In this document: positions 1 to 64,000 of the stretch, piece after piece
How the letters are laid out: each line of letters opens with the position of its first letter
How positions within the stretch are numbered: the stretch's first letter is position 1
Virus record (IMG/VR): IMGVR_UViG_3300037109_000068
Span: 1 to 64,000 of that record
Origin: a virus
Length of the DNA stretch: 64,000 nucleotides
Direction: 5' to 3' (one strand)
Translations under genes and position numbers: made by a program
Notes under the pieces: model-generated
Seen by the model: the letters and a program-made list of their open reading frames with translations, nothing else
Told to the model about the DNA's origin: nothing
Databases searched by the model: none

Positions 1-993
1 CTGAGAAACTGACTTTTTTGGCTTTTCATCTTCCTCGTCTTCTTCCTCTACAGGCTTTGCATTTCGAGAAGGTCTTGAAACTTCTTTTTTAACAGGTTCA
101 GCTTCTCTCCTAGATGTTCTTTTTGGTTTTTCTTCTGGCTCATCTTCTTCTTCTACTTCTTCTTTTCTAGTTGGTCTTGTTCTACGAGATGTTGACTTTT
201 CTTTTGGTTCATCATCATCGTCTAATTCACCACCTTCTTTTTCAACATCTGTCTCATAAAAAGCAGCTTTTAATTCCTCGTATGAGAGAACACTTTCTTT
301 GATAATTTCATCAAGACTAGGTACTTCCTCTAAGATGGTTTCATCATAGGGGTCTCTGTCAAGAAATTCAATGTGGCGAGTTTCTGAGAATGGCTTACTA
401 TTTTCACCAATTTGTTTCCATTTAAATGTTAATTCAAGAGTTTTTCCATATTCCAAATCTGGGAAAGCTTCATTGTCATCATCTTCCTCTAATGCTTCTT
501 TTAAAGTATCATGAAACAATGATTCTGCCATATCCCAAACATAAACAGGCTCAGCCTCATGCTTTTTTGAATCAAGTGGAATAGGTATATACAAATACCG
601 TGATTTTGGATAAAGTGCAATTGCTCCATCTCTGTCTGTATCCCATAATCCTGCTTGTGCTTCACAAATCGGACATTTTTTACCTACTGATTGAAGACAA
701 ATGTAACTTTTATTCCCTGCACCGATGCTTCTGTGAAGCAAAAAAGGTCTACGATACCACTGCCCATCTTCCATTGCAACACCATAATCTTCATCTTTAT
801 CAGGGTGATTTGAATCTGTTACAACATATGGTAAAAAATCCATTTGAACTTTTTTAACCGACTCCTCAAATATTAGAAGAGAAATACCACTTGGCAATTT
901 TAAATACCCTGTTCCACTGCTAGAACCATAAACATTTTTCTTAGCGTTTCCTTTAACTTTTCCTTTGAAAAAACTTTCTTTTTTTGGCTTCAT
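1..993 (-). CDS. T4 gp32-like ssDNA-binding protein (partial; C-terminus runs off the left window edge)
   Basis: ATG at 993, open to position 1. Zinc-finger pattern H-x11-C-x7-C-x2-C (HRSIGAGNKSYICLQSVGKKCPICE). Long acidic/basic C-terminal tail. Sits in the replication module. Confidence 0.65.
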   Translation of the reverse strand, partial: MKPKKESFFKGKVKGNAKKNVYGSSSGTGYLKLPSGISLLIFEESVKKVQMDFLPYVVTDSNHPDKDEDYGVAMEDGQWYRRPFLLHRSIGAGNKSYICLQSVGKKCPICEAQAGLWDTDRDGAIALYPKSRYLYIPIPLDSKKHEAEPVYVWDMAESLFHDTLKEALEEDDDNEAFPDLEYGKTLELTFKWKQIGENSKPFSETRHIEFLDRDPYDETILEEVPSLDEIIKESVLSYEELKAAFYETDVEKEGGELDDDDEPKEKSTSRRTRPTRKEEVEEEDEPEEKPKRTSRREAEPVKKEVSRPSRNAKPVEEEDEEDEKPKKSVSQ

Positions 994-997
994 AATT

Positions 998-1486
998 TTA
1001 CTTTTTTATTTGACGTTGAATTTTAATATTTAATTGTTTATCTTCCACTTTTTTCTTAGTACGTTCATTACTTAAGTTTCTTGGCATTGAAGGTCCTGCA
1101 AAGTAATTCTGACCAAATAACATTACAAGATTTTCAAGTGCTTTTTTTCTATCCTGGAATGCTTTTTCTGCACCTCTAGCAACTCCAAATTCAAATTTTG
1201 CATCTAAATAATCACTATATGCATCTTTGTACTTATCTGATTGAAGAATAGCACTTGTTACGACTGCTTCCGTAATTTTAATATCTCCAAGTTTATGCTT
1301 TTCTGGATGTTCACGGACATCTTTATCTACTTCTGCTTTCGCTAAATCAAGAAACTCTTTAGCTTTATCCATTGCTCTTTCCATATTTGCAACATGTTTG
1401 CAATATTTGAAAGTCAATTCTGCTTGTCCTAACCACTCAACATCTAATGCCGAGTCGTCGATTCTGATGTCTTCTTCGTAATTCAT
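998..1486 (-). CDS. hypothetical protein, possibly a UvsY-like recombination mediator
   Basis: 162-aa helical protein immediately downstream of the gp32-like gene. N-terminal IDDSALDVEWLGQAELTFKY loosely resembles the UvsY N-terminus. Weak. Confidence 0.3.
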   Translation of the reverse strand: MNYEEDIRIDDSALDVEWLGQAELTFKYCKHVANMERAMDKAKEFLDLAKAEVDKDVREHPEKHKLGDIKITEAVVTSAILQSDKYKDAYSDYLDAKFEFGVARGAEKAFQDRKKALENLVMLFGQNYFAGPSMPRNLSNERTKKKVEDKQLNIKIQRQIKK

Positions 1487-1489
1487 AAT

Positions 1490-1894
1490 TTAAAAAGTTG
1501 TTGCATGTAATTCTGCTGGATTAATGTATGCTTTTAAACGATAGTCAATTTCTGCAGCTATTAAAGATGCTGCAATTGCAAGTTGTTCATTTCGATCAGG
1601 ATGGTGAAAAAAGATTTGTTTAATAAATGTTGGGTCAAATCCTGATGGCATATTATCTTCATTAGCTTCAATAATATATTTAGCCAATTGCAATAAATCA
1701 CCTTGAGTTCTATGCTTCTGATCCCATTCAATAGTAAATCCGTGTTTTTCGATTTGTTCCAATCGCATTTCAGATACCATTCTTACACCTAATGTATAAG
1801 GTAAAGATTTATTAATATCATTTATAAATTCAGGTCTAGAACCTTGTGGCTCAATAAAATGTCTCCACTTTTCATAAAATTCTTGTTTTGTCAT
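1490..1894 (-). CDS. hypothetical protein (possible all-alpha NTP-pyrophosphohydrolase-like)
   Basis: 134-aa ORF tightly packed in the operon. EQIEKHGF..DQKH..GDLLQLAKYI pattern only. Confidence 0.25.
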   Translation of the reverse strand: MTKQEFYEKWRHFIEPQGSRPEFINDINKSLPYTLGVRMVSEMRLEQIEKHGFTIEWDQKHRTQGDLLQLAKYIIEANEDNMPSGFDPTFIKQIFFHHPDRNEQLAIAASLIAAEIDYRLKAYINPAELHATTF

Positions 1895-1898
1895 TGTT

Positions 1899-2810
1899 TT
1901 AAGATTTAATGATAATATAACAATTTAATACTAAGTCTGCAAATCCATTATTATAAAAAGGATCAGCAAATCTTTCCATAATTAATCCTGCCTTTGGGTT
2001 ATCATCATTTAACAATACTGCTTGAAAATAACCTAATACTTGTCTGCGTATGCTTTCTGGATCTTGATCTTTCAATCCTTTTAAAATAACTGAAATTTCT
2101 TTCCACCTACCACCTTTAATCAATGAACGACATAGCTCAATGGTTTGTGATTGTTGTTCCGCAACTTGTTTTGCTGCTTCTAATCTTCTGTTTTCAGGAA
2201 TATTAAGTACCTGTTCTAATATTTGAAGAGCATTACGAGGTTGACCAAAACTATCCTGAACAATTTGAGCATAGATGTCTTTTTCTAATGTTTGTGCTTC
2301 TTCCCTAACAACCTTTCTTAATAAAGCAGTCATTTGATTATCATTTAACGGCTTTACTTGAAACTTCTGGCACCTTCCGTGAATTTCTTTGATCAGTTTT
2401 TCCGGTTGTGTTGTACATAATATAAAATATGCATGTTCGGGGGTATCTTCAAGTAATTTCAATGCTGCGTTTTGAGCATCATTTGTCCATTTATGAACCT
2501 CATCAATTATCCAAACCCTACAAGGTCCATTTATGGGTTTATATGAGACATTTCGTATTATGTCTCTTACGGTATCAATTCCACGAAAATTTGCAGAATT
2601 AATTTCACTAAGATCGCTTTCACCACATCCAAGAATATTTGCAACAATGCGACCAAGTGTAGTTTTCCCACAACCTGACAGTCCATTAAATAAAAATACA
2701 TGTGGACAGGTTTTCTTATTACTGAGCATACTTGTTAAAGAAGAAATTACATCTTCATTCCCTTTCACTTGCTCAAGTGTAGTTGGTCGATGTTTAAGGT
2801 ATAAGCTCAT
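1899..2810 (-). CDS. AAA+ clamp loader (DNA pol III gamma/tau / RFC-like)
   Basis: Walker A GLSGCGKTT, Walker B WIIDEVH, sensor-1/SRC-like HGRCQKF. Confidence 0.85.
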   Translation of the reverse strand: MSLYLKHRPTTLEQVKGNEDVISSLTSMLSNKKTCPHVFLFNGLSGCGKTTLGRIVANILGCGESDLSEINSANFRGIDTVRDIIRNVSYKPINGPCRVWIIDEVHKWTNDAQNAALKLLEDTPEHAYFILCTTQPEKLIKEIHGRCQKFQVKPLNDNQMTALLRKVVREEAQTLEKDIYAQIVQDSFGQPRNALQILEQVLNIPENRRLEAAKQVAEQQSQTIELCRSLIKGGRWKEISVILKGLKDQDPESIRRQVLGYFQAVLLNDDNPKAGLIMERFADPFYNNGFADLVLNCYIIIKS

Positions 2811-3028
2811 TCGTAAGTAACCTCCTCATTATTAATATTGTTGTTAGAAGCTGCTTTAGCTGGAGTTTTTGGAGATAAAGCCGTTGTAGTTAAACTCCAT
2901 TCTAAAGCTTTTATTTCTGCGGCTATTTGAATGTTTTTAACTTTTAGAGATTTAATGTTTTCTTTATTATTTGAAAGCATTTCATACTTCTCTTCTATAC
3001 ACTGAATTGTCTCTTGTTCTGTTTTCAT
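2807..3028 (-). CDS. hypothetical coiled-coil protein
   Basis: 73-aa ORF whose stop overlaps the downstream start. Confidence 0.4.
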   Translation of the reverse strand: MKTEQETIQCIEEKYEMLSNNKENIKSLKVKNIQIAAEIKALEWSLTTTALSPKTPAKAASNNNINNEEVTYE

Positions 3029-3040
3029 AATTTTTAATTT

Positions 3041-4516
3041 TTAAGCTGCTAGTTTATACTTTTCTTTCTTTAACCAAGGTTCATCTACTGGGCAAATTGC
3101 AATTTCAATTTCTAATGGTAAATTTATCCATTTCCATTCTTCAAGCAATTTTACCGTTGAAATTTCCACAAGTTTTTTAGCAACCATTTCAAGTTCATCT
3201 GGATGTGTATCAATAAGAATACTATCATGGATTTGCCCAATAATTCTTGAATCTAGATCATTTTCTTTAATAAATTTACTCATTTCAATAAATGACCATA
3301 ATAGGCAATGAAAGGCAGCACCTTGTACAGGATAGTTCACTACATCGTTAAACGACATTACGCCAGAACATCTAAACCCTGTATATAAATCAACATAACC
3401 ACATTTAAGATACTCCTGATAGAAATCATCTTTCCATTGTTTGTATTCAAAGTATCTTTCATTCCAGAATTTATCTTCAATGTCTTTAATATGTTTAATA
3501 AACCCTGTTGCTTCTGTAGAACTTTTCCCATTACTACTTGACCATTTAGAAATTGTTCCATATTCTTTTATCCCTTTACCTATTAAATGATCAGAAACAT
3601 AATATGGTTTAAATGGTTTACCTATTTCATTAATTATAATACCTTGCCCGTATTTCCATTTCCCTTGAGGAAGCTTTGCCCAATCAGCAATATTTGCTGC
3701 GCAGTTTTTATAATAATCTCCATAGAATTCTGGAAATATAAATCCATTTTTTGCTGCCTGTCGAAGTGTTGCTTGACCTTCAATCTTTTTATCAATTTTG
3801 TCGAGCATAAAGATCTCCTTCGCCATATCACTATGCATATCACCATGAAGAATATCATAAATCAATTTTTTATCATTGTTGTAGCAAGCCGAAATCCGTA
3901 CTTCGAGCTGTCCGTAGTCACCTTCAAGTAATTGATGTCCAGGACGTGGTATAATTGCAGTCCTGCAAATTTCCTGCATTTCTTTATCTCGAATGGGAAT
4001 ATTTTGAAAATTAACTTGAGAACTACTAGAACGAAAAGTACGAGCTAAATGAAGATTAAAGAAAGGATGCATATATTCATTTACTTGCTCACGTTCAAAA
4101 CCACTAAGTACATCAAGTGACTTTTTTACTTTCTTATGTTCTTCATAAAAGGACAATTCAGGAAGATTTAATTTCTGTAAAGCTTCTTCATCTGTTGATC
4201 CTTTTTTATTAATACCTTTCTTTCCACCTGACGTAAATTTTAAAGGTTTTATCTTCTTTACATTATACAGGAAATTACCTAGTTGATCAGATGAATAAAT
4301 ATTCACTTTTGTTGATTGAGATTTTTCCCATTCTCTGTAAAAAGATGTTTCTTTAAATTGATTTTCAAGTCGTATAATTTTACGAGCAAGTGCTATATTC
4401 TTTTTTTGAATATAATCTACATCAATATGAATACCTTGCATTTCAGCATCTGCAAAAGCAAGAATGCCTTTATGCATTAGCTCGTATGCTTCATTGCAAT
4501 TTGGGTTATAAATCAT
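3041..4516 (-). CDS. family A DNA polymerase, polymerase domain only
   Basis: Motif A DYGQLEVRISA, motif B RQAAKNGFIFPEFYG, motif C IHDSILID. No exonuclease motifs in this ORF. Confidence 0.9.
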   Translation of the reverse strand: MIYNPNCNEAYELMHKGILAFADAEMQGIHIDVDYIQKKNIALARKIIRLENQFKETSFYREWEKSQSTKVNIYSSDQLGNFLYNVKKIKPLKFTSGGKKGINKKGSTDEEALQKLNLPELSFYEEHKKVKKSLDVLSGFEREQVNEYMHPFFNLHLARTFRSSSSQVNFQNIPIRDKEMQEICRTAIIPRPGHQLLEGDYGQLEVRISACYNNDKKLIYDILHGDMHSDMAKEIFMLDKIDKKIEGQATLRQAAKNGFIFPEFYGDYYKNCAANIADWAKLPQGKWKYGQGIIINEIGKPFKPYYVSDHLIGKGIKEYGTISKWSSSNGKSSTEATGFIKHIKDIEDKFWNERYFEYKQWKDDFYQEYLKCGYVDLYTGFRCSGVMSFNDVVNYPVQGAAFHCLLWSFIEMSKFIKENDLDSRIIGQIHDSILIDTHPDELEMVAKKLVEISTVKLLEEWKWINLPLEIEIAICPVDEPWLKKEKYKLAA

Positions 4517-4688
4517 TCTTATTTAGATTTGGATCAATTATAACTAAATAATCTACAGGTACTACAGCAATTATATTATGCTTTATATCAGAAATTATAG
4601 TTCCTGTTGTACCTACACTAAGTTTACAAAATCCTCTTATAAAATATTTTTCACTATTTGAAACAATTGTTATAATTTTTTCTTCCAT
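4506..4688 (-). CDS. hypothetical protein
   Basis: 60-aa ORF overlapping the polymerase start. Confidence 0.3.
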   Translation of the reverse strand: MEEKIITIVSNSEKYFIRGFCKLSVGTTGTIISDIKHNIIAVVPVDYLVIIDPNLNKNDL

Positions 4689-4699
4689 TTTAATAAATT

Positions 4700-5287
4700 T
4701 TAAGCAATTATTAAACCGATTTGGTAATTATTAAACATGTTCATGTAATCTTTTATTGTCTTATTTCCGTCAGTAGCATTATGTCCAGTATTAAGAAAAT
4801 GTTTTAATCCACCAACTCCAGCAAAATGGCTAGCAACTAGCATTGCTGTCCAGGTAATTTTAACCCCGTGAACTGTAGTTCCAATGTACTTTCGATAATC
4901 AGGAATATAACGCTTAATATAAAAACTATTCTTTTTAAGAAGCTTTACAATACATTCATTTTGTGTTTTTTCTGAACTTAAAAATTGCTTTTGAGACCCT
5001 TTATATCCAATGTCTTTTCGAGCAATAGCGGTTAATTGCCATCTACCAGAAGCTCCCGTGGTTTTATTTACTAGATGATATGGACTAACAACACCTCGCT
5101 TAGGATAAGTTTTAATATCCCCACTTTCTGGAATAGATAAAGCTGTTAGAAACTCATCAAATTCATACAAAGCTAGTTTATAACTTACAGCCTTCTGAAA
5201 TGATACTTCAAGACTGATTCTGTCAACTGGGGCACAGCACCTTAAACAAAGTAATGTTCCCAATAAGGCAATAATCAATTTTTTCAT
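4700..5287 (-). CDS. secreted/lipoprotein-like lytic transglycosylase (SLT-like)
   Basis: Signal peptide MKKLIIALLGTLLCLRCC. E-S ... GASGRWQLT resembles the SLT catalytic ES..GAxGLMQ motif. Confidence 0.45.
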   Translation of the reverse strand: MKKLIIALLGTLLCLRCCAPVDRISLEVSFQKAVSYKLALYEFDEFLTALSIPESGDIKTYPKRGVVSPYHLVNKTTGASGRWQLTAIARKDIGYKGSQKQFLSSEKTQNECIVKLLKKNSFYIKRYIPDYRKYIGTTVHGVKITWTAMLVASHFAGVGGLKHFLNTGHNATDGNKTIKDYMNMFNNYQIGLIIA

Positions 5288-5298
5288 AATTTTAAGTA

Positions 5299-5589
5299 TT
5301 AATTAGACATATGATAAATTTTTCTTTTATTTGAATTTATCATTATTGGTGTGAAATATTCACATTTAGTCTTAATATTTTTTTCAGTTAATATTTTTGC
5401 AATTGGTAAGTGAGCAGTTCCTTTAAATTCAGTAGCTAAAGAAAGATGACACCAATGCGATTCTACATTTATATAGCATCTTGCACTATGAAAAATACAA
5501 TACTCACACTTTTCTTTACTGTGTTTATATTTCCAGAGTGCTATTTCTTTTCTCTTTTTCAAAACGGTAGCATTTGATTTATTTGCCAT
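5299..5589 (-). CDS. hypothetical Cys/His-rich protein
   Basis: 96-aa ORF with CEYC..H..C..H.C pattern. Overlaps the upstream gene end by 31 nt. Confidence 0.35.
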   Translation of the reverse strand: MANKSNATVLKKRKEIALWKYKHSKEKCEYCIFHSARCYINVESHWCHLSLATEFKGTAHLPIAKILTEKNIKTKCEYFTPIMINSNKRKIYHMSN

Positions 5590-6803
5590 TCAGCTAATCT
5601 ATATTCGTTTATCGAATCAAATCCATTATATCTAAGCAATTTTTCTTTCTTTTCAGGAATAGTTAATAATTCCATTATATTGTTAATAGAATTCCCACTC
5701 TTTTCATCTTTTGCTTTTAAATATGGTGAGATTTCACTATCATAATCAACGATACCAAATACAACATAAGTTTGAAATTTCAAACTTGTAATACCTGGTC
5801 GATTATCAATTACATGAGCACAAACCATGGTATCCCAATACCATCCTTTTACTTCTACGCCTAATCTTACTTTGGTCCAAACATGTTCAAACTTCATATT
5901 TGAAGCAACTTTCTTTATTTGTTGATTCGTTATTAAATTGATAAATGGTTTTAATTCTCTTCTTGATTTAGGCATTTCAAAAACATAAACATGATCTTCA
6001 CTATCTGCTACTGAACAGCAAACAATTCTATGACCTTCTGCATGCGGTTTCAATCCTGTTGTTTCATAATCAAAAGCAATCATATAAGGTGGTGATTTTG
6101 CTTTTACTTTTCCTATAACTGTATATTCTAATTGTTTTAAATCTGTAATTATTTCAATCTCAGGTTCTTTGTATTTTGGGAATGCTTGTTTTAATTTTTC
6201 AAAGGCTTGTTTTAAATCTTGTTTCCATATAATTGCCTCAACGCCATCATCTAACCTTTCAATATAACTTGGACTAAACGTAGGACAAATCCAACAACCA
6301 AAATCTTGATCAGGAATTGCATGCCCTCTCCATTTAAAAATATTATCTAAATCTCTTTTCCATCTATGACCAATTATACTGTATAGAGCTGAATTACCTA
6401 AAAGTATAATTAACTTAGGTTTATATTTTTCAACTGCTCTTAGAACACGTTGCCGGCAGCAATCTATCTGTAGATTTGTAGGGATTGAGTCTGTTCCATC
6501 TTGTTTTACTGGTCGACAATTACAAGCATAGATATTGATACAATCCTCAAACAAATCAATACCAAATTCAGCAAACGTCCCTTTAAGAATACTTCCAGTT
6601 CTACCTTGCCATTGTTTTCCACGTGCATCATCTTTCTGACTGGGTGCTTCACCAATAGTCATAATCTCTTTTTTGAAATTACCAAAAGGTTCCATACGTG
6701 GAGTAACAATATCTTTATATAAACCACAGGATTCACAAGAAAGACGCTTGCCTTTAGTTTGTGATTTAGATTCTGTTTGTTTTTTAGTGAAAAAACCTTC
6801 CAT
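5559..6803 (-). CDS. UDG family-4-like domain fused to a DnaQ-type 3'-5' exonuclease (proofreading partner of the split PolA)
   Basis: N-terminal CESCGLY and IGEAPSQKDD (UDG4 motif A-like), TFSPSY (motif B-like, His absent). Exo I motif FDYETTGL in the C-terminal half. Confidence 0.7.
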   Translation of the reverse strand: MEGFFTKKQTESKSQTKGKRLSCESCGLYKDIVTPRMEPFGNFKKEIMTIGEAPSQKDDARGKQWQGRTGSILKGTFAEFGIDLFEDCINIYACNCRPVKQDGTDSIPTNLQIDCCRQRVLRAVEKYKPKLIILLGNSALYSIIGHRWKRDLDNIFKWRGHAIPDQDFGCWICPTFSPSYIERLDDGVEAIIWKQDLKQAFEKLKQAFPKYKEPEIEIITDLKQLEYTVIGKVKAKSPPYMIAFDYETTGLKPHAEGHRIVCCSVADSEDHVYVFEMPKSRRELKPFINLITNQQIKKVASNMKFEHVWTKVRLGVEVKGWYWDTMVCAHVIDNRPGITSLKFQTYVVFGIVDYDSEISPYLKAKDEKSGNSINNIMELLTIPEKKEKLLRYNGFDSINEYRLAEWQINQMLPF

Positions 6804-7222
6804 TATTTAATTGTATTTATAATCATAATATTAGAATCTTTAGGAACTAATTTTGTTACATTTAATGAAGTAGCTACAATCCAAAACGAATATCTTTTTA
6901 TTAATTTCAAATAAGCAGGCTCTGATTCTCCACCATCTGGCCAACTTCCTTTATATCCTGGATTATATTCACCTTCATCCCGAGTTGTTTGTCCAATAAT
7001 AATCCCTATTTCAGGTTTTTCAAGTTTATTGAATATGATTTTCCTAAAACTATGTTGATATATATTTTGATAATCTTCACCTTGTTTTATTTCAGCCTCT
7101 TTTAAAGAATCATCAACAGGAGCATACAATTTATTTTCAATTTTATTTTGAAAATAAATTGTATCATGCAAAACTTCTCCAAAACGTATTTCTATACCAA
7201 ACCATTCAGATTGCTTTTTCAT
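6803..7222 (-). CDS. hypothetical protein
   Basis: ORF trimmed to the internal Met (MKKQSEW) just after the clamp gene stop. Confidence 0.4.
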   Translation of the reverse strand: MKKQSEWFGIEIRFGEVLHDTIYFQNKIENKLYAPVDDSLKEAEIKQGEDYQNIYQHSFRKIIFNKLEKPEIGIIIGQTTRDEGEYNPGYKGSWPDGGESEPAYLKLIKRYSFWIVATSLNVTKLVPKDSNIMIINTIK

Positions 7223-7227
7223 TATGA

Positions 7228-8232
7228 TTACCCTTTCAATAATGTTACATAAACCCAATTATCTCCTTCAAAGATCAATTTGTTTTCACAAATGACACAT
7301 TCCAACGTCTCGGACAATATATCTTTAAGCAAATACGGAGTAATGCAAAAGAAAATAGGTTTACCATCATATTGAATGTTTGCTTCCTCTTCAAACCACC
7401 CACAATCAGCTTTTGATTTAACTATTATTTTGTTTTTTGAAATTTCAATTTCGATTGATTCATCTAATATGTGCTCACGTTTTGAAAATACAGAAGCACG
7501 TTCGACAATATCAAAAATAGTTTTTGGAAAGGTAATTGATTCACCTTTGCCTTCAAGAAAATTCACAGTATTTGGATATTCATCTTCAAAAGTACGACAA
7601 GATATTTCTGTACCATCAAGTGTTTTAAAATGAATCCAACCTTTACTTTCAGCAATTGAAACAGGATTTAATCGTTTTACTTCAATAGCAGAAGGTGCAG
7701 GTATTAAGAAAGTATTTACAGGCATTTCTTTACCATCAAGATCACATTTTACAATTTTAAAACTATCTGATGCTTCAATAAAACCTTCTTTATTTACATG
7801 AATACAAGTAAGAATCGGTCGACTGGTATCTGTTGCACAAGTTGGAATAACAAATGATAGATATTTAAGAAATGATTCAGGCAATTTGTACCATTTACCT
7901 ATTTTGTCGATTAAAGGTAACTTTATTTCAGCCTGAAGTGATAAACCTGCTTTTGCTTTTTTACTTTCAATTCTGAGTTCTTCACCATCAATAATGACTT
8001 CAATTTCATCTTTCTTTATTTTAGAAAGTAAAGCATACAATTCAATTGCTTTTACAGCACCTTCAATTTCTATGCATTCAATTGGGTGAGAGATAGATAT
8101 TTCATCATTGTAAGTAATTACTTTACCATCTTTAAAAGCAAAGAAAGTTGCTTGCGGAATTGATTCTTTATTTGAAAGCCCAGGTTTTACTATTTCTAGT
8201 GCTTTTAGTAATTCTTGTCTTTTTATAATCAT
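7228..8232 (-). CDS. DNA polymerase sliding clamp (DnaN/beta-like)
   Basis: 334 aa. DnaN-like N-terminus (RQELLKALEIVKPGLSNKESIPQATFFAFKDGKVITYNDEISI). Sits between polymerase and clamp-loader genes. Confidence 0.65.
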   Translation of the reverse strand: MIIKRQELLKALEIVKPGLSNKESIPQATFFAFKDGKVITYNDEISISHPIECIEIEGAVKAIELYALLSKIKKDEIEVIIDGEELRIESKKAKAGLSLQAEIKLPLIDKIGKWYKLPESFLKYLSFVIPTCATDTSRPILTCIHVNKEGFIEASDSFKIVKCDLDGKEMPVNTFLIPAPSAIEVKRLNPVSIAESKGWIHFKTLDGTEISCRTFEDEYPNTVNFLEGKGESITFPKTIFDIVERASVFSKREHILDESIEIEISKNKIIVKSKADCGWFEEEANIQYDGKPIFFCITPYLLKDILSETLECVICENKLIFEGDNWVYVTLLKG

Positions 8233-8414
8233 GATTCAGGTTCAGTTAATTCTATATTACACATTTTTTTACTAGAATTATTATTAACAATTGATCTTTC
8301 CCAAGCCTTTATTTCTGCTAATGTTGCAGTTTCAGGAAAAAGTTTCTCTTGATAAATATAGTCCCACATATCTTCTGTGACTTGAATAGTCCTTTTAAAT
8401 TTAATTAAAAACAT
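8229..8414 (-). CDS. hypothetical protein
   Basis: 61-aa ORF overlapping its neighbours at both ends. Confidence 0.35.
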   Translation of the reverse strand: MFLIKFKRTIQVTEDMWDYIYQEKLFPETATLAEIKAWERSIVNNNSSKKMCNIELTEPES

Positions 8415-9406
8415 AATTTTTTCATTTTAATTAGTTTATCTAAGATATTATCACTTTTACTGCTTTTTGGAATCATTGCATATGATACTAGAATGTTTAA
8501 ATTTTCTGTTCCCAAGTTATTCTCTTGCATTTTTCTCTGTAGCGTACGAATTGATTTTATTTCATTCGATGCTAAATATAATATAATATTTGAAAATTTT
8601 GCAATAGTTTTCATTAAATAAATAGCATTCCAAGCAGCACGTAATTTAGCGCTAGTCTCAAGTTCAGTCAAAGTGAAATGGTGTTCATCTAGCAATTTTT
8701 CAATTTCTCTTTTATACCCTGGATGTTTTAGAAATGAAGAATTACTTTGAGAAATTTTATCAATATTAAAAAACCCAACAACTTCTGACCCAATATGTTT
8801 CTTTACCCCTGTACCTATTGGAATGCTATTTATATAGCAATTTTCTTTTTTCGATAAATCACTTGGAACAATTGGTAGATCAATTAATCCATATCCTCCA
8901 CCCCTCAATCGCCATGATGATGAGTCTACACTAAACCAGTCATAAGCTAAAGTAAGTTTAAGTGAAGTTACTGCAAATCCATGAAATTTTACTTTTGCTT
9001 TACCTTTAGAGTCAAGTATGTGAGGAACACAAATTTTGTCTAACCATTCTTTCCTCTGCATACTTGTTCTATCATTTGCAGGACTTATTCCAATATATGG
9101 ACCACCTTCTTTTATTAGTTTTTCAATAGCCCATTCTGGATCATCTTGGTGAAATGTATGTAGTAATTTTTCCGTAGGAAGTCCTGCTTTTAGCATCTTT
9201 TGATAATTTGCCCATCCTTCCCAAGCAGCGGTATCAGCTTGAATAGATTGTACCTTTTCATTAGGTTTTCCTGGTATTACGTCCAGTGTTGCAATAGCAT
9301 CAAGGTCTTTTGCATAGCGTTTACAGAATTCAATGTAATTATCAAGGTTTATTCTTTCACCTCGATTCCATACCGAAAATGCTCCTGAATCAAGAAATAT
9401 TCTCAT
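8405..9406 (-). CDS. dpdA: DpdA-like DNA-guanine transglycosylase (TGT superfamily)
   Basis: N-terminus MRIFLDSGAFS typical of phage DpdA. Adjacent to a complete preQ pathway. Confidence 0.7.
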   Translation of the reverse strand: MRIFLDSGAFSVWNRGERINLDNYIEFCKRYAKDLDAIATLDVIPGKPNEKVQSIQADTAAWEGWANYQKMLKAGLPTEKLLHTFHQDDPEWAIEKLIKEGGPYIGISPANDRTSMQRKEWLDKICVPHILDSKGKAKVKFHGFAVTSLKLTLAYDWFSVDSSSWRLRGGGYGLIDLPIVPSDLSKKENCYINSIPIGTGVKKHIGSEVVGFFNIDKISQSNSSFLKHPGYKREIEKLLDEHHFTLTELETSAKLRAAWNAIYLMKTIAKFSNIILYLASNEIKSIRTLQRKMQENNLGTENLNILVSYAMIPKSSKSDNILDKLIKMKKLCF

Positions 9407-9433
9407 TTTTTAATTTTTTAATGTTAAATAAAT

Positions 9434-9536
9434 TGAAGAAAACAGGATTCGAACCTGTGGATGCAAGGGTATTGATACTAGGTTATCACCCTTCCACCTC
9501 TTCCTAGTTAGCATTAAACCACTCTGCCATTTCTTC
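9434..9536 (-). tRNA. tRNA-like gene, long (type II-like), anticodon region non-canonical and unresolved
   Basis: On the minus strand: acceptor GAAGAAA/TTTCTTC, D-arm GCAGAGTGGTTTAATGC, T-arm ACAGGTTCGAATCCTGT. The central 52 nt does not fold as a standard anticodon arm plus variable arm. Confidence 0.5.
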
Positions 9537-9538
9537 AA

Positions 9539-9952
9539 TTATTTCACAGTATATTCTGCTATTATATTGATAAACGTTCCTCCGCGTGGATTGAAATTGC
9601 TTGTTACTTTCATGTAACGTGGTTTACATACAGAAACACAGTCATCTAAAATTATATTTGTAATAGTTTCCATGAAAGAACCAAGATTCCTAAATGCAAG
9701 AAAATAAATCTTTAAACTTTTAGTTTCAATGCATAACTGATCTGGAATATATTCAATTGTAATTGTAGCAAAATCGGGCTGACCTGTTTTAGGACAAAGA
9801 CTAGTAAACTCATTGAAAATAAACTGAGTAACATAATTCCTTTGTGGAAATTTGTTTTGAAATGTTTCTAGCATTTCTGAGGTAGGATTATTATATACAT
9901 ACTTCGTCCCATGGTTTCCTAATTGAGTTAATTTTTTTATATCGTCTTTCAT
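9539..9952 (-). CDS. queF: NADPH-dependent 7-cyano-7-deazaguanine reductase QueF (unimodular type)
   Basis: Catalytic Cys motif SLCPKTGQPDFATI and QueF motif ETKSLKIYF. Confidence 0.9.
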   Translation of the reverse strand: MKDDIKKLTQLGNHGTKYVYNNPTSEMLETFQNKFPQRNYVTQFIFNEFTSLCPKTGQPDFATITIEYIPDQLCIETKSLKIYFLAFRNLGSFMETITNIILDDCVSVCKPRYMKVTSNFNPRGGTFINIIAEYTVK

Positions 9953-10809
9953 AGTTTTATTAATTGGATTAATTCATTTCTTGTATCAGCTTCATTTAAA
10001 AATACTCCTGTAAGACTTGAGGTAGTCATTACAGAATTTTGCTTACTTACACCTCGTTGACACATACATAAATGCTTTGCTTCAATAATGCAAGCAGCAC
10101 CTTTAGGTTGTAAATATTGCATTAAAGCATCAGTTACTTGCTTTCCTATTCGTTCTTGTATCTGTAAACGCTTAGCATATATATCAAGCAGGCGAGCAAG
10201 TTTAGATATTCCGACTATTTTTTTATCGGGAATATACGCAATGTGTGCTTTACCAAAGAAAGAAATCATGTGATGCTCACAAGTTGAGTACATTTCTATA
10301 TTTTTTAGTAAAACCATTTGATCTGTTGTATCATCTTCAAAGCAAGTAAAAATGTCTTTTGGATCTTGATGACACCCTGCAAACATTTCTCCATATGATT
10401 TAATTACACGTTTTGGAGTATCTCTAAGTCCTTCTCTTGTAACATCTTCTCCAATATATTGTAAAATACGTGTAATATTGTCTTGAATATTATCTTCACC
10501 TCCTGGACAAGCTGTTTCCCATGGCATAACTAACCATTTATTGGAATAAAATTGTGTTTCAAATAAAGCATGATAAGTTATATCATCTCCATATTTTTCA
10601 ACGTATGTCCCAAGAGTACATCCTGTAGAAATAACATCATCAAGAATAAAATTAGCATTTTCTGGCTTATGTACAATTTTAGCTTTTTTTAAAAATGCAG
10701 TTAAAATCATTCCACCTTTTGGAATTCCATAAACCGTATATTCTGGACGGTCAATTTTTTCAAGTCTTTCGAAAACTTCTTCCCAGCTTACATAGTATTT
10801 TGCATTCAT
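9949..10809 (-). CDS. folE: GTP cyclohydrolase I (FolE) with an N-terminal Gpt-like phosphoribosyltransferase domain
   Basis: C-terminal ~185 aa: LRDTPKRV, STCEHHM, HLCMCQRGV. N-terminal ~100 aa: KYYVSWEEV, GIPKGG, PRPP loop NFILDDVISTGCTL, VMPWE, as in E. coli Gpt. Confidence 0.85.
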   Translation of the reverse strand: MNAKYYVSWEEVFERLEKIDRPEYTVYGIPKGGMILTAFLKKAKIVHKPENANFILDDVISTGCTLGTYVEKYGDDITYHALFETQFYSNKWLVMPWETACPGGEDNIQDNITRILQYIGEDVTREGLRDTPKRVIKSYGEMFAGCHQDPKDIFTCFEDDTTDQMVLLKNIEMYSTCEHHMISFFGKAHIAYIPDKKIVGISKLARLLDIYAKRLQIQERIGKQVTDALMQYLQPKGAACIIEAKHLCMCQRGVSKQNSVMTTSSLTGVFLNEADTRNELIQLIKL

Positions 10810-11528
10810 AAAGCAAGTGCATTTTTTAAAACAACATCCCAGGTCCCTTCATAACTAACTGGATCAACTAAACCTAATTCATTAAATGAGAGAATTCTCT
10901 CAACACATGATCCACATTTTCCACAAGCAACAATTTGTTCTTTATAACACGTACGAGTCAACAGGTATGGTACTTCAGTAGAATTACTATATCCTATTCT
11001 AAGAATTTCTGCCTTCGAAATGTTCATAAAAGGAACATATAAACCTATTTTTCCGTCTGATGAGTGAGATATTGTTTTTTGTAATGATACTAAAAAATCT
11101 GGCCTACAATCTGGGTAAATATGATGGTCCCCAGCATGTACAGCTAATCCAATTGTATCTGCTCTTATTGATTCAGCAAATCCTGCCATAATAGATGCAA
11201 AGATTAAATTACGCCCTGGTACAACAGTTTTTCGCATATTATGATTATTGTAGTGACCTTCGGGAATTTTTTCACCTTGTGTTAATAAAGCAGAATTAAA
11301 ATATTGGAAAGTATATCGTAGATCAAATGTTGTATGATATACTCCATATCCTGCTTCTCTGTAAAATTGAACAAGATCTACTGCTGATTGCAATTCAAAT
11401 GCATTATGCTTTGATCCATAATAAAATGAACAGCAATGCACTTCATACTCTTGTCTTAATAATGTACCTAATAATGTAGCAGAATCCATTCCACCAGACA
11501 AGCCTATAACTATTTTATTCATATTCAA
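10806..11528 (-). CDS. queC: 7-cyano-7-deazaguanine synthase QueC
   Basis: PP-loop GLSGGMDS. C-terminal Zn site CGKCGSCVER. Confidence 0.9.
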   Translation of the reverse strand: MNMNKIVIGLSGGMDSATLLGTLLRQEYEVHCCSFYYGSKHNAFELQSAVDLVQFYREAGYGVYHTTFDLRYTFQYFNSALLTQGEKIPEGHYNNHNMRKTVVPGRNLIFASIMAGFAESIRADTIGLAVHAGDHHIYPDCRPDFLVSLQKTISHSSDGKIGLYVPFMNISKAEILRIGYSNSTEVPYLLTRTCYKEQIVACGKCGSCVERILSFNELGLVDPVSYEGTWDVVLKNALAL

Positions 11529-11600
11529 TTAGTTAAAAATTAATGATTAAAAAGTAAAAACCCAGATAAAATGAATTACACAATATCTGGGTTTTTTGTT

Positions 11601-12410
11601 TTATTTACCGAATTTATACAGACCATCTGCACTTTGAACAACCAACTTTGGAAATTGATTGTATTTAGGATTTTTGCAGTCCGTTAACAATGTTTGAAAA
11701 CTTGTAGCGGAAGCATCCGGGAATTTCTTTGCAAGCATTTCAATCAATTGAACTTTTGTATATTTTCCTTTTTCAATGAATGGCGAAATGAAAGCAATTC
11801 TTTCTTTGGTAAGTGTTCCTTTACTTCCTGCAGGTGATTTTACTTTAGTTTCAGTTTTTGCCTTTGCTGCAGGTTTTGCTTCTTCAACTACTTTTCTTAC
11901 CGCTTTCTTTGCAGGTTTTTCTTCGGGTACTTCTTCATCATCATCCGGAGCCTCTAACATGTCATCTGTATCCACTACATAATTCAGCATTTCTTCGCGA
12001 AGTTCATCAATGTCTTTTATTTTAAGATCTACGTCTTCGAATTCCGGGTAGGTCTTTGCAATTTCCTTCAATTCCTTCAATGTGGTAGCATCCTGGACAA
12101 ATTTGTAAACATTTACTTCTACTTCTTCTTCAGGCTCGTCTTCAGGTTCAACTTCTTCAACTACTACTTTTTTGATTGCTTTTCCTTTTGCAGGTTTTGC
12201 TACTTCTTTTTTTGCAGGTTCAGCAGTTACTTCGGCAATAATAGCACGAGTAGCATCTGATAATTCATCATCATCTGTAATAAAATCACTTGCTTCTTTT
12301 ATGCCTTGAATTAAGACATCTTCACCACCATCCAAATCAATACCGGTATCAAATCCAGGTAATTCATTAATTTCTGCTGCTGCTTTTTTCAACTGTTTTA
12401 AATTTGCCAT
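11601..12410 (-). CDS. acidic/Lys-rich protein with the conserved C-terminal TDCKNPKYN domain (paralog 1 of 3)
   Basis: The C-terminal ~65 aa align with the C-termini of ORFs 23962-24420 and 25746-26111 (FIEKG..T..LLTDCKNPKYNQFPKLV). AKPAK/EE-rich N-terminal part. Confidence 0.6.
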   Translation of the reverse strand: MANLKQLKKAAAEINELPGFDTGIDLDGGEDVLIQGIKEASDFITDDDELSDATRAIIAEVTAEPAKKEVAKPAKGKAIKKVVVEEVEPEDEPEEEVEVNVYKFVQDATTLKELKEIAKTYPEFEDVDLKIKDIDELREEMLNYVVDTDDMLEAPDDDEEVPEEKPAKKAVRKVVEEAKPAAKAKTETKVKSPAGSKGTLTKERIAFISPFIEKGKYTKVQLIEMLAKKFPDASATSFQTLLTDCKNPKYNQFPKLVVQSADGLYKFGK

Positions 12411-12597
12411 ACGTTTTAAAATTTTAAATTAATAATATTAAATTAAGTTCACTGTCAAAGCCAGGTTGCATTAAGCAGAGCCTGGCTTCTTCAAACAAAA
12501 CAACTAACTAATTAACCAACTTTTAAACCAATTACCATGAAAAACAAATATAACAATTATTTTTTAGCATTAAAATTTATTTTCAAAAAAGAATAAA

Positions 12598-12816
12598 TTA
12601 TTTACGAAGTTTTTCCAAATCCTCAATAGACATCTCTCTTAATTGACCATCTTGCTTTTCGGCAATTAAAGCATCAATTTTTTGATTATGTGCCTTATTA
12701 TCGGCAGCATTTCGTAATTCTTCATTTTCTTTCTTATTGGTGAGGTAGACATCTTTAAGAATATCAAATCTTAATTGATTTTCAACATCTACAGTGCTAC
12801 TACCCACTGCGAACAC
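12598..12816 (-). CDS. hypothetical coiled-coil protein
   Basis: 72-aa ORF between queE and the paralog gene. Confidence 0.35.
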   Translation of the reverse strand: MFAVGSSTVDVENQLRFDILKDVYLTNKKENEELRNAADNKAHNQKIDALIAEKQDGQLREMSIEDLEKLRK

Positions 12817-12842
12817 CCAAGTTGCAAGAGCATTTCTAACTA

Positions 12843-13463
12843 TTATTTAAACCCTGCAAATTTATGCATTTGAATTGAAAGTTTCCAACCTGGATTATTC
12901 TTTACAAATTCAACCGCACCTTTAATATTTTCCGTACTTTCCTTTGTATATGGATTCATAAAAATTATTGGAGAGATATAATATTCATCTGCACCTGAAA
13001 TGCTTCGTATATTTGGAAGATTAAGATTTTTGCTATCAAAAGGAAATCTAAATTCTCCACAAAATCCATCTTTAAAATCAGAATGCAATTGATCTAAATC
13101 TTTTGGAGAACAAGAAATATAATCAAATTGAAATGGTAAACTTATTGTGCCATTTGTCTCCAATAATTGAGCATAATTATCTTCAAAAAATTCACAAATT
13201 TCCTCAGTTAATTGTAAAAGAGGTTCTCCGCCTGTCCAAATGATATTCAAACATTTATATTTACTAATTTCATCCAAAATTTCCTCTACTGTCATTTCTT
13301 TATAAGCTACCCATTCAGTGTCACAGAAATCACAAGATAAATTGCATCCAGCAAGTCGAATAAATATAGCAGGCATTCCAGTATTAAATCCTTCTCCCTG
13401 TATGGAAAAAAAGATCTCATTTACTTTAAGCTTCATAACGTGCAGAAGTTTTATCGGTTTCAC
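12843..13463 (-). CDS. queE: 7-carboxy-7-deazaguanine synthase QueE (radical SAM)
   Basis: CNLSCDFCDT (CxxxCxxC) and GGEPLL motif. Confidence 0.85.
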   Translation of the reverse strand: MKPIKLLHVMKLKVNEIFFSIQGEGFNTGMPAIFIRLAGCNLSCDFCDTEWVAYKEMTVEEILDEISKYKCLNIIWTGGEPLLQLTEEICEFFEDNYAQLLETNGTISLPFQFDYISCSPKDLDQLHSDFKDGFCGEFRFPFDSKNLNLPNIRSISGADEYYISPIIFMNPYTKESTENIKGAVEFVKNNPGWKLSIQMHKFAGFK

Positions 13464-13821
13464 TAACTGTTACAGCATTTATTTTTATACCATCTCGATA
13501 TAGATCTGGTAGAAGTTCTTTGCATTTAATAAAGATTACACGTGCCATGTTTTCGGCAGTAGGATTACATAAAGATTCATTTGTAATGAAATATTGACCA
13601 TCATTTAAATCTTTATGGTCAAAAGTTTCATCAATCCATTTTTTAATAGGTTCAAGTCGTCTGTAATCAAAAACCATTCCAACACTATCTAAAATGTTTG
13701 AAACTAATTCTACGGTCACTTTATAATTATGACCATGAAACGTTGAACAAGGGTGATCCTCAGGCAATCTCCGAAGATGATGCCCTGCACTGAAATGAAA
13801 TTCTTTACTAATGGTATACAT
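13426..13821 (-). CDS. queD: 6-carboxy-5,6,7,8-tetrahydropterin synthase QueD
   Basis: FSAGHHL, CSTFHGHNYKV, and ETxxT-like end SETDKTSARYE. Confidence 0.9.
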   Translation of the reverse strand: MYTISKEFHFSAGHHLRRLPEDHPCSTFHGHNYKVTVELVSNILDSVGMVFDYRRLEPIKKWIDETFDHKDLNDGQYFITNESLCNPTAENMARVIFIKCKELLPDLYRDGIKINAVTVSETDKTSARYEA

Positions 13822-13911
13822 TTTTAAATTTTAAATTAAACAAATATTGAAATTATTTTTAAGTCTACAAATAGTATTCGTATTTATTTTTTAGTAAATT
13901 AGATTTATTGA

Positions 13912-15447
13912 TTACCAATAACTTGTGAGGAAAGGCAAACCCCTTCGTAAATTCTGTAAAACATGTACTTGATGGTTATTATCAAATTCACCTTCTCTTA
14001 TTACAATCTCGTTTATTCGCATAATTCCAAGAGCTTTTTCTCGACCATCTTTATCTTGATTCAATGCATAGAAAGCAGTTGGATGAGCATACTTTCTCTT
14101 ATCTTCAGAAAAGTTTTCCATTTTAACTAAATTCTTTGTATAAGCATTTGCGTCTGTTTGTGTAACCCAAATTACTAAAGCATGTCTTTCTTGTGATAAA
14201 CCACGACCATCCATCCAAATCTTATTTTGTTTATGGCGAAACTCTTTTACCGTTTCATCATCCATAATATCTGGGTAATCAAAGAAAATTACATCAGGCA
14301 TAAATCCTTCTTCCTTTTCCCAGATATCTAGTATCATTTTTGCTTTGCGTATTGATAACGTTCCATTGGAATGTGTTGATATTTTAAATTGCCGATTGTA
14401 CTTTATAAAAAACTTTGAAATTACTTCCTTTGCTTCATTACTTTCTAAAGGATATTTTATATTGATTTTTTTTAACCAAGGTGTTCCCCAACTATTCCTT
14501 TCAAAGTCCTCACAAATTCCACAAGGTTTATAATCTGAATTTTCTTTAAATGCTTTTTGAAGTTCATTGATTGTTATTTCATTTCGAATATAATCTGTAC
14601 TTAACTTTTCAAATACTCCATAATCTCCTCTACATTCCTCTCTAGTACATTGTCCAGTCTGATTGAAAATACAATCCTTTACAGGTTCAAACATTTTACC
14701 TACATACTTTTCAAGATTAGATTTTTTTGCAAGATGTACTGCTATTCTTTTTAATTGCTGTCCTTCAGTCATATCACCTGCCTGAAAGAATGCTACTTTT
14801 CGTTTTTGTTTTGCTGCGCGAATTGCAAGTTCAAGTAACCAAAATGACTTTCCACGTTTTTCAGAAGCCATGATAGCAACAAACCCGTCTCTAACCATTT
14901 GATCATTCCAAAACGTCCCTAATGCTCCAGGAAATTTAATAAGTACCTCATTGGAAGTTGTAAATGCTTTTTCTACTTTTTCAAGTACAGATTCATGACT
15001 TAAATCAATCCAATTGCCTGAATCTTTTGAAATAGGTTTAAATGATAATGCTTCTTTTTGTGCTTCAAGTAATTGACCTGTCTCAACTAATCCATTTATT
15101 TTTTCTGTATGCTTTCGTAAATGTTGTTCATTGAAATAAGTAATTGCCTCATCAACTAAATAATCAACATTTATACTATCATTTTCAAACTCCTGAGATA
15201 AACCATCTAATATATCTTCAATATCACTCACTAAATTTTTTGGCAAACCATTCTTTACTTTTTGATAGAATATGGTAGTTATTTCTTTGCCGGGTGATTT
15301 GTTGTATTTGTTAAAATATTCTAAACACCACGATGCTATACGTTTTGCCGTAGGTGATTCAAACAACGATAAATCCCATTTGCCTTGTAATTGTTGGATA
15401 AAATCCGTAGAAACAATAAGGCCCGTAATTAAGCGTCTTTCTATCAT
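13912..15447 (-). CDS. DnaB-family (SF4) replicative helicase with a Cys-rich insertion
   Basis: Walker A IMASEKRGKS, Walker B-like VIFFDYPD, DnaB-like N-terminal domain. Insert carries C..C..C and CGIC. Confidence 0.6.
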   Translation of the reverse strand: MIERRLITGLIVSTDFIQQLQGKWDLSLFESPTAKRIASWCLEYFNKYNKSPGKEITTIFYQKVKNGLPKNLVSDIEDILDGLSQEFENDSINVDYLVDEAITYFNEQHLRKHTEKINGLVETGQLLEAQKEALSFKPISKDSGNWIDLSHESVLEKVEKAFTTSNEVLIKFPGALGTFWNDQMVRDGFVAIMASEKRGKSFWLLELAIRAAKQKRKVAFFQAGDMTEGQQLKRIAVHLAKKSNLEKYVGKMFEPVKDCIFNQTGQCTREECRGDYGVFEKLSTDYIRNEITINELQKAFKENSDYKPCGICEDFERNSWGTPWLKKINIKYPLESNEAKEVISKFFIKYNRQFKISTHSNGTLSIRKAKMILDIWEKEEGFMPDVIFFDYPDIMDDETVKEFRHKQNKIWMDGRGLSQERHALVIWVTQTDANAYTKNLVKMENFSEDKRKYAHPTAFYALNQDKDGREKALGIMRINEIVIREGEFDNNHQVHVLQNLRRGLPFLTSYW

Positions 15448-16022
15448 CTTTCTGCTCTAAAATCGTTTCCTGTCATATTTACTATCTTACCCATGCTTTG
15501 AATTCTTGAAGGTATTCGATTGTCACCTAATTTTTCTCCTAATTCTTTTAAATCTAAATTGGAAGTAAAAACAGTGGTTAACATATTTTCATACCGCCTG
15601 TTGATTAACAAATAAAGCATTTGATAAGCCCACTCTGTTGATTTTTCTACTCCAAAGTCATCTAATACTAATAACTTTGCTTTACTATATCTATCTAAAA
15701 TTTCAATTTCACTTTCAGAAGAATTTTTAGCATAGCTACTTCTAAACTTTGAAAGCAATTCAACAGAGGAAATAAAAATATTAGTTTCTAAATCATAGTT
15801 ACTTTTTATATTTGCAACCATCATTTGAGCAGCATACACGGTCTTTCCTGTTCCATTCGGTCCCCAAATATACTTTCCTTCAATGTTTCCTTTTAATTCT
15901 TTTGGAAAAGGTACTTTTTGTAATGCTTCCCTTATGATAAGTGGAAATAAACAAAGTACTTTAGTAAAAAAGAAAGCATCTTCCTCTGGCCAAAACTTGG
16001 TAAAATTATTTACTTCTTTCAT
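15444..16022 (-). CDS. DnaC/IstB-like AAA+ helicase loader
   Basis: Walker A GPNGTGKT, Walker B LLVLDDFG. Overlaps the helicase gene start. Confidence 0.8.
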   Translation of the reverse strand: MKEVNNFTKFWPEEDAFFFTKVLCLFPLIIREALQKVPFPKELKGNIEGKYIWGPNGTGKTVYAAQMMVANIKSNYDLETNIFISSVELLSKFRSSYAKNSSESEIEILDRYSKAKLLVLDDFGVEKSTEWAYQMLYLLINRRYENMLTTVFTSNLDLKELGEKLGDNRIPSRIQSMGKIVNMTGNDFRAER

Positions 16023-16024
16023 TG

Positions 16025-16795
16025 TTATTTAGTATTAGTTATGTATTCATCTGAATCTCGAAAATTGCTACTTACAGCATTTTTATATATTTTTTTACTT
16101 TGGTTAGATTTTCCATTATATGAAGATTCATTCATTTCCCAAGTACGAATAGCTGCTTTCCAATTTTTCATTTTATTTTTGCCTATTAGCCATCCTTTGG
16201 ATGAATAAAAGTCAATAAACATTTTTGGATTTACTTTATTCTTTCTTTCTTGGCAATATTTATTTACTAATTCTAAAGAGGGTGGGATTATTGTTTCTTC
16301 TTTTATTGGAAGTGTAGATTCTTCACGCGTACGCGTTATATTCCTTTTTATTATTTTGTTATTATTATATTTGTTATTATTAATTGACCTCTCGTTTTGA
16401 AATGTCTTGCCCTCTCGTTTTGAGAGGTCTTGCCCTCTCACAAGTTTAGCTAAATTATCTAAATTTATTCTCAACCATTCTTTTGCAGGAATTCCTTTAG
16501 ACTTAATTTCTAAAATTCTTCTTTGGATTAATTCCTGCTTACAACGGCGAATAACACGTTCCCCTAAATTTAATTCCTCCATTTGACTTTCATGTGTTAG
16601 AAAGAACCAATCATCATTTTCAGGATTATTTTTTTGAAAATATTTTGATTTGCTAATATAATTTCCAAGAACGATTGCTTCAAGTAATCCTAATATTTGT
16701 ATTAAATTTTTGTTAACAACAATATATCCATTAGTATTGTATGCTTCTGAAACGAAATAATTGGTAATCGTTTGTTCTTCATTGTAAGGTTTCAT
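16025..16795 (-). CDS. replisome organizer / DnaD-like replication initiation protein
   Basis: C-terminal FIDFYSSKGWLIGKNKMKNWKAAIRTWE (DnaD/DnaB_2-type motif). N-terminal wHTH-like region. Lies upstream of the loader and helicase. Confidence 0.65.
   Translation of the reverse strand: MKPYNEEQTITNYFVSEAYNTNGYIVVNKNLIQILGLLEAIVLGNYISKSKYFQKNNPENDDWFFLTHESQMEELNLGERVIRRCKQELIQRRILEIKSKGIPAKEWLRINLDNLAKLVRGQDLSKREGKTFQNERSINNNKYNNNKIIKRNITRTREESTLPIKEETIIPPSLELVNKYCQERKNKVNPKMFIDFYSSKGWLIGKNKMKNWKAAIRTWEMNESSYNGKSNQSKKIYKNAVSSNFRDSDEYITNTK
16388..16440. repeat. 23-bp tandem direct repeat (2.3 copies) next to an AT-rich tract; candidate iterons/origin
   Basis: CCTCTCGTTTTGAAATGTCTTGC / CCTCTCGTTTTGAGAGGTCTTGC / CCTCTCA inside the organizer gene linker. 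Flanked at 16340-16385 by a pure A/T stretch. Confidence 0.4.
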
Positions 16796-16969
16796 AGATT
16801 AGAAGTTTAAAATAGGAAACCCAATGATTTCAGCGGTGCCGCGCTTACTTTCACTGGGTCCTATCCTTAATTACTTATATTTTGCTAGATATGGCACTAT
16901 CTATTGTTTTAATCAGAAAACAAATATAAAAAACAATTTTATTACTTCCAAATAAATTATTAGTATTTT

Positions 16970-17395
16970 TTATCTTCTGAAACGTAGCCCTAATTCTGCT
17001 TCACAAGTTTCCCTAGTATCTGGGTGAACAAAGCAACATAATTCCTTATCTGATTTTGCCATAAGGTATTCTAAAGTTAAATATTTATTATGTGCTTGAG
17101 CATTTTGCATTGCATTTTTTCGAGCAGTGCTTATAAGTTCAAATTCAATATCGAAATCTTCTTTTTGATTTAAACCTAAAAGTATTTGGTTTTTAAGTGA
17201 TTTATAACCTGTAGTTGAATCTGTTAATGTTAGCATAATTGCAACTGCAAGATTTGTGCAAAGGCTATTATTAATTCCCCAGTCAAACAAAGGAACATTG
17301 TATTTGTACTGTGACTTAATTTCCTTGGAGTTTAACAACTTTCCATTTAGATAAACGGTTTTTGTGGCTGTTATACCTTTTAAAGTGTGTTTCAT
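16970..17395 (-). CDS. hypothetical protein
   Basis: 141-aa ORF on the same strand as the replication operon. Confidence 0.45.
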   Translation of the reverse strand: MKHTLKGITATKTVYLNGKLLNSKEIKSQYKYNVPLFDWGINNSLCTNLAVAIMLTLTDSTTGYKSLKNQILLGLNQKEDFDIEFELISTARKNAMQNAQAHNKYLTLEYLMAKSDKELCCFVHPDTRETCEAELGLRFRR

Positions 17396-17400
17396 GATTT

Positions 17401-17688
17401 TTAGTTTAAATTGGTTAATAGTTTTAGTGACAATTCTAAAGCTCGTTTGTGGATAAATTCAATAGGTTGATACTTATTGTTATGAAAGGCCAAACGGGAA
17501 AAAGTATAATCATAAGTATCTACAATAGTTTGATAACTATGTATAGTTCGAACAAATAGATATTTTACATTTTCCTGTCTCATTTCTGCGCTAGTTTTTT
17601 CAATTTTTGTTTTCAAGTTTAAATGGGCTTGAAAGAGAATATGACTTAGCGCTTGATATGGGTTATTAAGCATCCATAAAGTATTCAT
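17401..17688 (-). CDS. hypothetical protein
   Basis: 95-aa ORF, tightly spaced with neighbours. Confidence 0.4.
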   Translation of the reverse strand: MNTLWMLNNPYQALSHILFQAHLNLKTKIEKTSAEMRQENVKYLFVRTIHSYQTIVDTYDYTFSRLAFHNNKYQPIEFIHKRALELSLKLLTNLN

Positions 17689-17697
17689 AATTTTTAT

Positions 17698-18633
17698 TTA
17701 AGTTAATATTTGTTTTACTAAATAATCAGCTTCCTTTTGTTCCATTGATCCTGGGTCTCCTTTAATTTCAACACGAAATGCATTAACACCACGGAATTTT
17801 AATTCTCCTATTAAAATAGTTGCTTTTTCATGTGCTGCTAATTCTTTTGAAGTTGTACTTGGGCCATCAAAAATTACTGCGACTCGTTTAAACATTTTTG
17901 ATATAAGATGTACTTGATCGGTAGTAAACCCGATTCCTGACGTAGCAAACGACGATCGACCCAAGCGCCATACATCGGAGGGACCTTCAACACAGATCCC
18001 GGTCTCGAATTTCTCTTGCCGTAGTAAACGACTCATGTATAGTATTGATTTATGCGGCATGATTTCTCGATCTTTTGGACAAGCCATATATTTTGAAATG
18101 TGTTGATCTGTTATATCTCTCGCATCGAATGAAACAATATTTCCTTTCCAATAAAATGGAATTACAATGCGAAATCTATAATCTATACTATAATCCTTGT
18201 CTTTAATTCGACTAATAGGACCTGTTCCGAGCAACCCAAATTCTTTTTCTAGTTTATCAGGATCAAAATTTCTACTTTCTAAATATTTTTTATGACTTGT
18301 TTGCAAAGGAAGAGAATTACTTGGGAGTTTAAAAGGTTTAGTATTTAACAATACAACAGGTTCTTTATGAAAAGTTTTACCTCCATATTGTTTTGATATT
18401 GATCTTGCTTCCTTTTCACTTACACCAAGTAATTTAGAAATCGTTAGTTCAATGGGTTTCCACCCACATCGCCAACATACATAGAAGTCTTGATCTAGAT
18501 TATAAGAGAGATGCGGGCCGGGGTTTCCTGTACAAAATGGACAATCAATATTAACAAACCCCGGCCTACATTGTTTATATCCCTCGGTAAAATGAGGGAT
18601 ATTGTAATCAGTATAGAATTGAATTATGTCCAT
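17698..18633 (-). CDS. DNA primase (zinc finger + TOPRIM)
   Basis: CPFC..x..CWRCGW zinc finger. TOPRIM CVEGPSDVW and VIFDGP. Confidence 0.8.
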   Translation of the reverse strand: MDIIQFYTDYNIPHFTEGYKQCRPGFVNIDCPFCTGNPGPHLSYNLDQDFYVCWRCGWKPIELTISKLLGVSEKEARSISKQYGGKTFHKEPVVLLNTKPFKLPSNSLPLQTSHKKYLESRNFDPDKLEKEFGLLGTGPISRIKDKDYSIDYRFRIVIPFYWKGNIVSFDARDITDQHISKYMACPKDREIMPHKSILYMSRLLRQEKFETGICVEGPSDVWRLGRSSFATSGIGFTTDQVHLISKMFKRVAVIFDGPSTTSKELAAHEKATILIGELKFRGVNAFRVEIKGDPGSMEQKEADYLVKQILT

Positions 18634-18873
18634 TTAACTAGCTTTCTTATTCCTCATCCAACCTTTGAACTTAGTATGTTTTGGTTGAAAAATTGCTGAG
18701 GAATTTACATCGTTACAACCCCCATACGTGTGAATTTGTTTTCCTTTTTTAGTGCGTGCTAAAGCTGCTTCATGTTTTGCACGTTCTACGTTTGAATTTT
18801 GTGGACGATTGTTTGTTTTTTCTCTGTTTGGAGTAAAAAAACCTACGAGTGATAATAAAGATTTTAGTTTCAT
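18634..18873 (-). CDS. hypothetical basic protein
   Basis: 79-aa ORF abutting the primase start. Confidence 0.35.
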   Translation of the reverse strand: MKLKSLLSLVGFFTPNREKTNNRPQNSNVERAKHEAALARTKKGKQIHTYGGCNDVNSSAIFQPKHTKFKGWMRNKKAS

Positions 18874-18886
18874 AATTGAAAAATTT

Positions 18887-19282
18887 TTAATTGGTTATAT
18901 AATATGCATTTTTTAATAAATAATCAATATTTACTTTCTTGTCAATAATTCGTCTACTTTTTAATGACAATATTTCTAGACGATTTACTACAATAAGAGA
19001 TTCTTTGCCTGCAGGAAGTACAAAATGTCGTTTGCCACCTGCTACTTTGTTTACTTTGGTTAATTTTGACCTCTTATCCGCATAACGTTTGGCTAATGAA
19101 AAGTGAGCCCAACCGGTAAATACACGAATATTAGAACGGTCAGTCACGTAAATTACCCAAACATTTGTAATCCAAATTAACAAATTACCAACCCAACCAT
19201 TATATATCTTTTTCCAATATGGAAAAATTAACTTTTTTACTTTGGCCAATAACTGTTTCCATAATTTTTTGAATTCTTTCAT
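18887..19282 (-). CDS. hypothetical protein with one hydrophobic segment
   Basis: 131-aa ORF. WVGNLLIWITNVWVIYV is a putative TM segment. Confidence 0.4.
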   Translation of the reverse strand: MKEFKKLWKQLLAKVKKLIFPYWKKIYNGWVGNLLIWITNVWVIYVTDRSNIRVFTGWAHFSLAKRYADKRSKLTKVNKVAGGKRHFVLPAGKESLIVVNRLEILSLKSRRIIDKKVNIDYLLKNAYYITN

Positions 19283-19299
19283 GATTAATTGTTTTTAGT

Positions 19300-20892
19300 T
19301 TATAAATATTCCTGCATTAATTCTATTAATAAAGATTCATTTTCAGTTTCTATTCCATCTGTAATAGCATCAACTATCTTTCTTTTTGCATCAAGCAATT
19401 CTGCTATTTTTTCCTCGATGGTATTTATTGCAATTGCATAATAGATATTTACTCCTCTTAATTGACCAATCCTATGAATTCTATCTTCCATTTGATCCAT
19501 CTTTTTTGGACTCCAACCTAATTCTACTACAAGCATATTACTTGCTGCTGTTAAGGTAATACCAACTCCTCCAGCCATCAAATTTACAATAAATAATTTA
19601 GTATTCAAATCATTTTGAAAGGAATCAATCGCTTCCTGTCTTTTTGTCCCAGTTACTGAACCATCAAGTTTTACTGCTATTTTTGGAAATGATTCGATCA
19701 ATTGATTTATTACAAAGGTATGTGTGGTGACAATTACTAGTTTTCCTTCAGTTTCAAGATAATCCTCAACCCATTTAACGACTCCATTTAATTTACCTTG
19801 AACTGCAAATTGTTTTAATCCTTCTGTTCTTGCTTTTGCATTTAGGAAAGCTTTTGAATCAATTAAATGACCATTGACTAAATTTGCTTTTACAAATGAT
19901 TTGTAATCTGCTTCTGCTTTTGAATATTCTTTTCTATTTTCTAATTCAATTGGAACAATCGTTCTTATTTTTGCAGGTAATTCCGGCAAGACATCTTTTT
20001 TAAGCCTGCGCAGCATTATTGGAATAAGTTTTTTATGTAATTCCTCTGTCTTCATTGATCCTTTAAAATTCCAACCATACCTATCTTTTTTAGGATCACA
20101 ATATTTCCATATAAAATCCCATTGGTCAGGGAATATCGTTGGATCAACAAAGTTTATAGTATTAAATAATTCATATGGATGGTTTTCTACAGGTGTTCCT
20201 GTTAAAGCAAGTCGATGTGGTACATTTTTTTTAAGTTTCCTTATTGCAGACATTCGTTTTGTTGAACTATTTTTTATGAAATGAGCCTCATCAAGTATCA
20301 TTATTTTAAATTCTTGTTTGAGTAATTCCTTTGTCCAATATGTCAATATATCATAATTGATTATAATAACATTCCCTATTATTTTTGAAGGTTTTTCCCC
20401 ATTTAAAATTTGAATATGTGGAACAGGATTCATCCAGTTTTTAATTTCTCTTGCCCAATTTATTTTTACTGATGAAGGTTCTATAATAAGAGCAGGACGG
20501 ATTTCTGGATGCAATTGTAAATAAGCAATTGCCTCAATAGTTTTTCCTAAACCTTGTTCATCTGCGATTAAACAACAACCATTATGTTGCTCGATAAATT
20601 GCACACCAATATTTTGAAATGATCGAAGTGTGCCTTTTAAACCGGGAACTGTATATTTTTCATCAATATTATTTAAAAGGAATGTTTCAAGTCGCTTATC
20701 AATGATAAAATTCCAATCCATTACTTTTTTCAAATTTTCCTTAGTAAGAGGTGTAGACCAACAATCAATACTACTATGATAATTTCTAATAGTAAGTGTT
20801 TTCATATTGGCAATATCCTTCTTATTAGAAGGAAACTTCATTTTGATTAATTTCCTCCCATTAGCGTCTTTTGCAAGTGTGGCAGTTTTCAT
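19300..20892 (-). CDS. SNF2-family helicase/ATPase
   Basis: Motif I ADEQGLGKT, motif II ILDEAH, motif VI QMEDRIHRIGQ. Confidence 0.9.
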   Translation of the reverse strand: MKTATLAKDANGRKLIKMKFPSNKKDIANMKTLTIRNYHSSIDCWSTPLTKENLKKVMDWNFIIDKRLETFLLNNIDEKYTVPGLKGTLRSFQNIGVQFIEQHNGCCLIADEQGLGKTIEAIAYLQLHPEIRPALIIEPSSVKINWAREIKNWMNPVPHIQILNGEKPSKIIGNVIIINYDILTYWTKELLKQEFKIMILDEAHFIKNSSTKRMSAIRKLKKNVPHRLALTGTPVENHPYELFNTINFVDPTIFPDQWDFIWKYCDPKKDRYGWNFKGSMKTEELHKKLIPIMLRRLKKDVLPELPAKIRTIVPIELENRKEYSKAEADYKSFVKANLVNGHLIDSKAFLNAKARTEGLKQFAVQGKLNGVVKWVEDYLETEGKLVIVTTHTFVINQLIESFPKIAVKLDGSVTGTKRQEAIDSFQNDLNTKLFIVNLMAGGVGITLTAASNMLVVELGWSPKKMDQMEDRIHRIGQLRGVNIYYAIAINTIEEKIAELLDAKRKIVDAITDGIETENESLLIELMQEYL

Positions 20893-20911
20893 TTGAGATA
20901 AAATTTAATTT

Positions 20912-21073
20912 TTAGTAAATTGTTCTGATACATTCACTAATTGTTTTCACTGTGAGATAATGGCTTGCTGCATATTCAAAATGCTTTGCAACCATAATGT
21001 TTACATCTTTTATATTGTTACCGTCAGCAATTAACTTTGCAATTACTTTGTTTTTTAATTCTTGTTTTGTCAT
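20912..21073 (-). CDS. small hypothetical protein (53 aa, below the ORF-track cutoff)
   Basis: ATG at 21073 overlaps the upstream stop (ATGA). MTKQELKNKVIAKLIADGNN... fills an otherwise empty gap. Confidence 0.4.
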   Translation of the reverse strand: MTKQELKNKVIAKLIADGNNIKDVNIMVAKHFEYAASHYLTVKTISECIRTIY

Positions 21074-21393
21074 TCTATTTTCCTCCTTACTACTTTTCTT
21101 GTTTTAATCTTTTCCATTATTAATTGATATTTTTCTGTATATCTAGGATTTTTACGTCTTAGAATAGTATAGAACATCTCATTTTCTTTTATGAGAAATG
21201 GCCGGTCTCTTAACGACACATCAGTAGGAAACAATGATAATACTAATTCCTCAGATAATGTGTTAACTTTTCCGTTGAAATACTCGAGGAAAGACACATG
21301 TTCATTTTCAAAAAGTGCATTTATCTCACACTTTTTAAATGTATCTTTCCAAACATAATCTTTGTTAGGTGTCGCTTTTACTAGATATTTCAT
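21070..21393 (-). CDS. hypothetical protein
   Basis: 107-aa ORF overlapping the upstream gene stop. Confidence 0.45.
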   Translation of the reverse strand: MKYLVKATPNKDYVWKDTFKKCEINALFENEHVSFLEYFNGKVNTLSEELVLSLFPTDVSLRDRPFLIKENEMFYTILRRKNPRYTEKYQLIMEKIKTRKVVRRKIE

Positions 21394-22109
21394 TCAATAC
21401 TCCTATATTGGTTTACTTTTTTAATGAATGTAAAGTACTGTTGAGCATAGTTATTATCTTCATGCGTTTCCTTTACTTGCTTTTCGAACTGAATGAGGTT
21501 ACCTCGAAAACATCCACAGACAACTTGTATATCATTATCACTTGTCCAATAGACAGTGGTTTGTGCATTTCTTGATTCAATTTTTGGTGAAACCAAACGT
21601 TGTGGATTTTCCTTATAGTCTCTGCAATATGTACAACCTGTGCAATCTCTGCAACCTGTACAACCTCTGCAATCTCTGCAATATGTACAATCTATGCAAC
21701 CTGTGCAACCTGTGCAATCTCTGCAATATGTACAATCTATGCAATCTATGCAATCTCTGCAACCTGTACAACCTCTGCAATCTATGCAATCTATGCAATC
21801 TCTGCAATCTCTGCAATATGTACAATCTATGCAACCTGTGCAATCTCTGCAATATGTACAATCTATGCAATCTATGCAATCTCTGCAATCTATGCAATCT
21901 CTGCAACCTGTACAACCTCTGCAATCTATGCAATCTATGCAATCTCTGCAACCTGTACAACCTCTGCAATCTCTGCAATATGTACAATCTATGCAATATG
22001 TACAATTAATTAACGTTAGACTTTTCTGCGTTGCAGAGTCTTCTGTTTCGTAATATGCATTCCACTTATTGCCTTTTTCATCAATAAAAAATTCATTTTC
22101 TTTTTTCAT
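21390..22109 (-). CDS. Cys-x-x triplet-repeat protein (43 consecutive CXX units) with a globular C-terminal domain
   Basis: Residues 36-164 consist only of CTY/CID/CRD/CRG/CTG triplets. Flanked by non-repetitive N- and C-terminal sequence and in an operon with its neighbours. Confidence 0.75.
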   Translation of the reverse strand: MKKENEFFIDEKGNKWNAYYETEDSATQKSLTLINCTYCIDCTYCRDCRGCTGCRDCIDCIDCRGCTGCRDCIDCRDCIDCIDCTYCRDCTGCIDCTYCRDCRDCIDCIDCRGCTGCRDCIDCIDCTYCRDCTGCTGCIDCTYCRDCRGCTGCRDCTGCTYCRDYKENPQRLVSPKIESRNAQTTVYWTSDNDIQVVCGCFRGNLIQFEKQVKETHEDNNYAQQYFTFIKKVNQYRSIE

Positions 22110-22312
22110 GATTTTTCAATTTTAGTTAGTAAACCTTTTTTCAATTTTCTTTGCAATATGCACTCATGCAAAGTATGGTGTAACTCATCATCTACGATGG
22201 TTTGCTCAGCTTTCTTTTTTGGAGTGATAAAATGCATCTTATTCCTTTTTAGGAATTTTGCAAGTTGTCTGCCTGTTAATCCTTCTGGTAAATGTAATTC
22301 AATTTTTTTCAT
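22106..22312 (-). CDS. hypothetical basic protein
   Basis: 68-aa ORF overlapping the downstream start. Confidence 0.4.
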   Translation of the reverse strand: MKKIELHLPEGLTGRQLAKFLKRNKMHFITPKKKAEQTIVDDELHHTLHECILQRKLKKGLLTKIEKS

Positions 22313-22316
22313 CTTT

Positions 22317-23219
22317 TTAGTTATTAATGGTTACATATTGCATTTTTGGAGTCTGTTCATCTGTATATTTTTTAAGAACATCAAATCCTGAGTTCATCAT
22401 TTCCATACCACCTGTCAACATTAAGTAATCCATTTTTTTAATAATGTCTTTTGGTGCAGTAATATGATTTGTATAACGTGTAATACCATTGAATAATGCC
22501 CAAATCGTTTTTCCTTGCTCATCAATAGATGTTTGCAAGGAATCTGAAAAATCTACAATTTTGTTTTTCTTTTGCGTAGAAATTTTACTTGTATCATCAT
22601 TTATATCAACTTTAAAGATTTTATTTAAAACTCTTTCTATTGCTTCATCTCGAATTGGAAGATCTGCCATCTGTTTGAATTTAACCATCAATAAATCATC
22701 TTTTGAGATTGTTTTTCTTAATTCTTCCTTTGCGACTTCAATCCTTTCTTTCATGGTTTTTGTATGTCTGAATTTTTGTACTTCACCGTAGGCTTGAAAG
22801 AATGTATTTTGACAAACCACGGTGGTATTAGCACTTCCAAATCCTACACTAATTGAGCCATCATGTGCATTTAAACACGTTACCCAACGTTTAATTTCTG
22901 AATTACCGATTATTTCCTTTGGCAATTCAGCTTGCAAATAAACCTTTTTACCAAATTTTAATTGACCGCCTTGTGTTAATTCAATATCTAATCCTTCAAT
23001 AGCATTGAGAAGGATCATTGCAAGTTCACTGTTTTGGAGAGGAACATAATTTTGACCTACGGTACCTAACCAAAAATTGTCACGTTTAAATATACCAAAG
23101 GATTCGGTAGGTAATACTAAACCATCATTATTTAACGCAGTTAATGGTTTCTTTTCTGCCGACCAATTTAGATCTGTTTTTTCAAGCAAATCAAAACATC
23201 TTTCTTCAATTGTATTCAT
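22317..23219 (-). CDS. DUF932-family (phage/plasmid-like) protein
   Basis: YVPLQNSE, LNAHDGS and VVCQNTF motifs. Start moved to MNTIEER, because the longer ORF runs into a tRNA-like element. Confidence 0.65.
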   Translation of the reverse strand: MNTIEERCFDLLEKTDLNWSAEKKPLTALNNDGLVLPTESFGIFKRDNFWLGTVGQNYVPLQNSELAMILLNAIEGLDIELTQGGQLKFGKKVYLQAELPKEIIGNSEIKRWVTCLNAHDGSISVGFGSANTTVVCQNTFFQAYGEVQKFRHTKTMKERIEVAKEELRKTISKDDLLMVKFKQMADLPIRDEAIERVLNKIFKVDINDDTSKISTQKKNKIVDFSDSLQTSIDEQGKTIWALFNGITRYTNHITAPKDIIKKMDYLMLTGGMEMMNSGFDVLKKYTDEQTPKMQYVTINN

Positions 23220-23246
23220 AGTTTTTAAATTAAGTGAATAAATTAG

Positions 23247-23314
23247 GGAATCTGGATGGATTCGAACCAACTACTGATGCGCCAGTTCCATGTCCTTATC
23301 TCTAAGGCAGACTC
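23247..23314 (-). other. degenerate tRNA-like element (T-arm and acceptor present, no canonical anticodon arm)
   Basis: Minus strand: GAGTCTG...GTTGGTTCGAATCCATC CAGATTC C. The D-region forms CCTTA-GAGA-TAAGG. Only ACTG/CAGT with a 6-nt loop is found where the anticodon arm should be. Confidence 0.3.
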
Positions 23315-23323
23315 CAAGTATTT

Positions 23324-23704
23324 TTACAATTCGATTAATTTAGTTGAACAATCAAAGTGAATAGTTACACCGCTATATGTAGAATAGTGGCCTTTGTCTT
23401 TTGATTCAGTGTATCCTACTTTTATTACATGAGGAAGCTTTTTAATTTTTTCCTTTTGTGTTGGAGTAATTCCATTATATCCAAGTTTCATTCTAATAAC
23501 TCCATTTTTTCGATTGTCAATAAAACAAAAACCAGCTTCACTTCCAAGAATTTGTTCAATCCTTTGTCTGATAGGACTTTTTTTGGATTCATTTTCTGTA
23601 GATGTAGAAAATTCAGGAAACAAATGATCTAATGCTTTTTCTGCTTCTGGAAAAACATTATATGTATACATTAATTCATTTCTTGTACAAATATATTTTT
23701 TCAT
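23324..23704 (-). CDS. hypothetical protein
   Basis: 126-aa ORF with its start 33 nt downstream of hairpin copy 1. Confidence 0.5.
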   Translation of the reverse strand: MKKYICTRNELMYTYNVFPEAEKALDHLFPEFSTSTENESKKSPIRQRIEQILGSEAGFCFIDNRKNGVIRMKLGYNGITPTQKEKIKKLPHVIKVGYTESKDKGHYSTYSGVTIHFDCSTKLIEL

Positions 23705-23736
23705 ATCATTAAAGTTTAATTGTTTTTACTACGAAA

Positions 23737-23762
23737 ACCACGTAACCTCTCGACTACGTGGT
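23737..23762 (-). repeat. conserved GNRA-capped hairpin, copy 1 (terminator-like)
   Basis: Minus strand ACCACGTA-G-TC-GAGA-GG-T-TACGTGGT followed by TTTC. Confidence 0.7.
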
Positions 23763-23912
23763 AATAATATTATATGTTTTAATAGTTTGTAGGGCAGATT
23801 TTACTCACGTGGTAAAACAACAAGATACCAATAACCACTTAGCCCACATAATACACCATCCTTTCTTTTTGTAAGTAACTCCTTATTAAAGTTAACCATT
23901 TTTACCAACAAA

Positions 23913-23938
23913 ACCACATAACCTTTCGATTATGTGGT
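23913..23938 (-). repeat. conserved GNRA-capped hairpin, copy 2
   Basis: Minus strand ACCACATA-A-TC-GAAA-GG-T-TATGTGGT followed by TTTG. Stem G:C changed to A:T on both arms. Confidence 0.7.
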
Positions 23939-23961
23939 AAAATACGGGTAAAAATCGGTAT

Positions 23962-24420
23962 TTACTTTGCAAACTGATATATTCCTTTCTCGGTCACTTT
24001 TACCAGTTTTTCAAATTTATTGTATTTCGGGTTTTTACAATCTGTAAGCACCGTGGAAAGTGTTGAATCAGAAAGATGAGGAAGATTTTCTTTGCCAATT
24101 TCCATTAATTCCTTTTTTGTTTTGTTTCCTTTTTCAATAAATGGAGTCAAAACAGATACTAATGAAGGACCTTTTTCCTTTTTCACTGCGGATTGTTTTT
24201 CGGTTTTTTCCTTTTTCTCTTTGATAAATTTACCAACACTTTCGAAATCTTCAACTTTTAAAATTTCGATTTCTTCTTCTTCGTTTGCTTCAAATTCTGG
24301 ATCAATGTAAACGGTTGACACCTTTTTGATAGGTTTCTTTTCTTCTACATCGTCTTTTACCGGTTTCTGATTAGGTTTTACTACAACCTTGGCATTTGTT
24401 TTTCTTGCAATTGTTTTCAT
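23962..24420 (-). CDS. Lys/Glu-rich protein with the C-terminal TDCKNPKYN domain (paralog 2 of 3)
   Basis: C-terminus LTPFIEKGNKTKKEL...VLTDCKNPKYNKFEKLV aligns with 11601-12410 and 25746-26111. Confidence 0.6.
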   Translation of the reverse strand: MKTIARKTNAKVVVKPNQKPVKDDVEEKKPIKKVSTVYIDPEFEANEEEEIEILKVEDFESVGKFIKEKKEKTEKQSAVKKEKGPSLVSVLTPFIEKGNKTKKELMEIGKENLPHLSDSTLSTVLTDCKNPKYNKFEKLVKVTEKGIYQFAK

Positions 24421-24455
24421 GATTAAAAAGTTTAAAGTTAATAAATAAGAATGCT

Positions 24456-24638
24456 TTAATTAATTTTTTCAATACGAAGTATTTCTATTATTTTACGTAA
24501 ATGATCAATGATAAACACATAAAATAAAAGACAATCTCCAATAATAAGCTTTTGTTTTGCCTCTTCAAGAACCTTGTCTCTTTGTTCTTGATTCATACAT
24601 TTTTCATATTCCTTTTTGAAATAATCTAAGTTTTTCAT
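24456..24638 (-). CDS. small hypothetical early protein
   Basis: Start set at MKNLDYF. The longer MVLPVK... start lies inside hairpin copy 3. Confidence 0.4.
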   Translation of the reverse strand: MKNLDYFKKEYEKCMNQEQRDKVLEEAKQKLIIGDCLLFYVFIIDHLRKIIEILRIEKIN

Positions 24639-24672
24639 AGTATTTCCTTTTTTTATTGTTTTTACTGGCAAA

Positions 24673-24698
24673 ACCACGTAGCCTTTCGATTACGTGGT
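24673..24698 (-). repeat. conserved GNRA-capped hairpin, copy 3
   Basis: Minus strand ACCACGTA-A-TC-GAAA-GG-C-TACGTGGT followed by TTTGCCAGTAAAAA. Confidence 0.7.
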
Positions 24699-24724
24699 AA
24701 AATTGATTTATTTTAAATTCCTTT

Positions 24725-25003
24725 TTAAGGTTTAATAATTTTATGACAATTATAAGTATAATACGTAATAAAATAATTATTAGTTGAATCTACTACACTA
24801 TAATTATATGTATCAAGTGTAGTTTGATTATCATAAGGCATTAATACTTCTTTATTACTAATAGAAATTGTATCAATACCGTGCATCATAATTGTTTGCT
24901 CCGAACAATCCCAACAAAATTCCTCTTGTTTTATTTCTTCCTTTTTGCAATTAGTTACAAAAATCATAGAAAATAAAACAAGTGGTAAAATTAAATTTTT
25001 CAT
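24725..25003 (-). CDS. small lipoprotein (early gene)
   Basis: MKNLILPLVLFSMIFVTNC, then KKEE directly after the lipobox Cys. Confidence 0.55.
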   Translation of the reverse strand: MKNLILPLVLFSMIFVTNCKKEEIKQEEFCWDCSEQTIMMHGIDTISISNKEVLMPYDNQTTLDTYNYSVVDSTNNYFITYYTYNCHKIIKP

Positions 25004-25032
25004 GATATTCCTTTTTTGGTTTTACCAACAAA

Positions 25033-25058
25033 ACCAGGAAGCCTTTCGACTACCTGGT
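25033..25058 (-). repeat. conserved GNRA-capped hairpin, copy 4
   Basis: Minus strand ACCAGGTA-G-TC-GAAA-GG-C-TTCCTGGT. The C:G pair is flipped to G:C relative to the other copies. Confidence 0.65.
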
Positions 25059-25065
25059 AAAATTG

Positions 25066-25290
25066 TTAGCGTTTAAAATCATTCCAATTTGTATCAAATT
25101 GAATTATTCTCTCATTGTTTGAAAATAATTCATTGAATAATTTCTCTGCCTCAGCAAAAAGAGGTTCGTCAGTAGTTTTTGCAAGAAGTTCTTCATAAGC
25201 AACTTTTGCCTTTTTGTAGTTTTCAAGGTTAAGAATTCCTTTGTCATTTTTCTTAGCCCAAATTTGGAGATGAACGTTAAAGTATTTCAT
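25066..25290 (-). CDS. small hypothetical early protein
   Basis: 74-aa ORF. Confidence 0.4.
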   Translation of the reverse strand: MKYFNVHLQIWAKKNDKGILNLENYKKAKVAYEELLAKTTDEPLFAEAEKLFNELFSNNERIIQFDTNWNDFKR

Positions 25291-25418
25291 TTACTTTATC
25301 TAATAAAACTGTTAATTGAATAATGTTCATTTTTTCAAGGCAATCCTTTCTTATTATATTTGCCTTTTTTTGGATAAGTTGAATTAATTGAGTTTTCATA
25401 CAATAACAATTGGTTAAT

Positions 25419-25440
25419 ATGTGACAAATTTTTGTCACAT
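25419..25440. promoter_or_regulatory. perfect 22-bp palindrome (10-bp arms, 2-bp centre); candidate operator
   Basis: ATGTGACAAA TT TTTGTCACAT in an intergenic gap upstream of small minus-strand ORFs. Confidence 0.4.
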
Positions 25441-25463
25441 TTCGAATATTAAATTCTCATCAG

Positions 25464-25646
25464 TTAACCTTTTAATTTTGTAAACTCCAGATAAGCACCA
25501 GGTTTACTAATTTCAACCCTGTCTCCTATTTTATACCCATCTTGTTCTGCAAAAATAATAAACATATCATTTAAATAAATTCCAATACAGTTTTTATATG
25601 CCTTACAAGACGTTACATGAGGTAAAAGAACCTTTTTTGTTTTCAT
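25464..25646 (-). CDS. small hypothetical early protein
   Basis: Start set at MKTKKVLLP. The longer MVLPVK... start lies inside hairpin copy 5. Confidence 0.4.
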   Translation of the reverse strand: MKTKKVLLPHVTSCKAYKNCIGIYLNDMFIIFAEQDGYKIGDRVEISKPGAYLEFTKLKG

Positions 25647-25695
25647 GATATTTCCTTTTTTAGTGAATAAATATATTTCCTTTTTTACTGGCAAA

Positions 25696-25721
25696 ACCAC
25701 ATAACCTTGCGATTATGTGGT
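25696..25721 (-). repeat. conserved GNRA-capped hairpin, copy 5
   Basis: Minus strand ACCACATA-A-TC-GCAA-GG-T-TATGTGGT followed by TTTGCCAGTAAAAAA. Confidence 0.7.
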
Positions 25722-25745
25722 AAATTATATGTAATACAATACATG

Positions 25746-26111
25746 TTATGCGAATTTTAATGTGTTATTTTCCGTTTTTACAACAAGATGTGGAAATTTG
25801 TTGTATTTCGGATTTTTTGAATCAACAAGCAACGTTGTAACGGTAACGGGATTCACATTTTCAATTGATTCACAAGCAATCTTTGCTAATTGTTTTTGAT
25901 CGAATTGATTTGACTCAATTAAATCCGTTAAAAACGCTACGATTTGTTTACATGTTCCGTTTTTTTCAACTTTTTCTTTTTTTACCTTTTCAACAGGTAC
26001 AACGATTGCTTTTTCTTCGATTGTTTCAACAATTGTTGAAATTTTGGCATCATTGTTTATAACAACGATTTTCTTTGCCGATTTAACGACTTTTTTGTTT
26101 GCTTTTTTCAT
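25746..26111 (-). CDS. Lys-rich protein with the C-terminal xDSKNPKYN domain (paralog 3 of 3); first sizeable early gene
   Basis: C-terminus FLTDLIESNQFDQKQL...LLVDSKNPKYNKFPHLV aligns with the other two paralogs. Confidence 0.55.
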   Translation of the reverse strand: MKKANKKVVKSAKKIVVINNDAKISTIVETIEEKAIVVPVEKVKKEKVEKNGTCKQIVAFLTDLIESNQFDQKQLAKIACESIENVNPVTVTTLLVDSKNPKYNKFPHLVVKTENNTLKFA

Positions 26112-26202
26112 GGTTTTATGTTTTAAAATTGATTTAAATTGTGATGCATGTATTTTTGTACATGCATTTCGTCATAATTTTCAATGACTCATCAGACAAT
26201 TT

Positions 26203-26352
26203 TTAGAAACAATGCACAATATATGATGTATAATTAACAATACATAATGTTGCAAAAATAATTATTGTAAATGCTACAACATATTTTATTGATTTGTTTG
26301 AATTACGATTTGCATTTAATTTTGCGATTTGAATTTTCTGTGTAGTAGTCAT
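26203..26352 (-). CDS. possible 49-aa tail-anchored membrane peptide
   Basis: MTTTQKIQIAKLNANRNSNKSIKYVVAFTIIIFATLCIVNYTSYIVHCF. Below the ORF-track cutoff and has no clear RBS. Confidence 0.3.
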   Translation of the reverse strand: MTTTQKIQIAKLNANRNSNKSIKYVVAFTIIIFATLCIVNYTSYIVHCF

Positions 26353-27924
26353 GATTGAAAAGTTTTAAGTTAAATTAATAATTGATTGATTAAAAGTTTG
26401 AACATGTATTCCGATTCGACCGTATTTGCAACAAATAAAATATTGTCCAAAAAATACATGTTGTAAAAAAACATGAAAAAATTTATCACCACATTATTAT
26501 TTTGTTTCGTGGATTTTATTCGATTTTACATGTTGACCGGAAATCGAAAAAACGTTCGAGGTCTACGTCCTCTGCGTTGGTTGATATTTCGGAGTGATCA
26601 ACATCCGTTTTTCTATTCAGTAACGTTTTAGCACGGTTGAGAGATATCAGCAAACATCGTTTGCATTTTGTTAACGTGTAATACAATTCAATACTTAAAT
26701 ATCGGTATAATTAATTAATCGTCCAAATAAAAATACATCATAATTCATATATAGAATTTACCATACCTAAATAAACCATCAAAAGCAATCATTAATTAAA
26801 CGATATTAAAATAAATTCATATGTATTATATATAAAACAGCATAAAATATACGTGTAGTAATGCATGTATATGGCAATGGGATAATTATATGGAATGCAT
26901 AAAATATATATAACAGTACACATATGCATACACCACACTATATGACTACGTATCATTATACTACATACATATACCATACTATTAATCTAATATAATCATA
27001 TATAATAAAACAATCATAAAGTATACACAATACAATCAATATGCATATATAACATATGCATTGTACCATGCATGTATACACATATACACAACATAACATA
27101 TGTATGGTATAACATATAGCATACATAATATATACATATTAATAACATCATGTATATATCATTAATTATATATGTATTGATCATTACATATATGTATGGA
27201 TTAATCATGTGTATTGTATATAACATGCATTGTAATATGATAAAAAAAATTTGTGTGGAGGTGATTGATCGGTCGATTAAAAACATGTATACATGATTGT
27301 ACCATGCAATATATAATACATTGATAATCAATCATCATTTTGTCACATAAATTGTATTATGTTAAATAGGAATCAGTGCAGAATGATTAACATATTAATG
27401 ATCAACGAGATAGCGAAAACACGTTTGGCGCCTTGAGGTCAAAAAACGTGTCAGAGATACCCCCTCTATTAGATAGTATTTTTTTTGAATAATTAACCTT
27501 TCAGTAGTATAATTGAAATACTAAACACTTACTAACACAATAGTAAAATAGACAATGAATAGAATAATGGTAAATAATATAAAAAAGGAATTATGCATAT
27601 ATGTATTGTATATATACGTTATATTAGTTGTTTATAGTATACTTTTTAATTACTTTTTTAATACTTATGTATAAAGGCTGTTTATAGAATATAGTTTAAT
27701 ATAAAATTAATACGATTTCACCATTATACTAGAATATTAGAGGTAAAAAAAATTTATAAAAAAATTTTCTAGAATTTTGAATTGATTTTTTCGGTTCAAG
27801 AAGTAGTACGAATAATCTTTTATTACTGTGAATAGTATAGATTATTTGAAGTTAGGGAAAATATAAAAAGAGAAACTATTTAAGTAATTATAATAATTTT
27901 ATTGAGATAAAATTATTATAGGCT
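26353..27924. other. non-coding divergent control hub between the minus-strand early arm and the plus-strand late arm (promoters, possibly ori/pac)
   Basis: No credible ORF in 1.57 kb. The flanking genes diverge from it. Confidence 0.7.
26815..27335. repeat. low-complexity alternating purine/pyrimidine tract rich in ATGCAT/CATATG/GTATAC/ACATGT words
   Basis: For example, 27067-27090 is a perfect 24-nt Y-R alternation. ATGCAT recurs at least 7 times. Confidence 0.7.
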
Positions 27925-28602
27925 ATGGCAAGAAGACGTAAAAAAGACAAAACACCTGTACATAGAAATGTGATTACTAACACTCCAATAGTTAGTAGTG
28001 AAATGGCAGACCAAGAGAATACTAAAATTCTTGAAAAAATTGCCAATGGAACATACGCAAAGCCAGACACCCTTAAAAAACATGGAAACATTGAACCAAA
28101 GTTTAAGAATGATTTTATGCGCCAGGTATATTATCTAGCAAAGTTAGGAGCTAGGGATTGTGACATTGCACAATTTTTTGGGGTAGATATTACATGTATA
28201 GACCATTGGAAAACCAAAAACCTTGATTTTATGGAGGCCTTAAAAGAAGGCAAGTGGATGTTTGGATTTCGTGTTAGTGAAACATTAGGCAATCGGGCAC
28301 TAGGATATGATTATACAGAGGTGGAACATAGTCAACACGTAGATAGGTTTGGAGAAATTCGAAACTTAACGAAAGTTACACATAAACATATGGCGCCTGA
28401 CGTAACGGCAATTATATTCTTTTTGAAAAATAGGCATCGGGATTTATGGGCAGACGTTAACAAGACTGAAGTAGACGCAAGGTATCAAGTAGAACTATCC
28501 AAAAAGATGGATTTAACTATTCTTACAGAAGCAGAACAGAAAATGGTAAAAAGTATTGCTATAAAAAATATAAGTACAATCCATGGGGTCTCAGGTAATT
28601 GA
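27925..28602 (+). CDS. terS: terminase small subunit
   Basis: First late gene and overlaps the TerL start. HTH-like LGARDCDIAQFFGVDITCIDHW. Confidence 0.65.
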   Translation: MARRRKKDKTPVHRNVITNTPIVSSEMADQENTKILEKIANGTYAKPDTLKKHGNIEPKFKNDFMRQVYYLAKLGARDCDIAQFFGVDITCIDHWKTKNLDFMEALKEGKWMFGFRVSETLGNRALGYDYTEVEHSQHVDRFGEIRNLTKVTHKHMAPDVTAIIFFLKNRHRDLWADVNKTEVDARYQVELSKKMDLTILTEAEQKMVKSIAIKNISTIHGVSGN

Positions 28603-30121
28603 TAGAACATACGTAAAGAAGAAAGATACGAAAGAGGAAACTCTACAAAAGGTACTAGACAATCCTTTTGCAGTATTACTTTCTATGGGTGGACTATCAT
28701 TATATGAATTTATCCAGGTATTTTGGAATGAAATAGTCGAGGATGAATTTAAAACGAATTGGCATATTGAATATTTATGTAAGGAATTAGAGGAAATTGC
28801 AACACGTGTAGGAAACCACGAAAAGAAATTATACGATTTAATTATTAATATTCCACCAGGGACTACAAAAACTATTGTTTGCTCGATTATGTTTCCAGTG
28901 TGGTGTTGGACAAAATGGCCCTGGATGCGTTTTATTACAGGAAGCTATTCATCTGATTTATCTCTTGAAAGTGCTGAAAAAAGTCGAGACATTATGCGCT
29001 CCGACAAATTTGCTTTACTCTATCCAAATATCTTCATCAAAGAGGACAAGAATACTAAATCGAATTATCGTATTGCTATACGCGAATTAGATGAGGTTGG
29101 AAATAGACAACGAGTTGTATTTGGAGGAGGTCGGTTTTCAACTTCGGTAGGTGGAACCATTACAGGATTCCACGGACATATTAATATATGGGATGATCCA
29201 ATTAATCCAAAGCAAGCCGTCTCAGAGCCTATGTTAAATACGGCAAACAATTGGGTAGATCAGTCTGCAAGTACTCGTAAGGCTGATAAAGAAGTTTCAG
29301 TAACAATTATGGTAATGCAGCGTCTTCACCAAAAAGATCCAACAGGACATTTATTAGATAAGAAAGATAAAGTAATTCGACATATTTGCCTACCAGGTGA
29401 GATTCGAAATTATAAAGAACAATTAAATCCACCTGAATTAGCAAAATTTTATGTAGATGAATTACTTGACCCAATTCGCTTAAGTTGGAAATCACTAAAG
29501 GAAATGGAAGCGGATTTAGGCATATATGGATATGCAGGTCAAGTTGGGCAGCATCCAACACCACCCGGTGGAGGTATGTTTAAAGTGGGAAATTTTCAAA
29601 TTATAGATACTTTGCCTCATGAAATTAATTGGAATGCAAGAATGCGTTACTGGGATAAGGCTGGTACGGAAGGTGCAGGAAAGAGAACAGCAGGAGTAAA
29701 GATGATTAGACTCACAAATAATAAAGTAATTATTGTCGATGTTCGGAAAGGCCAATGGGCTGCAGAAAAGCGGGAACAAATTATAAAAGCAACGGCACAA
29801 GCAGATACAAGAGCATTTGAAATTGCAATAGAGCAAGAACCCGGATCTGGAGGAAAAGAATCAGCAGAAGCCACAACAAGAAATTTAGCAGGATTTGTAA
29901 TAAAAAAGGATTTGCCACATGGTGATAAAGTATATCGTGCAGAGCCTCTTGCAGTACAAGTAAATGAAGGCAATGTAATGCTTTTACGAGGTGAATGGAA
30001 TCATGACTTTATCGAAGAATTTCGGTTTTTTCCATTTGGAAATTTCAAAGATCAAGTAGATGCTACGTCAGCAGGATTTAATTTAATAATGCAACGAAGA
30101 ACAGCAAGGAGAATTACATAA
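28583..30121 (+). CDS. terL: terminase large subunit
   Basis: Walker A-like IPPGTTKT, Walker B HINIWDDP. Nuclease Asp motifs YWDKAG and DQVDATSAG. Confidence 0.9.
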   Translation: MGSQVIDRTYVKKKDTKEETLQKVLDNPFAVLLSMGGLSLYEFIQVFWNEIVEDEFKTNWHIEYLCKELEEIATRVGNHEKKLYDLIINIPPGTTKTIVCSIMFPVWCWTKWPWMRFITGSYSSDLSLESAEKSRDIMRSDKFALLYPNIFIKEDKNTKSNYRIAIRELDEVGNRQRVVFGGGRFSTSVGGTITGFHGHINIWDDPINPKQAVSEPMLNTANNWVDQSASTRKADKEVSVTIMVMQRLHQKDPTGHLLDKKDKVIRHICLPGEIRNYKEQLNPPELAKFYVDELLDPIRLSWKSLKEMEADLGIYGYAGQVGQHPTPPGGGMFKVGNFQIIDTLPHEINWNARMRYWDKAGTEGAGKRTAGVKMIRLTNNKVIIVDVRKGQWAAEKREQIIKATAQADTRAFEIAIEQEPGSGGKESAEATTRNLAGFVIKKDLPHGDKVYRAEPLAVQVNEGNVMLLRGEWNHDFIEEFRFFPFGNFKDQVDATSAGFNLIMQRRTARRIT

Positions 30122-31578
30122 TGGATAAAATATCTAGACAAGTTGGAAAAGGAATAGTAACGAATGCACAAATACAAACGCTTGCGAGTGCACTTGTATC
30201 AAGAATGAATCTTGCAACATCTCTTGGGGTACAATCATATGGAGGTGCTAGAGATATTTATGAAGCTTTAGGATATAAGACATTGTTAACCTATCAAGAC
30301 TTTGTACTTCGATATGATAGACAAGATATTGCAAAAGCAGTTATAGATCGTCCAGCAATTGCAACCTGGCAAGGTGATTTGTTTATTACTGATTCTAATA
30401 AAGGTGAAGACACAGCACTTGAAAAGAAATGGAAAGAACTTGATGACAAATTTTCTTTTAAATCTATATTTTTACGTGCTGATAAATGTGCAGGATTAGG
30501 GAAATATGGTGTACTTTTACTTGGGTTAGATGATACAAGGACCACAGAAGATTTTAGAAATCCTGCACGAGTAGGAAGTAAATTACTTTATTTACGGCCT
30601 TTTGGACAAGGAAGCGCTATTGTAAATGATTATGTTATAGAAACAACGGATCCAAGATATGGGTTACCATTAAATTATGGTATCACTGTTCAACAAGCAG
30701 AACAAGGAAACAGCATGTCTATTACTGTACATTATAGTCGAGTAGTACATATTGTGGATGATATTGTAGAAAGTGAAATTGAAGGTTCACCACGTCTAGA
30801 AGCAGTGTTTAATAGGTTAATGGACCTTGAGAAATTAGTTGGAGGTGATGCTGAGATGTTTTGGCGTGGAGCAAGGCCAGGTTATAGTGGAGTTGCAGGT
30901 AAGGATTATCAAGTGACGGATGCTACTATGACTGATTTGAAAGATCAAGTAGATGAATTTGAGCATAATTTACGTAGGATATTAATTTCTGAAGGAATTG
31001 ATTTAAAGGCGCTTGCTCAACAGATCGCGGATCCTGCAACACATGTAGACGTACAAATACAAATGATTGCTGCTGCTACAGGTATTCCGAAAAGAGTCTT
31101 GGTTGGAACGGAACGTGGTGAATTGTCTTCTGCACAAGATGCTTTAGAATATAAAATTTATGTGAAGTCTCGTAGAGAAGATTTTGCAGAGTTAAGAATA
31201 GTTCGACCATTTGTTAATAGTTTAATTGCGTTAAAAATATTACCTACCCCAAATGGAGGAAAGTATACGGTAAAATGGTCAGATTTATTTGCAGTCTCAG
31301 AAGCTGACCGTGTGAAAATTGGATTAGATCGTTCATCAGCACTTAAAAATTACACAAGTTCACCAACAGCTGAGGCAGTAATGTCTCCAGAAGATTTCTT
31401 AAAATATGGATTAGGTTTACAACCTGATGATATTACAAGTGTAAAGGATGGAATGAATACAGGAATACTTGAAGAAGCAAGAGCACAAAAAGCAATTCAG
31501 CCATTTACACAACCAGCAGCACAACCTAAACAACCAATAGTTAAACCAAAACAACCTATTACAAGAGCAGCAAAATGA
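30121..31578 (+). CDS. portal protein
   Basis: 485 aa, start overlaps the TerL stop (TAATG), followed by a MuF-like gene. Confidence 0.8.
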   Translation: MDKISRQVGKGIVTNAQIQTLASALVSRMNLATSLGVQSYGGARDIYEALGYKTLLTYQDFVLRYDRQDIAKAVIDRPAIATWQGDLFITDSNKGEDTALEKKWKELDDKFSFKSIFLRADKCAGLGKYGVLLLGLDDTRTTEDFRNPARVGSKLLYLRPFGQGSAIVNDYVIETTDPRYGLPLNYGITVQQAEQGNSMSITVHYSRVVHIVDDIVESEIEGSPRLEAVFNRLMDLEKLVGGDAEMFWRGARPGYSGVAGKDYQVTDATMTDLKDQVDEFEHNLRRILISEGIDLKALAQQIADPATHVDVQIQMIAAATGIPKRVLVGTERGELSSAQDALEYKIYVKSRREDFAELRIVRPFVNSLIALKILPTPNGGKYTVKWSDLFAVSEADRVKIGLDRSSALKNYTSSPTAEAVMSPEDFLKYGLGLQPDDITSVKDGMNTGILEEARAQKAIQPFTQPAAQPKQPIVKPKQPITRAAK

Positions 31579-32480
31579 TTGAAGTCACAACATATAAAAG
31601 AAGTGTTGATCCTACACATACAACAGCATTAAGAAATCTGTTCAGTAGAGAAATGCGAAGACGTGTTGATGAAATTATTAAGGTTATTAGAATAAGTGTA
31701 ATAGATAATAACTGCTTTGGCCTTACTGATGTTAAAACTAATCAGGATGTTGTTCCAACACAGTGGCAAGAATTTGCATATGATGATAGTCAAAATAAAA
31801 TTGCTGGATTTATTGAATGGTTACAAAAGCAAGTAGATACTAGTATCTTAAATAAAGCATTATTTTCTACAGTATGGTTTAATAAATATATATTAGATGC
31901 TTATCAACGTGGAGTAGTACGAGCAAGACAAGAATTAATTAAAGCAGGTTACGTTGTTCCTACAATTGAAGAGACAGGTGGAGTTGAAATTTCAATGGCA
32001 AATCCATTATATCTTGATAGAATAGGTTTAGAATATATGTGTGTACTTGCTGATTTAAAAGGTGTAACGGATCAAATGGCTTCTTTGATGAGTCGAGTGC
32101 TTGCTGAAGGATTTATAAATGGAGACAGTCCTTCACTTATTGCAAGTAAACTTATTGCTGTTATAAATGGTGAAGGAATAGGTGATTTAGGGTTAACAGA
32201 TTCACTAGGTAGATTTATTCCAGCAGGATTACGAGCAGAAATGATAGCAAGAACAGAAATTATACGAGCACATCATCTTGCAACTATCCAAGAATATCGA
32301 AATTGGGCGGTATTTGGAGTAATGGTAAAAGCAGAATTAGTGACTGCAGGAGATGAGAAAGTATGTAGTAAATGTTTAGAATTAGAACAAGGTGGACCAT
32401 ATTCATTAGATGAAGCAGAAACTATGATTCCAGTTCACCCGTTTTGTAGATGCTGTGTAGTACCAATTGTAATAAACTAA
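31575..32480 (+). CDS. head morphogenesis protein (Mu F / SPP1 gp7 family)
   Basis: ARTEIIRAHH ... VCSKC ... VHPFCRCCVVP C-terminal signature. Confidence 0.85.
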   Translation: MIEVTTYKRSVDPTHTTALRNLFSREMRRRVDEIIKVIRISVIDNNCFGLTDVKTNQDVVPTQWQEFAYDDSQNKIAGFIEWLQKQVDTSILNKALFSTVWFNKYILDAYQRGVVRARQELIKAGYVVPTIEETGGVEISMANPLYLDRIGLEYMCVLADLKGVTDQMASLMSRVLAEGFINGDSPSLIASKLIAVINGEGIGDLGLTDSLGRFIPAGLRAEMIARTEIIRAHHLATIQEYRNWAVFGVMVKAELVTAGDEKVCSKCLELEQGGPYSLDEAETMIPVHPFCRCCVVPIVIN

Positions 32481-32491
32481 ATATAAATAAT

Positions 32492-32857
32492 ATGGCTAAT
32501 ATAACGATTTCAGGAGTAAATAAAGAATATGTACAGGTAGATACAGCACCTGAAGGTAGTGGGTATTTTACCAACGAAATAAACATTAGAAATTTAATGA
32601 AAAGAGGAGTAGGCAAAATGTTTTTTTCAATACGTGAAACGACACAAGATCCATCTGCAGGGTCGGTAATGACAATTGTACTTCAATTTAAATGTGAAGG
32701 AGATACATATTGGACAGATTATTCAAATGATTCAACTGCTTTTAAAATAGGTGATCGTAAGATTATAGATGACCAGGCTGTTAATATTCGTTGGAGAGCT
32801 GGAGTTAAGTCTGGAGGATTTACAAGTGGCTCATTAGTATTTGGATTTGATTGGTAA
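32492..32857 (+). CDS. hypothetical virion-module protein
   Basis: 121 aa from MANITISG. Confidence 0.45.
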   Translation: MANITISGVNKEYVQVDTAPEGSGYFTNEINIRNLMKRGVGKMFFSIRETTQDPSAGSVMTIVLQFKCEGDTYWTDYSNDSTAFKIGDRKIIDDQAVNIRWRAGVKSGGFTSGSLVFGFDW

Positions 32858-32869
32858 ATTAAGGTAGTA

Positions 32870-34897
32870 ATGAAAAATATAGTACGGGGAATTGTTCAAA
32901 ATAGTTTACAAAATAAGATCAACAGGGCTAAGTGGTATAATAGTTCATGGAATTACAGGCAAAAGATTGTTATATCTAGCTTCAAGCAAGTGAATGTTTT
33001 AACTAATTATAACTACAAGATTACTCTAACTTCTAGTAATTTTAATTTTACTTATACAAAATCTGACGGTAGTGATTTTGTAGTTACCTCGGCAGACGGG
33101 TTAAGCTTGTTAGATTTTTATTTAGAAAGCTATAATGTAGGCACACAAACAGGGGTATTATATGTTAAGATACCATCATTTCCGATCTTGGGTTTTGTAA
33201 ATATTTATTTATATTATGGTAACGCAACTGCCACGTCCATTGCTAAATATGATAATATCATTACGTCAGATCAAATTAAAGGACGTTGGTTATTTAATAA
33301 TAATGCATTAAATACTTCTGGGTTCGATACGCAAACAACATTAGTAGGTTTACCTTCTTTTGATTCTGGGGGAAATGGCATTATATTAAATGGAACATCT
33401 CAATATCTTTCGATTGCTTATATTTTATCTTCTGCTCCTGCAACTGGAACGTTACAGATTTGGTATACTCCCCAGGTAACTTTACCAGACTCGAAAGATC
33501 ACAGGGTATTTTGGTTTAATTCTGGATATTTCGATTTATATATAAAAAGTTCTAATGGTGGGTTAGTATATAGGACTGGAACGGGTGCTATTATTACAAC
33601 ATCTGCATTAACTTGGACAGCAGGAACAAAATATTTACTCACCCTTACTTGGTCAGGTACAAATATTTATCTATACAGAAATGAAGTATTAGTAGGATCA
33701 TCGGCAGCTTTAGTAGTGTGGTCTAGCCTCACAACTCCATTTTATATCGGTTCGACAAACACAGGTTCTGTTTTTTTGCAAGGGTTAGTTTATGATTTTA
33801 AATATTTAAGTAAATTTTTAACGGTAAATGATGTAACTGCTGATTTTAATAGGGTAGGGTTAAATATAGAGCAGATTAATTTAAAATTAAAATTATTTAG
33901 AAATAGTTCTAGTCCAGTTTTGATTGGAGATAAGGCATGGGAGTTGCACAATGGAACTACTTATCAGGTATTTGAACCTAGTGTTGTTTTAAATTATGAT
34001 CAATCTGATTCTAGCAAAAAATGGTGCATGCTATATTCGGGAAGATGGGATGGTGCTACTGGATTAGCATATAGTTCTGATTTAATTACTTGGACAAAAT
34101 ATAGTGATAATCCAGTTATAGGACAAGGTTATGGTGGAGTAACCGGTGCAACCTGTAGAAATTTTACAATATATAACAATGGATATTGGTATATGTATTA
34201 CAGTACAGGGGCTTCTACAAGTAATTTATATAGATCAAAATCTACAAATCTAATAAACTGGTCTAATGATGGCAATGATAGCAATGGAGTAGTGATTGCA
34301 AATAACGTCAAAGATTGGTCAGGGGGCTGGCAAAATTCCTCGGTTTGGATTACAGACGATAATATTTGGCATATTTATGTAGAAGGGTATAAAACAACCG
34401 GACATGGTCCGCAATGGTTTCTCTCGTATGCATATAGTTCTGATGGCAAAACATGGACATTTAGTCCTGATTCATCTGGTAATTTAAATTTCGAACCGAT
34501 GCCTACTTTACAAACAGGCGTTGCTGGGGTTGATGCATATTGTAGCTTGTCTACGCCTAAATTGATTAATAGTAAATATTATGTTTTTTATCATGGCAGA
34601 ATTAGGAGCAATATATATATGGCTTCTAGTGATAATGTTAACGGCCCTTGGGTGATATATAACAATAAACCTATATTAACATTTTCAGACGAGACAAACA
34701 TAACGAAAATAGCCCCTATAGATCAAATAGCGGATGTGTGTGTGTTTGAATATAATAATAAAACATATATATTTTATGATGCCGATAATAACATAAAGCC
34801 TTATTGCGACATAAGATTGTCACAGTATAACGGTACAATGGCTGAATTAATTAATGACATCAGTATTTTTTCTGTAATAGGCAAAGAGAATAAATAA
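32870..34897 (+). CDS. DUF2341 + LamG/concanavalin-like + 5-bladed beta-propeller (GH43/32-like) protein
   Basis: N-terminus WNYRQKIVIS...DGSDF...YLYYGN (DUF2341-like). LNGTSQYLSI (LamG-like). C-terminal repeats of the type AYSSDLITWTK / YSSDGKTWTF. Confidence 0.5.
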   Translation: MKNIVRGIVQNSLQNKINRAKWYNSSWNYRQKIVISSFKQVNVLTNYNYKITLTSSNFNFTYTKSDGSDFVVTSADGLSLLDFYLESYNVGTQTGVLYVKIPSFPILGFVNIYLYYGNATATSIAKYDNIITSDQIKGRWLFNNNALNTSGFDTQTTLVGLPSFDSGGNGIILNGTSQYLSIAYILSSAPATGTLQIWYTPQVTLPDSKDHRVFWFNSGYFDLYIKSSNGGLVYRTGTGAIITTSALTWTAGTKYLLTLTWSGTNIYLYRNEVLVGSSAALVVWSSLTTPFYIGSTNTGSVFLQGLVYDFKYLSKFLTVNDVTADFNRVGLNIEQINLKLKLFRNSSSPVLIGDKAWELHNGTTYQVFEPSVVLNYDQSDSSKKWCMLYSGRWDGATGLAYSSDLITWTKYSDNPVIGQGYGGVTGATCRNFTIYNNGYWYMYYSTGASTSNLYRSKSTNLINWSNDGNDSNGVVIANNVKDWSGGWQNSSVWITDDNIWHIYVEGYKTTGHGPQWFLSYAYSSDGKTWTFSPDSSGNLNFEPMPTLQTGVAGVDAYCSLSTPKLINSKYYVFYHGRIRSNIYMASSDNVNGPWVIYNNKPILTFSDETNITKIAPIDQIADVCVFEYNNKTYIFYDADNNIKPYCDIRLSQYNGTMAELINDISIFSVIGKENK

Positions 34898-34986
34898 AAT
34901 TTGAAAAGCTGATTAAAAAATAAAGTATGCAACTATACACAGGTAAACTACCGAGGCGAAATAATTAAACTTTAAAATATAATATT

Positions 34987-35270
34987 ATGAAAACATTTAT
35001 TAAATGGTTTGCAGGATTTTTTGAGGATCAAAAAGGATCAGCCTCAAGTAAGAGAGGGACATTATATATTTGTTTCTTTTTTGGAGAATAATTGAATCCG
35101 ATTTACATGGCGTAAAATTACAAGATTCCAATATTCTTTATTTTGTGGTTGGTGTTATATTATTCTGCATAGGAGCGGTAACATCAGAATTTTTTACAAC
35201 CATAATTGGACAGAAAAAGGAAACATCAATTGAAATAAAAAAAGAAGAAACTAAGGAAGTAACACAATAA
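34987..35270 (+). CDS. small two-TM membrane protein apparently split by a -1 frame change in a T6 run
   Basis: ORF MKTFIKWFAGFFEDQKGSASSKRGTLYICFFFGE* (34987-35091) continues in the -1 frame as the track ORF 35070-35270. The junction is C TTT TTT G at 35076-35083. Confidence 0.35.
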
Positions 35271-35275
35271 AAGCT

Positions 35276-35782
35276 ATGATTCAACTTTTAATATTATTAG
35301 TATGTTTAATTATCCTATTAGCTTTAGAAGCGGTTTGGGATTCATGTGAGTATTTAAGTCATAATTGGATTACGGAAGATGTACGAATCCAAAGAATACG
35401 TAGGAGTTTTTTTAGCCTCGTATCTCATTCAGCCCAGTTATTAACATTTGCAGGCTTTGCGGCATTCGGCATGTATGTAGGTTACGTATGTAATTTTATG
35501 AGAGGGTTTAATTGGCTGGCGTTTGGATATATTATATTAGCCTATGTACTATTTAGAATATCAATATTTAATCCAATGTATAATAAAATGACAGGAGCTC
35601 CTGTATTAACTATAGGAACTTCTAATTTTTATGATCGAATATTAAATAAAATCATTGAAATACTTCAGAGATGGGGAGGAATGAAAGACGTAAGGACATT
35701 TGAAACAATATATGGAAATGTGATGGTGCTTTGTTTTTTCCTTGCCACCTGCGCTGTAATAGGAGCAATAAATAACCTTTAA
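35276..35782 (+). CDS. multi-pass membrane protein (about 4 TM)
   Basis: Hydrophobic segments LLILLVCLIILLAL, LLTFAGFAAFGMYVGYV, LAFGYIILAYVLF and VMVLCFFLATCAVIGA. Confidence 0.6.
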   Translation: MIQLLILLVCLIILLALEAVWDSCEYLSHNWITEDVRIQRIRRSFFSLVSHSAQLLTFAGFAAFGMYVGYVCNFMRGFNWLAFGYIILAYVLFRISIFNPMYNKMTGAPVLTIGTSNFYDRILNKIIEILQRWGGMKDVRTFETIYGNVMVLCFFLATCAVIGAINNL

Positions 35783-35809
35783 TATATAAAACTATGAAAA
35801 CTTTAAATT

Positions 35810-36226
35810 ATGATCCAATTGAAGAACAACCAATCAAATATCCGAAAGGAGTCTTGTATGGTCTTATCTAATGTACTAATCACAGGGTTAATTTTTGGGA
35901 TATTATATGTAGTCTATATGGTGAATTCAGATAGACCTTTATTTTACCCGTATTTCTGGAGAACAGTAAATTATTTATTATTGTTCGGATTGCCATTTGT
36001 TTGGTTAATTTGCTTATATCCATTAAGAGTTGATGCTTTAACTACAATATTGTTATGGTCACTGATAATATTTTTTGGGGAGTTTTTAGTATTTAATTTA
36101 TTATTGGCAAATGCAGATGAATTAAAATTTAAAGAGTGGATTACTTCCAGAGTATTTAGTTTGGTGCTTTCTGGATCACTTATTGTTATGTTACTAATAG
36201 TTGCTATTGTTAAATTGTTTCGCTAA
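35810..36226 (+). CDS. multi-pass membrane protein (about 4 TM)
   Basis: Four hydrophobic segments. The start could instead be the internal MVLSNVL (35858). Confidence 0.55.
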   Translation: MIQLKNNQSNIRKESCMVLSNVLITGLIFGILYVVYMVNSDRPLFYPYFWRTVNYLLLFGLPFVWLICLYPLRVDALTTILLWSLIIFFGEFLVFNLLLANADELKFKEWITSRVFSLVLSGSLIVMLLIVAIVKLFR

Positions 36227-36490
36227 ATGTCGTTTATTATGAAATTTCCGAAAGAGTATTGGCTTACATTTGCTTTGTTTTTAGCGTTAGTTCTTTCATT
36301 TTTATTTTACAGTCATTCTATTATTACTAGAGAATTATCGGTGGCGTTATCAAAAAAAGCAGATAAGGGGTATGTTGATAAAAGAGATTCTTTGTATTTG
36401 AAGGAAATTCGAAGTCAAGGAACTAATTTAGATTCTATTTTGCTGCATCAAAGGGAAACAAATTATTTACTAAAACATTTATCAAAATGA
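36227..36490 (+). CDS. single-pass membrane protein
   Basis: N-terminal TM YWLTFALFLALVLSFLFY. Abuts the upstream stop. Confidence 0.5.
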   Translation: MSFIMKFPKEYWLTFALFLALVLSFLFYSHSIITRELSVALSKKADKGYVDKRDSLYLKEIRSQGTNLDSILLHQRETNYLLKHLSK

Positions 36491-36894
36491 TGACTCAGGA
36501 ACAAATAGATTGTTTTAAAAATGATGTACGTAGGGAAATCTCAGATGAGGTACAATCTCAGTTTAATTGGATGAAGTGGGTTTTAGGAGGAATTATTACA
36601 TTACTTTTAGGTGTTCTTGCGTTTGAAGCAAGCAATATGAGAGAGATTTCAAAAATTAAAATAGAATATATTACCAAATCAGAATTTGATGATGAAAATA
36701 ATAAACTAAAACTTGAGATTACCAAAAAGTTTGCTCTTCCTGTTCAGTTAGTAATGGCTCAAATGAAACAAGTAAAGGCTAAATTGGTTGATAAGAATCA
36801 AAGGGAATTAGATAATGCAAAGGAAGAGGAATATAAAGTAATGCAAGAAATGATTCGGCTAAATTATGATATACTAAGAGGAGGAGGGAAATAA
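36487..36894 (+). CDS. single-pass membrane protein with a coiled-coil tail
   Basis: TM WMKWVLGGIITLLLGVLAF. ATGA overlap with the upstream gene. Confidence 0.5.
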   Translation: MMTQEQIDCFKNDVRREISDEVQSQFNWMKWVLGGIITLLLGVLAFEASNMREISKIKIEYITKSEFDDENNKLKLEITKKFALPVQLVMAQMKQVKAKLVDKNQRELDNAKEEEYKVMQEMIRLNYDILRGGGK

Positions 36895-36895
36895 T

Positions 36896-38392
36896 ATGCC
36901 TAAAATTAAAAAAGAAAATTTAATACAAATTAATTTTCAAAATGATTCTTATCTAATTCGTGAAGAAACTTATCAAGGAAAGACTTATATAGTTGTTCCA
37001 GTAACAATGATGGTTGAAGGAGTTCATAATGGAAGTCATGGAGCTTTACTTCACACAATTGGTGATTTGGGTAGATTTCCGGCATCTTGGGACGGTATTC
37101 CAATTGTGATTGATCACCCGCAGGTTGACGGAATAAATGTCTCTGCTAATTCGCCAGACATCATAGAAGGAGTTGGTGTAGGTCAGGTGTTTGGAACAAA
37201 TGTTAATGGGTCACGGTTGAAAGCAGAAGCGTGGTTAGATAAAAATAAATTAGCTGAAGTTTCTCCAGAGGCTTATCAAATTATTGAAAATAAAGAAATG
37301 TTAGAAGTTTCAGTCGGAGTATTTACTGAAGATGAAGAAGTAAATGGGGATTGGAATGGAGAAAAATATAATGCTATAGCCAGAAATCACAGACCAGATC
37401 ATTTGGCTCTCTTGCCCGGCGGGACAGGTGCTTGTTCTGTTAAAGACGGTTGTGGGATTAGATTAAATAAGAAAGGAGGAGTTATAAAAATGAACAGAAA
37501 GAAAATTGTTCCAGAAGAGACATTATTTATGAAAATGCAGTCAAATAAATTAAATGAAGAAGCTGTATTTGATATTGTAGACAATTCTACTACTGGATTA
37601 ATGGAACAGATAAGTGAACTGCGAGATTTAATAAATACAATGGATACACAAGAGGAATCAAATTATTTAGAAGAAGTATATGATTCTTATCTTATTTATC
37701 AAAAGTATACTAAATCAAATGGTGAAAAAATCTATAAGCAGAATTTTCAAATGGATGCAGCATCAAATGAGTATGTATTAGTTGGAAATCCTGTTGAAGT
37801 AGAAAAGCAAATAAATTATGTAAATGTTAACAAGAGCGGGACGAAAATAACCCGTTTTAAAAAGGAGGTAAAAACAATGAGTGAAGAAAAAAAGACTCCT
37901 TGTGGGAATTGCATGGAAAAGGTTATTGCTATAATTAACAGCAATGAAACTACTTTCACCAAAGACGACAGGGAATGGTTGTTAGTACAGGAAGAAGCTA
38001 TTTTGGATAAATTGATGCCAAAAGTTGCTGAAGTTGTCGTTAATAAAGACAAAAAGGAAGCTGTTCAGATTACTGCTGAACAAGTAATCAATGCTCTTTC
38101 AGCAGAAGACAAAGCTGCTCTTTCTTATGGAAAGAAACAACTTGCTGAAAAACGTGCAACAATGATTAAAGGAATTCAGGACAATGTAGCAAAAGACACT
38201 TGGACTGAAGTGGAACTAAAAGCAATGGATGAAAATATTTTGGAAAAAATATTTAATTCTGTTAAAAAGGAAGAAGTAGCTGAACTTGTTGATTATTCTT
38301 TAATGAGTCAAGGAAGACACATTGATAATAACACGGAAGAAATCGAGCCATTACTTCCTACAGGAGTTGAATTTGATGTAATTAAAAAATAA
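36896..38392 (+). CDS. DUF2213-like prohead protease/scaffolding protein
   Basis: N-terminus YQGKTYIVVPVTMMVEGVHNG...WDGIPIVIDHP. Acidic coiled-coil C-terminal half. SD-like GAGGAGG upstream. Lies before the decoration and capsid genes. Confidence 0.55.
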   Translation: MPKIKKENLIQINFQNDSYLIREETYQGKTYIVVPVTMMVEGVHNGSHGALLHTIGDLGRFPASWDGIPIVIDHPQVDGINVSANSPDIIEGVGVGQVFGTNVNGSRLKAEAWLDKNKLAEVSPEAYQIIENKEMLEVSVGVFTEDEEVNGDWNGEKYNAIARNHRPDHLALLPGGTGACSVKDGCGIRLNKKGGVIKMNRKKIVPEETLFMKMQSNKLNEEAVFDIVDNSTTGLMEQISELRDLINTMDTQEESNYLEEVYDSYLIYQKYTKSNGEKIYKQNFQMDAASNEYVLVGNPVEVEKQINYVNVNKSGTKITRFKKEVKTMSEEKKTPCGNCMEKVIAIINSNETTFTKDDREWLLVQEEAILDKLMPKVAEVVVNKDKKEAVQITAEQVINALSAEDKAALSYGKKQLAEKRATMIKGIQDNVAKDTWTEVELKAMDENILEKIFNSVKKEEVAELVDYSLMSQGRHIDNNTEEIEPLLPTGVEFDVIKK

Positions 38393-38407
38393 GAAAGGAG
38401 GTTTAAA

Positions 38408-38914
38408 ATGTCTAAAGAATATAGAACGATAAAACTGAAAAGTTATATGGATGTTTATATTGAACGTTTAGCAAATGCTGCTATCACTCCAGGTATGTTG
38501 GTGGAGGAAATGAGTACAGGTAAAGTTCGTAAGCACGCTGGTGCTGGAAAAGACGCTTTCCCTATGTTTGCAATTGAGGATGCTCTTCAAGGCAGAGGTA
38601 TTGATGATGCTTATGTTGCTAATGCTGATGTACGCTGTTGGATTCCTCGCCGTGGAGATGAAGTTTATGCATTATTGGCCGATGGTCAAAATGTAGCAAT
38701 TGGAGATTTTTTAGTATCCAATGGAGATGGTTTTTTACAAAAAGATGTAAAAACTTACGAAAGTTGGGAGTCTGCTGATTCACAACATGCTGAATCTATT
38801 TATAGTCAACGTGTGGTTGGAGTAGCTGCTGATGCAAAAAATTTATTAGCATCAGGTTCGGATTCAAGTGCTGGTGGGAAATACTACAACCGGATTGCAA
38901 TTCGTATTATTTAA
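38408..38914 (+). CDS. head decoration/cement protein (DUF2190-like)
   Basis: 168 aa, AAGGAGG 6 nt upstream, immediately precedes the capsid gene. G/A/V-rich beta pattern. Confidence 0.5.
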   Translation: MSKEYRTIKLKSYMDVYIERLANAAITPGMLVEEMSTGKVRKHAGAGKDAFPMFAIEDALQGRGIDDAYVANADVRCWIPRRGDEVYALLADGQNVAIGDFLVSNGDGFLQKDVKTYESWESADSQHAESIYSQRVVGVAADAKNLLASGSDSSAGGKYYNRIAIRII

Positions 38915-38941
38915 TTAAAAAATAGAAAGGAGGAAAAGAAT

Positions 38942-40072
38942 ATGGATTTAAAAGTAAATGTTGATCTAATGGGTAATGGCCAATCAAAAGGCCAAGTAGC
39001 AAATCAGTTAATGACCAATGGTCAACTTAATTTAGGTAAAATGCGTCCCTTTTTAACAGAGGATAAGTTTGGAAACATTAAAGCTTATGTAACTGTTTAT
39101 ACAGGGAAATCCGCAAATGATTATAAAAACCCAAAATGTTACAAAACCTATCCAATTAATACCAATGCCACTCTCCGTAGGGATGAATGGAAACAATTAG
39201 ATGAATCAATACTTGAAGCATCTATGCAGCGTCTTGGAGGGGTTGATGATTTGATTAGTAGAGGATTAGTTTACAATCTAGGTAATGCTATGGGTACAAC
39301 TGTCCTTGAATGGCATACTGTTGCCGGTTCTATGGAAGCTGTTGTAACAATGGATGGTATTACTCGTGGGAGAAATGATCGACCTGAGTATAACTATAAT
39401 TACCTACCTATTCCAATTATTCACGTAGATTATGAATTAAATGCAAGAGAACTTGCAGCAAGTCGTAGTCTTGGAAATCCACTAGACACTACTGATGCTC
39501 AGTTTGCTACTCGTGAGATTTTGGAAACGTTGGAAGAAATGTTATTTACCAATACTACATTTGGGTTTGGTGAAACAGATTCACGTGGTCGGAATAAAAT
39601 TTATAGCTATGTTAATCATCCTGATCGTAATATTGTTAAATTAAGTGTTCCTTGGGATCATTCCGCTTGTACTGCTGCTGGGATAATTCAAGATGTTCAG
39701 GACATGAAATCTGCCGCTACAGCTGCATATCATTATGGACCATTTATGTTGTATATCCCAACTAATTTTGAAAGAGTGTTAGATGATGATTATACAACTT
39801 CCGTAAATGGGACTACGTTAACCATTGGAGAACGTGTTTTGAAATTAAAAAATATTATGGGTATTAAAGTAGTTGATAAACTTCCTGCTGATAATGTTTT
39901 GCTTGTTCAAATGACCAGTGATGTTATTCGTATGGTTCGCGGTATGGGTATTACAAATGTCGAATGGAACCAAGAAGGTGGAATGATTACCAAATATAAA
40001 GTAATGACTATTCAGGTTCCTCAGATTCGTTCAGACCAGAATGGGAAGAGTGGTATTGTTCACATGGCTTAA
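38942..40072 (+). CDS. major capsid protein
   Basis: 376 aa, AAGGAGG SD, positioned after the scaffold and decoration genes. Weak hairpin plus T-run after the stop. Confidence 0.7.
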   Translation: MDLKVNVDLMGNGQSKGQVANQLMTNGQLNLGKMRPFLTEDKFGNIKAYVTVYTGKSANDYKNPKCYKTYPINTNATLRRDEWKQLDESILEASMQRLGGVDDLISRGLVYNLGNAMGTTVLEWHTVAGSMEAVVTMDGITRGRNDRPEYNYNYLPIPIIHVDYELNARELAASRSLGNPLDTTDAQFATREILETLEEMLFTNTTFGFGETDSRGRNKIYSYVNHPDRNIVKLSVPWDHSACTAAGIIQDVQDMKSAATAAYHYGPFMLYIPTNFERVLDDDYTTSVNGTTLTIGERVLKLKNIMGIKVVDKLPADNVLLVQMTSDVIRMVRGMGITNVEWNQEGGMITKYKVMTIQVPQIRSDQNGKSGIVHMA

Positions 40073-40120
40073 TTATCAGTCACTAATCAAGTGATTATTT
40101 TAAACTTAAAAATTTTAATC

Positions 40121-40564
40121 ATGGTACAACGTAAAAAGAAAACAAATACAGAAAAAGTAAAAATTACACGTGAAAAGAAAAACGATACGGAAGAAGTAAA
40201 TCCAGATACTAAAGTAGAAAGGGTAAAAATTGATACGGATGCTCCGATAAGATGGCAAAAAATTGGCGGAGGATCATTTTTTTTAGGTCGTAGAAGAATC
40301 AAACCAAACGAAAAATTTAAGGCTCGTCCTTCTGAGATTCCTGCTATGTTTCGAGATTCAGTAATTCCATTAGATGAAATTCCGGAAAAAGAAGCAGAAC
40401 TTTTAGTAGAAGGGATTAAAACTGTTTATACATTGGAATCCGTAGAAGTTGAAGGTGAAGAAGCTCCTTTATTTAATGTAGTCAATCAAAGCGGGAAAAA
40501 GATCAATGAAAAACCTCTTACTAAAGAAATTGCAGAATCATTTTTAAATGATCTTCAAAAATGA
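40121..40564 (+). CDS. hypothetical charged protein
   Basis: ATG-initiated version (MVQRKKK) of track ORF 40091-40564. Its stop overlaps the first island gene (ATGA). Confidence 0.45.
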   Translation: MVQRKKKTNTEKVKITREKKNDTEEVNPDTKVERVKIDTDAPIRWQKIGGGSFFLGRRRIKPNEKFKARPSEIPAMFRDSVIPLDEIPEKEAELLVEGIKTVYTLESVEVEGEEAPLFNVVNQSGKKINEKPLTKEIAESFLNDLQK

Positions 40565-41256
40565 TCTGGCGAGTACCTCGTATATGGGAAGGTGGTGATG
40601 TTTGGATAATAGGTGGAGGTCCATCAATGCCTAAACAATTTGAAATTCCTGAGAAAGTTATTCAAAGTGTTATTGATGGCTCATCTACTCCAAATGCATA
40701 TTCTCCATATATGTCTTGTTTACATGATAAGCATGTTATTGGAATTAATGTTGCCTATATGATTGGGGATTGGATTGATATGATGTTCTTTGGAGATAGT
40801 ACCTTTTTTTCAAGATATGGACAAGGTTTATCTACATTTTCTGGTCTTCGAGTATCATGTAGTCCTGTAGCAGATCATTATGATTGGATTAAATATTTAC
40901 CACGAGATAATAATCATTTAAAAGGAATTAGTTCTAATCCAAGATGTGTAAGTTGGAACAATAATAGTGGATCGGCTGCAATAAGTGTGGCCGTTCATGC
41001 TGGGGCAAAACGAATTATTCTATTAGGTTTTGATATGAAGCTAGATGATAAAGATCATCAACATTGGCATGATGTATATGGTCAATATGCTAATCGAAAT
41101 GAAAAGAGTGCAATGAATATGCCTTTTCATAAACACTTACATGGATTCCCAGAAATTGCTAAAGATGCAAAAAGAATGGGAGTTACAATTTTGAATGCTT
41201 CACCAGACAGTGCTATTGAATGTTTTAAAAAAGTAAATGTAAAAGATCTAATATGA
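40561..41256 (+). CDS. DUF115/Maf-like (MptE-like) putative glycosyltransferase
   Basis: VWIIGGGPS near the N-terminus and SGSAAISVAVHAGAKRIILLGFDM, as in motility-accessory-factor-type enzymes. Confidence 0.45.
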   Translation: MIWRVPRIWEGGDVWIIGGGPSMPKQFEIPEKVIQSVIDGSSTPNAYSPYMSCLHDKHVIGINVAYMIGDWIDMMFFGDSTFFSRYGQGLSTFSGLRVSCSPVADHYDWIKYLPRDNNHLKGISSNPRCVSWNNNSGSAAISVAVHAGAKRIILLGFDMKLDDKDHQHWHDVYGQYANRNEKSAMNMPFHKHLHGFPEIAKDAKRMGVTILNASPDSAIECFKKVNVKDLI

Positions 41257-42116
41257 AAATAATAAAAGGTAAAAAATACCTAGTTACAGGAGGTTCTGGG
41301 TTTTTAGGAGCTAAATTGATTGAAAGAATCATTAATGAAGGAGGTTTAGTTAGAACTATTGCTAGGAATGAAGGTAAGTTGATTATGCTAAAAGAACGTT
41401 TTGGAGATAAACTTGAAATTTATTTTGGGGATATTTCTGATAAATTCACTATACAGCAGTTTATGGTTGGAAAGTTTGAAGGTATTTTCCATTTAGCTGC
41501 TTTTAAGCATGTTTCATTGGCTGAAAAGTTTTCAATTGAATGCACGAATTCCAATATTATAGGTAGTTTAAATATTTTGGAATTTGGTTCAAAAAAGGAT
41601 GTTAAATTTATTATTGGAATAAGTACTGATAAGGCTGCTCAAATGACAGGCGTTTATGGAGCTTCTAAATATATCATGGAGAAATTATTCCAGCAATATC
41701 AAAATACATATCCAATTATTAATTATAGGATTGTTCGCTATGGTAATGTTTTGTATTCTACAGGTTCAGTATTATGTAAATGGAAAGATTTAATTCAACA
41801 AGGTAAAGAAGTCATAATAACTGATCGAAAAGCAACAAGATATTTTTGGACAATTGATCAAGCAATTGATTTAATTTTTGAATGCTTACTTAATGCAAAA
41901 GATGCTAAACCTTTTGTACCTACTATGAAAGCAATGAGAGTAGGTGATTTATTAGATAGCATGATATTAAAATATGCTCCTGAAGGTGCTAGAATTTCTG
42001 TAAATGAAATAGGTTTGCAGGAAGGTGAGAATCTTCATGAAAGAATATTGGAGACCGGTCAATATAGTAATGAAGCAGAATTATTTACAATACCTGAAAT
42101 AAAAGAGTTAATATGA
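41253..42116 (+). CDS. short-chain NAD-dependent sugar dehydratase/epimerase (CapD/PseB-like)
   Basis: VTGGSGFLGAKL Rossmann motif. STDKAAQMTGVYGASKYIMEKL (STDKA...YxxxK). Confidence 0.75.
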   Translation: MKIIKGKKYLVTGGSGFLGAKLIERIINEGGLVRTIARNEGKLIMLKERFGDKLEIYFGDISDKFTIQQFMVGKFEGIFHLAAFKHVSLAEKFSIECTNSNIIGSLNILEFGSKKDVKFIIGISTDKAAQMTGVYGASKYIMEKLFQQYQNTYPIINYRIVRYGNVLYSTGSVLCKWKDLIQQGKEVIITDRKATRYFWTIDQAIDLIFECLLNAKDAKPFVPTMKAMRVGDLLDSMILKYAPEGARISVNEIGLQEGENLHERILETGQYSNEAELFTIPEIKELI

Positions 42117-42880
42117 ATGTAGTAAAACTTATAGGAGGATTAGGGAATCAATTATTCCAATATGCATTTGGTAAATCATTAGCATCATATGGAGTTGGTG
42201 TTAAATTTGATAAGTCATGGTATAACGAAGAAACAGACCCTCCACGCCCATATCGGTTAGATAAGTTTTGTGTTGATGTTAAACTTGGACGAGCTTTTCC
42301 AAACCAGAGAGTAATTGTAGAGAAATATTTTCATGAAATGAAAGAGGTTGATAATTGTTATTTTAAGGGGTATTGGCAGTATCCTAAATATTATAAAAAT
42401 ATGATCCCTCTATTAAAAAATGAATTTAAAGTTAAAGAAGAATTTTACACTCCAGAATTTTTAAGTTTAAAAGAAAAAATTATAAATTGTGATGCTGTTT
42501 CTATTCATGTTAGGCGAGGTGATTATGTGACTAAAAGTGGATATTATGCTCTTCCATTTAACTATTATATTGAAGCGATCGCTAAAACGAAAGGCGATTT
42601 ATTTATATTTTCTGATGATATAGATTGGTGTAAAAATCAATTTAAACAAGAATATTTTGATCGTAATATTACTTTTATTCATTTAGAAGATTATTTGGAT
42701 TTTGAATTAATAAAGTTATGTAATACTAAAATACTTGCAAATAGTACGTTTAGTTTGTGGACAGCATATTTGAGTGAAGAGTCAACAACTATAATGCCTA
42801 AAAATTGGAGATATCGGAGAGGTGATCCTACACCTTTTGAAATAGGAATCCCTGTTCCTAAACATTGGATACAAATTTAA
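42113..42880 (+). CDS. GT11 alpha-1,2-fucosyltransferase
   Basis: GGLGNQLFQYAFG, HVRRGDY, NSTFSLWTAYL. Confidence 0.85.
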   Translation: MNVVKLIGGLGNQLFQYAFGKSLASYGVGVKFDKSWYNEETDPPRPYRLDKFCVDVKLGRAFPNQRVIVEKYFHEMKEVDNCYFKGYWQYPKYYKNMIPLLKNEFKVKEEFYTPEFLSLKEKIINCDAVSIHVRRGDYVTKSGYYALPFNYYIEAIAKTKGDLFIFSDDIDWCKNQFKQEYFDRNITFIHLEDYLDFELIKLCNTKILANSTFSLWTAYLSEESTTIMPKNWRYRRGDPTPFEIGIPVPKHWIQI

Positions 42881-43509
42881 AAACTATGATAATATCACTT
42901 GACAAAATACAAAGTAATTACCATTTAAATATTAAAGGGGTAATTCACATTGGAGCTCACTACGGAGGTGAATATAAAGATTATAAAAGACATGGTATTA
43001 AACATATGATGTTTTTTGAACCTGTACTTTCTAATTATTTAGAATTATTAAAGACTTTACCAAACAATGATAAAACAACTCAAACATATAATTTAGCACT
43101 TGGTAATGAAATGGGTGTAAAGGAAATGTATATTGAAACTGCAAATAAAGGTATGAGTTGTTCTCTATTAGAACCAGGTACACATTTAAAACAATATCCA
43201 CATATTACTTTTGATGGTCGAGAGTCAGTAAGAATGGTTAAATTAGATCATGTTATTTTCAATAGAAATCAATTTAACATGATTAATATTGATGTACAAG
43301 GCTATGAGTTGGAAGTATTTAAAGGTGCAGTTGAAACATTACCTTATGTTAATATTATTTATGCTGAAGTAAATTTTGAAGAAGTTTATAAAGGTTGTGT
43401 TCATGTTGAAGAGCTTGATTCTTTTTTAAAAGATTTTGGATTTAAAAGAATTTTAACAGATTCCAGTCCTCGTACTTGGGGAGATGCTTTATATTTAAAA
43501 GAATTTTAA
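42865..43509 (+). CDS. FkbM-family methyltransferase
   Basis: IHIGAHYGGE and INIDVQGYELEVFKGA. An alternative start is at 42886. The last 9 nt lie in the second copy of a 53-bp duplication. Confidence 0.7.
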   Translation: MDTNLKTMIISLDKIQSNYHLNIKGVIHIGAHYGGEYKDYKRHGIKHMMFFEPVLSNYLELLKTLPNNDKTTQTYNLALGNEMGVKEMYIETANKGMSCSLLEPGTHLKQYPHITFDGRESVRMVKLDHVIFNRNQFNMINIDVQGYELEVFKGAVETLPYVNIIYAEVNFEEVYKGCVHVEELDSFLKDFGFKRILTDSSPRTWGDALYLKEF

Positions 43510-43553
43510 CAGATTCCAGTCCTCGTACTTGGGGAGATGCTTTATATTTAAAA
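43448..43553. repeat. perfect 53-bp tandem duplication (2 copies) at a gene junction
   Basis: 43448-43500 equals 43501-43553 (GAATTTTAACAGATTCCAGTCCTCGTACTTGGGGAGATGCTTTATATTTAAAA), bounded by ATTTAAAA microhomology. Confidence 0.9.
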
Positions 43554-43564
43554 CAAAAGTAACA

Positions 43565-44287
43565 ATGATTTCACTTGCAATACCTACATATAATCGAAGT
43601 GATTTTACTATTCAATCATTCGAATATAATTATATTTTAAATAATCCAAATATAAGTGAGATAGTTATTTTAGATGACTATTCAGATAAACAAGAATATA
43701 TTTCACTACATAATACAATTAACAATATTACTTCTAAAAAAATTAAGTTATTTAGAAACAATTCAAATTTAGGCCCTTTTAGAAATAAATATGAAGTGGT
43801 TAAGAGATGTAATAGTGATTGGATAATTTTATTGGATTCAGATAATATACTAAATAATATTTATATTGACATTGTTTCTAAACTTAATAAAGAAGAAGAT
43901 GTGTTTTATAGTCCAGAAACATTATTTAGTTTAACCCATAAAGTTGAATGGGATTATTCAGAATATAATCATTTTCTAATTACTAAACAGAATGCTAAAG
44001 AGTATATTTGTAAAGGTAACTTTGAAACAATGCTAAATACAGGTAATTTCTTTATAAATAGAAATAAGTATATTGAAACTTTCGAGCAAAATTGCATAAA
44101 TACAAGATTAGGTGTTAATGATGCATTATACTTTTCTTATTTATGGCTTGCTGGTGGGAATAAAATACAAGTAGTTCCTGAACTTAATTATATTCATAGA
44201 GTGCATAAAGGTAGTTGGTATAAACATCATCAAAATGAATGTGGATTAGCAACAAAAGAAATACATCAAAAAATTAAAGCATTATGA
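43565..44287 (+). CDS. GT2-family glycosyltransferase
   Basis: MISLAIPTYNRSD, VILDDYSD, LLDSDN. The start is taken at the ATG after the duplicated segment. Confidence 0.8.
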   Translation: MISLAIPTYNRSDFTIQSFEYNYILNNPNISEIVILDDYSDKQEYISLHNTINNITSKKIKLFRNNSNLGPFRNKYEVVKRCNSDWIILLDSDNILNNIYIDIVSKLNKEEDVFYSPETLFSLTHKVEWDYSEYNHFLITKQNAKEYICKGNFETMLNTGNFFINRNKYIETFEQNCINTRLGVNDALYFSYLWLAGGNKIQVVPELNYIHRVHKGSWYKHHQNECGLATKEIHQKIKAL

Positions 44288-45144
44288 TTGACTGGATACA
44301 AGGTGATAAATTTAAAGGGATCGCAGATTTTACATATTCACCAAAAAAGAAATTGGCTGATGATTATGACAATCTTCCTAATACATTAGATTTGTCAAAA
44401 TTAAAAGATATCAATATTGTATATACTCACATAATGTATGTAGCATACTTGTTGAATATTATACAGCATTTAGGAAAGCAATTTATACTTATTACCCATA
44501 GTTGTGATTGTAGAATAGAAGATGGTCAAATTGTACGACCTAACGGGTGTGGAATCACACAAAGTATTGATGTATATAAATTGCCTGATAATGTTCTTAA
44601 ATGGTATTCTAAAAATGTAAATGTAGTTAGTCCATGGATTGAATCAATTCCAATTGGGCTTGAAAATGACAGATGGTTTCCTCAATTGCATAAGAAAGAA
44701 AAGATGGTTGAGAAGTTAAAAGAACCTTCTGTAACTAAAAATCTTGCTTACATGTGTCATAATCAAAATACTCATTCAGAACGAAAGGAACTTTATGAAT
44801 TATTTAAAGGAAAATCTTGGATAACAATAGAGCAAGGTTCTAACGGTAGTAAATTTGATGAGTACTTGGATAACATATATAATCATCAATTTGTTCTTAG
44901 TCCTCAAGGAAATGGGATAGATACACATCGTACTTGGGAATGTTTGTATATGAATACAATTCCAATTGAAAAACGAAATAAAAATAACAGATTTTACACA
45001 GATTTACCAATTTGTTTTGTTGATGATTGGAAAGATATTACTGAGGAATTTCTTCAAAAAGAATTAATTCGAATCAAAGACACTAAGTGGAATATGCAGA
45101 AATTAACATTCGAATATTGGAAAAATAAAATATTGAATACATGA
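44284..45144 (+). CDS. exostosin/GT47-like glycosyltransferase
   Basis: C-terminal HQFVLSPQGNGIDTHRTWECLYMNTIPI matches the exostosin-type F.L.P.G....R..E....G.IP pattern. Confidence 0.5.
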   Translation: MIDWIQGDKFKGIADFTYSPKKKLADDYDNLPNTLDLSKLKDINIVYTHIMYVAYLLNIIQHLGKQFILITHSCDCRIEDGQIVRPNGCGITQSIDVYKLPDNVLKWYSKNVNVVSPWIESIPIGLENDRWFPQLHKKEKMVEKLKEPSVTKNLAYMCHNQNTHSERKELYELFKGKSWITIEQGSNGSKFDEYLDNIYNHQFVLSPQGNGIDTHRTWECLYMNTIPIEKRNKNNRFYTDLPICFVDDWKDITEEFLQKELIRIKDTKWNMQKLTFEYWKNKILNT

Positions 45145-45908
45145 AATATTTATTAGTTATAGCAGCATATAATGATGATAGACAACAACATTTTGAAATC
45201 TATCATTCTCCACGTAATAGAGTATATTGTGACTATCATGGATTTGAATATATTGAGATAAAAGATTTAAATTTGATTCCAGAAGCATGTAAACAACGTA
45301 AAATAGTTTGGTGGAGATTTTTTTTAATTAAGCATTGGATTGATACTGGATTTTTGAAAGATGGTGATATTATTTCTCAAATTGATGCAGATATATGCAT
45401 TGTAAATGGAATGAAATCTTTTGAACCTGCTGAAGGAAAAAGTTTTGCGTATGCTATTGATTCTTGCAATACTCATTGTATGGGAGCATTTTCATTTAGA
45501 ATTACAGAATGGGCAAAGCAAATGTTAAATAACTTATTGAATGAATCTCGATATAATAAATACAAAGATACTCCATTTTGGAAAATGTTTCATGAACAAG
45601 CATGCTGGTATTCACTTGCAGGAATAAAAGGAATATTTGCGGATCCAAATCAATTAAGTTGGAAAGAAATAAAAGATTTAGGTTGGAATTCTACAAAAGA
45701 TTATAACCCAGTTTATTCTTTAGAGGAATTAAAAGAAAATGTACAAATATTGCCTGTAGAATGGAATGTTACAGATTGGGAAAGAAAAAGTCAATATTTT
45801 AGATTCCCAACTAAAACGGTAAATAAGCAAGATGTAATATTTCGACATTTTGCGGGTGGAGTAAAATGGAATAATACATGGGCTAAAATTCCAATGTTTA
45901 AAAGATAA
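45141..45908 (+). CDS. nucleotide-diphospho-sugar transferase-like (GT34/GT77-like)
   Basis: VWWRFFLIKHWI...ISQIDADICIV (DxD). Confidence 0.4.
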   Translation: MKYLLVIAAYNDDRQQHFEIYHSPRNRVYCDYHGFEYIEIKDLNLIPEACKQRKIVWWRFFLIKHWIDTGFLKDGDIISQIDADICIVNGMKSFEPAEGKSFAYAIDSCNTHCMGAFSFRITEWAKQMLNNLLNESRYNKYKDTPFWKMFHEQACWYSLAGIKGIFADPNQLSWKEIKDLGWNSTKDYNPVYSLEELKENVQILPVEWNVTDWERKSQYFRFPTKTVNKQDVIFRHFAGGVKWNNTWAKIPMFKR

Positions 45909-45912
45909 AAAT

Positions 45913-46680
45913 ATGAATAAAATTAAAGAAATAACAATTTGTTTGCATTGTGGTTGTTCTCGTGAGGTTGTTAACGCTCAAATGGAAGCTTTAAAATCAT
46001 TAGAAGATCATTATATAATTCATTGGAATAATAGAATTGATAGACATCCTGGTTCATATAATTCATATTCAGAATTAGTAAATGATGCAATTATTACTTC
46101 ACCCACAGAATGGATGATTTTTATTAATGATCGTACTAAACCAATTGCACAAGAAGTTGAACATATTCTTCAATTATTAGAAAATGGATTTGCCGTAGCT
46201 ACTAAATATAGTGTAGGTTTTATAGGATATTCAAAGCAATTAATTAGAACAATAGGTTGGTGGGATGAGCGTTATTATGGTGGAGGCTATGAAGATGATG
46301 ATTTTGTACTAAGATTACGGTTAGCTAATTTAGCATATTATGAGTCAGAAGAATCAACATACGACAAAAGTTGGATCAGTCCATTACGGCCTGTAGGTGG
46401 AGGTGGTTGTCGAGAATCTCAGCCTGAATTTAGAAAGAAATGGGCTGTAATGAAGAATGAAATTAGACGAGTTATTCCAGAATTAAATTATGAAAAGTAT
46501 GCAGGAAAATTAGGTAAAGATCAACTTGATATACAACAATCTTGGAATAATTGGTCGTATTCACAATTAGGAATTATGTTCCATGATAGAATGATTAATA
46601 ATAGTGGAGGAGAATCACGAACAAAGTGGTTTTTAAAAGATGATTATAAAACTGAATTTCGCAAAGTAACATCAGTATGA
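45913..46680 (+). CDS. GT2/GT7-like glycosyltransferase
   Basis: WDERYYGGGYEDDDFVLRL resembles the GWGGEDDD motif of galactosyltransferase-type C-terminal domains. Confidence 0.5.
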   Translation: MNKIKEITICLHCGCSREVVNAQMEALKSLEDHYIIHWNNRIDRHPGSYNSYSELVNDAIITSPTEWMIFINDRTKPIAQEVEHILQLLENGFAVATKYSVGFIGYSKQLIRTIGWWDERYYGGGYEDDDFVLRLRLANLAYYESEESTYDKSWISPLRPVGGGGCRESQPEFRKKWAVMKNEIRRVIPELNYEKYAGKLGKDQLDIQQSWNNWSYSQLGIMFHDRMINNSGGESRTKWFLKDDYKTEFRKVTSV

Positions 46681-47339
46681 GTACACAAAGGACAATAGTA
46701 TTAGTATTACGTAGTGGAGGTGACTTTTCATTTCGAGATGTTGAACTGATTGCTCGACATATCAATGGAAATTGGAAATCAAAAGTTAAACCACGAATAA
46801 TTTGCTTATGGGATAATGCTACACACCATTATAATTTAGGAAATATTGAATTTATTCCACTTACAAACAATTGGCCTAAAACTTGGTCACGGATTGAATT
46901 ATATAGCCCTGAGATGGAACAATATCGACCATTTCTATATGTTGATTTAGATACTGCAGTGGTTAATTCAATTGAAAATATTTTTGATTTAGTAAAAGAT
47001 GAATCTCAATATATAACACTTGAAGATTTTAGTCAGAAAAAACAATTAGCAACAGGGCTTGTGTGGTTTCCTGCTAATTCTAAAAAAATTGAAAATGTGT
47101 GGAAGGCACGTGACAAAGCGAGGGTTGGATCATTTAGAATGGATTATTTCCTACGTGAAGTGATCACCCCCGATGCCTTCTGGCAACAATTAACAGATAA
47201 GATACATGATTTTAAACCTGTAGCATCACCTCTATTGAACGATATACCTTCAGAAGGTGTTCTGATATGTTTTCATGGAAAACCTCGAATCTTTGATGCT
47301 GCTAAACATATTAACTGGGTAAATGAATATGTAAAATGA
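46677..47339 (+). CDS. GT8-like nucleotide-sugar transferase
   Basis: FLYVDLDTAVVNSIENIFDL (DxD context). Confidence 0.4.
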   Translation: MSTQRTIVLVLRSGGDFSFRDVELIARHINGNWKSKVKPRIICLWDNATHHYNLGNIEFIPLTNNWPKTWSRIELYSPEMEQYRPFLYVDLDTAVVNSIENIFDLVKDESQYITLEDFSQKKQLATGLVWFPANSKKIENVWKARDKARVGSFRMDYFLREVITPDAFWQQLTDKIHDFKPVASPLLNDIPSEGVLICFHGKPRIFDAAKHINWVNEYVK

Positions 47340-47938
47340 AAAAAATAACAATCATAATCCCATACAAAGAAGACCGTGGATGGCTTAAAGATGCTATTAA
47401 TAGTGTTCCTAAGGATGTTCAATTGATACTTTCCAAAGGAGATGGAAATTGGCCTCAGAATTTTAATAAAGTATTAAAAGAAGCAACAGGTGACTATATC
47501 AAATACTTGCATGAGGATGATATGCTAACACCTAATTGCATAGTTGATTCAATTCGTTGTATGAAAAACTATGAAGCAGATTTCATTCATGGAAATGCAA
47601 TAGAATTATCTAATGATTCTCCTGTTAGAGTTTATCGCCCAACTCTTAAATTACCTACATTAGAAATGCTTTTAAAGCATAATTCTATCCATAGTGCGAC
47701 TACAATGTACAGAAGAGAAGTATTTGAAAAAATAGGAGGGTTTAATGAAGATAATAAATATTATTCTTTTGAAGAATTTGAATTTAATCTACGGGTTTTG
47801 AAAGCAGGATTTAAAATCATGTATTGTGATTCTGAATTAGCTTTTTATCGTAGGCATCCAAAACAGACAATACGTACTGTTAACCAAATTCAAAGAAAAC
47901 AATATAGACAAGAATTAATAAATTCATATAATGATTGA
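47336..47938 (+). CDS. GT2-family glycosyltransferase
   Basis: ITIIIPYKEDRGWL, YLHEDDML. Confidence 0.75.
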   Translation: MKKITIIIPYKEDRGWLKDAINSVPKDVQLILSKGDGNWPQNFNKVLKEATGDYIKYLHEDDMLTPNCIVDSIRCMKNYEADFIHGNAIELSNDSPVRVYRPTLKLPTLEMLLKHNSIHSATTMYRREVFEKIGGFNEDNKYYSFEEFEFNLRVLKAGFKIMYCDSELAFYRRHPKQTIRTVNQIQRKQYRQELINSYND

Positions 47939-48653
47939 ACAGTCACCTATATTAATAACAGGTTGCCCTCGTAGTGGGACAAGTATAATTGCTTCGATAA
48001 TTAATTTATGTGGAGCTTTTGGTGGAGAAATGTCTAAGCGTGGAATGTATTCAAATGATATTATACATGAGAAAATAGTTAAGCCTTTTATTAGTAAATT
48101 ATCAATTGATCCAAAAGGACAGTATCCATTATCATATAATGAAAGTTTACAGATTCCAGTAAATTGGAAAAATTCAATTGAAAAAGCAATTATTGATCAA
48201 AAATATAAGTATGGTCAGTGGATGTATAAAGATGCATTATCAAGTATAATTTGGCCAGTTTGGAATTATGCTTTTCCAAATGCAAAATGGATAATTGTTC
48301 GCAGACGCACTGGTGATATTATTCAATCTTGTTTAAAAACAAACTATATGTGTGCTTTCGATAATAAAGAAAATCAAAAAGCTATTGGAGTATATACTGA
48401 AAAAGATGGTTGGTTATGGTGGGTACATGAGTATGAAAAAAGATTTGTTGAAATGATTGAGTCTGGTGTAAATTGTAAACAGATTTGGCCAGAAAGAATG
48501 GCTACTGGAGATTATTCACAGATATATGAGATGCTTGATTGGCTTGGTTTAAAATGGGATAAACACATTCCAGAAATAACTACGCCTTTGTTTGATCATT
48601 CTTTACAAAGATATAGAAGAGAACCAAATAATAAGGGAACATTTACTTTATAA
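47931..48653 (+). CDS. sulfotransferase-like P-loop protein
   Basis: ILITGCPRSGTS (5'-PSB-like) and WIIVRRRTGDIIQS (3'-PB-like). Confidence 0.6.
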   Translation: MIEQSPILITGCPRSGTSIIASIINLCGAFGGEMSKRGMYSNDIIHEKIVKPFISKLSIDPKGQYPLSYNESLQIPVNWKNSIEKAIIDQKYKYGQWMYKDALSSIIWPVWNYAFPNAKWIIVRRRTGDIIQSCLKTNYMCAFDNKENQKAIGVYTEKDGWLWWVHEYEKRFVEMIESGVNCKQIWPERMATGDYSQIYEMLDWLGLKWDKHIPEITTPLFDHSLQRYRREPNNKGTFTL

Positions 48654-48670
48654 TTAAGGAGGAAATAAAA

Positions 48671-49069
48671 ATGGCAGCACTCGTAACCACAACTGAAGTA
48701 CGAGAAATCATGGATAACGAAGATATTCCTGATTCACTTGTAAATGCTTGTATCACAGCAGCAGCAGCACAATTAGATATTGTATTTGCAAATAACTTAG
48801 AAATAAGTGCTGATTTATTAAAAGAAATTGAGCGCTGGTTATCTGCACATTTTGTTGCTTCTACACCTAACTATCGAACAGCAAGTAAGGAGAAAATAGG
48901 TGATGCTGAAGTCACTTATACTGGAAAATATGGTGAAAATTTATCGTCTACTCCTTATGGACAAATGGCTCTTCAATTGGACATTACAGGAAATTTACTA
49001 AAGTATGGTAAATTTAATGCTACACTTCGAGCAGTAAAAAGTTTTGATTCAAACGATAAAAGGTATTAA
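48671..49069 (+). CDS. head-tail connector (gp6-like/DUF4054-like)
   Basis: 132 aa, AAGGAGG SD. First gene of the neck module. Confidence 0.5.
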   Translation: MAALVTTTEVREIMDNEDIPDSLVNACITAAAAQLDIVFANNLEISADLLKEIERWLSAHFVASTPNYRTASKEKIGDAEVTYTGKYGENLSSTPYGQMALQLDITGNLLKYGKFNATLRAVKSFDSNDKRY

Positions 49070-49070
49070 A

Positions 49071-49469
49071 ATGGGAATAAATTCATTTTTAACAAGAGCA
49101 TATAAGCAAACAGCTGTCTATTGGGGAAATCCTGTAAATGATGGAGCTGGAGATTTTACTTTTGATGAACCCATAGAAATAAAGTGTAGATGGGAAGATG
49201 GGACGAGTATATTTTTATCTGCAACAGGAAAAGAGTTGGATTCAAAGGCAGTTGTATATCCTTTGCAAGACTTAGATGAAAATGGTTTTATATTTCTAGG
49301 TACCATAGATGATTTACTTGAATCATATGAAGACAGTCTTGGGGCTATTGATGATCCAAAATCTATTGAAGGTGCTTTAGCAATACTTCGATTTGATAGA
49401 TCACCTATTTTAGGATCAACTACAGAGTTTATGCGTAAAGCATATTTAACTAGTAAAAATATGTGGTAA
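49071..49469 (+). CDS. head-tail adaptor/head closure protein
   Basis: Size and position. The start is taken at MGINSF, just after the upstream stop. Confidence 0.4.
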   Translation: MGINSFLTRAYKQTAVYWGNPVNDGAGDFTFDEPIEIKCRWEDGTSIFLSATGKELDSKAVVYPLQDLDENGFIFLGTIDDLLESYEDSLGAIDDPKSIEGALAILRFDRSPILGSTTEFMRKAYLTSKNMW

Positions 49470-49880
49470 ATGAGATCGGTAAACCCAAATACAGGAATAA
49501 AAGGCTTTGATATTGTACTTGCAAATTTAAATAAAGAAATTCGTGCAATTGAAGGTAGATCAGTGCAAGGACTTTTAAAAGGAGCAGCAAAGATACGATA
49601 TGAAATGGATCATACTCCACCTTTGATTCCAATAAAGTCAGGTGTTATGAGATCATCATGGTATGCTTATCCAATTGTTAGTACAGGAGTTATTGGAGGT
49701 GGACCACTTGTTAGATGTGGATTTTCGGCTAATTATGCATTATGGCCTCATGAAATGCTTAATCCAGATATTAATTGGACACGCCCAAATTCTGGACCTA
49801 AATTCTTTGAATATGCTGTAAAGAGAAATACAGGTGAAATTTTAAAAATAATACGAGATAACGTAAATATAAAGATATGA
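49470..49880 (+). CDS. HK97 gp10-like tail-completion protein
   Basis: Position and an N-terminal pattern typical of the gp10 family. ATG abuts the upstream stop. Confidence 0.45.
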   Translation: MRSVNPNTGIKGFDIVLANLNKEIRAIEGRSVQGLLKGAAKIRYEMDHTPPLIPIKSGVMRSSWYAYPIVSTGVIGGGPLVRCGFSANYALWPHEMLNPDINWTRPNSGPKFFEYAVKRNTGEILKIIRDNVNIKI

Positions 49881-50269
49881 ATGCATCAAGTGTTGATATT
49901 GTTAGTATGTTAGAAGCAGAGAGTACATTAGTGTATGCTACTAACTTATTTATAGGAAAAGAACCGGCAAAGCCAAATAATAGCGTAACTATATTTGATA
50001 CTGCTGGATTTCCTATGCAATTAAATTTAATGGATCAAGGATATGAATACCCATCTATCCAGATACGTGTTAGAAATGATCATTATTTAGTTGGATGGGC
50101 AATTATTGAAAACATAAAGAACCTATTACATGGCCGGGCACAACAGACATGGAATGGAACTTTATATTCTGTTATTTACTGCGCTAGTGGCCCTGCGCTA
50201 TTAGATTGGGATGATAACGGAAATGTACGTTTTATTATAAATTTTAATTTGCAACGCCGAGTTGCATAA
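49877..50269 (+). CDS. tail terminator-like protein
   Basis: 130 aa directly upstream of the tail tube gene. Confidence 0.4.
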   Translation: MNASSVDIVSMLEAESTLVYATNLFIGKEPAKPNNSVTIFDTAGFPMQLNLMDQGYEYPSIQIRVRNDHYLVGWAIIENIKNLLHGRAQQTWNGTLYSVIYCASGPALLDWDDNGNVRFIINFNLQRRVA

Positions 50270-50286
50270 AAAAGGAGGTAAAAACA

Positions 50287-50718
50287 ATGAGTAGTAAAGC
50301 TTTTACTGGAGTAGGTACAGAATTTAACCGTTGGAATAAAGCTACTGGAAAGTGGGTACATATTGCTGAGGTTAATTCAATAACCGGTCCAGGAATGAAA
50401 AGAACAACTATTGATGTGACTTCGTTAGATTCGGTAGGAGGTTACCGTGAATTTATTGCAGGTTTTCGAGATGCAGGAACTGTATCTTTGAAAATGAATT
50501 TTACACGAGATACCTATAATGTTATGATTGGAGATTTTGAAAGCAATGTACTTCAAAATTATAACATTATTTTGCCTGATACAGAAGTTACTTCATTTGA
50601 GTTTGAAGGGCTTGTAACAGAATTACCATTAAGTATTCCGGCTGATGATAAAGTTACTGTTGATGTAACTATACAAATCAGTGGGCCGGTCGTATTCGAT
50701 AGTGGTTCAGGTTCGTAA
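50287..50718 (+). CDS. major tail (tube) protein
   Basis: 143 aa, AAGGAGG SD, followed by the chaperone pair and tape measure. Confidence 0.7.
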   Translation: MSSKAFTGVGTEFNRWNKATGKWVHIAEVNSITGPGMKRTTIDVTSLDSVGGYREFIAGFRDAGTVSLKMNFTRDTYNVMIGDFESNVLQNYNIILPDTEVTSFEFEGLVTELPLSIPADDKVTVDVTIQISGPVVFDSGSGS

Positions 50719-50770
50719 TGTAAATGGAATTCTAATCAAGAATTTATTTTTAATTTTAAAAAAACTAATC

Positions 50771-51193
50771 ATGATTTTAGACAGAAAAAAATTATTGCAA
50801 AAAGAAGTTCTCCCAATTGAGAAAGTTGATCTTGGGAATGGTGATTTTATTTATGTTAAAGCTATGACAGGCCATGACCGTGACTTGTTTGAACAATCTC
50901 TTTTAAAAGAGAAAGTTGATGAAAAAGGTAATTTGGAACGATATGACAGAGACAATGCCGATTTTCGTGCTAAGTTAGTAGTTATTACCGCTTGTGATGA
51001 AAATGGAAAACTGATCTTTGAACCACGTGACTATACAGAACTTAGTCGGAATATGGGAATTGTAACATTGGAAAAAATTGTTGCTGTGTCTTTAAAATTG
51101 AATAGAATAACAGAACAAGACCAGAATGATTTAGTAAAAAACTCAAAAGCCGTCCCTGGCGGCAATTCCAATTCAGACTCTGCCGTGAACTAG
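50771..51193 (+). CDS. tail assembly chaperone (gpG-like)
   Basis: Lies between the tube and tape measure genes. Contains the slippery heptamer near its 3' end. Confidence 0.7.
   Translation: MILDRKKLLQKEVLPIEKVDLGNGDFIYVKAMTGHDRDLFEQSLLKEKVDEKGNLERYDRDNADFRAKLVVITACDENGKLIFEPRDYTELSRNMGIVTLEKIVAVSLKLNRITEQDQNDLVKNSKAVPGGNSNSDSAVN
51136..51142 (+). promoter_or_regulatory. -1 programmed ribosomal frameshift slippery site A_AAA_AAC
   Basis: The zero-frame codons are GTA AAA AAC. The -1 frame is open from 51130 through 51561. Confidence 0.65.
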
Positions 51194-51561
51194 GAATAAT
51201 TCATCCAGATTACCTGTTGGATCAACTTACATTGGAACAGCTTAATGAGTGGAAAGCATATGATGTAATAGATCCAATAGGTACTTGGAGGGATGATTTT
51301 AGAATGGCAAAGTTAGCGGCACTAATAGAAAACATAGCTTACAATGTTTATTTTCGTGCTCCAGGGGAAAAAGCAAAAATGATCACACCAGAAGATGAGA
51401 TGCCAAACTGGGCAGGTGATATAAAAAAGAAAAAAGATGAATCAAATCAGACAGTTGAACAAATGAAACAAGCTTTAATGCAAATTTCCAGAATGCATAA
51501 TAAAAATATTGTAAAAGATAAGATTCGTAGATCTATTCCACCTAAAAAGAAGGACAAATGA
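51142..51561 (+). CDS. -1 frame extension of the tail assembly chaperone (gpT-like part of a G-T fusion)
   Basis: No good independent start (the track uses TTG at 51217). The frame is -1 relative to 50771-51193 and overlaps it by 64 nt. Confidence 0.6.
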   Translation, partial: LKSRPWRQFQFRLCRELGIIHPDYLLDQLTLEQLNEWKAYDVIDPIGTWRDDFRMAKLAALIENIAYNVYFRAPGEKAKMITPEDEMPNWAGDIKKKKDESNQTVEQMKQALMQISRMHNKNIVKDKIRRSIPPKKKDK

Positions 51562-54263
51562 ATATAGGCACATTAGAGGCAACACTTGGAGTTGATACGG
51601 CAGGATTAGCACAAGCACAAGTGGCAATGCAGCAGTTTCAGCAAAAAGCTGAAATGAGTATGAATAAAGTTGAGGAGACATTTGATAAAGCAGGTAGAAA
51701 TATTTATTATTTTGGAACGGCTTCAATGCGATTCTTAACATTGCCATTAGCTCTTGCTGGAGTAGCTGCATTTAAAATGGCTTCTGACTTTGAATCATCA
51801 ATGCAAAAAATTGTTGGATTAGTGAGTGTATCTCAAACACAAGTTAATGCCTGGAGTAAAGAATTACTTGCCATGGGGCCTGCATTAGGAAAATCTCCCA
51901 AAGAGTTAGCAGATGCATTATATTATATTACGTCTTCAGGCATTAAAGGAGCGGATGCAATGAATGTATTAACAAATTCTGCAAAAGCATCTGTTGCTGG
52001 ATTGGGTGAAACAAAAGACGTAGCAAATGCTGTTACATCTGCAATGAATGCTTATTCTAAATCAAATCTAACATCCGGGCATACATTAGATATCTTAACA
52101 GCAGCGGTAAGAGAAGGGAAAGCAGAAGGTGCAGATTTTGCAAGACAAATTGGAGATGTGGTGCCTATTGCATCGCAAATGGGAGTTTCATTTGATCAAG
52201 TTGCAGCAGGAATGGCAGCAATGACATTGACAGGTATATCTACAGCTGAATCTGCTACATATTTAAAAAATATGTTGTTTGCAATTGAAAAAAATACTCC
52301 ACAAACTAGAAAAGCATTGCAAAGTATGGGAACATCAATACAGGAACTTCGCAATTCAATTGCAAATAAAGGATTACTTCCTACACTAGAAAATTTACGT
52401 GTATTAACAAATAAGTATGGAGAAGATATGATGAGTAAAGTATTTCCAAATATTCGCGCGTTTATGGGAGTACTTTCATTAATGGGTGATCGCTTGGATG
52501 CAAATAAAGTATTATTTCAAAAGGTTGCAAATTCAACAGGTGATATGAATGCAGCATATTTGACAGCAGCAAATACACTTAAAGTTTTATTTGGGCGTGC
52601 TTTAGCACAAGTAATGAGTTCTGCAATTGAATTAGGACTAGCATTAAAAGGACCTATAAAAGGGTTTTTGCAAGGATTTGCAAATACTATAAAAGATGTT
52701 TCTAACTGGATCTTAAGTTTAAGTAAGACACAACAGAAATGGGTTCTTGGAATTGCTATTGCTGTGATAGCAATAGGTCCTTTGGCAATTGGTATTGGTT
52801 TATTAATGCGAACATTCGCAGGGATAGCAATTGTGATTAAAGCTGTTATTCCAATAATTCAAGCATTTAATTTAGCAATATTGGCAAATCCAGTTGGAGC
52901 ATTAGCAATAGTATTAAGTGTTGCTATAGCTTCAATGATTGCTTTTAGTGGAGCTACCACAAAAGCCACAAATAGTCAAAAAGTATTAAATGATGAAATT
53001 GAACGTGGAAAAGAACTTGCAAAATCAAAAGTATCTATTGATGAACAAATGAAAGTTATAGGTTCATTAAGTCAATTGCAACTTCAAACTTTAAAAGAAA
53101 CCATTGAAGCACAACTTAAACTTGAAGACACATATAATGCTACATTATTAGGGAAACTTGGTGAGAATTCTTTTAAAGTAATGTCATATAAAAAAGGGTC
53201 AGAAGCTGCACAATATGATATAGAAAAACAAGCAAATCTAAATCGTATTAAATTATTAAGTGAATTTTTAGCAACAATAGAGTCAAAGTTAAAAACGACT
53301 ACTAGAAGACAATCAATAACACCAATTGACCCAAAAGAAATGGAAAGAGTAAGTAAATTTATTCTTGCTCAATTGAAAATACAAGAAGATGTAATTCGAA
53401 AAGTAGGGCAAGATTATGATACTTTTGTTTCAAAAATTTCTAAAGGTGGAAAAACTCAATCATCAATGACAATTAAAACACCAAAAGTAGAATTTGATAC
53501 TAATGCAATAGATAATTATAGAAAACATTTTATGTTTATGGAAACGAATTTGTCAACTCCAATGGGAACTTTGCAAAAGAAATTAGCAGATATTGCTTTG
53601 CAAAATGGTTTATTGGGTGATTCTTTTGATCCTGTAGGTGTAAAGTTACAAACTGTAGGAGCTCAAATTGCATTTGTTAAGCAACGTATGCAAGAAATGT
53701 TGGATCAAGGAATACGTCCAGGGAATGATGCTACATTAAGCATGGGATTAACTTTAAGTAAATATATTGAAAAATTAAGAGAATTAGAAATAATACAAAG
53801 AAAAGCAAATTTACAAGCAAAGATAGGTTCTGAAGTCCAAAGCTTGTATGATGCTTCAATAAATGGGTCAATTAAAACAGTGGGAGATTTTGCAAATGCT
53901 CTACGTACTGCAATTATTAAAATAATTGCAATGTATGTGGCAGAGGCTGTTACCGTACAGGTGGCTAATGCAATGAAAAGTTCAAAAAATCCTTGGCTTG
54001 GTTTAATATTAGGTGCAGCAGCAGGAGCGGCTACTTATGCTTTATTTAATTCAATTATTCCTAAATTTGCAGAAGGTGGACAAGTTCCAGGAGGATATCC
54101 GAATGACACATATCCAGCTTTATTAACAAGTGGTGAAACTGTTATTCCTCCTCATAAGTTAAGTGAAGTAATGGATGAGCAAAAAAATTATACATTTGAA
54201 ATTAGAGGGGATGTATTAGTTGCTATTTTGAAAAAACAAGGTATTAAAAATAATTTAATATAA
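51558..54263 (+). CDS. tail tape measure protein
   Basis: 901 aa. TP901-type core (LGKSPKELADALYYITSSGIKGADAMNV), central TM-like block, coiled coils. Confidence 0.9.
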   Translation: MNIGTLEATLGVDTAGLAQAQVAMQQFQQKAEMSMNKVEETFDKAGRNIYYFGTASMRFLTLPLALAGVAAFKMASDFESSMQKIVGLVSVSQTQVNAWSKELLAMGPALGKSPKELADALYYITSSGIKGADAMNVLTNSAKASVAGLGETKDVANAVTSAMNAYSKSNLTSGHTLDILTAAVREGKAEGADFARQIGDVVPIASQMGVSFDQVAAGMAAMTLTGISTAESATYLKNMLFAIEKNTPQTRKALQSMGTSIQELRNSIANKGLLPTLENLRVLTNKYGEDMMSKVFPNIRAFMGVLSLMGDRLDANKVLFQKVANSTGDMNAAYLTAANTLKVLFGRALAQVMSSAIELGLALKGPIKGFLQGFANTIKDVSNWILSLSKTQQKWVLGIAIAVIAIGPLAIGIGLLMRTFAGIAIVIKAVIPIIQAFNLAILANPVGALAIVLSVAIASMIAFSGATTKATNSQKVLNDEIERGKELAKSKVSIDEQMKVIGSLSQLQLQTLKETIEAQLKLEDTYNATLLGKLGENSFKVMSYKKGSEAAQYDIEKQANLNRIKLLSEFLATIESKLKTTTRRQSITPIDPKEMERVSKFILAQLKIQEDVIRKVGQDYDTFVSKISKGGKTQSSMTIKTPKVEFDTNAIDNYRKHFMFMETNLSTPMGTLQKKLADIALQNGLLGDSFDPVGVKLQTVGAQIAFVKQRMQEMLDQGIRPGNDATLSMGLTLSKYIEKLRELEIIQRKANLQAKIGSEVQSLYDASINGSIKTVGDFANALRTAIIKIIAMYVAEAVTVQVANAMKSSKNPWLGLILGAAAGAATYALFNSIIPKFAEGGQVPGGYPNDTYPALLTSGETVIPPHKLSEVMDEQKNYTFEIRGDVLVAILKKQGIKNNLI

Positions 54264-54265
54264 TC

Positions 54266-57169
54266 ATGGCATACGGTGTAAAATATAGAACGAGTACGTA
54301 CAGTGAAGGATTAGGAAAATGTACGGTGGATATTTTAAAAGACGGATATACAGATGCTATTTCCACTTTTATTATTGCACATAATGGTGTAACAATTACA
54401 TATAATTCTACAGAATATTTTGAGGTAATAAAATCAAATAGTATTACAATCAAGATCATTAATAATAAAGATGATTTCTATGAATTTGATGATTTGCTTT
54501 CAGCTGGGGAATTAGAATATCTAGTAAAAATATACAATGATAATATTATATTATTTTCTGGATTTATTGTTTGTGATGCTACTGAACAAAGCTGGTTATG
54601 GAATGGGGTATTTTCTTTAGTTGCCACAAGTAATTTAACTAGATTAGAACAGAATACTCCAGTTAGTTTATTAACGCATGGAACACATTTACTATTAGAT
54701 TTAGTACTCGAATGTTTATCATGGACAGGATTAGAATTAGATGTAATGGTTAATTGTTCATTGAAAGAATCAAGTGTAAATACTGGTAATTCTTTTCTTG
54801 ATACAACATACATAGATGCTGATTTGTTCTATTCTGATAATGTCACCGTTATGAATTGTAAAGATATTCTTACACAAATTTTACGTTCATTTTCTTGTAT
54901 ATTGTATTATTATGATGATAAGTGGTGGATTGAAAGATTAAAAGATATTGAAACTTCCCCGCGTTCATATTTTGTATATTCAAATAATAGTAGTGCAATT
55001 TCTGTTTTTGTAGATCTTGATTCTGCATATAAAGCAACAATTGGAACAGAAATAATTTTAATTAATACTTCTCAAAATATTAAATATGCTCCAGGATTAA
55101 AAGAAATTGATTTAAATTTAAAGGAAAAAAAGAAATATAATAATTTTAATTATTATTTTAATGCAATAACAAGAGATGAACCAATGTTGACTATTGAATT
55201 TGAAAGTCCAGCATTTGGTGAATGGGAAGTATTAGATGAGACTTGGGTTAATTGGACATATGGTCAGGATTCTAATTTGATGAAAAATTGGGTGAATGTT
55301 ATTGATAGTTATTCAGCTACTGGAACTATGCCTACAGATGTTGCTTTATTTAGCACAGGTGGACATTCTCCTCAATCTTGGTATACTTCCACAAATTATA
55401 TTGATTATAGAACATTAAATAGTATATTGAGCACAGTTACACATATACCTTTAAGAAATTCGTTAAACGGGATTTTTTCACGAATTAAAATTAGTGATAC
55501 TTCTGTGGAAACAATGAATATTACTATAGCATTTAAATTTAAATTACCTCAGGATTTTTTAGATCAATGGTCAACTATATTTCAAGATCAAGTTGCTTTA
55601 AATCCAAAAGTTAATTCTCCTCTTCATAAATTTTATGTTCGAATAATTATTGGGTATGGATCAAATGAGTTTTTAGTTTATAGCACATCAGCATCTGCTT
55701 ATGAATTTAGAAATACAAATGATATTATAATGATGCCAGGTGCTGGTCCAGGTGGATTTGATCCGGCTATTATTACAACAGAAATTCCATATAATTCATT
55801 TACAAATAAAGAATTGTTTTATCATGAGTTTTCTCAAACAATAGCAGTACCTGTCTCATCAGCTACAGATAATTTTACAATAGGATTTTGTGAAATAGGC
55901 TACAATGGAGGACCTTATTACCGTGGGACTAATTTATCTGTTGCTAATTTTGCAATAAAAGAAAGTATATTTGGAGACATTGTTATGACTGTTGAACAAG
56001 CAGAAGAAGATAATTTAATTATTGGAAAAGTAACAAATCATTTTATTACTACAAAAAAAGAAGACATTTACTTATATGATACTAAAAATGATAAGCTTTT
56101 AAATTCAATGTTTACCTCTGTAAATAAAACACATACAGAGGAATGGACAGATGCTTTTCATCCAACTATTTCAAAGCCTATTACTGAATGTATTATAGAA
56201 GATATGTTCCAAATTTACAATAAAACAAGACGTGAAATTAACTCAGATATTAAATCATTAGGTTTTCCTGTTTATGTAGAACCTGTAATACCTTTACCTT
56301 TTGTTGCCTTAAATCAATCGGCATTACATTGGTTTGGAATAACCGCAGCACCAAATGGAGATATTTATGTTGTAGTACTATATGTTGGCATTTATATACA
56401 AATTGGAGGTGCAGGTAATTTTAATTTATTTCATTCTTTAAATGCTGCTTGGTCTGATATTTGTGTAGCACCAAATGGTGATGTGTATGCTTGTGTTTCA
56501 GGAGGTGATATTTATAAAAGGACAGGAGGGGTTGGGAGTTTTGCGGCATTAGGACAAACCAGTCGTGCTTGGAATACTATAACTGCAGCACCCAATGGCT
56601 ATATTTATGCAGGCGTTTATAATGAATATATTTATAGGCAAACTGTTCCAGTTGTAGGAGTGAATGATTTTTTAGAGTATTATTCTGTTGGTGGAGCTTG
56701 GTCTGGTGCTTGTAGTGCACCGAATGGAGCTATTTATTTTGCAAATAGAGGTGGTGATATTTATAAAGATAATGATACTGGAGATAATTTTAATCCATTG
56801 TCTCAAACTCATAGAGATTGGTTAAGTTTGACGTCTGATCAATATGGGAACATATACGCAGCGATCACTAATTATATTTATATCCAACGTGCAGGAGTTG
56901 GTAATTTTACATTATGGGATTCTACTGCTAAATCTTGGACAAGTATTTGTGTAGATATTGATAATAACATTTATGCTGCTGTATATTCAGGAGATATTTG
57001 GAAAAAACCTTTGCGAAATATTAATTATAATTTATTAAAGCCTTTTTCTCTTGTAAATTCTACAATGCAAAGTAAAATCTTTTACATTGATAGTTATCAA
57101 TTAACGTTAGATATTGATCAGTATCAAATAAGTTTAAAAGAATATGTTGGAGATGACGAAATTGATTAA
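54266..57169 (+). CDS. tail tip/baseplate protein with a C-terminal six-repeat beta-propeller-like domain
   Basis: First gene after the tape measure. The C-terminal 230 aa carry six ~40-aa repeats W..I..APNG.IYA...GGDIY. Confidence 0.55.
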   Translation: MAYGVKYRTSTYSEGLGKCTVDILKDGYTDAISTFIIAHNGVTITYNSTEYFEVIKSNSITIKIINNKDDFYEFDDLLSAGELEYLVKIYNDNIILFSGFIVCDATEQSWLWNGVFSLVATSNLTRLEQNTPVSLLTHGTHLLLDLVLECLSWTGLELDVMVNCSLKESSVNTGNSFLDTTYIDADLFYSDNVTVMNCKDILTQILRSFSCILYYYDDKWWIERLKDIETSPRSYFVYSNNSSAISVFVDLDSAYKATIGTEIILINTSQNIKYAPGLKEIDLNLKEKKKYNNFNYYFNAITRDEPMLTIEFESPAFGEWEVLDETWVNWTYGQDSNLMKNWVNVIDSYSATGTMPTDVALFSTGGHSPQSWYTSTNYIDYRTLNSILSTVTHIPLRNSLNGIFSRIKISDTSVETMNITIAFKFKLPQDFLDQWSTIFQDQVALNPKVNSPLHKFYVRIIIGYGSNEFLVYSTSASAYEFRNTNDIIMMPGAGPGGFDPAIITTEIPYNSFTNKELFYHEFSQTIAVPVSSATDNFTIGFCEIGYNGGPYYRGTNLSVANFAIKESIFGDIVMTVEQAEEDNLIIGKVTNHFITTKKEDIYLYDTKNDKLLNSMFTSVNKTHTEEWTDAFHPTISKPITECIIEDMFQIYNKTRREINSDIKSLGFPVYVEPVIPLPFVALNQSALHWFGITAAPNGDIYVVVLYVGIYIQIGGAGNFNLFHSLNAAWSDICVAPNGDVYACVSGGDIYKRTGGVGSFAALGQTSRAWNTITAAPNGYIYAGVYNEYIYRQTVPVVGVNDFLEYYSVGGAWSGACSAPNGAIYFANRGGDIYKDNDTGDNFNPLSQTHRDWLSLTSDQYGNIYAAITNYIYIQRAGVGNFTLWDSTAKSWTSICVDIDNNIYAAVYSGDIWKKPLRNINYNLLKPFSLVNSTMQSKIFYIDSYQLTLDIDQYQISLKEYVGDDEID

Positions 57170-57180
57170 TACATAAAATT

Positions 57181-58773
57181 ATGGGAGTAATAACATATAG
57201 TAAATACAGACGGAATCCAGTAACAGAAGCAACAAACTTAGGATTAGGTAGTGCCATATTTGTAAATAATGATCCTGGGTTAAGCTCAGATGATTTTCTG
57301 TTAAAAACAGGAGATACAGCTACAGGTGATTATACTTTTAACTCTTTCATCAAAATTAGTAACAATTCAGCTACTATGCTGATGTTAGATCGAGCAAATA
57401 CCTCCTATGATGGTGGTTTAGGGTTTACGGATGATGGGGTTGGAAAATGGTATATGTTTCAAGGTAATGGAGGTAATGATCTAAATATACAACAAGTAGG
57501 GGTAGATGGTGGAGCTTATCCAAGAATACGGTTATCAGGAAGTACAAAGGATATTTATTTGGCTTGTAGTGGCGGTAGTACGTTTATTGGAAGTCATATT
57601 GGTTCTAATACATTTACCTCTGGTTTTGCTGGTAGTGGATGGAAAATGGATACTACTTCTGATGTTTCGTTGACTATAGATAACCTGTATGTAAGAAAAT
57701 CTATGTATGTGTATGAATTAGTAATTAATAAAATTCGATGTACTAATGGAAGTCTTTGGGTAAGTGATGCTTGTAAGATTGATCATGTTGTAAGTTCTAC
57801 TATCTACATTGACACAGATGGAGGAAATATGACTGTACCATTTGTAGTTAATGATATTATACGTTGTCAACGTTGGACAGGAAGAACTATAAAATATTAT
57901 ACAGCTACCGTTAATTCTGTAGATGGCTCAGGGGCTTATTTTACTTTTACGGTTATAAATGGTTCAGATGCTCCTGCAGCAGGAGATGAGATTGTAAGGG
58001 TGGGTAATAGTAGTGTTACCTCTAGGCAAGGGGCTTTATATCTTACTTCTAGTGACTCTAATGCTCCATATATGGATATACTTGATGGTGTAACAGGGTA
58101 TAGTTTTGCAGGTAAAACAAAAGTAAGATTAGGTAAATTAGACGGAATTACAGATGCCATATTTGGAGCATTATCAGGATATGGTTTGTATTCTTCTATT
58201 ACATATTTAACTGGCAGTATTAATGCTACTGCGGGATATATTGGTGGATTTACAATTGATGCTGCTGAAGGATTATATTCAGGGACAGGAGCTACTCGTG
58301 TGCAAATGAAAGCAGGAGTTGGAATATGGACAGGTGCAACAGCTTTTGCATCTGGTCATTTTAGAGTTGGGTGTGATGGGGAGCTATTTTGTGACAAAGC
58401 TACTATTAAAACTGCTTCAAGTAGCAGACGAATTGAATTAATAGATAGTGATCATTCTTTGAATTTATACACTGATAATGGTTCCACAATTCAATTAAAT
58501 TCAACTAGAATCCCTTCACTATACATCAGGGATTCCACAAATACATATTCCACATTATTAAAATATGACACAATTGATATAAATAATAGTGGTTCTACAA
58601 GTAGATTTTATGTTGTTACAGGAGCTGGAACATTATCCGTAGCTATGCAAGCTTCTTCATATGTAAATTTATATATTGATTTACCAGATGGAGCTACATC
58701 AGGAGAAACAGGCCCTACTTGGAAAAATGTAGTTGTGAACATTAATACAGGTCGTATATGTAGAGCTAGTTAA
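57181..58773 (+). CDS. tail fibre/spike protein
   Basis: 530 aa, G/S/T-rich, positioned after the tip protein. Confidence 0.45.
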   Translation: MGVITYSKYRRNPVTEATNLGLGSAIFVNNDPGLSSDDFLLKTGDTATGDYTFNSFIKISNNSATMLMLDRANTSYDGGLGFTDDGVGKWYMFQGNGGNDLNIQQVGVDGGAYPRIRLSGSTKDIYLACSGGSTFIGSHIGSNTFTSGFAGSGWKMDTTSDVSLTIDNLYVRKSMYVYELVINKIRCTNGSLWVSDACKIDHVVSSTIYIDTDGGNMTVPFVVNDIIRCQRWTGRTIKYYTATVNSVDGSGAYFTFTVINGSDAPAAGDEIVRVGNSSVTSRQGALYLTSSDSNAPYMDILDGVTGYSFAGKTKVRLGKLDGITDAIFGALSGYGLYSSITYLTGSINATAGYIGGFTIDAAEGLYSGTGATRVQMKAGVGIWTGATAFASGHFRVGCDGELFCDKATIKTASSSRRIELIDSDHSLNLYTDNGSTIQLNSTRIPSLYIRDSTNTYSTLLKYDTIDINNSGSTSRFYVVTGAGTLSVAMQASSYVNLYIDLPDGATSGETGPTWKNVVVNINTGRICRAS

Positions 58774-58848
58774 ATATTTATATATATAAATAATTTTTAT
58801 ACTAAAAATAATTGTTATATTTCAAATAAATCTTTAAAATAAAGTACA

Positions 58849-59145
58849 ATGAAAATTAAAATTAATCAGATTTTAGTAGGTGAAGATGGAAAAACTCCGA
58901 TCCAAGATAAGGATGATATCTTTACTTTAAAAAAAGTATGTATTTCTGCTGTTCTTAATCCAATCAAGGATGAGGATTTTAATAAGAAAATGGAGAAATA
59001 TGTACTATGGAAACGGCTGTTATCAGCAGATGAAGAAATTGAGTTATCTTCAGAGGAAATTACACTATTGAAACAAAGCATTGATAAGTGTTTTGTTCAA
59101 TTAATTCTTGGACAAAGTGTGGAATTATTAGAACAGAAATCATGA
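58849..59145 (+). CDS. hypothetical protein
   Basis: 98-aa ORF. Its stop overlaps the endolysin start (ATGA). Confidence 0.4.
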   Translation: MKIKINQILVGEDGKTPIQDKDDIFTLKKVCISAVLNPIKDEDFNKKMEKYVLWKRLLSADEEIELSSEEITLLKQSIDKCFVQLILGQSVELLEQKS

Positions 59146-59783
59146 GTAAATATTCTAATGGAAATTACATTTTAGGACTTGATTGTTCAAAATACCAAGG
59201 TAATATTAATTGGACAAAAGTTAAAGATGATGGAGTTCAGTTTGCTTTTATTAAAATTACTGAAGGTGGAACTTACAGCGAGGACGAGATATATAACATA
59301 AAAACTAGGGTGATTATGGCAAAGGGTGCTGGAGTTAAAATTGGGTATTATCATTTTGCACGTCCTGGAGATTTTAATGATCCAAAAAAAGATGCTATTC
59401 AAGAAATAGAAAATGTTAAAAAGCATTTAGCTCTTTTACCTTCGTTCAATTTCCCACCTACATTAGATATTGAAGCTTATGCAAAGAATTGTGTATTGAA
59501 AGGAAAAGCACTAAACATTAATATTTTTATTAATACTTTTTTAGATCAATTCAATGAAGTGATAATATTATATACTGGAAAATACTTTTTTGATCCTAAT
59601 TCCAATCACACATATGGAATGAATCCATTATGGTTAGCAGCTTATACCAGTAAACCTGTTTTACCAAAAGGTTGGAACGAATGGAAGATATGGCAATTCA
59701 CAGATAAAGGGCAAATAGATGGGATTCCTGGTTTTGTAGATTTAAACTGGATGCAGGTAGAATATTTTAATTTATTTAACTAA
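59142..59783 (+). CDS. endolysin, GH25 muramidase
   Basis: LDCSKYQGNINW, FIKITEGG, GYYHFARP, LDIE. Confidence 0.9.
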   Translation: MSKYSNGNYILGLDCSKYQGNINWTKVKDDGVQFAFIKITEGGTYSEDEIYNIKTRVIMAKGAGVKIGYYHFARPGDFNDPKKDAIQEIENVKKHLALLPSFNFPPTLDIEAYAKNCVLKGKALNINIFINTFLDQFNEVIILYTGKYFFDPNSNHTYGMNPLWLAAYTSKPVLPKGWNEWKIWQFTDKGQIDGIPGFVDLNWMQVEYFNLFN

Positions 59784-59795
59784 AAAATAATTATT

Positions 59796-60008
59796 ATGAT
59801 TCGCGTAGATAATTTATCAAAACCAGATAATCGTAATTGGCAGAAAGTATCTAATTATTTTCTTTACACTCTGCCTTTGTATTTAGTATCATTAATGGCT
59901 TTGCCTATTTCTGATGATCTAAAATTATGGTTAAACTTTGGATTAACCATGCTTACAGTATCACTTAAAGGTTTCAGTAAATTTACAACTAATTCGGAGG
60001 ACGTATGA
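59796..60008 (+). CDS. holin-like two-TM protein
   Basis: 70 aa with two hydrophobic segments, directly after the endolysin. Confidence 0.45.
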   Translation: MIRVDNLSKPDNRNWQKVSNYFLYTLPLYLVSLMALPISDDLKLWLNFGLTMLTVSLKGFSKFTTNSEDV

Positions 60009-60625
60009 AAACAATTTTAGCAAAAATTTTATCTAATGGAGCACTTGTTTTATTAATATTTGCAGGGTTTTATATTTTCTTTCTGAGAGAATGTAAAAAG
60101 ACAACTTGTCCACCTAAAGGACAAGTATTAGTTAGTCAAACCGTGTGGGATTCGATTCAGAAGATAGCAAACATGCCCCCTAAAATTCACTATGACACAA
60201 TTATTCAAAAAGGTAAAACAGTCTATGTTCCAGGAAATCCAATCTCTAAACCAACAGTAAACCCTCAAGATACCTCAATAAAAATATATAGTGAAAGTCT
60301 ATTGAAAAAGGATATTGATGTAACGGTAGATTTTAGTCTTCGTGGAAAGTTATTAGATGTAAAATGGCAATATAATCCAATTACTAATACAATCGTTAAA
60401 ACGGTAACAGAATATGTACCTAAAATTGTAGATAGACCTGTACCTGTTGTTACAAGAGGTTTGTGGGGATATGCAATGGTAGGAGGTAATTTAAACGCTT
60501 TCGTATTTGGAGGTGGATTTGATTATGTTTCGAAAAAACAAACTGAATATGGTTTTATGTATCAAAGATATGGGAAGTTAGATTTTTATTCATTTAAATT
60601 AGGAATCCCATTGAGAATTAAATAA
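60005..60625 (+). CDS. membrane-anchored lysis-cassette protein (spanin-like?)
   Basis: N-terminal TM ALVLLIFAGFYIFFL. Beta-rich, aromatic-ended C-terminus. Overlaps the holin-like stop. Confidence 0.35.
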   Translation: MKTILAKILSNGALVLLIFAGFYIFFLRECKKTTCPPKGQVLVSQTVWDSIQKIANMPPKIHYDTIIQKGKTVYVPGNPISKPTVNPQDTSIKIYSESLLKKDIDVTVDFSLRGKLLDVKWQYNPITNTIVKTVTEYVPKIVDRPVPVVTRGLWGYAMVGGNLNAFVFGGGFDYVSKKQTEYGFMYQRYGKLDFYSFKLGIPLRIK

Positions 60626-60642
60626 TTTAAAAAGGAGGTAGT

Positions 60643-60702
60643 ATGAAAAATTATTATTTGCCAACACCACCGGACTGGCCTCCAGACCGCCTGTGGCTTT
60701 AA
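60643..60702 (+). CDS. 19-aa Pro/Trp-rich micro-ORF
   Basis: AAGGAGG 5 nt upstream of the ATG. MKNYYLPTPPDWPPDRLWL. Ends just before the terminator. Confidence 0.3.
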   Translation: MKNYYLPTPPDWPPDRLWL

Positions 60703-60710
60703 AAAGAGTA

Positions 60711-60736
60711 AGACCCTAAATCATAGGGTCTTTTTT
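60711..60736. terminator. bidirectional intrinsic terminator between convergent transcription units
   Basis: AGACCCTA-AATCA-TAGGGTCT, followed by TTTTT and preceded by an A-run. Confidence 0.75.
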
Positions 60737-61072
60737 ATTTGTATCTTCCCAGGCCCATTGAGACCCATTGCATGATTTACTCTTTCCTTCAATTGCATAT
60801 TCAATTGCTCGTTTACTTACATCTAACTTTCTAACAGCTGACACAAGTGAAGGCCACTTCTTAATAACAATCCCATTTTTCAATTCTAATACAGGTTTTC
60901 TATGTGCTTGTTGAGCTCTACCTTCATCAAATCCAGCTCCATAGATCATATCAACATATTGCCTAAATAATTTCATAGGAATATAATGATCTGTAGTAAC
61001 TGGGGTTTCGATTAAAATACTTCTGGATTTGATTTCGGATAGAATTTTATCTTTTAAATTGGTCTGTTCCAT
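60716..61072 (-). CDS. hypothetical protein with a C-terminal NUMOD/HTH-like DNA-binding motif
   Basis: WPSLVSAVRKLDVSKRAIEYAIEGKSKSCNGSQWAW resembles homing-endonuclease-type DNA-binding modules. Confidence 0.35.
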   Translation of the reverse strand: MEQTNLKDKILSEIKSRSILIETPVTTDHYIPMKLFRQYVDMIYGAGFDEGRAQQAHRKPVLELKNGIVIKKWPSLVSAVRKLDVSKRAIEYAIEGKSKSCNGSQWAWEDTNKKDPMI

Positions 61073-61443
61073 ATTTCTGGATTTATAATATGCTTAATTG
61101 GAGCGTGTTCAGAATTATCTTCCACCCAATATTTTGCATCCGTATATTTAGGCTTTTTAAATTCTAACATGGCATAATTCCTAATGTCTACCATTAATTC
61201 CAAGTTGTGAGTTTTTTCATACAAAGCAATTTTATTTTTCATTGCTTCAATAAAATCATATTCATTATTTTTATTGAATAATCCGTATCGAAAGGAAGCC
61301 TGTACCATTTTATTTTTTGCAAGTCGATCAAATTCCTCAGACCATTCAGAAGTTTGCAGAGAAGGTAATGCAGGCATGTGATTAATATCATAATCAATTT
61401 CTTTCATGCCTGCATGTTCTCTCCAAAGGTTATTTAAAAACAT
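61054..61443 (-). CDS. hypothetical protein
   Basis: 129-aa ORF overlapping the downstream start. Confidence 0.35.
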   Translation of the reverse strand: MFLNNLWREHAGMKEIDYDINHMPALPSLQTSEWSEEFDRLAKNKMVQASFRYGLFNKNNEYDFIEAMKNKIALYEKTHNLELMVDIRNYAMLEFKKPKYTDAKYWVEDNSEHAPIKHIINPEIWNRPI

Positions 61444-61457
61444 TTCTTCTGTCTAAA

Positions 61458-62057
61458 TCATAACCACTCATTCATCATTGGTAAACTAGCAATCCATTCA
61501 CATATTCCACCTTTACCTGACCATTCTGACATTCTATGATTTTTACGCTGATGATACATATTCATTGCAGTTTCATAATTCATATCATAATCCGCAGATT
61601 GAAGAAAACCTTCTGGAAGTAGTTGTTTCATTTGTCGTAATAATTCCACGTTTTTAGTGGTACGATAGGCTTCTCCTAAATCATTTAAAATCCGTAAAGT
61701 TTCTAACAAAACGACACCATCCTGAAAATCTTGCATAATTAAATCAGTCATTCCTAATTTATGCATAGTGCTACAAGACATACGTACTTTTGAAATACAA
61801 TATGTATCTAATTCTTGCCAAATGTAACGAGGAATGGTAATAAAGCATTGAATATGAATCATCCGTAAAAATTTACGATGTTCTGGACCTGCTTTAATAA
61901 GCTTTTTAGCCAGTTCATTATCATTAGGTCCTATGATAAAATAAGGTTCTCTTATGTTATTAAAAAAAGAATCACTTTTATCCCAACTATTCATTGGATT
62001 CCTCATTCCATGAATTGCAGCCTTAAATCCGAATACTTCTGTGTTTTCAATTTTCAT
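61458..62057 (-). CDS. ThyX-like protein (weak call; canonical RHR motif not seen)
   Basis: FITIPRYIWQELDTY...SCSTMH and a C-terminal HQRKNHRMSEW roughly follow the ThyX layout. Confidence 0.35.
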   Translation of the reverse strand: MKIENTEVFGFKAAIHGMRNPMNSWDKSDSFFNNIREPYFIIGPNDNELAKKLIKAGPEHRKFLRMIHIQCFITIPRYIWQELDTYCISKVRMSCSTMHKLGMTDLIMQDFQDGVVLLETLRILNDLGEAYRTTKNVELLRQMKQLLPEGFLQSADYDMNYETAMNMYHQRKNHRMSEWSGKGGICEWIASLPMMNEWL

Positions 62058-62067
62058 AATTTTAAAT

Positions 62068-62688
62068 TTAAGTTATTTTACTAATCCCTTTTTTAATTGT
62101 TACTTCAAATACTCTATCTGCTTTTTCGTAAATATCTTCTTTATCTACACGTTCATCACTAACCATTATCGTTTGAAGTTTAAGTCGGTTTGATATTTCA
62201 TTAATCATATCGAGTAAACGCAGGTTTGCTTTTACACCTTTTAGATGTTTGAATGGTTCATCAAGTAACATTACATTTCGACTATGTGGTGTTTGCATTG
62301 ACCAAGCAGCAATACGTAGAGCAAAAGCAGCAACATCAACTGCCCCTACACCTGATGCTTTTAATGGATCAACTTTATTTTCGTTACGGACAAAATATAA
62401 ATCACATTCAGTTTTATTCCTACGTGGAACAAATTCAATTTGTAATTTATACGGATCATTAAAAATTGCTTCGAGAGCAAGTGAGGTTATATCGGAGATA
62501 TGAAACGAAAGTTGCTCCTGTGTTGATTTCCCAACAATACGAATAATCTCCCGAGCTTTCTCATGCTTTTGCAAATCTTGTTTTTTTGCAGCAATTTCCT
62601 TACGTAAAGTTAAAATATCTTGCTCAACCTTGATCTTTTGACCTTTTTTTTGTTCAAGATTGTTTCTTAGGCTTTTTATATCTTCCAT
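62068..62688 (-). CDS. Rad50/SbcC-like ATPase, C-terminal half only (coiled coil + signature/Walker B)
   Basis: LKASGVGAVDVAAFALRIA (signature-like) and VMLLDEPF (Walker B/D-loop). No Walker A in this ORF. Confidence 0.45.
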   Translation of the reverse strand: MEDIKSLRNNLEQKKGQKIKVEQDILTLRKEIAAKKQDLQKHEKAREIIRIVGKSTQEQLSFHISDITSLALEAIFNDPYKLQIEFVPRRNKTECDLYFVRNENKVDPLKASGVGAVDVAAFALRIAAWSMQTPHSRNVMLLDEPFKHLKGVKANLRLLDMINEISNRLKLQTIMVSDERVDKEDIYEKADRVFEVTIKKGISKIT

Positions 62689-62866
62689 AAATTTCTTTGA
62701 TTATGATTAAAATAATAATTATAAACCAACCTATAATTAATATTTTACCTGCTAAATCTTGTTCTGCCATTTTATTCGAATAACTATTGTTGGAATTAAA
62801 CAAATATAGAGATATTTATTTTTCTTATCAATAAATAAACCAACCCATAAATCATACCAAACAAAT

Positions 62867-63106
62867 TTAATTACTATTTTCATACTCCTCCTCAAGATTT
62901 TTAATGCCTTCACTAATTTCAGTATCTAATAGATTTATTTCATCATCCATTTTATCTAATTTCTTTTCAGCTTCTTCGATTGTATTACATTTCCAATCAT
63001 CTTTAAGTTGTTTCATAAGAGCTTGTTTATGCCCTTTTAATTGATTTACTGTAGATTTTGCTTCATCTACTTGCCGTTTTAATTGCAAAAGTTGTTGTTC
63101 TGTCAT
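62867..63106 (-). CDS. coiled-coil protein
   Basis: 79-aa ORF with an ATGA overlap with the upstream small ORF. Confidence 0.4.
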   Translation of the reverse strand: MTEQQLLQLKRQVDEAKSTVNQLKGHKQALMKQLKDDWKCNTIEEAEKKLDKMDDEINLLDTEISEGIKNLEEEYENSN

Positions 63107-63282
63107 TGCACAGATGGTTTAAAATTGTTTACAATAGTTATTAATTGCATATTTGCCTCTAATAATTTTTGAACTTCATTTACAAAAATTGGATAATCTT
63201 TTTCAATGAATTTTAGTAAATAAGCACATTCATTTTCTGACAATACACTTACAGTTTTAGTTAATCTTTGTTTTTCTGTCAT
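63103..63282 (-). CDS. small hypothetical protein (59 aa, below the ORF-track cutoff)
   Basis: MTEKQRLTKTVSVLSENECAYLLKF... ATGA overlaps at both ends indicate translational coupling. Confidence 0.45.
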   Translation of the reverse strand: MTEKQRLTKTVSVLSENECAYLLKFIEKDYPIFVNEVQKLLEANMQLITIVNNFKPSVQ

Positions 63283-63494
63283 ATTCTTTCAAATTTTTCA
63301 TTAAATTCATTTTCTTCCCTCACGTATAATTGAGGATCATCCATGTGTGCATCAACTTCTTTTACATATAAAACCATTTTTTGGTTATTAGTAATGTTAT
63401 TAACATAAGCTATGGAAAATACATTTGTGGAATTTATTATATTTTCCTGAAGTATTATATACCTTTCACCTGATTTTTTATTTATTGCTATCAT
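63279..63494 (-). CDS. hypothetical protein
   Basis: 71-aa ORF. Confidence 0.4.
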   Translation of the reverse strand: MIAINKKSGERYIILQENIINSTNVFSIAYVNNITNNQKMVLYVKEVDAHMDDPQLYVREENEFNEKFERI

Positions 63495-63506
63495 AAGTCA
63501 AAAAAA

Positions 63507-63743
63507 TTAGTTATCTAAAGATTTTAAATATTGATCAAATTTTTTATTATCTTCAATTATTTTAGGAATAGCTTTTGTAGCACATTTTCCACAAATGTAA
63601 TAATCAACTTCACAACCATTTTCATCATTAGAATATCCAGCAGCGTAGCTTCCTCCTATAGGAGTTTTACATATATCACAAGCATCATCAAATTCACACT
63701 TTACAAAATATTCTTCTATTTCTTTTTGTGGCAATATTTTCAT
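63507..63743 (-). CDS. small zinc-ribbon protein
   Basis: CDICKTP ... CGKC, two CxxC pairs. Confidence 0.45.
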   Translation of the reverse strand: MKILPQKEIEEYFVKCEFDDACDICKTPIGGSYAAGYSNDENGCEVDYYICGKCATKAIPKIIEDNKKFDQYLKSLDN

Positions 63744-64000
63744 ACTTCTAAACTTTTATTAATTATGTTTACTATTGGTTGTTCTACATTATTTTCTTTC
63801 TCAAATATTTCAAGATTCTTTTCATAAGACATAGTCACTTCCCATTTACTATCTAATCGACTAACATAAGCAGTTAATCTTTCATTACGTTCTTCAACTA
63901 CATCCAAATGCTCACGTGAAATTACATTTTTTTCAATTGGTAAAAAAACAACTTCAACAGTATTCGTATCAGCATAATACAAATAAACACGTGGTTTATG
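63740..64000 (-). CDS. hypothetical protein (partial; the frame stays open to the right window edge)
   Basis: The track start at 63982 is TTG. The same frame is open through 64000, so the true start is probably outside the window. Confidence 0.4.
   Translation of the reverse strand, partial: HKPRVYLYYADTNTVEVVFLPIEKNVISREHLDVVEERNERLTAYVSRLDSKWEVTMSYEKNLEIFEKENNVEQPIVNIINKSLEV

Follow-up and report, generated by a model that had tools for sequence, protein, structure and literature searches.

Why would a virus place some hundred additional residues in front of its GTP cyclohydrolase I (FolE), inside a set of genes devoted to the 7-deazaguanine modification of DNA? The question is raised by a locus in the 64,000-nucleotide stretch of viral DNA analysed here (positions 1 to 64,000 of IMG/VR record IMGVR_UViG_3300037109_000068, hereafter the window), where Pfam and PHROG comparisons identify the set QueD-QueE-QueC-[PRT-FolE]-QueF-DpdA on a single strand at 8405-13821. 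The current description of this pathway, FolE-QueD-QueE-(QueC/QueF/...) plus DpdA, leaves unaddressed both the fate of the displaced guanine and the reason why some phages replace 100% of their guanines and others no more than 30%. The open reading frame at 9949-10809 is a genuine fusion of a Gpt/XGPRT-type phosphoribosyltransferase (PRT) core (aa 1 to about 104) with a complete FolE (aa 108-285). The role that we favour for this mini-PRT, tentatively and at a little under an even chance, is that of an accessory part of 7-deazaguanine gene sets that salvages or removes the guanine expelled by DpdA as GMP, feeding FolE. The features on which the argument draws are the following:

9949..10809, minus strand: PRT-FolE fusion ORF, 286 aa in one uninterrupted frame
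10498..10809, minus strand: N-terminal mini-PRT domain (aa 1-104), Gpt/XGPRT-like (profiles against the PDB, AF2, Foldseek)
10711..10728, minus strand: PPi-binding loop G28-I-P-K-G-G33, equivalent to Gpt S36-R37-G38-G39 in the HMM alignment to XGPRT
10612..10653, minus strand: PRPP-binding loop N53-FILDDVISTGCT-L66, equivalent to Gpt 84-97, with S61 at the Gpt D92 position
10555..10557, minus strand: T85, aligned with Gpt K115, the Lys that recognises the 6-oxo group
10516..10536, minus strand: hood remnant W92-LVMPW-E98, equivalent to Gpt W134...P138-W139-D140 (base-stacking Trp plus Mg-site acidic residue)
9949..10497, minus strand: conserved linker and FolE type IA domain (aa 105-286) plus stop codon (Pfam, NCBIfam, Foldseek)
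10270..10281, minus strand: FolE zinc/catalytic motif C177-E-H-H180, with C248 as second Cys ligand (sequence, homologues)
10806..11528, minus strand: QueC (Pfam PF06508, E 6e-51), whose stop overlaps the fusion ATG (ATGA)
9539..9952, minus strand: unimodular QueF (Pfam PF14489, E 3e-30), whose ATG overlaps the fusion stop
8405..9406, minus strand: DpdA-like DNA guanine transglycosylase (PHROG 887 'queuine tRNA-ribosyltransferase', E 5e-38)
12843..13463, minus strand: QueE, radical SAM (Pfam PF04055 and PF13353)
13426..13821, minus strand: QueD, PTPS family (Pfam PF01242, E 1e-32)

The ATGA overlaps at both ends of the fusion ORF indicate co-translation with QueC and QueF and, together with the retention of the N-domain in more than 290 homologues, mean that the PRT domain is translated with FolE, which settles the concern of an earlier note on this DNA that the true start codon might lie downstream. 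An annotation or assembly artefact, in which FolE starts internally and the 100 codons before that start belong to another gene or to a remnant in decay, could draw on the lack of a clear Shine-Dalgarno sequence before the ATG at 10809 and on the PaMx25 records, which place an extra 'hypothetical protein' over the N-terminal part. However, the frame is single, unbroken and ATGA-coupled at both ends, an identical protein (P0001) comes from a metagenomic contig of 69.7 kb, and more than 117 full-length metagenomic homologues have the same architecture, with 97-100% query coverage and invariant active-site residues. The model of the full-length fusion is also confident across the domain junction (pLDDT 94.4, pTM 0.83). 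On these grounds, an internal start or an assembly artefact is effectively refuted, and the probability left to it is negligible.

The C-terminal part is a FolE in every respect considered. By Pfam and NCBIfam, FolE spans aa 108-285, in agreement with the earlier observation that the first 100 or so residues belong to something else: PF01227 matches aa 108-284 with 235 bits (E 5e-70; cut-off 27), and the NCBIfam FolE models score above their cut-offs (E 4e-72), TIGR00063 with 224 bits against 181.6. All 117 homologues share C177, E178, H179, H180 and C248, and the predicted structure, a T-fold, superposes on the GTP cyclohydrolases I of M. tuberculosis, T. thermophilus and human with a Foldseek TMt of 0.88-0.93 and an rmsd of 1.1-1.6 A. 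This module is a normal zinc-dependent enzyme, converting GTP to dihydroneopterin triphosphate in the first step to CDG, preQ0 and preQ1. The linker that joins it to the PRT is conserved as well, reading DHPxGE in the close family.

The N-terminal domain is far less evident to standard profiles. PF00156 gave no match on the window protein even at E<=1, none of the NCBIfam PRT models was reached (the best, an APRT model, at E 0.14), and PHROG 8995 was the only family matched by the domain (E 1e-4). The N-domain by itself returned nothing in a word-indexed search, and its homologues were collected by exhaustive search. Profiles built from the N-domain and compared with the PDB matched XGPRT with E=1.6e-8, a second profile reaching E=8e-12 over the whole length of Gpt, whereas Hpt-type chains were matched much less well, with E values from about 0.07 upwards. 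The best profile and fold matches are the XGPRTs of E. coli and Yersinia (Gpt; 1A95, 1NUL, 4JLS, 5XTK) and the purine PRT of Pyrococcus horikoshii (1VDM). Modelled on its own with AF2 (pLDDT 91.8), the domain has strands at 3-6, 25-28, 54-60, 78-84 and 91-94, and Foldseek related it to the purine PRTs 1vdm, 4jls and 1a95 with a probability of 1.00 and a TM of about 0.6; with the full-length model, Foldseek returned FolE structures only, so that the PRT matches come from the domain modelled alone. According to this model, the domain appears to share the Rossmann-like parallel beta-sheet core of solved PRTs. Its top match in BFVD was the PRT of phiST. The resemblance to Gpt that had been proposed from the letters is thus upheld, as is the order of the four motifs named in its support, K4YYVSWEEV12, G28IPKGG33, the PRPP loop from N53 to L66 and V94MPWE98, all of which are in the translation. 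Like Gpt, the mini-PRT family runs from an N-terminal K-Y-x-x-W helix through (S/P)-(R/K)-G-G, DDxxD(S/T)GxT, the O6 Lys and the stacking Trp to a PW(D/E) end; unlike Gpt, the mini-PRT is about 40 residues shorter, is fused to FolE and stays under the PF00156 threshold.

What makes it shorter is the hood/loop region, which the same note had reported missing and which corresponds to HMM alignment gaps at Gpt ~48-72 and ~117-127. The first gap, of about 25 residues and also present in two MAFFT alignments, deletes the hairpin of flexible loop II; the second removes 11 residues of the hood, with W92 and E98 still present. The flexible loop II of type I PRTs closes over the active site, and efficient catalysis needs it, so PRT activity of the mini-domain is not to be assumed. 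The N-terminal module probably descends from a Gpt-type 6-oxopurine PRT of which it has kept no more than a core, with the sites for PRPP/5'-phosphate, for pyrophosphate and for a stacked purine.

Within this core, conservation was counted over 293 non-identical N-domains. The PPi loop has Arg or Lys at position 31 in 261 of them (89%) and G33 in 292; the PRPP loop keeps D57 in 290, D58 in 291, D61 in 273, G63 in 290 and T65 in 288, with Ser or Thr at position 62 in 99%; and the hood remnant keeps W92 in 283, P96 in all 293 and E98 in 288. Position 85 is Lys or Arg in 255 (87%), Lys itself accounting for 81% of the relatives. We take Gpt D92 (D137 of human HGPRT) to be the general-base Asp contacting the purine N7, and Gpt K115 (HGPRT K165) to be the Lys contacting O6. 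Read in this way, the conservation of the 6-oxopurine PRT residues at about 90-99% fits selection on a purine/PRPP site, and an Asp contacting N7 makes sense for guanine, not for a 7-deazapurine. In the window copy, P30-K31-G32-G33 aligns with the basic residue and G-G of Gpt, and F54 to T65 conform to the pattern D-D-x-x-(D/S/A)-(S/T)-G-x-T; both base contacts are replaced, however, S61 standing for the Asp (D61S) and T85 for the Lys (K85T). Because of these two changes, the activity of this copy may be weakened or its specificity shifted. The losses tend to coincide in outlier lineages, as the Lys is also absent in 10 of the 20 sequences without the Asp, and this suggests that the mini-PRT domain may persist without a canonical base site.

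Such a reduced domain could also be a non-catalytic ligand-binding or regulatory module, whose PRT core binds guanine, GMP, PRPP or 7-deazaguanine and tunes the activity or assembly of FolE, a reading that we regard as rather unlikely. The deletion of catalytic loop II and the trimmed hood speak for it, and the conserved linker together with the confident one-body model suggests a fixed interface and not a loose tether. Three stand-alone phage forms (P0130, P0140 and P0166) retain a tail like the first FolE helix, and the domain persists in the window copy and in several lineages where both base contacts are gone. There are precedents too: mammalian GFRP is a small ligand-binding controller of GTP cyclohydrolase I, and GFRP-GTPCH-I structures were among the Foldseek matches of the FolE fold, although GFRP is not homologous to the mini-PRT; PurR and PyrR use PRT folds as sensors, but both keep the full fold, which is reduced here. 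Nevertheless, 89-99% of the family retain the basic residue of the PPi loop (Arg/Lys), the two Asp of the Mg/ribose site, the Asp that serves as general base and the Glu at the Mg site, which is more than the mere sensing of a ligand would call for, and some phage homologues, those of phiST and MaInes, carry an insert resembling loop II. Cellular genomes, moreover, contain free-standing loop-less relatives of 122-131 aa that pass the Pfam PRT cut-off (38-40 bits against 26.3), at no fewer than nine loci found with narrow search patterns (>=9); no FolE lies nearby, which argues that the ancestral role was not FolE regulation.

The distribution of the domain in phages connects it with one enzymatic step. 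The proposed search for the same fusion in other dpdA-containing phages was positive: 74 of 80 IMG/VR loci encode the PRT and FolE as one fusion, and DpdA was detected in 66 of the 80. The 14 loci without a detected DpdA are nearly all on short contigs, and the DpdA HMM was an ad hoc one that would miss DpdA3. In the other six of the 80 loci, the PRT has a gene of its own, at a distance of 0.6-1.5 kb from FolE. The fusion is also present in 34 records of isolated phages, including Pseudomonas NP1, PaMx25 and Quinobequin-P09 and Vibrio VpKK5; megablast of the window locus against isolated phages found no near relative. In one homologue (P0153), from a QueC-QueD-QueE cluster, the partner of the same module is FolE2, which is not homologous to FolE. 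A stand-alone PRT gene immediately precedes FolE in Flavobacterium phage immuto_2-6A and immediately follows it in Brevundimonas phage MaInes. The module is tied specifically to the GTP cyclohydrolase step, be it FolE or FolE2. As QueC was detected in 47 of the 80 loci and QueF in a minority only, it is present whatever the final base.

The role favoured above is guanine salvage. Every exchange carried out by a TGT-family enzyme frees one guanine, and Gpt converts guanine and PRPP to GMP. In the proposed mechanism, the guanine expelled by DpdA at every base exchange would be joined to PRPP by the mini-PRT to give GMP, removing a competitor of the 7-deazaguanine for re-insertion, and host Gmk and Ndk would take GMP to GTP, refilling the pool drained by FolE. 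The fusion would provide co-expression at fixed stoichiometry, with a small domain seated on the FolE oligomer, but would not give true substrate channelling. We count in favour of this role the Gpt-like fold with its conserved purine/PRPP site, the tie to the GTP cyclohydrolase step, the presence of DpdA, the source of free guanine, in 66 of the 80 loci, and the stand-alone homologues of the completely substituted phages described below; against it, we count the loss of loop II and of 11 hood residues, the failure of PF00156 to recognise the domain, and the missing Asp and Lys of the window copy. Further points against it are that hosts usually own Gpt or Hpt and that the two kinases between GMP and GTP did not turn up among the window ORFs scanned. 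Of the original proposal that a guanine PRT tethered to FolE recycles guanine, a Gpt-like PRT fused to a complete FolE in a DpdA operon holds, and channelling is unlikely: GMP becomes GTP in two kinase steps, and PHROG scans of 30 window ORFs found no Gmk, Ndk, PRPP synthetase or ribonucleotide reductase (RNR).

The stand-alone homologues bring in the extent of guanine replacement. These PRTs (phiST CGPG_00045, immuto_2-6A gp211, those of Campylobacter phages CP220, CP21 and F379, and that of MaInes; PHROG 8995) belong to the same family by tblastn and alignment, and occur in phages with FolE/QueD/QueE sets, often adjoining FolE, as separate genes of 131-161 aa. Those of phiST and MaInes differ from the window mini-PRT in keeping a full hood besides the insert. 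The Asp at the Gpt D92 position is kept in phiST, MaInes, immuto and F379 (4/4), and a Lys aligned with K115 is evident in the first three, not in F379. Replacement is reported to be complete (100% of G) in phiST, immuto_2-6A and CP220, and to reach at most 32% in CAjan, Rosebush, 9g, Dp-1, nt-1, phiSM and HVTV-1 (PMC10516641). A stand-alone homologue was found by tblastn in all three of the former, and none of the seven latter is named among the matches listed from four tblastn searches. We consider it possible, if doubtful, that the mini-PRT is a working part of the modification that has been overlooked, and that it sets the completeness of replacement, either because a guanine-GMP-GTP-preQ0 cycle would pull the DpdA exchange to completion or because, in S61/T85-type variants and DpdA3 phages, it would phosphoribosylate a 7-deazaguanine and open a pre-replicative nucleotide route.

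This second possibility, which the earlier note had raised as its alternative, belongs to a broader reading, on the whole an unlikely one, in which the domain is a ToyH/TubE-like 7-deazaguanine PRT that turns CDG, DG, preQ0, preQ1 or ADG and PRPP into a 7-deaza-GMP analogue, and a nucleotide route (NMP, NDP, RNR, dNTP, polymerase) supplements or replaces the DpdA exchange. Besides the three completely substituted phages, it finds support in phiST, whose PRT is three genes from ribonucleotide reductase and does not adjoin FolE, and in the ADG nucleoside observed in CP220-infected cells, together with the failure to reconstitute DpdA3 in E. coli (Hutinet 2023, PMC10516641). The window DpdA itself shows zero BLASTP similarity to the DpdA3 of immuto and is on this basis not of the DpdA3 type. 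The Ser of the window copy could be a further hint, as a 7-substituted 7-deazapurine would need no Asp at that place and might clash with it. Yet this Asp is retained in 93% of the family, the module follows the first enzyme (FolE or FolE2) and not QueC, QueF, QueE or DpdA, and the solved proteins nearest to it are Gpt-type guanine/xanthine PRTs. DpdA is moreover present in most loci, making a second route unneeded, and neither a phage kinase nor an RNR is among the 30 window ORFs scanned. Toyocamycin and tubercidin clusters do pair FolE/QueD/QueE(/QueC) with a PF00156 PRT for preQ0 or CDG (bioRxiv 10.64898/2026.04.15.718813). The likeness to ToyH/TubE is by gene context only, a PRT linked to FolE-QueD-QueE(-QueC) as here, and these enzymes differ in serving actinomycete secondary metabolism, in clusters without DpdA, on preQ0 or CDG. 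Both are presumably full-length Hpt-like PRTs. Were 7-deazaguanine phosphoribosylation true, it would challenge the view that all such modifications are post-replicative.

The PRT-FolE fusion is described neither in Hutinet 2019 (PMC6884629) nor in Hutinet 2023 (PMC10516641), nor in what full-text literature searches returned, in line with the earlier note, to which no description of it was known; the module as such is not unique to the fusion, being known in stand-alone form in phiST, immuto_2-6A and Campylobacter phages. The two surveys do not discuss a role of the stand-alone PRT in the 7-deazaguanine pathway; Crippen et al. 2019, on Campylobacter phages, lies outside this comparison. They do describe Gat-QueC, where an extra catalytic domain is fused to a core 7-deazaguanine enzyme in phage clusters (PMC6884629, PMC10516641), a parallel with another domain and another partner, at the end of the pathway and not at its entry. 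A Gpt-derived module that accompanies GTP cyclohydrolase in three ways, as a FolE fusion, as a fusion to the unrelated FolE2 or as a gene beside FolE, is a concrete component to be added to the pathway, and a minimal PRT without the catalytic loop is of interest to PRT enzymology. It also matters for annotation: all 34 isolate records name the fusion gene 'GTP cyclohydrolase' only, leaving dozens of genomes with a PRT domain that Pfam misses. For the stand-alone homologues of phiST, immuto_2-6A and Campylobacter phages, the annotation already reads 'phosphoribosyl transferase', and one GenBank record names such a copy 'purine phosphoribosyltransferase / queuosine biosynthesis protein'.

Two minor observations concern other loci. 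A row of similar-sized ORFs at 40.5-48.6 kb of the window was considered as a set of paralogues and rejected, the ORFs not being paralogous. In Prochlorococcus single-cell genomes, the loop-less relative adjoins a gene of the nucleoside 2-deoxyribosyltransferase family (Pfam), and the ORF that follows the latter begins with a P-loop motif.

The ORF at 9949..10809 encodes a protein of 286 aa whose residues 108-285 match FolE (GTP cyclohydrolase I) far over the curated cut-offs (E 5e-70 in Pfam, 4e-72 in NCBIfam). The first ~105 residues (the N-domain) match no Pfam or NCBIfam family at E<=1, and their sole family match is a weak one to PHROG 8995, 'phosphoribosyl transferase' (E 1e-4). The four motifs from which an earlier note had read this region as a Gpt-like phosphoribosyltransferase (PRT) are all found in the translation, in the order it gave. 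The window is a phage genome of 31% GC, with terminase, structural and lysis genes. On its minus strand, QueD and QueE are followed by two unmatched ORFs, QueC, the fusion, QueF, a DpdA-like transglycosylase, and then a sliding clamp and DNA polymerase:

13426-13821, minus strand, QueD
12843-13463, minus strand, QueE
10806-11528, minus strand, QueC
9949..10809, minus strand, PRT-FolE fusion
9539-9952, minus strand, QueF
8405-9406, minus strand, DpdA-like transglycosylase

The fusion starts with the ATG at 10809, inside an ATGA that also contains the stop codon of QueC, and the start codon of QueF (ATG) overlaps the end of the fusion in like manner; therefore, QueC, the fusion and QueF are translationally coupled.

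Two N-domain profiles, A2 (42 N-domains) and the more diverse A3 (61 sequences), were compared with the PDB. Xanthine-guanine PRTs (XGPRTs) were the best matches of A2 (E 1.6e-8), and A3 aligned across the entire Gpt length (E 8e-12), whereas Hpt-type chains scored only E ~0.07 or higher, which bears out the Gpt-like assignment. The AlphaFold model of the N-domain alone (pLDDT 91.8) has as best Foldseek matches the Pyrococcus purine PRT 1VDM and E. coli XGPRT (probability 1.00, TM ~0.6), and in a viral structure library Cellulophaga phage phiST supplies its top match, a 'phosphoribosyl transferase'. In the full-length model (pLDDT 94.4, pTM 0.83), the C-terminal part superposes onto solved GTPCH-I structures. 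The protein is shown to be a Gpt-derived, putative purine/PRPP-binding core joined to an intact FolE.

The hood/loop region, noted earlier as missing, is indeed lost: the HMM alignment to Gpt, with MAFFT alignments A4 and A5 in accord, has two clean deletions, one of ~25 residues removing the beta-hairpin that bears the flexible loop II (Gpt ~48-72), and one of ~11 hood residues (Gpt ~117-127). The positions below, counted in 293 non-identical, near-full-length N-domains from protein searches and IMG/VR, are those we take to be equivalent to the Gpt/HGPRT active site, with roles as in 6-oxopurine PRT structures, where the Asp contacts N7.

Conservation of putative active-site positions
R/K31 (Gpt R37), 261/293
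D57 (Gpt D88), 290/293
D58 (Gpt D89), 291/293
D61 (Gpt D92), 273/293 (+8 Glu)
S/T62 (Gpt T93), 289/293
G63 (Gpt G94), 290/293
T65 (Gpt T96), 288/293
K85 (Gpt K115), 238/293 (+17 Arg)
W92 (Gpt W134), 283/293
E98 (Gpt D140), 288/293

As judged from this alignment, selection is shown to act on the module at canonical 6-oxopurine PRT positions. Asp61 is absent from 20 of the 293, half of which (10/20) also lack Lys/Arg85; with S61 and T/A85, the window copy is an outlier, as is P0002, the sequence closest to it.

Full-length homologues number at least 120 (about 280-300 aa, coverage 97-100%, with one exceptional row at 91%), just one of them with a precomputed PF00156 match, and an artefactual fusion is effectively excluded. 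An exhaustive search with the N-domain only gave 221 cluster representatives (E<=1e-3), the majority FolE fusions, with inteins inside FolE in two. Intein-bearing fusions (P0122, P0253; L027:9929-11671) are 422-583 aa long; the intein adjoins the catalytic Cys-Glu-His-His motif of FolE, and one carries an HNH endonuclease. A homologue, P0153 (L003:2967-4661), has the mini-PRT at aa 29-132 fused to the non-homologous FolE2 (GCHY-1, PF02649), in the layout QueC-x-QueD-x-QueE-[PRT-FolE2]; an uncharacterised region of ~155 aa separates its two domains.

From 175 confirmed IMG/VR stretches, 80 loci were analysed. The same fusion recurs with DpdA, as the earlier note had proposed to check: FolE is fused in 74/80 and lies 0.6-1.5 kb from a separate PRT gene in 6/80, while ad hoc HMMs found QueE at 76 loci, QueD at 71, DpdA at 66 and QueC at 47; nearly all loci without DpdA are short contigs. 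Of the 386 isolated-phage records with FolE, 34 have it fused to the N-domain, in every case annotated solely as 'GTP cyclohydrolase'; these include Pseudomonas phages NP1, PaMx25, JG054 and Quinobequin-P09, Vibrio phages VpKK5 and 1.207.B, and phages of Stenotrophomonas, Xanthomonas, Sphingomonas and Variovorax. Several phages carry stand-alone homologues annotated as PRT: immediately upstream of FolE in Flavobacterium phage immuto_2-6A (gp211; QueD-QueE-PRT-FolE-DpdA-DpdN-QueF), immediately downstream of it in Brevundimonas phages, near ribonucleotide reductase in Cellulophaga phiST, phi13:1 and phi19:2, and in 15 Campylobacter phage records, CP220 included. A genetic link between the module and the GTP cyclohydrolase step of phage 7-deazaguanine systems is likewise shown. 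Brevundimonas phage MaInes (L100:2672-7486) has both ribonucleotide reductase subunits (beta, alpha) in one row with a dNMP kinase, FolE and a 'xanthine phosphoribosyltransferase', with no QueD/QueE annotation in that stretch. The stand-alone phage forms P0130, P0140, P0166, P0176 and P0251 (in A3; ~130-150 aa) end in a helix like FolE helix 1 (D-x-x-I-R-L-L-Q-x-x), which suggests either fission of the fusion or a helix belonging to the PRT folding unit; P0130 immediately follows a QueE-like radical SAM gene.

Narrow search patterns matched nine loci in 185,579 species genomes: three phage-like fusion contigs within MAGs, one Saccharibacteria cluster (QueD-FolE-PRT-QueC-QueE), and five stand-alone genes (122-131 aa) in cellular settings without que genes (Prochlorococcus, Parcubacteria, Yanofskybacteria, Clostridia). 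The latter five lack loop II, yet score above the PF00156 cut-off:

L092:758-1153, loop-less PRT
L096:845-1240, loop-less PRT
L097:10001-10384, loop-less PRT
L095:3909-4280, loop-less PRT
L093:10001-10369, loop-less PRT

At the position of Gpt D92, several cellular forms carry Ala or Glu instead. In Prochlorococcus single-cell genomes the gene adjoins a nucleoside 2-deoxyribosyltransferase gene, and a nearby ORF begins with a P-loop motif; on the Yanofskybacteria contig the flanking ORFs resemble, by eye only, transketolase halves.

A non-catalytic role, as a sensor or as a scaffold for FolE, would fit the missing loop II, the conservation of the linker, the tails resembling a FolE helix in stand-alone phage forms and the lineages that lost the base contacts; we regard it as rather unlikely, given the conserved catalytic residue set and the free-standing cellular relatives. 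We tentatively favour, at somewhat less than even chances, a guanine PRT that removes guanine and restores GTP. DpdA would free one guanine at each base exchange; the PRT would clear this competitor for re-insertion, and host kinases would turn the product back into the GTP consumed by FolE. In PHROG scans of 30 window ORFs, neither guanylate kinase nor nucleoside diphosphate kinase was found, and likewise no PRPP synthetase and no ribonucleotide reductase. This role is favoured because the N7-contacting Asp is kept across the family, the partner, in two unrelated versions, is the enzyme that opens the pathway, the module occurs whichever 7-deazaguanine is made, and its nearest relatives are guanine/xanthine PRTs. 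Loop II loss and D61S plus K85T in the window copy count against it, as does the improbability of the direct channelling to FolE proposed earlier, since GMP reaches GTP through two kinase steps.

Complete dG replacement is reported for phiST (dDG), immuto_2-6A (fdPreQ1) and CP220 (dADG), all ascribed to DpdA3 (Hutinet et al. 2023, PMC10516641), and replacement of <=32% for CAjan, Rosebush, 9g, HVTV-1, Dp-1, nt-1 and phiSM (PMC10516641, PMC6884629). All three complete-replacement phages have a stand-alone module homologue (a small sample, by tblastn only), and none of the seven partial ones appears by name among the tblastn matches listed. Neither the main text of PMC10516641 nor PMC6884629 mentions a phosphoribosyltransferase. 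The stand-alone homologues noted in connection with complete replacement are:

L098:8956-9351, stand-alone PRT
L099:6989-7417, stand-alone PRT
NC_027997.1 163878-164249, stand-alone PRT
L102:7001-7414, stand-alone PRT

This 3/3 occurrence, the phiST gene near ribonucleotide reductase, Ser61 in the window copy and the precedent of the toyocamycin and tubercidin clusters would suit a ToyH/TubE-like PRT acting on 7-deazaguanines; the family-wide Asp, the tie to FolE and the presence of DpdA at most loci make this quite unlikely.

The fusion joins two well-known families, and records of stand-alone phage homologues already carry the PRT label, one of them in GenBank as 'purine phosphoribosyltransferase / queuosine biosynthesis protein'. 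The literature search found no description of the PRT-FolE fusion, in line with the earlier note, nor of the loop-less minimal PRT, the independent PRT-FolE2 fusion or the module as a recurrent accessory of phage 7-deazaguanine clusters; the Campylobacter phage PRT may have been discussed earlier (Crippen et al. 2019).

Between QueC and QueE, the que operon holds ORFs of 269 and 72 aa (11601-12410 and 12598-12816, minus strand), the larger without family match and highly acidic in look, with a Lys/Ala/Glu-rich translation. A family A-like DNA polymerase occupies two ORFs within 3041-6803 (minus strand), and its split could be natural or reflect an insertion of the homing-endonuclease type:

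5559-6803, minus strand, polymerase ORF, 414 aa, PHROG 17 profile positions 477-828
4700-5287, minus strand, ORF amid the polymerase halves, 195 aa, without PHROG match
3041-4516, minus strand, polymerase ORF, 491 aa, PHROG 17 profile positions 834-1236

Follow-up and report, generated by a model that had tools for sequence, protein, structure and literature searches.

What kind of protein carries a cysteine at every third position over 129 consecutive residues, and is it encoded by a real phage gene or by a repeat that happens to be open? This question is raised by a gene on the minus strand of IMG/VR virus record IMGVR_UViG_3300037109_000068, of which we analysed positions 1 to 64,000 (64,000 nucleotides, referred to here as the window). 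We named the gene CXX after the Cys-x-x triplets that it encodes. It had been singled out in a first-pass annotation made from the sequence and its open reading frames, and it was then examined by homology searches, structure prediction and comparison with related phages.

Organization of the CXX gene and its DNA repeat

The CXX coding sequence is divided into an N-terminal cap, an array of triplets and a C-terminal domain that we refer to as GCFxG after its most conserved motif (Table 1). Triplet counting bore out the first-pass annotation, which had reported 43 unbroken Cys-x-x triplets of five types at aa 36-164: CID and CRD occurred 12 times each, CTG eight, CTY seven and CRG four times, and there was no sixth type. 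The five types were coded by just seven distinct 9-mers, and Tandem Repeats Finder described the array DNA (21618-22004) as a tandem repeat with periods of 9, 18, 27 and 45. The same annotation was right about the flanking domains, the C-terminal sequence that it quoted being exact, and about extra open frames over the periodic DNA, four of which are listed in Table 1; these frames are open across the repeat because the DNA is periodic.

Table 1. Coordinates of the CXX gene, its parts and its neighbours in the window.
Feature	Position	Strand	Basis or remarks
SNF2-family helicase	19300..20892	minus	PHROG 62, 3.8e-110
Downstream 107-aa ORF, conserved syntenic neighbour	21070..21393	minus	66% identity to its counterpart in related phage contig L136
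ATGA overlap, CXX stop / start of downstream 107-aa ORF	21390..21393	minus	coordinates and sequence
CXX-array protein CDS	21390..22109	minus	ATG start, 239 aa plus stop; ORF listing and sequence
GCFxG domain, aa 165-239 (YKENPQR..IESR..TTVYW..VVCGCFRGNL..FEKQV..TH..Y..)	21393..21617	minus	matches to PHROG 20532 and 7964
Spurious ORFs	21542..22053	both	21542-22009 +, 21600-22013 +, 21613-22005 -, 21640-22053 +; ORF listing
43 Cys-x-x triplets, aa 36-164	21618..22004	minus	coded by a 9-bp minisatellite
N-terminal cap, aa 1-35 (MKKENEFFIDEKGNKWN..SATQKSLTLIN)	22005..22109	minus	conserved in the family
ATGA overlap, stop of upstream 68-aa ORF / CXX start	22106..22109	minus	coordinates and sequence
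Upstream 68-aa ORF, conserved syntenic neighbour	22106..22312	minus	56% identity to the same-position ORF in L136
DUF932 protein, upstream of the gene block	22317..23270	minus	Pfam PF06067 at 5.8e-30, PHROG 1221

Since 4-nt ATGA overlaps are present at both junctions, the layout would be compatible with translational coupling of the CXX gene to its neighbours. The two adjacent ORFs showed no family match in Pfam, PHROG or PADLOC, and an all-against-all comparison revealed no paralogy among the similar-sized ORFs at 40.1-48.7 kb. A helicase also adjoins the CXX gene, or lies near it, in contigs L005/L006, in L136 and in Campylobacter phage CPt10. All the CXX genes examined were located in early/replication regions, near SNF2 or other helicases, ERF/RecT, SSB or DnaB.

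The array belongs to a real phage gene

A minisatellite built from seven types of 9-bp unit, across which several frames are open, could have been collapsed or expanded during assembly, or could be non-coding repeat DNA that is open by chance in this frame. A genome-wide scan for TGY-N6 illustrated the problem, many bacterial simple repeats reading C-x-x in some frame: when 12 consecutive units were sought in genome contigs, the pattern returned mainly junk simple repeats (CLP, CPR and CSS runs) in arbitrary frames, together with a few real relatives (L036 and L052). The junk repeats, however, were monotonous and had no flanking domains, whereas the CXX frame connects two conserved domains known from hundreds of homologues with heterogeneous arrays, and the syntenic orthologue in L136 presented an identical architecture. 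Moreover, an independently assembled JGI contig (L008, 2,019 bp) matched window positions 21102-23120 without gaps and contained the same array; its two SNPs were both within the upstream gene, and the CXX protein was identical. An assembly artefact is thus an unlikely source of the array, an artefactual or non-coding origin as a whole is highly improbable, and CXX is a real phage gene.

In the JGI annotation of L008, one antisense ORF was called and the true CXX gene was split. An exact-sequence look-up of the window protein found no entry, because public annotation splits the gene, and no cultured phage gave a near-identity DNA match to positions 19000-24000.

A large family with a conserved triplet register

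The first-pass annotation had been unable to place the protein in a family, which was not borne out: PHROG 15341, a large uncharacterised phage family, matched aa 69-169 of the window protein (E = 4.7e-33, 115.8 bits). A homologue search gave 205 matches, and homologues covered the 239-aa protein over its full length. An exhaustive search of public data with the family profile raised the number to 4,179 cluster representatives at E<=1e-3, 881 of them at E<=1e-10. Curated collections returned little for the window protein, namely a single Pfam match (Gemini_V2, E = 0.24) and no NCBIfam family at E<=10; PADLOC matched neither the CXX protein nor its neighbours. Members from cultured phages are already present in databases, where they are annotated as 'insect antifreeze protein' or 'hypothetical', and a literature search (Cys-every-third repeats, YdcK solenoids, phage 'antifreeze' and functions of phage pentapeptide-repeat proteins) found no study on this family.

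Judged from the alignments, the family is defined by an N-cap, an in-register (C-x1-x2)n array and a GCFxG C-terminal domain. All 43 triplets of the window protein were in phase between the first Cys and the NPQR motif of the GCFxG domain. The register was kept between the same two points in 99 of 102 relatives, and the array was perfect in 89 of these 99. The Cys columns were invariant or nearly invariant across the family, while x1 and x2 varied: x1 was mostly R (570), S (568), T (478) or I (284), and x2 was D (961), G (452), N (439) or Y (325). At the level of sequence comparison, we conclude that the family is real and under selection.

Array length varied widely. Relatives with the GCFxG domain contained between 2 and 43 triplets, almost every intermediate count being seen. 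No array longer than that of the window was observed in front of this C-terminal domain, although an ORF of another IMG/VR phage (L133, 4454-5005) exceeds it with 46 unbroken triplets. The repeat-number variation that the first-pass annotation proposed to look for among related phages was found, for example, in L136, whose syntenic orthologue has 25 triplets and whose paralogues have 7 and 33. An apparent excess at 24 triplets was due to a redundant cluster that contributes 17 of the 99 sequences, all with one count. When triplet numbers were checked for quantisation modulo 2-6, there was no preference modulo 3, 4, 5 or 6, the redundant cluster being discounted by eye. Similarly, no convincing super-period emerged when the identity of triplets, of x1 and of x2 was autocorrelated over lags of 1-10 triplets (maximum z = 3.3, at lag 3).

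The cultured members of PHROG 15341 comprise Campylobacter phage CPt10_1641 with its homologues in CP220, CP21 and IBB35, NVP1238B_69 of Vibrio phage 1.238.A/B, and an ORF of Flavobacterium phage FL-1. Like the window protein, they have an N-cap and an unbroken C-x-x array with the same x1/x2 preferences, and they are encoded in early/replication regions, often with a helicase alongside. In contrast, they do not carry the GCFxG domain: the CPt10 protein stops shortly after the array, and the Vibrio phage and FL-1 proteins have a second cap type, that of FL-1 being combined with a different C-terminal domain (HCRAGW, see below).

The N-terminal cap and the GCFxG domain

The first Cys comes directly after the cap, in which N13, W15, A25 and L32 were invariant or near-invariant in the family alignments. 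AlphaFold2 modelled the cap as a three-strand sheet plus a helix (pLDDT about 80-94). The same cap precedes CXX arrays with other C-termini in CPt10_1641 and in P0095.

The GCFxG domain was modelled with four strands and two helices (pLDDT 84-96), and its profile retrieved 685 matches. Its motifs, NPQR..IGSR..YW..CGCFxG..F..Y, were all found in the window protein save that IGSR is replaced by IESR, and its invariant columns were G, C, G and Y. Searches of the PDB with the sequence and the profile of this domain gave chance-level matches only, and no relative of known function was detectable in Pfam or the PDB.

CXX arrays occupy the position of solenoid repeats

In several proteins a homologous GCFxG domain (42-48% identity over about 50 residues) follows repeats of a different kind. 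In Bacteroides phage BF766P1 (gp32), Clostridium phage Amboise (WAK79366) and Ruminococcus phage phiRM10 (gp34) it stands after YdcK-type solenoid repeats (PF18836), and in the metagenomic protein P0232 after pentapeptide repeats. These four proteins resemble the CXX protein in size and in their early-region setting; however, they have a PF18836 hexapeptide solenoid (GNARVSGDAxVS) or a PF00805 repeat, other N-caps and no Cys array. A second, unrelated C-domain, HCRAGW, was found behind the CXX arrays of P0096, P0097, P0113, L134 and FL-1, and behind pentapeptide repeats in 19 Ralstonia phage records, such as RSK1 ORF34.

CXX arrays therefore occupy the pentapeptide-repeat position in two independent domain architectures. 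On sequence grounds, the Cys array seems to stand in for the rod-shaped beta-solenoids that related proteins have at this point. The analogy with pentapeptide-repeat proteins drawn in the first-pass annotation thus holds, both C-domains found behind CXX arrays being fused elsewhere to pentapeptide or hexapeptide solenoids. The array itself belongs to neither repeat class. The left-handed beta-helix hexapeptide/YdcK models (PF00132, PF18836), whose units read [LIV]-G-x-x-[STAV]-x or GDAxVS, did not match the window protein, whereas they matched BF766P1, Amboise and phiRM10, and the pentapeptide repeat (PF00805) gave no Pfam match either, the period being 3 and not 5.

Predicted fold of the array

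A model of a shorter relative with 19 triplets (P0007) was obtained with AlphaFold2 at a mean pLDDT of 85 (68-88 in the array), with DSSP 'E' at each x1. The window protein showed an identical period-3 beta-bridge pattern, at pLDDT 55-70 where the alignment was deep. When the P0007 model was compared with the PDB using Foldseek, the top matches, among them LpxD, LpxA and GlmU, were left-handed beta-helix proteins, and in BFVD the window model aligned at length to phage pentapeptide-repeat proteins. None of the structural matches in the PDB was significant (best E 0.07, poor TM-scores); for the whole window model this is because a low-confidence stretch (115-157) dilutes it. AlphaFold2 is prone to over-predicting solenoids on perfect repeats. 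With these reservations, the regular beta-bridge ladder and the beta-solenoids at the top of the Foldseek lists support the solenoid that had been suggested earlier. The collagen comparison made at the same time turned out to be numerical only, the array having neither a Gly-every-third pattern nor any Pro, and a collagen-like triple helix, which calls for Gly at every third residue and Pro-rich X/Y positions, was rejected on the same grounds, every third residue being Cys.

Altogether, we favour, with a probability of about one half, a three-part early or accessory phage protein with a narrow Cys-cored beta-solenoid as a spacer, a model-based reading in which the coil geometry, the Cys core, the spacer role and the cellular target are inferred. 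The array would form a very narrow beta-solenoid rod in which one triplet is one side of a coil: the Cys side chain would face the core, x1 (R/S/T/I) would make the inter-coil beta-bridge and x2 (D/G/N/Y) would sit at the corner. The residue preferences counted in the family agree with such an in / bridge / turn pattern. The antifreeze beta-helix of Tenebrio (TmAFP), to which the family profile aligned weakly but in register (see below), also speaks for this reading. With 12 residues per coil, the value for that beta-helix, 43 triplets would make about 11 coils and a rod of roughly 5 nm; the size and handedness of the coil and the inward-facing Cys are our inference. The 35-aa N-domain would cap one end of the rod. 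The rod would bear the small alpha/beta GCFxG domain, a likely interaction or effector (or dimerisation) part, and would itself serve as a length-variable scaffold or binding surface, interchangeable in function with pentapeptide and hexapeptide solenoids. Slippage in 9-bp steps would allow the array length to change freely, and the probable target, early in infection, would be a host or phage DNA-metabolism factor.

What could fill the proposed all-cysteine core

We know of no precedent for an all-cysteine core among solved structures, and such a core would probably need metal or disulfides. Disulfides are disfavoured in the cytoplasm, and the CXX protein is cytoplasmic. Instead, metal ions (Zn, Cu(I), Fe or Fe-S) could be bound in a row by the stacked Cys, which would turn the rod into a metal store, sponge or wire. 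This metal-thiolate rod is compatible with the solenoid scaffold, from which it differs just in the core filling and the purpose of the protein. Several observations point in its direction: Cys makes up 33% of the array, always in CxxC spacing, and apart from the antifreeze protein TmAFP the weak PDB sequence matches were mostly Zn-binding CXXC-type zinc fingers (E 0.09-3). The array spacing also resembles the CxxCxxC part of ferredoxin motifs. Nevertheless, no metallothionein, Fer4 or zinc-finger family of Pfam matched at E<=10, and members with only 2-5 triplets retain both end domains, which suggests that function does not reside in the array alone. We consider the metal-thiolate rod a tentative possibility.

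Known cysteine-rich proteins do not provide a close model. Metallothioneins and CXXC-type zinc fingers share the very high Cys content and the CxxC spacing, and the CXXC fingers were among the weak profile matches, but they mix C-C, C-x-C and C-x-x-C in small domains and have no regular, unlimited period-3 array. The window protein fits neither of two classical metal folds well. Metallothioneins are small and poor in aromatic residues, whereas the window protein shows exclusive C-x-x-C spacing, seven Tyr in the array, a length of 239 aa and two domains that are not Cys-rich, and it gave no Pfam match; ferredoxin-type 4Fe-4S clusters (CxxCxxCxxxCP) likewise had no Pfam match, the array lacking both Pro and the x3 spacing.

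A more far-reaching reading would make CXX an undescribed class of beta-solenoid whose core of stacked Cys alone binds metal ions or Fe-S units in an unbroken row, that is, a metal-thiolate 'wire' whose length is set by 9-bp slippage (2-46 triplets) and which phages use as a tunable replacement for pentapeptide and hexapeptide solenoids. We regard this as rather unlikely.

Given the exchange with pentapeptide repeats, the rod could also be a mimic of double-stranded DNA whose partners are DNA-binding host proteins, among them gyrase, topoisomerases or restriction enzymes. CXX arrays substitute for pentapeptide repeats before the same C-domains, they are encoded in a replication-region context, and one relative (P0095) is fused to a PC4 ssDNA-binding domain. 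Like Qnr, MfpA and AlbG (PF00805), the CXX protein would be a rod-like repeat scaffold; those proteins, however, are built from A(D/N)LXX five-residue sides with 20 residues per coil around a hydrophobic Leu/Phe core, no sequence match to them was found, and the charge pattern of the array is unlike that of a DNA mimic. Mean array charge was -0.11 per triplet, 17% of the arrays being net positive, and whole proteins averaged -0.8, about neutral. The window array carried -8 over 129 residues, and a periodic acidic pattern was looked for in the family arrays and not detected. In addition, the presumed 12-residue coil would be far thinner than DNA. The nucleic-acid mimic proposed in the first-pass annotation is thus weakened, and we hold it to be doubtful.

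RiPP precursors and antifreeze proteins

Precursors of heterocycloanthracin (TOMM type), in which a cyclodehydratase and a dehydrogenase make thiazoles out of the Cys-Xaa-Xaa units, are superficially similar. Their repeats vary by tripeptide indels and are frequently missed by gene callers (PMC2674419), and the CXX family likewise varies by triplets and is mis-called. The described precursors, however, are peptides of 50-90 aa with the low-complexity core in the C-terminal region, for which Haft built the TIGRFAMs model TIGR03601 (PMC2674419). These small leader-plus-core peptides have about 13 Cys, are Gly-rich and depend on maturation genes (Haft 2009, PMC2674419), none of which applies to CXX. 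The window protein has 239 aa, its array is followed by a 75-aa domain that is conserved and was modelled with confidence, the x residues of the array are R/T/I/D/Y and not Gly-rich, and about 40 ORFs of the window that were scanned contained no YcaO/cyclodehydratase, SagB-type dehydrogenase or scaffold gene. NCBIfam, in which TIGR03601 is presumably included, gave no match at E<=10. The RiPP-precursor reading fails its tests and is very improbable.

It is extremely unlikely that the protein is a true homologue of insect antifreeze proteins and binds ice. This name was given to the relatives in Vibrio phage 1.238.A/B, and PF02420 matches are recorded for CPt10_1641 (annotation) and for P0095 (precomputed), but the current PF02420 model did not match the window protein at E<=10. 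Among PDB sequences, the family profile did match TmAFP from Tenebrio molitor best (1EZG, E = 0.008), at a very high compositional bias (bias score 43.5). The alignment spanned 63 residues, ungapped and in register, and placed the Cys columns on every third TmAFP residue, alternately Cys and Ser/Ala, positions that we take to be core-facing. In Foldseek, TmAFP ranked 10 for the window model (E = 4.5). TmAFP (PDB 1EZG/1L1I) is a disulfide-bonded beta-helix of 12 residues per coil, secreted, with a Cys at each sixth residue and a Thr-Cys-Thr ice-binding face, whereas the CXX protein has a Cys at each third residue and is the cytoplasmic product of an early phage gene, found in gut and faecal phages among others. 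Its unit has 3 residues, with no 12-residue TCTxSxxCxxAx unit and no period-4-triplet signal, and, with x2 restricted to D, G and Y, the window array has no Thr-Cys-Thr ladder.

Implications

The CXX family is large (4,179 cluster representatives) yet has no Pfam or NCBIfam model. Its periodic DNA opens other frames, which leads to repeated mis-annotation by gene callers, so much of the family is hidden. An experimental handle is offered by the natural length series: one phage has arrays of 7, 25 and 33 triplets, and its relative has one of 43. If the prediction is true, the array would be a minimal beta-solenoid, with one core, one bridge and one turn residue per side, and its all-cysteine core would be one seen in no solved structure; a genetically tunable Cys or metal ladder of this kind would be of interest for protein design. 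For the phages, CXX arrays would then constitute a third repeat type, besides pentapeptide and hexapeptide repeats, among interchangeable rod modules whose common C-terminal domains occur widely in phages that infect gut, soil and marine bacteria.

Cys-x-x triplet array and its DNA

The minus-strand ORF at 21390..22109 and its triplet array were real and exactly as the first-pass annotation had described them. The gene (hereafter CXX gene) encodes 239 aa, of which residues 36-164 comprised 43 successive Cys-x-x triplets without a break, drawn from only five types (CID 12, CRD 12, CTG 8, CTY 7 and CRG 4). At the DNA level, 21618-22004 was a 9-bp minisatellite (Tandem Repeats Finder periods 9, 18, 27 and 45) with only seven distinct 9-mers, which explained why four other frames were also open across the array, several such frames having been noticed earlier. 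Since ATGA overlaps joined the start and end of the gene to an upstream 68-aa ORF and a downstream 107-aa ORF, respectively, the layout of the three genes is compatible with translational coupling.

An independent contig (L008; JGI 3300037356, 2,019 bp) aligned gap-free to 21102-23120 of the window, with two SNPs that both fell outside the CXX gene, and encoded an identical CXX protein. The array length does not appear to be an obvious assembly accident, and an assembly or non-coding artefact was contradicted by both this second contig and the conservation of the family. In the public annotation of the contig, the gene was split into a 68-aa C-terminal fragment (P0144) and a spurious ORF of 137 aa that runs antisense within the repeat. 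Because of this gene-caller error, the exact window protein was absent from the protein collection in an exact-sequence look-up. Periodic DNA evidently misleads gene callers, and for this reason the CXX family is under-represented in protein databases. The 'APIAPV' repeat protein of Flavobacterium phage FL-1 in GenBank (APZ82901.1; L131 2342-3158, KY421186.2 about 26455-27271) was annotated in an incorrect frame. The true ORF encodes 234 aa comprising a type-2 cap and 36 CXX triplets, and runs into a C-terminal domain that we termed HCRAGW. It was frameshifted after entering this domain, the remainder lying in the next annotated ORF (2934-3158); either the sequence is in error here or the gene is a pseudogene.

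A widespread family with variable array length

Neither Pfam nor NCBIfam held a model for the window protein, yet it is no orphan. The array matched PHROG 15341 (4.7e-33) and the C-terminus matched PHROGs 20532 and 7964, all three annotated as of unknown function. Homologues and repeat-number variation had been proposed as checks on the initial observation. The homologue search returned 205 matches. When 1.84 billion cluster representatives were searched exhaustively with a family profile, 4,179 matched at E<=1e-3, of which 881 reached E<=1e-10 and 91 reached E<=1e-30. The common architecture consisted of a 35-aa N-terminal domain (MKxxNGYWxDxNNNxW....E.A...S.TL..C), a (C-x1-x2)n array and a 75-aa C-terminal domain (xKxNPQR...IGSR..QTT.YW...QVVCGCFRG.L.EFE..V..TH.....Y; GCFxG domain). 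In the arrays, R, S, T and I predominated at x1 and D, G, N and Y at x2. Between the first Cys and the NPQR motif, 99 out of 102 relatives preserved the triplet register (89 of these 99 with perfect arrays), array length ranged from 2 triplets (P0149) to 43 with nearly every integer between, and no periodicity above the triplet was found in the family sequences. Selection therefore acts on a Cys at every third residue, with a turn-former before it and a beta-former after it, and not on a set length or higher-order unit. The window array was the longest seen among those with a GCFxG domain. Longer overall were the 46 triplets that continue without a break up to the stop codon of the second of two tandem genes (3944-4393 and 4454-5005) in L133 (IMGVR_UViG_3300000116_000345), which carry a third N-terminal cap type (MTTYKTLEEVQKDYPNLD...) and no C-terminal domain.

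Length also varied among related phages. The related, syntenic contig L136 (amino acid identities: SNF2 73%, primase 76%, DnaB 77%, DnaC 79%), carried in the same slot (68-aa ORF, CXX gene, 107-aa ORF, SNF2) an orthologue with 25 triplets of different composition, together with 7- and 33-triplet paralogues (462-1013, 3121-3525 and 5001-5627 for the 25-, 7- and 33-triplet copies, respectively). The first 55 residues of the 7-triplet copy were exactly those of the 25-triplet copy, which suggests either that one copy was recently duplicated and shortened or that there was assembly cross-talk between the two. Array length is thus quick to change, both from one related phage to another and inside a single one, which fits slippage of 9-bp units. 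The window gene adds a new and extreme member to a phage family that already existed but is uncharacterised and largely lacks annotation; we found no paper on this family.

Exchange of the array with known solenoids

In Bacteroides phage BF766P1, Clostridium phage Amboise and Ruminococcus phage phiRM10, the GCFxG domain followed YdcK-type hexapeptide solenoid repeats (PF18836) instead, and in P0232 it followed pentapeptide repeats; the viral fold library contained further such proteins in Listeria, Bacillus and other phages. The second, unrelated C-domain, HCRAGW (..W.TC.TTHCRAGW..LAG..), followed CXX arrays in P0096, P0097, P0113, L134 and phage FL-1, and pentapeptide repeats in 19 Ralstonia phage records (e.g. 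RSK1 ORF34). CXX arrays therefore replace rod-forming beta-solenoids in two independent architectures, and their interchange with pentapeptide repeats before the same C-domains supports the analogy to solenoids and pentapeptide-repeat proteins drawn at first reading. Other arrays were combined with a PC4 ssDNA-binding domain (P0095) or Ig-like He_PIG domains (P0112), or lacked any C-domain (Campylobacter phage CPt10_1641, L133).

Giant metagenomic proteins of many cap-plus-CXX-array modules were also observed: P0279 (1,426 aa), P0350 (975 aa), P0315 (836 aa), P0333 (795 aa) and P0325 (548 aa). In P0279 and P0333, the arrays seem to alternate with non-repeat segments resembling that of P0112 in which Pfam finds He_PIG. 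These giants are possibly of eukaryotic or giant-virus origin.

Predicted structure

AlphaFold2 modelled the end domains of the window protein confidently and the array with pLDDT 55-70 where the alignment was deep and below 50 where it was gapped; a 19-triplet homologue (P0007) reached a mean pLDDT of 85 (array 68-88). In both models, the beta-bridges marked by DSSP recurred with a period of exactly three residues, always at x1. Read alongside the residue preferences, this spacing fits a polygonal solenoid with one side per triplet, in which x1 holds beta-formers, x2 alpha-L/turn formers (D/G/N) and Cys presumably points inward. Foldseek gave no significant match against PDB; the leading hits of the confident P0007 model, none of them significant, were almost all left-handed beta-helix proteins. 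In the viral library, the window model aligned along phage pentapeptide-repeat proteins.

The best solved sequence relative of the family profile was the beta-helical Tenebrio molitor antifreeze protein TmAFP (1EZG; E=0.008, strong compositional bias). The alignment was ungapped over 63 residues and set the family Cys columns on every third TmAFP residue, with C alternating with S or A; we take these to be the core-facing positions of its 12-residue coil. If the analogy holds, the window array would comprise about 11 coils. Coil size, handedness and the cysteine core are inferred, and the key structural claims rest on prediction. Such a fold would vary the beta-solenoid theme in a new way, and we know of no solved precedent for an all-cysteine core.

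Some relatives are annotated as antifreeze proteins in databases; true homology was judged very unlikely, as the window protein neither matched the insect antifreeze repeat model PF02420 nor contained Thr-Cys-Thr. Heterocycloanthracin-type RiPP precursors have Cys-Xaa-Xaa repeats with tripeptide indels (PMC2674419). No maturation enzyme for such a precursor was detected among the scanned window ORFs. This identity was also judged very unlikely given the wrong size, the folded domain behind the array and the lack of a match in NCBIfam, which presumably carries the heterocycloanthracin model TIGR03601.

Other Cys-triplet proteins were encountered. Mycobacterium genomes L057, L085 and L101 encoded short ORFs with a 12-triplet Cys array (..CxGCxxCxxC..) and a conserved terminal SGLRxAVGxRDVH[AV] tail, the array being preceded in L085 and L101 by GS(A/I)ATxxSAAV repeats; they are a separate family. 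A small Paenibacillus chitinolyticus ORF (L009 7745-7846) ending CFNCFRCFNCFNCSSC...CHSCHRGGK appears to encode a heterocycloanthracin/TOMM-type precursor and not to be related to the phage family.

Genome setting and possible role

The window phage genome (about 31% GC) has two divergent arms. The plus arm carries structural genes, and the minus arm replication and nucleotide-metabolism genes (PolA, UDG-exonuclease fusion, clamp-like processivity factor, DnaB, DnaC, primase and SNF2 helicase). The nearest terminase relatives, at about 38% identity, were from Flavobacteriaceae phages (Croceibacter, Cellulophaga, Riemerella); no close cultured phage was found at the DNA level. The family-A DNA polymerase was split in two minus-strand ORFs (5559-6803 and 3041-4516). 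One fuses a uracil-DNA-glycosylase-superfamily domain to a 3'-5' exonuclease; the other, some 1 kb downstream and separated from it by a 195-aa ORF, encodes the polymerase domain. The minus strand also held a complete 7-deazaguanine (preQ0-type) DNA-modification set at 8405-13821. In Campylobacter phage CPt10, the CXX gene lies two genes away from a radical-SAM gene.

Structural and DNA-modification genes located in the window
Feature	Position	Strand
DpdA/TGT-like transglycosylase	8405-9406	-
GTP cyclohydrolase fragment	9539-9952	-
FolE	9949-10809	-
QueC	10806-11528	-
QueE-like radical SAM protein	12843-13463	-
QueD	13426-13821	-
Terminase	28583-30121	+
HK97-like capsid	38942-40072	+

In the window, a DUF932 gene lies on one side of the CXX gene and the SNF2 helicase on the other, and the family consistently occupied early, replication or recombination regions. 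A helicase, SNF2-type or, in CPt10, P-loop, adjoined the CXX gene or lay at most two small genes away in four otherwise different phage contexts (window 19300-20892, L005/L006, L136 and L129/CPt10). It was lacking in L004, L007, L135, L137 and L138, and the association is suggestive only. CXX neighbours included ERF and DnaB in L135, RecT, RusA, methylase and SSB in L007, and AntA/ANT in L004. Defence-system models gave no match. Nucleic-acid mimicry had been entertained in the first-pass annotation; strong mimicry of DNA was not supported: arrays averaged -0.11 charge per triplet, 17% were net positive, and whole CXX proteins were about neutral. Our best reading, to which we assign a probability of about one half, is that the CXX protein would be an early accessory protein built on a solenoid scaffold of variable length with a cysteine core, which may hold metal, disulfides or free thiols, and that this scaffold presents a small, conserved interaction domain at the C-terminus. 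A clear, testable structural question arises from the regularity of the array, the size of the family, the swapping of modules and the natural series of lengths.

Follow-up and report, generated by a model that had tools for sequence, protein, structure and literature searches.

The early genes of an uncultured Bacteroidota siphophage lie on a leftward polycistronic transcript that carries five copies of a short, cis-acting hairpin cassette. Most likely, the cassettes indicate the points at which early messages stop or undergo cleavage, because the same slots in related phages hold self-cleaving hammerhead ribozymes or tRNA-like elements. By the covariation of its stem pairs across these relatives, the hairpin is a conserved RNA structure. 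Tentatively, and with a little less than even confidence, we read the cassette as a leaky intrinsic terminator or a 3'-end-forming hairpin that would punctuate the early polycistronic RNA.

The window, i.e., the whole stretch of 64,000 nucleotides that was analysed, was searched on both strands with the pattern ACCACRTANTCGNRAGGNTAYGTGGT, allowing up to three mismatches, and compared with 100 dinucleotide shuffles. Exactly five matches were found, all on the minus (coding) strand, where the shuffles gave an expectation of zero, which bears out the five minus-strand hairpins proposed in a sequence-only reading of this DNA. The copies are 87% identical to one another, and each folds into an 11-bp hairpin with a GNRA loop, as that reading had claimed (-11.5 to -14.3 kcal/mol, z = -4.4 to -6.8). 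Copy 1 (23720..23766, minus strand as for all features below; hairpin 23737-23762) has the loop GAGA and the tail UUUCGUAGUAAAAACAA, and its stem ends 32 nt before the ATG of a 126-aa gene. Copy 2 (23896..23942; hairpin 23913-23938; loop GAAA; tail UUUGUUGGUAAAAAUGG) lies 23 nt past the stop codon of a 152-aa gene, and the sole ORF that follows, a doubtful one of 32 aa, has its ATG 13 nt from the stem. Copy 3 (24656..24702; hairpin 24673-24698; loop GAAA) follows the stop of a 92-aa lipoprotein-like gene by 26 nt, and the next ATG is 34 nt on; pair 9 of its stem, the junction pair of the sequence-only reading, is an A.C mismatch. Copy 4 (25016..25062; hairpin 25033-25058; loop GAAA), which matches the pattern with three mismatches, follows the stop of a 74-aa gene by 7 nt, with the next ATG 29 nt on; one of its C:G pairs is flipped to G:C next to a U.U mismatch. 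Copy 5 (25679..25725; hairpin 25696-25721; loop GCAA) lies 24 nt past the stop of a 121-aa gene, and the next ATG is 49 nt on. The shared AAAAAGGAA(A)TA element described earlier does precede three of the downstream ATGs. The degenerate half-copy that had been noticed near 23803-23816 was found as well; it is a relic cassette, TTTTACCACGTGAGTAAAA (23799..23817), located between copies 2 and 1, which has kept the 5' flank, the first seven stem bases, and the tail, has lost the interior, and still matches the full copies exactly over 11 nt.

Two further proposals of the sequence-only reading hold in part. It had described stem changes as paired, but the mismatches of copies 3 and 4 show that not every stem is perfect. 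The structure had also been assigned to the minus strand exclusively, which goes too far: the plus-strand complements fold too, with 8-9-bp stems and -9.0 to -10.4 kcal/mol. The minus strand is nonetheless favoured by the U-run, by the wobble pairs, and by the shared direction of cassettes and genes.

The same architecture recurs in related uncultured phages, whose stems and loops have nothing in common with those of the window in sequence except that some loops are again GNRA. Among 18 distinct members from seven phage loci, 97.9% of the cells of the stem alignment pair, in comparison with only 33-48% in slid-alignment controls; 10 of the 11 pairs change on both sides, and none of 500 shuffles reached the observed covariation score. 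The wider alignment for which the sequence-only reading had called, and in which a lack of covariation would have spoken against it, therefore shows strong covariation of the stem. The loops, in turn, include UUCG, ACCA, UUUG, and 6-nt sequences besides GNRA, so the GNRA tetraloop, earlier taken as a conserved feature, is not essential.

The complete cassette comprises about 45 nt: an 11-bp stem with an ACC…GGU base, a UUU run, and a tail of the form NNNR-GU-RN-AAAC(A/C)A, in which the GU is fixed at +8/+9, i.e., 7 nt beyond the stem, though the length of the T-run varies. The earlier consensus, which ended at TTT(G/C), captured the hairpin but overlooked this 3' tail; in the window the conserved block reads TT-ACCA...UGG-UUUU(G/C)-NN(A/G)-GUAAAA. 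The stem measures 10-11 bp and has a CC/GG base and a stable loop (GNRA, UUCG) in every member, and the U-tract, with 4 U in the window copies and 3-5 U in the relatives, is flush with the stem and is followed by G/C-containing sequence. All 15 mapped members are intergenic, on the coding strand, and 5-38 nt past a stop codon. Several ways of explaining the flanks by further pairing or coding were considered and rejected. An outer helix TTTTAC/GTAAAA is contradicted by the variable 5' flank in four loci (L043, L047, L080, and L136), and pairing of the tail GGU with the stem ACC by two members, L049_7512 and L080, in which the stem base is altered and the tail still has GGU. A second hairpin, GUUUU...AAAAC, would consist of A-U pairs only and would overlap the base of the first stem, and the in-frame GTG ORFs that could make the tail coding in three copies are interrupted by stop codons in relatives.

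A megablast search gave no match, and the best match of the DUF932 protein in cultured phages was below 30% identity, leaving no cultured close relative with a transcriptome. The exact-pattern scan of IMG/VR was empty, and that of a metagenome collection returned two matches, both generic intrinsic terminators after gene ends in unrelated bacteria; hence the cassette sequence family is, as far as these collections reach, private to a narrow clade. In a close IMG/VR relative (L001/L002), the contig breaks in repeats on either side of the early region, so that it adds no information. The small ORFs flanking the cassettes are ORFans without homologues in the loci of the relatives. The hairpin copies gave no match to Rfam 15, including the RAGATH motifs, at E <= 1 across 20000-30000, nor did the hairpin of copy 5 when the threshold was relaxed to E <= 10 around it.

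Two type-I hammerhead ribozyme candidates, absent from the sequence-only reading, are encoded in the same early region. HH-A (26136..26202) starts right past the stop of a 49-aa ORF and reads AAATTGT-CTGATGA-GTCAT[..]ATGAC-GAA-ATGCATGTA[..]TACATGCAT-C|ACAATTT; HH-B (25412..25469), whose stem I takes in the stop codon of a 60-aa gene, reads GGTTAA-CTGATGA-GAAT[..]ATTC-GAA-ATGTGACAA[..]TTGTCACAT-A|TTAACC. Both have a complete core (CUGAUGA...GAAA...UH), with stems I, II, and III of 6-7, 4-5, and 9 bp, respectively. The descriptor built on this fold gave 21 real matches versus none in shuffles, and the stems covary among relatives. Their Rfam scores are below the gathering thresholds, at 29.2 versus 56.3 bits for RAGATH-1 and at 27.0 versus 48.5 bits for the type III model, a permuted form with respect to type I.

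HH-A would belong to the same proposed punctuation system as the cassettes, though in a different slot. Among the relatives, L043, L047, and L136 have a hairpin cassette in the slot just past the stop of the DUF932 gene; L053, L054, and L057 have a hammerhead there, and L052, L055, L056, L059, L060, and L137 an armless tRNA-like module. The same three-way interchange is seen in relatives in the slot before the DUF932 ATG, and L049 has the same leader behind several cassettes and behind one tRNA-like module. Moreover, the leader after a hammerhead cleavage site or a tRNA-like module often starts with AAAC(A/C)AAU or UAACCAAU, resembling the 3' half of the cassette tail. A descriptor for the tRNA-like modules (acceptor-like stem plus T-arm, with a UUCRANY loop) found none at the five cassette sites, where the hairpins have no T-loop. 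The presence of hammerheads and tRNA-like modules in equivalent slots therefore supports a role of the cassettes in punctuating the early polycistronic RNA.

The anatomy of the cassette, with its GC-based stem, stable tetraloop, flush U-run, and position just past stop codons, is compatible with weak termination or attenuation, and likewise with processing; these were functions that the sequence-only reading had put forward. The terminator reading is also favoured by the slot exchanges, as hammerheads and tRNA-like modules are devices that form RNA ends, and by the two chance matches in the metagenome collection, which are ordinary terminators. Recognition of the loop by a specific protein, in the manner of boxB, is disfavoured by the differences among the loops of the relatives. 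Under the terminator reading, a polymerase leaving a small early gene would transcribe the 11-bp hairpin with its GC-rich base and then the UUU(U), which together would act as a weak intrinsic terminator. In intrinsic termination, RNA is released 7-9 nt past the stem; a fraction of the transcripts would accordingly end at the invariant GU, the hairpin would then shield the 3' end of the upstream message, and the remaining polymerases would read through into the next gene. With five serial cassettes and two hammerheads, the early region could in this way be divided into expression units one gene long, with expression graded from one to the next. We infer that the 3' ends arise by termination and not by cleavage, that only some transcripts terminate, and that the upstream RNA is stabilised by the hairpin. 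The stem and the next ATG are just 29-49 nt apart, and the host -7 box would need a TA that the cassettes do not have; transcription of the downstream genes must therefore come from read-through, so that the terminator would have to be leaky. A standard terminator scan (at least 5 T in 8) accepted only copy 2 of the five, and the clear operon-end terminators of the clade have long T-runs (60710-60732 in the window; a stem followed by T10 in L137). The short U-tract of the cassettes, 4 U and then G/C-containing sequence, argues against termination, and a plain terminator would leave the conservation of the tail (R-GU-R-N-AAAC) across fully diverged stems unexplained. In addition, the modules that replace the cassette cut RNA without stopping transcription, and thus point to processing rather than termination.

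In such a processing reading, the main rival, possible though doubtful in our view, a host RNase (e.g., of the RNase E/G, Y, or Z type) would recognise the 11-bp helix with the single-stranded UUU-NNNR-GU-R and cut within the tail. The cistrons would be separated as they are by hammerhead or tRNA-like modules in relatives, the upstream mRNA would keep the hairpin as a protective 3' cap, and the downstream one would begin near AAAC(A/C)AAU. Besides the three-way exchange around the DUF932 gene, the mixed arrangement in L049, and the likeness of the leaders to the tail, cleavage is favoured by the constancy of the stem length of about 11 bp and of the GU position despite diverged stems, which suggests a measuring enzyme. 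In L047 and L049, furthermore, the stems differ within the locus and the tail is common, so a conserved factor, probably from the host, may read the tail. However, the tail matches no known RNase consensus, cleavage would have no need of a flush U-run, a terminator hallmark, and the stem is too short for classical RNase III, which takes about two helical turns, roughly 20 bp. Neither a T-loop nor a CCA is present for recognition by RNase P/Z, and no phage RNase was recognised among the annotated genes. It seems rather unlikely that three unrelated RNA devices, evolutionarily interchangeable in the same intercistronic slots, constitute a modular 'mRNA punctuation' system in Bacteroidota phages, namely the self-cleaving hammerhead, the armless tRNA-like elbow, and the cassette as an 11-bp helix with a UUU-N4-GU tail; the division of labour that would go with it, in which the elbow is presumably cut by RNase P/Z and the cassette by a helix-measuring host nuclease, is equally conjectural. 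If this were true, the cassette would represent an RNase target not recognised before, specific in both sequence and structure, in bacteria of a phylum about whose RNA decay little is known.

The remaining explanations place the function elsewhere, or nowhere. The cassette could combine a terminator with a promoter in the manner of the promoter-early stem-loop (PeSL) cassettes of T4-type phages, a documented precedent (PMC2839356, PMC4122927); the hairpin would stop upstream transcription, the U-run (nGGTTTTG) would double as a degenerate Bacteroidota -7 box, and transcription would restart at the purine after the invariant GT. The window copies do read TGGTTTTG-N4-T-R, a 7/8 match to TAnnTTTG with Y(-1)R(+1) 5-6 nt later, and have a TTTA 21 nt upstream, at the place expected of the -33 TTTG; they also flank ORFans, and true terminator-promoter cassettes exist in L137, where the stem and T10 run into a perfect TACATTTG that lies 4 nt upstream of an ATG. 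This arrangement is nevertheless improbable for the cassettes, every one of which has the invariant stem GG at the place where a -7 box would have TA. The TTTG is missing in copy 1, L047b, L049_7512, and L080, and the -33-like TTTA in L043, L047, L080, and L136. The phage's own perfect boxes are different (TATATTTG at 16928, 12552, and 35065, with TA), the hub that precedes the first early gene contains no tail motif without a hairpin, and scans for sigma70-type and Bacteroidota-type promoters showed no enrichment and nothing at the cassettes. A site for a trans-acting regulator appears still less credible, be it a nut-like loading site for antitermination (hairpin with a boxA-like or SD-like tail) or a ribosome, standby, or stabiliser site, either of which would time early expression. 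It would account for a tail conserved as sequence without covariation with the stem and for its SD-like form in several members (GGUGA, AGGUGA, GAGGUG, GGUGAU); GGTAAAAACAA occurs within the strong RBS AAGGAGGTAAAAACA-ATG ahead of gene 50287 and again at 37867, inside ORF 36896-38392, before an in-ORF ATG. SD-like 5' stabilisers and the early-RNA stabilisers of phage SP82 are precedents for a stabilising role. The variable loops, on the other hand, exclude recognition of the boxB type, and five loading sites within 2 kb would be unlike known antitermination systems. Pfam and PHROGs searches of about 45 proteins revealed no sigma factor, RNA polymerase, NusG-like protein, antiterminator, or RNase, and no N-like, Q-like, or other RNA-binding protein was recognised among the annotated genes, so that the phage antiterminator suggested in the sequence-only reading has no candidate. 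The p152/p121 paralogues, which are early proteins, and cold-shock-domain (CSD) proteins were considered as trans-factors and rejected, as they do not co-occur with the cassettes and the window has no CSD gene. Finally, a neutral or selfish repeat spread by duplication or recombination, with an incidental hairpin and no function in expression, is very improbable. The close identity of the window copies, the two identical copies of L136 inside an 84-nt repeat, the deleted relic, and the ORFan nature of the flanked genes would suit it, but compensatory change has maintained the structure across phages, stem length and tail are conserved, and the members are strictly on the coding strand and always intergenic just past stops.

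The expression signals of Bacteroidota phages are poorly characterised, and their hosts have unusual promoters, initiate translation mostly without a Shine-Dalgarno lead, and possess little-studied RNases. The cassette family provides a compact, conserved, and easily testable element on early transcripts. The favoured reading, if it amounts simply to a weak terminator, would be an ordinary finding; if the tail is a nuclease or pause signal, it would offer a new handle on termination or RNA processing in these bacteria, and engineers could make good use of it as an insulator part. The interchange of cassette, hammerhead, and tRNA-like module is a natural experiment on the purpose of enigmatic phage ribozymes, which may lie in cistron separation and end protection.

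Several known systems share single traits with the cassettes. Like ordinary intrinsic terminators, they have a GC-rich stem base, a stable tetraloop, and a flush U-run on the coding strand past a stop; unlike them, they have only 3-5 U, a conserved downstream tail, and five copies in series inside one operon. The RNase III sites of the T7 early region and the sites in SP82 early RNA are cut by host RNases, and the 3' hairpins that are left stabilise the messages; they too are conserved hairpins set several times between the early genes of a polycistronic phage transcript, but they span about 20 bp or more and are often bulged, in contrast to the 11-bp stem of the cassette. The lambda nut site, composed of boxA and the GNRA-like boxB hairpin, likewise places a small GNRA-type hairpin beside a conserved linear motif on early transcripts; the cassette differs in its variable loop, its five copies, the U-run after the hairpin, and the lack of a recognised N-like protein. 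In mitochondrial polycistronic transcripts, tRNAs between cistrons define the mRNA ends, and such structured intercistronic modules find a counterpart in the armless tRNA-like modules that the phage relatives use in the same slots, whereas the cassette itself has no T-loop, acceptor, discriminator, or CCA features. The closest precedents are the PeSL cassettes and the prophage genes flanked by hammerheads. In prophages, hammerhead ribozymes flank individual genes (Perreault et al. 2011, PMC3088659), and these intercistronic RNA elements apparently divide long phage transcripts into gene-length units; hammerheads are present in the early region described here and, in relatives, in the cassette slots, but the cassette is a plain hairpin without a catalytic core or a known self-cleaving fold. 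PeSLs are cassettes of about 100 bp with a consensus sigma70 promoter (Arbiol et al. 2010, PMC2839356; Comeau et al. 2014, PMC4122927). As in PeSLs, short conserved intergenic cassettes are repeated in an early hyperplastic region, a terminator or attenuator stem-loop is followed by the start of the next small ORFan, and the copies are similar enough to recombine, with a deleted relic here between two of them. The present cassettes differ from PeSLs in lacking a host-type TAnnTTTG promoter, in whose place they read nGGTTTTG, in the short distance of 29-49 nt from stem to ATG, in the Bacteroidota clade of their host, and in the tail with GU at +8/+9, which has not been described for PeSLs.

The five GNRA-capped hairpins that a sequence-only reading had placed at 23737-25721 are indeed there: its consensus, searched with up to three mismatches, matches the window exactly five times, always on the minus strand, and 100 shuffles produced no match by chance. 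All five fold into 11-bp hairpins capped by GNRA loops (-11.5 to -14.3 kcal/mol, z = -4.4 to -6.8); the stem of copy 3 contains an A.C mismatch and that of copy 4 a U.U mismatch. The idea that the structure works only as minus-strand RNA was too strict. The plus-strand complement keeps stems of 8-9 bp (-9.0 to -10.4 kcal/mol), and strand specificity therefore comes from the wobble pairs, the U-run and gene orientation, not from an all-or-none fold. The conserved block also outreaches the hairpin originally described, reading TT-ACCA..UGG-UUUU(G/C)-NN(A/G)-GUAAAA; we refer to hairpin, U-run and conserved tail together as the cassette. The reported degenerate half-copy is present (TTTTACCACGTGAGTAAAA at 23817..23799) but is actually a cassette minus its interior.

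The window comes from a tailed phage, as judged from gene annotation. Late genes (TerS, TerL, portal, tape-measure and others) run rightward from ~27.9 kb; the opposite arm, pointing leftward from ~26.35 kb, has small early genes first and then the replication module (DUF932, SNF2 helicase, primase-like, DnaB, PolA, clamp loader). A non-coding hub of 1.6 kb (26353-27924) separates these divergent arms; it is very AT-rich, with imperfect TATACATATG-like repeats, at ~26800-27350, and its early strand carries no perfect host-type promoter box. No cultured phage matches the window at the nucleotide level, and none is a close relative. TerL is ~38% identical to that of Croceibacter and Cellulophaga phages, and in species-representative genomes the relatives of DUF932 come only from Bacteroidota, namely a Flavobacteriales MAG, a Bacteroidetes MAG and Dyadobacter. 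As expected for Bacteroidota, 61 of 79 window genes have AT-rich leaders and no Shine-Dalgarno (SD) sequence. An SD core precedes 18 of the 79, likely high-expression late genes among them, and seven sites are near-perfect (AGGAGG to AAGGAGGT) at canonical spacing (36896, 38408, 38942, 48671 and 50287 on the plus strand, 1899 and 20912 on the minus strand); such a minority beside mostly SD-less leaders is unusual for a Bacteroidota-type phage. The replication module also encodes a complete 7-deazaguanine (queuosine-type) pathway (8405-13821 (-); Tgt/DpdA-like, QueF-like, GTP cyclohydrolase I, QueC, radical-SAM QueE and QueD/PTPS), which suggests phage DNA modification. At 21390-22109 (-) lies a gene for a 239-aa protein of tandem 9-nt (CxxCxxC-type, 'CRDCIDCTYC') repeats; comparable repeat genes are present in four loci of related uncultured phages (L001, L046, L049, L136), where metagenome assemblies break at the repeats. 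In many relatives a gene for a cold-shock-domain protein lies close to the terminase and portal genes (L002 5004-5174, L045 3515-3706, L049 3184-3378, L136 907-1122); the window phage has none.

The cassette matched no Rfam family. An exact-pattern scan of IMG/VR gave no match, and that of a metagenome collection only two, unrelated and each an ordinary intrinsic terminator past the end of a gene. Among relatives' loci retrieved via the DUF932 protein, the same architecture with unrelated stem sequences was found in L043/L044, L047, L049 and L136 (DUF932 identity 56-72%) and in L080 (39%). Examples are ACCCCGUUAGA-UUCG-UUUAACGGGGU-UUUGGUGGUGAAAACAA in L043, ACCUCACUAUU-GCAA-AAUAGUGAGGU-UUUGUCAGUGAAAACAA in L047, AGCUCAUUGGA-UUCG-UUCAAUGGGCU-UUUUAUGGUAUAAACAA in L049, AGCCGACAUC-GUAAAU-GAUGUCGGCU-UUUUUAGGUGAAAACAA in L080 and GCCUCGCUGUU-ACCA-AACAGCGGGGU-UUUGAGGUGCAAAAUA in L136. 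With the caveat that members were collected by tools that reward pairing, 97.3% of cells pair in a hand alignment of ten members, with both sides changing in 9 of 11 pairs, and 97.9% in a covariance-model alignment of 18 distinct members, with both sides changing in 10 of 11. The covariation score of these 18 (0.732 vs 0.228 in shuffles) was reached by none of 500 shuffles, and slid controls gave only 33-48% pairing. Neither the constant register, with ~11 bp abutting the U-run, nor the variety of the stems is a product of the search. Since loops vary across the family (GNRA, UUCG, ACCA, UUUG or 6 nt), the GNRA loop is a feature of stability and not of recognition.

What stays constant lies at the stem base and beyond. 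The base ACC..GGU is mostly kept among the 18 members (closing A-U in 15, and in 16 each for the two C-G pairs next to it). In the intact-tail set (n=17; A6 minus the L044 hit, which is truncated at its 3' end, and the weak hit L049:9820), all members carry the UUU run and a GU exactly 7 nt past the stem, and most keep an R-N-AAAC(A/C)A stretch. The tail GGU is unchanged where the stem base differs (L049_7512, L080), so the tail is read as sequence, unpaired with the stem. Stems vary even inside L047 and inside L049 while the tail is common, and this argues for a common reader of the tail, probably host-derived, rather than a phage-specific hairpin-binding protein.

All cassette members lie on the coding strand, 5-38 nt past a stop codon, and for most the next ATG follows 29-49 nt downstream. 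In the window, a cassette directly follows each of two paralogous early genes, encoding proteins of 152 aa (23962-24420 (-)) and 121 aa (25746-26111 (-)) that share a KNPKYNKF motif and 42% identity over the C-terminal 65 residues; L049 has a homologue as its first early gene. The paralogues match no family and show no overall correlation with cassette presence.

The same early region contains two type-I hammerhead ribozyme candidates, HH-A (26202..26136 (-)) and HH-B (25469..25412 (-)), in intergenic gaps, starting at or just past a stop codon. Both score under the Rfam gathering scores, with a perfect, complete core and three helices each. A hammerhead descriptor matched 21 times across the loci and never in shuffles, and stems II and III vary in a compensatory manner among relatives; covarying homologues of HH-A and HH-B are widespread in related phages. 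Hammerheads flanking single prophage genes were reported by Perreault et al. 2011, who proposed the cutting of long phage transcripts into mRNAs of gene length (PMC3088659).

Relatives carry a third module, an armless tRNA-like element with an acceptor-like stem of 5-7 bp, a linker of ~11 nt in which UGG is conserved, and an arm of 6-7 bp with the loop UUCGAUU or UUCGAAU. Its descriptor found 37 copies outside the window and one doubtful copy within it, vs 1 in shuffled sequence. The 37 are all on the coding strand, directly past stop codons in early operons (12 in L137, e.g., 3131-3175; L049 8826-8870; L052-L060, L068, L072, L090-L097). None was called by ARAGORN or Rfam; presumably these are substrates of RNase P/Z, and they look like an undescribed punctuation element. 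In the replication module, in the gap that separates the Tgt-like gene from the QueF-like one, window 9434-9536 (-) scores 40.6 bits with the Rfam tRNA model (gathering score 29), with good acceptor, D and T arms and a 47-nt insertion replacing the anticodon arm; it was not called by ARAGORN and may represent either a tRNA with an intron or a processing module of tRNA-like form.

Cassette, hammerhead and tRNA-like module occupy the same slots around DUF932. Past its stop codon there is a cassette in L043, L047 and L136, a hammerhead in L053, L054 and L057, and a tRNA-like module in L052, L055, L056, L059, L060 and L137; ahead of its ATG, a cassette in L047 and L136, a hammerhead in L052-L055, L057, L059, L060 and L068, and a tRNA-like module in L137. 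In L049 the same leader is preceded by cassettes and by one tRNA-like module. This three-way interchange in intercistronic slots appears to be new; a non-exhaustive search of the searchable literature returned no description of it.

In anatomy the cassette looks like a weak intrinsic terminator, with its GC-based stem, stable tetraloop, short flush U-run and place just past stop codons. Intrinsic terminators release RNA 7-9 nt past the stem, and the invariant GU falls at this distance. As the cassette brings no promoter for the downstream genes, termination would have to be partial, the rest of transcription reaching them. We therefore tentatively favour, at slightly below even chances, a leaky terminator, or a 3'-end-forming and 3'-protecting hairpin, that would punctuate and grade the early polycistron. 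Termination rather than cleavage is what we infer here; the main rival, an endonuclease site acting like the hammerheads and tRNA-like modules that the cassette replaces, is somewhat less likely. It is the better account of why the tail is conserved, why the helix keeps its length and why the slots interchange, and the poorer one of the flush U-run; no known RNase consensus fits it.

That the cassette is a compact version of the terminator-promoter of T4-type phages (promoter-early stem-loop, PeSL) seems improbable. The spacing to stop codon and ATG cannot fit a conventional promoter and leader, and the cassettes read nGGTTTTG, lacking the TA that is part of TAnnTTTG, the Bacteroidota -7 box. 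The clade shows the look of a true terminator-promoter cassette in L137, where a stem and T10 lead straight into a perfect box, TACATTTG, 4 nt ahead of an ATG. Perfect non-coding, co-directional boxes (TATATTTG) occur in the window at 16921-16952 (-) (box 16928, with an upstream TTTG), 12545-12552 (-) and 35065-35072 (+), and probably act as host-type promoters for middle and late genes; a strong long-T intrinsic terminator (60710-60732 (+), a 9-bp stem then TTTTTATTT) directly follows the last late gene. That a trans-factor or the ribosome loads at the cassette is a shade more doubtful still. Such a role would fit the SD-like tail of several members, and GGTAAAAACAA is contained in the strong RBS of gene 50287 and recurs at 37867, where an in-ORF ATG follows; neither window annotation nor co-occurrence in relatives yielded a trans-factor candidate. 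Set beside the covarying stems and the common tail, a functionless repeat is the most remote of these readings.

Among documented systems the PeSL cassette itself comes closest, likewise a repeated stem-loop unit (an attenuator there, a putative one here) that flanks early ORFans and is recombination-prone (PMC2839356, PMC4122927). The cassette described here differs from it in lacking a consensus promoter, in being far shorter, in having its own conserved tail and in belonging to phages of another host phylum.
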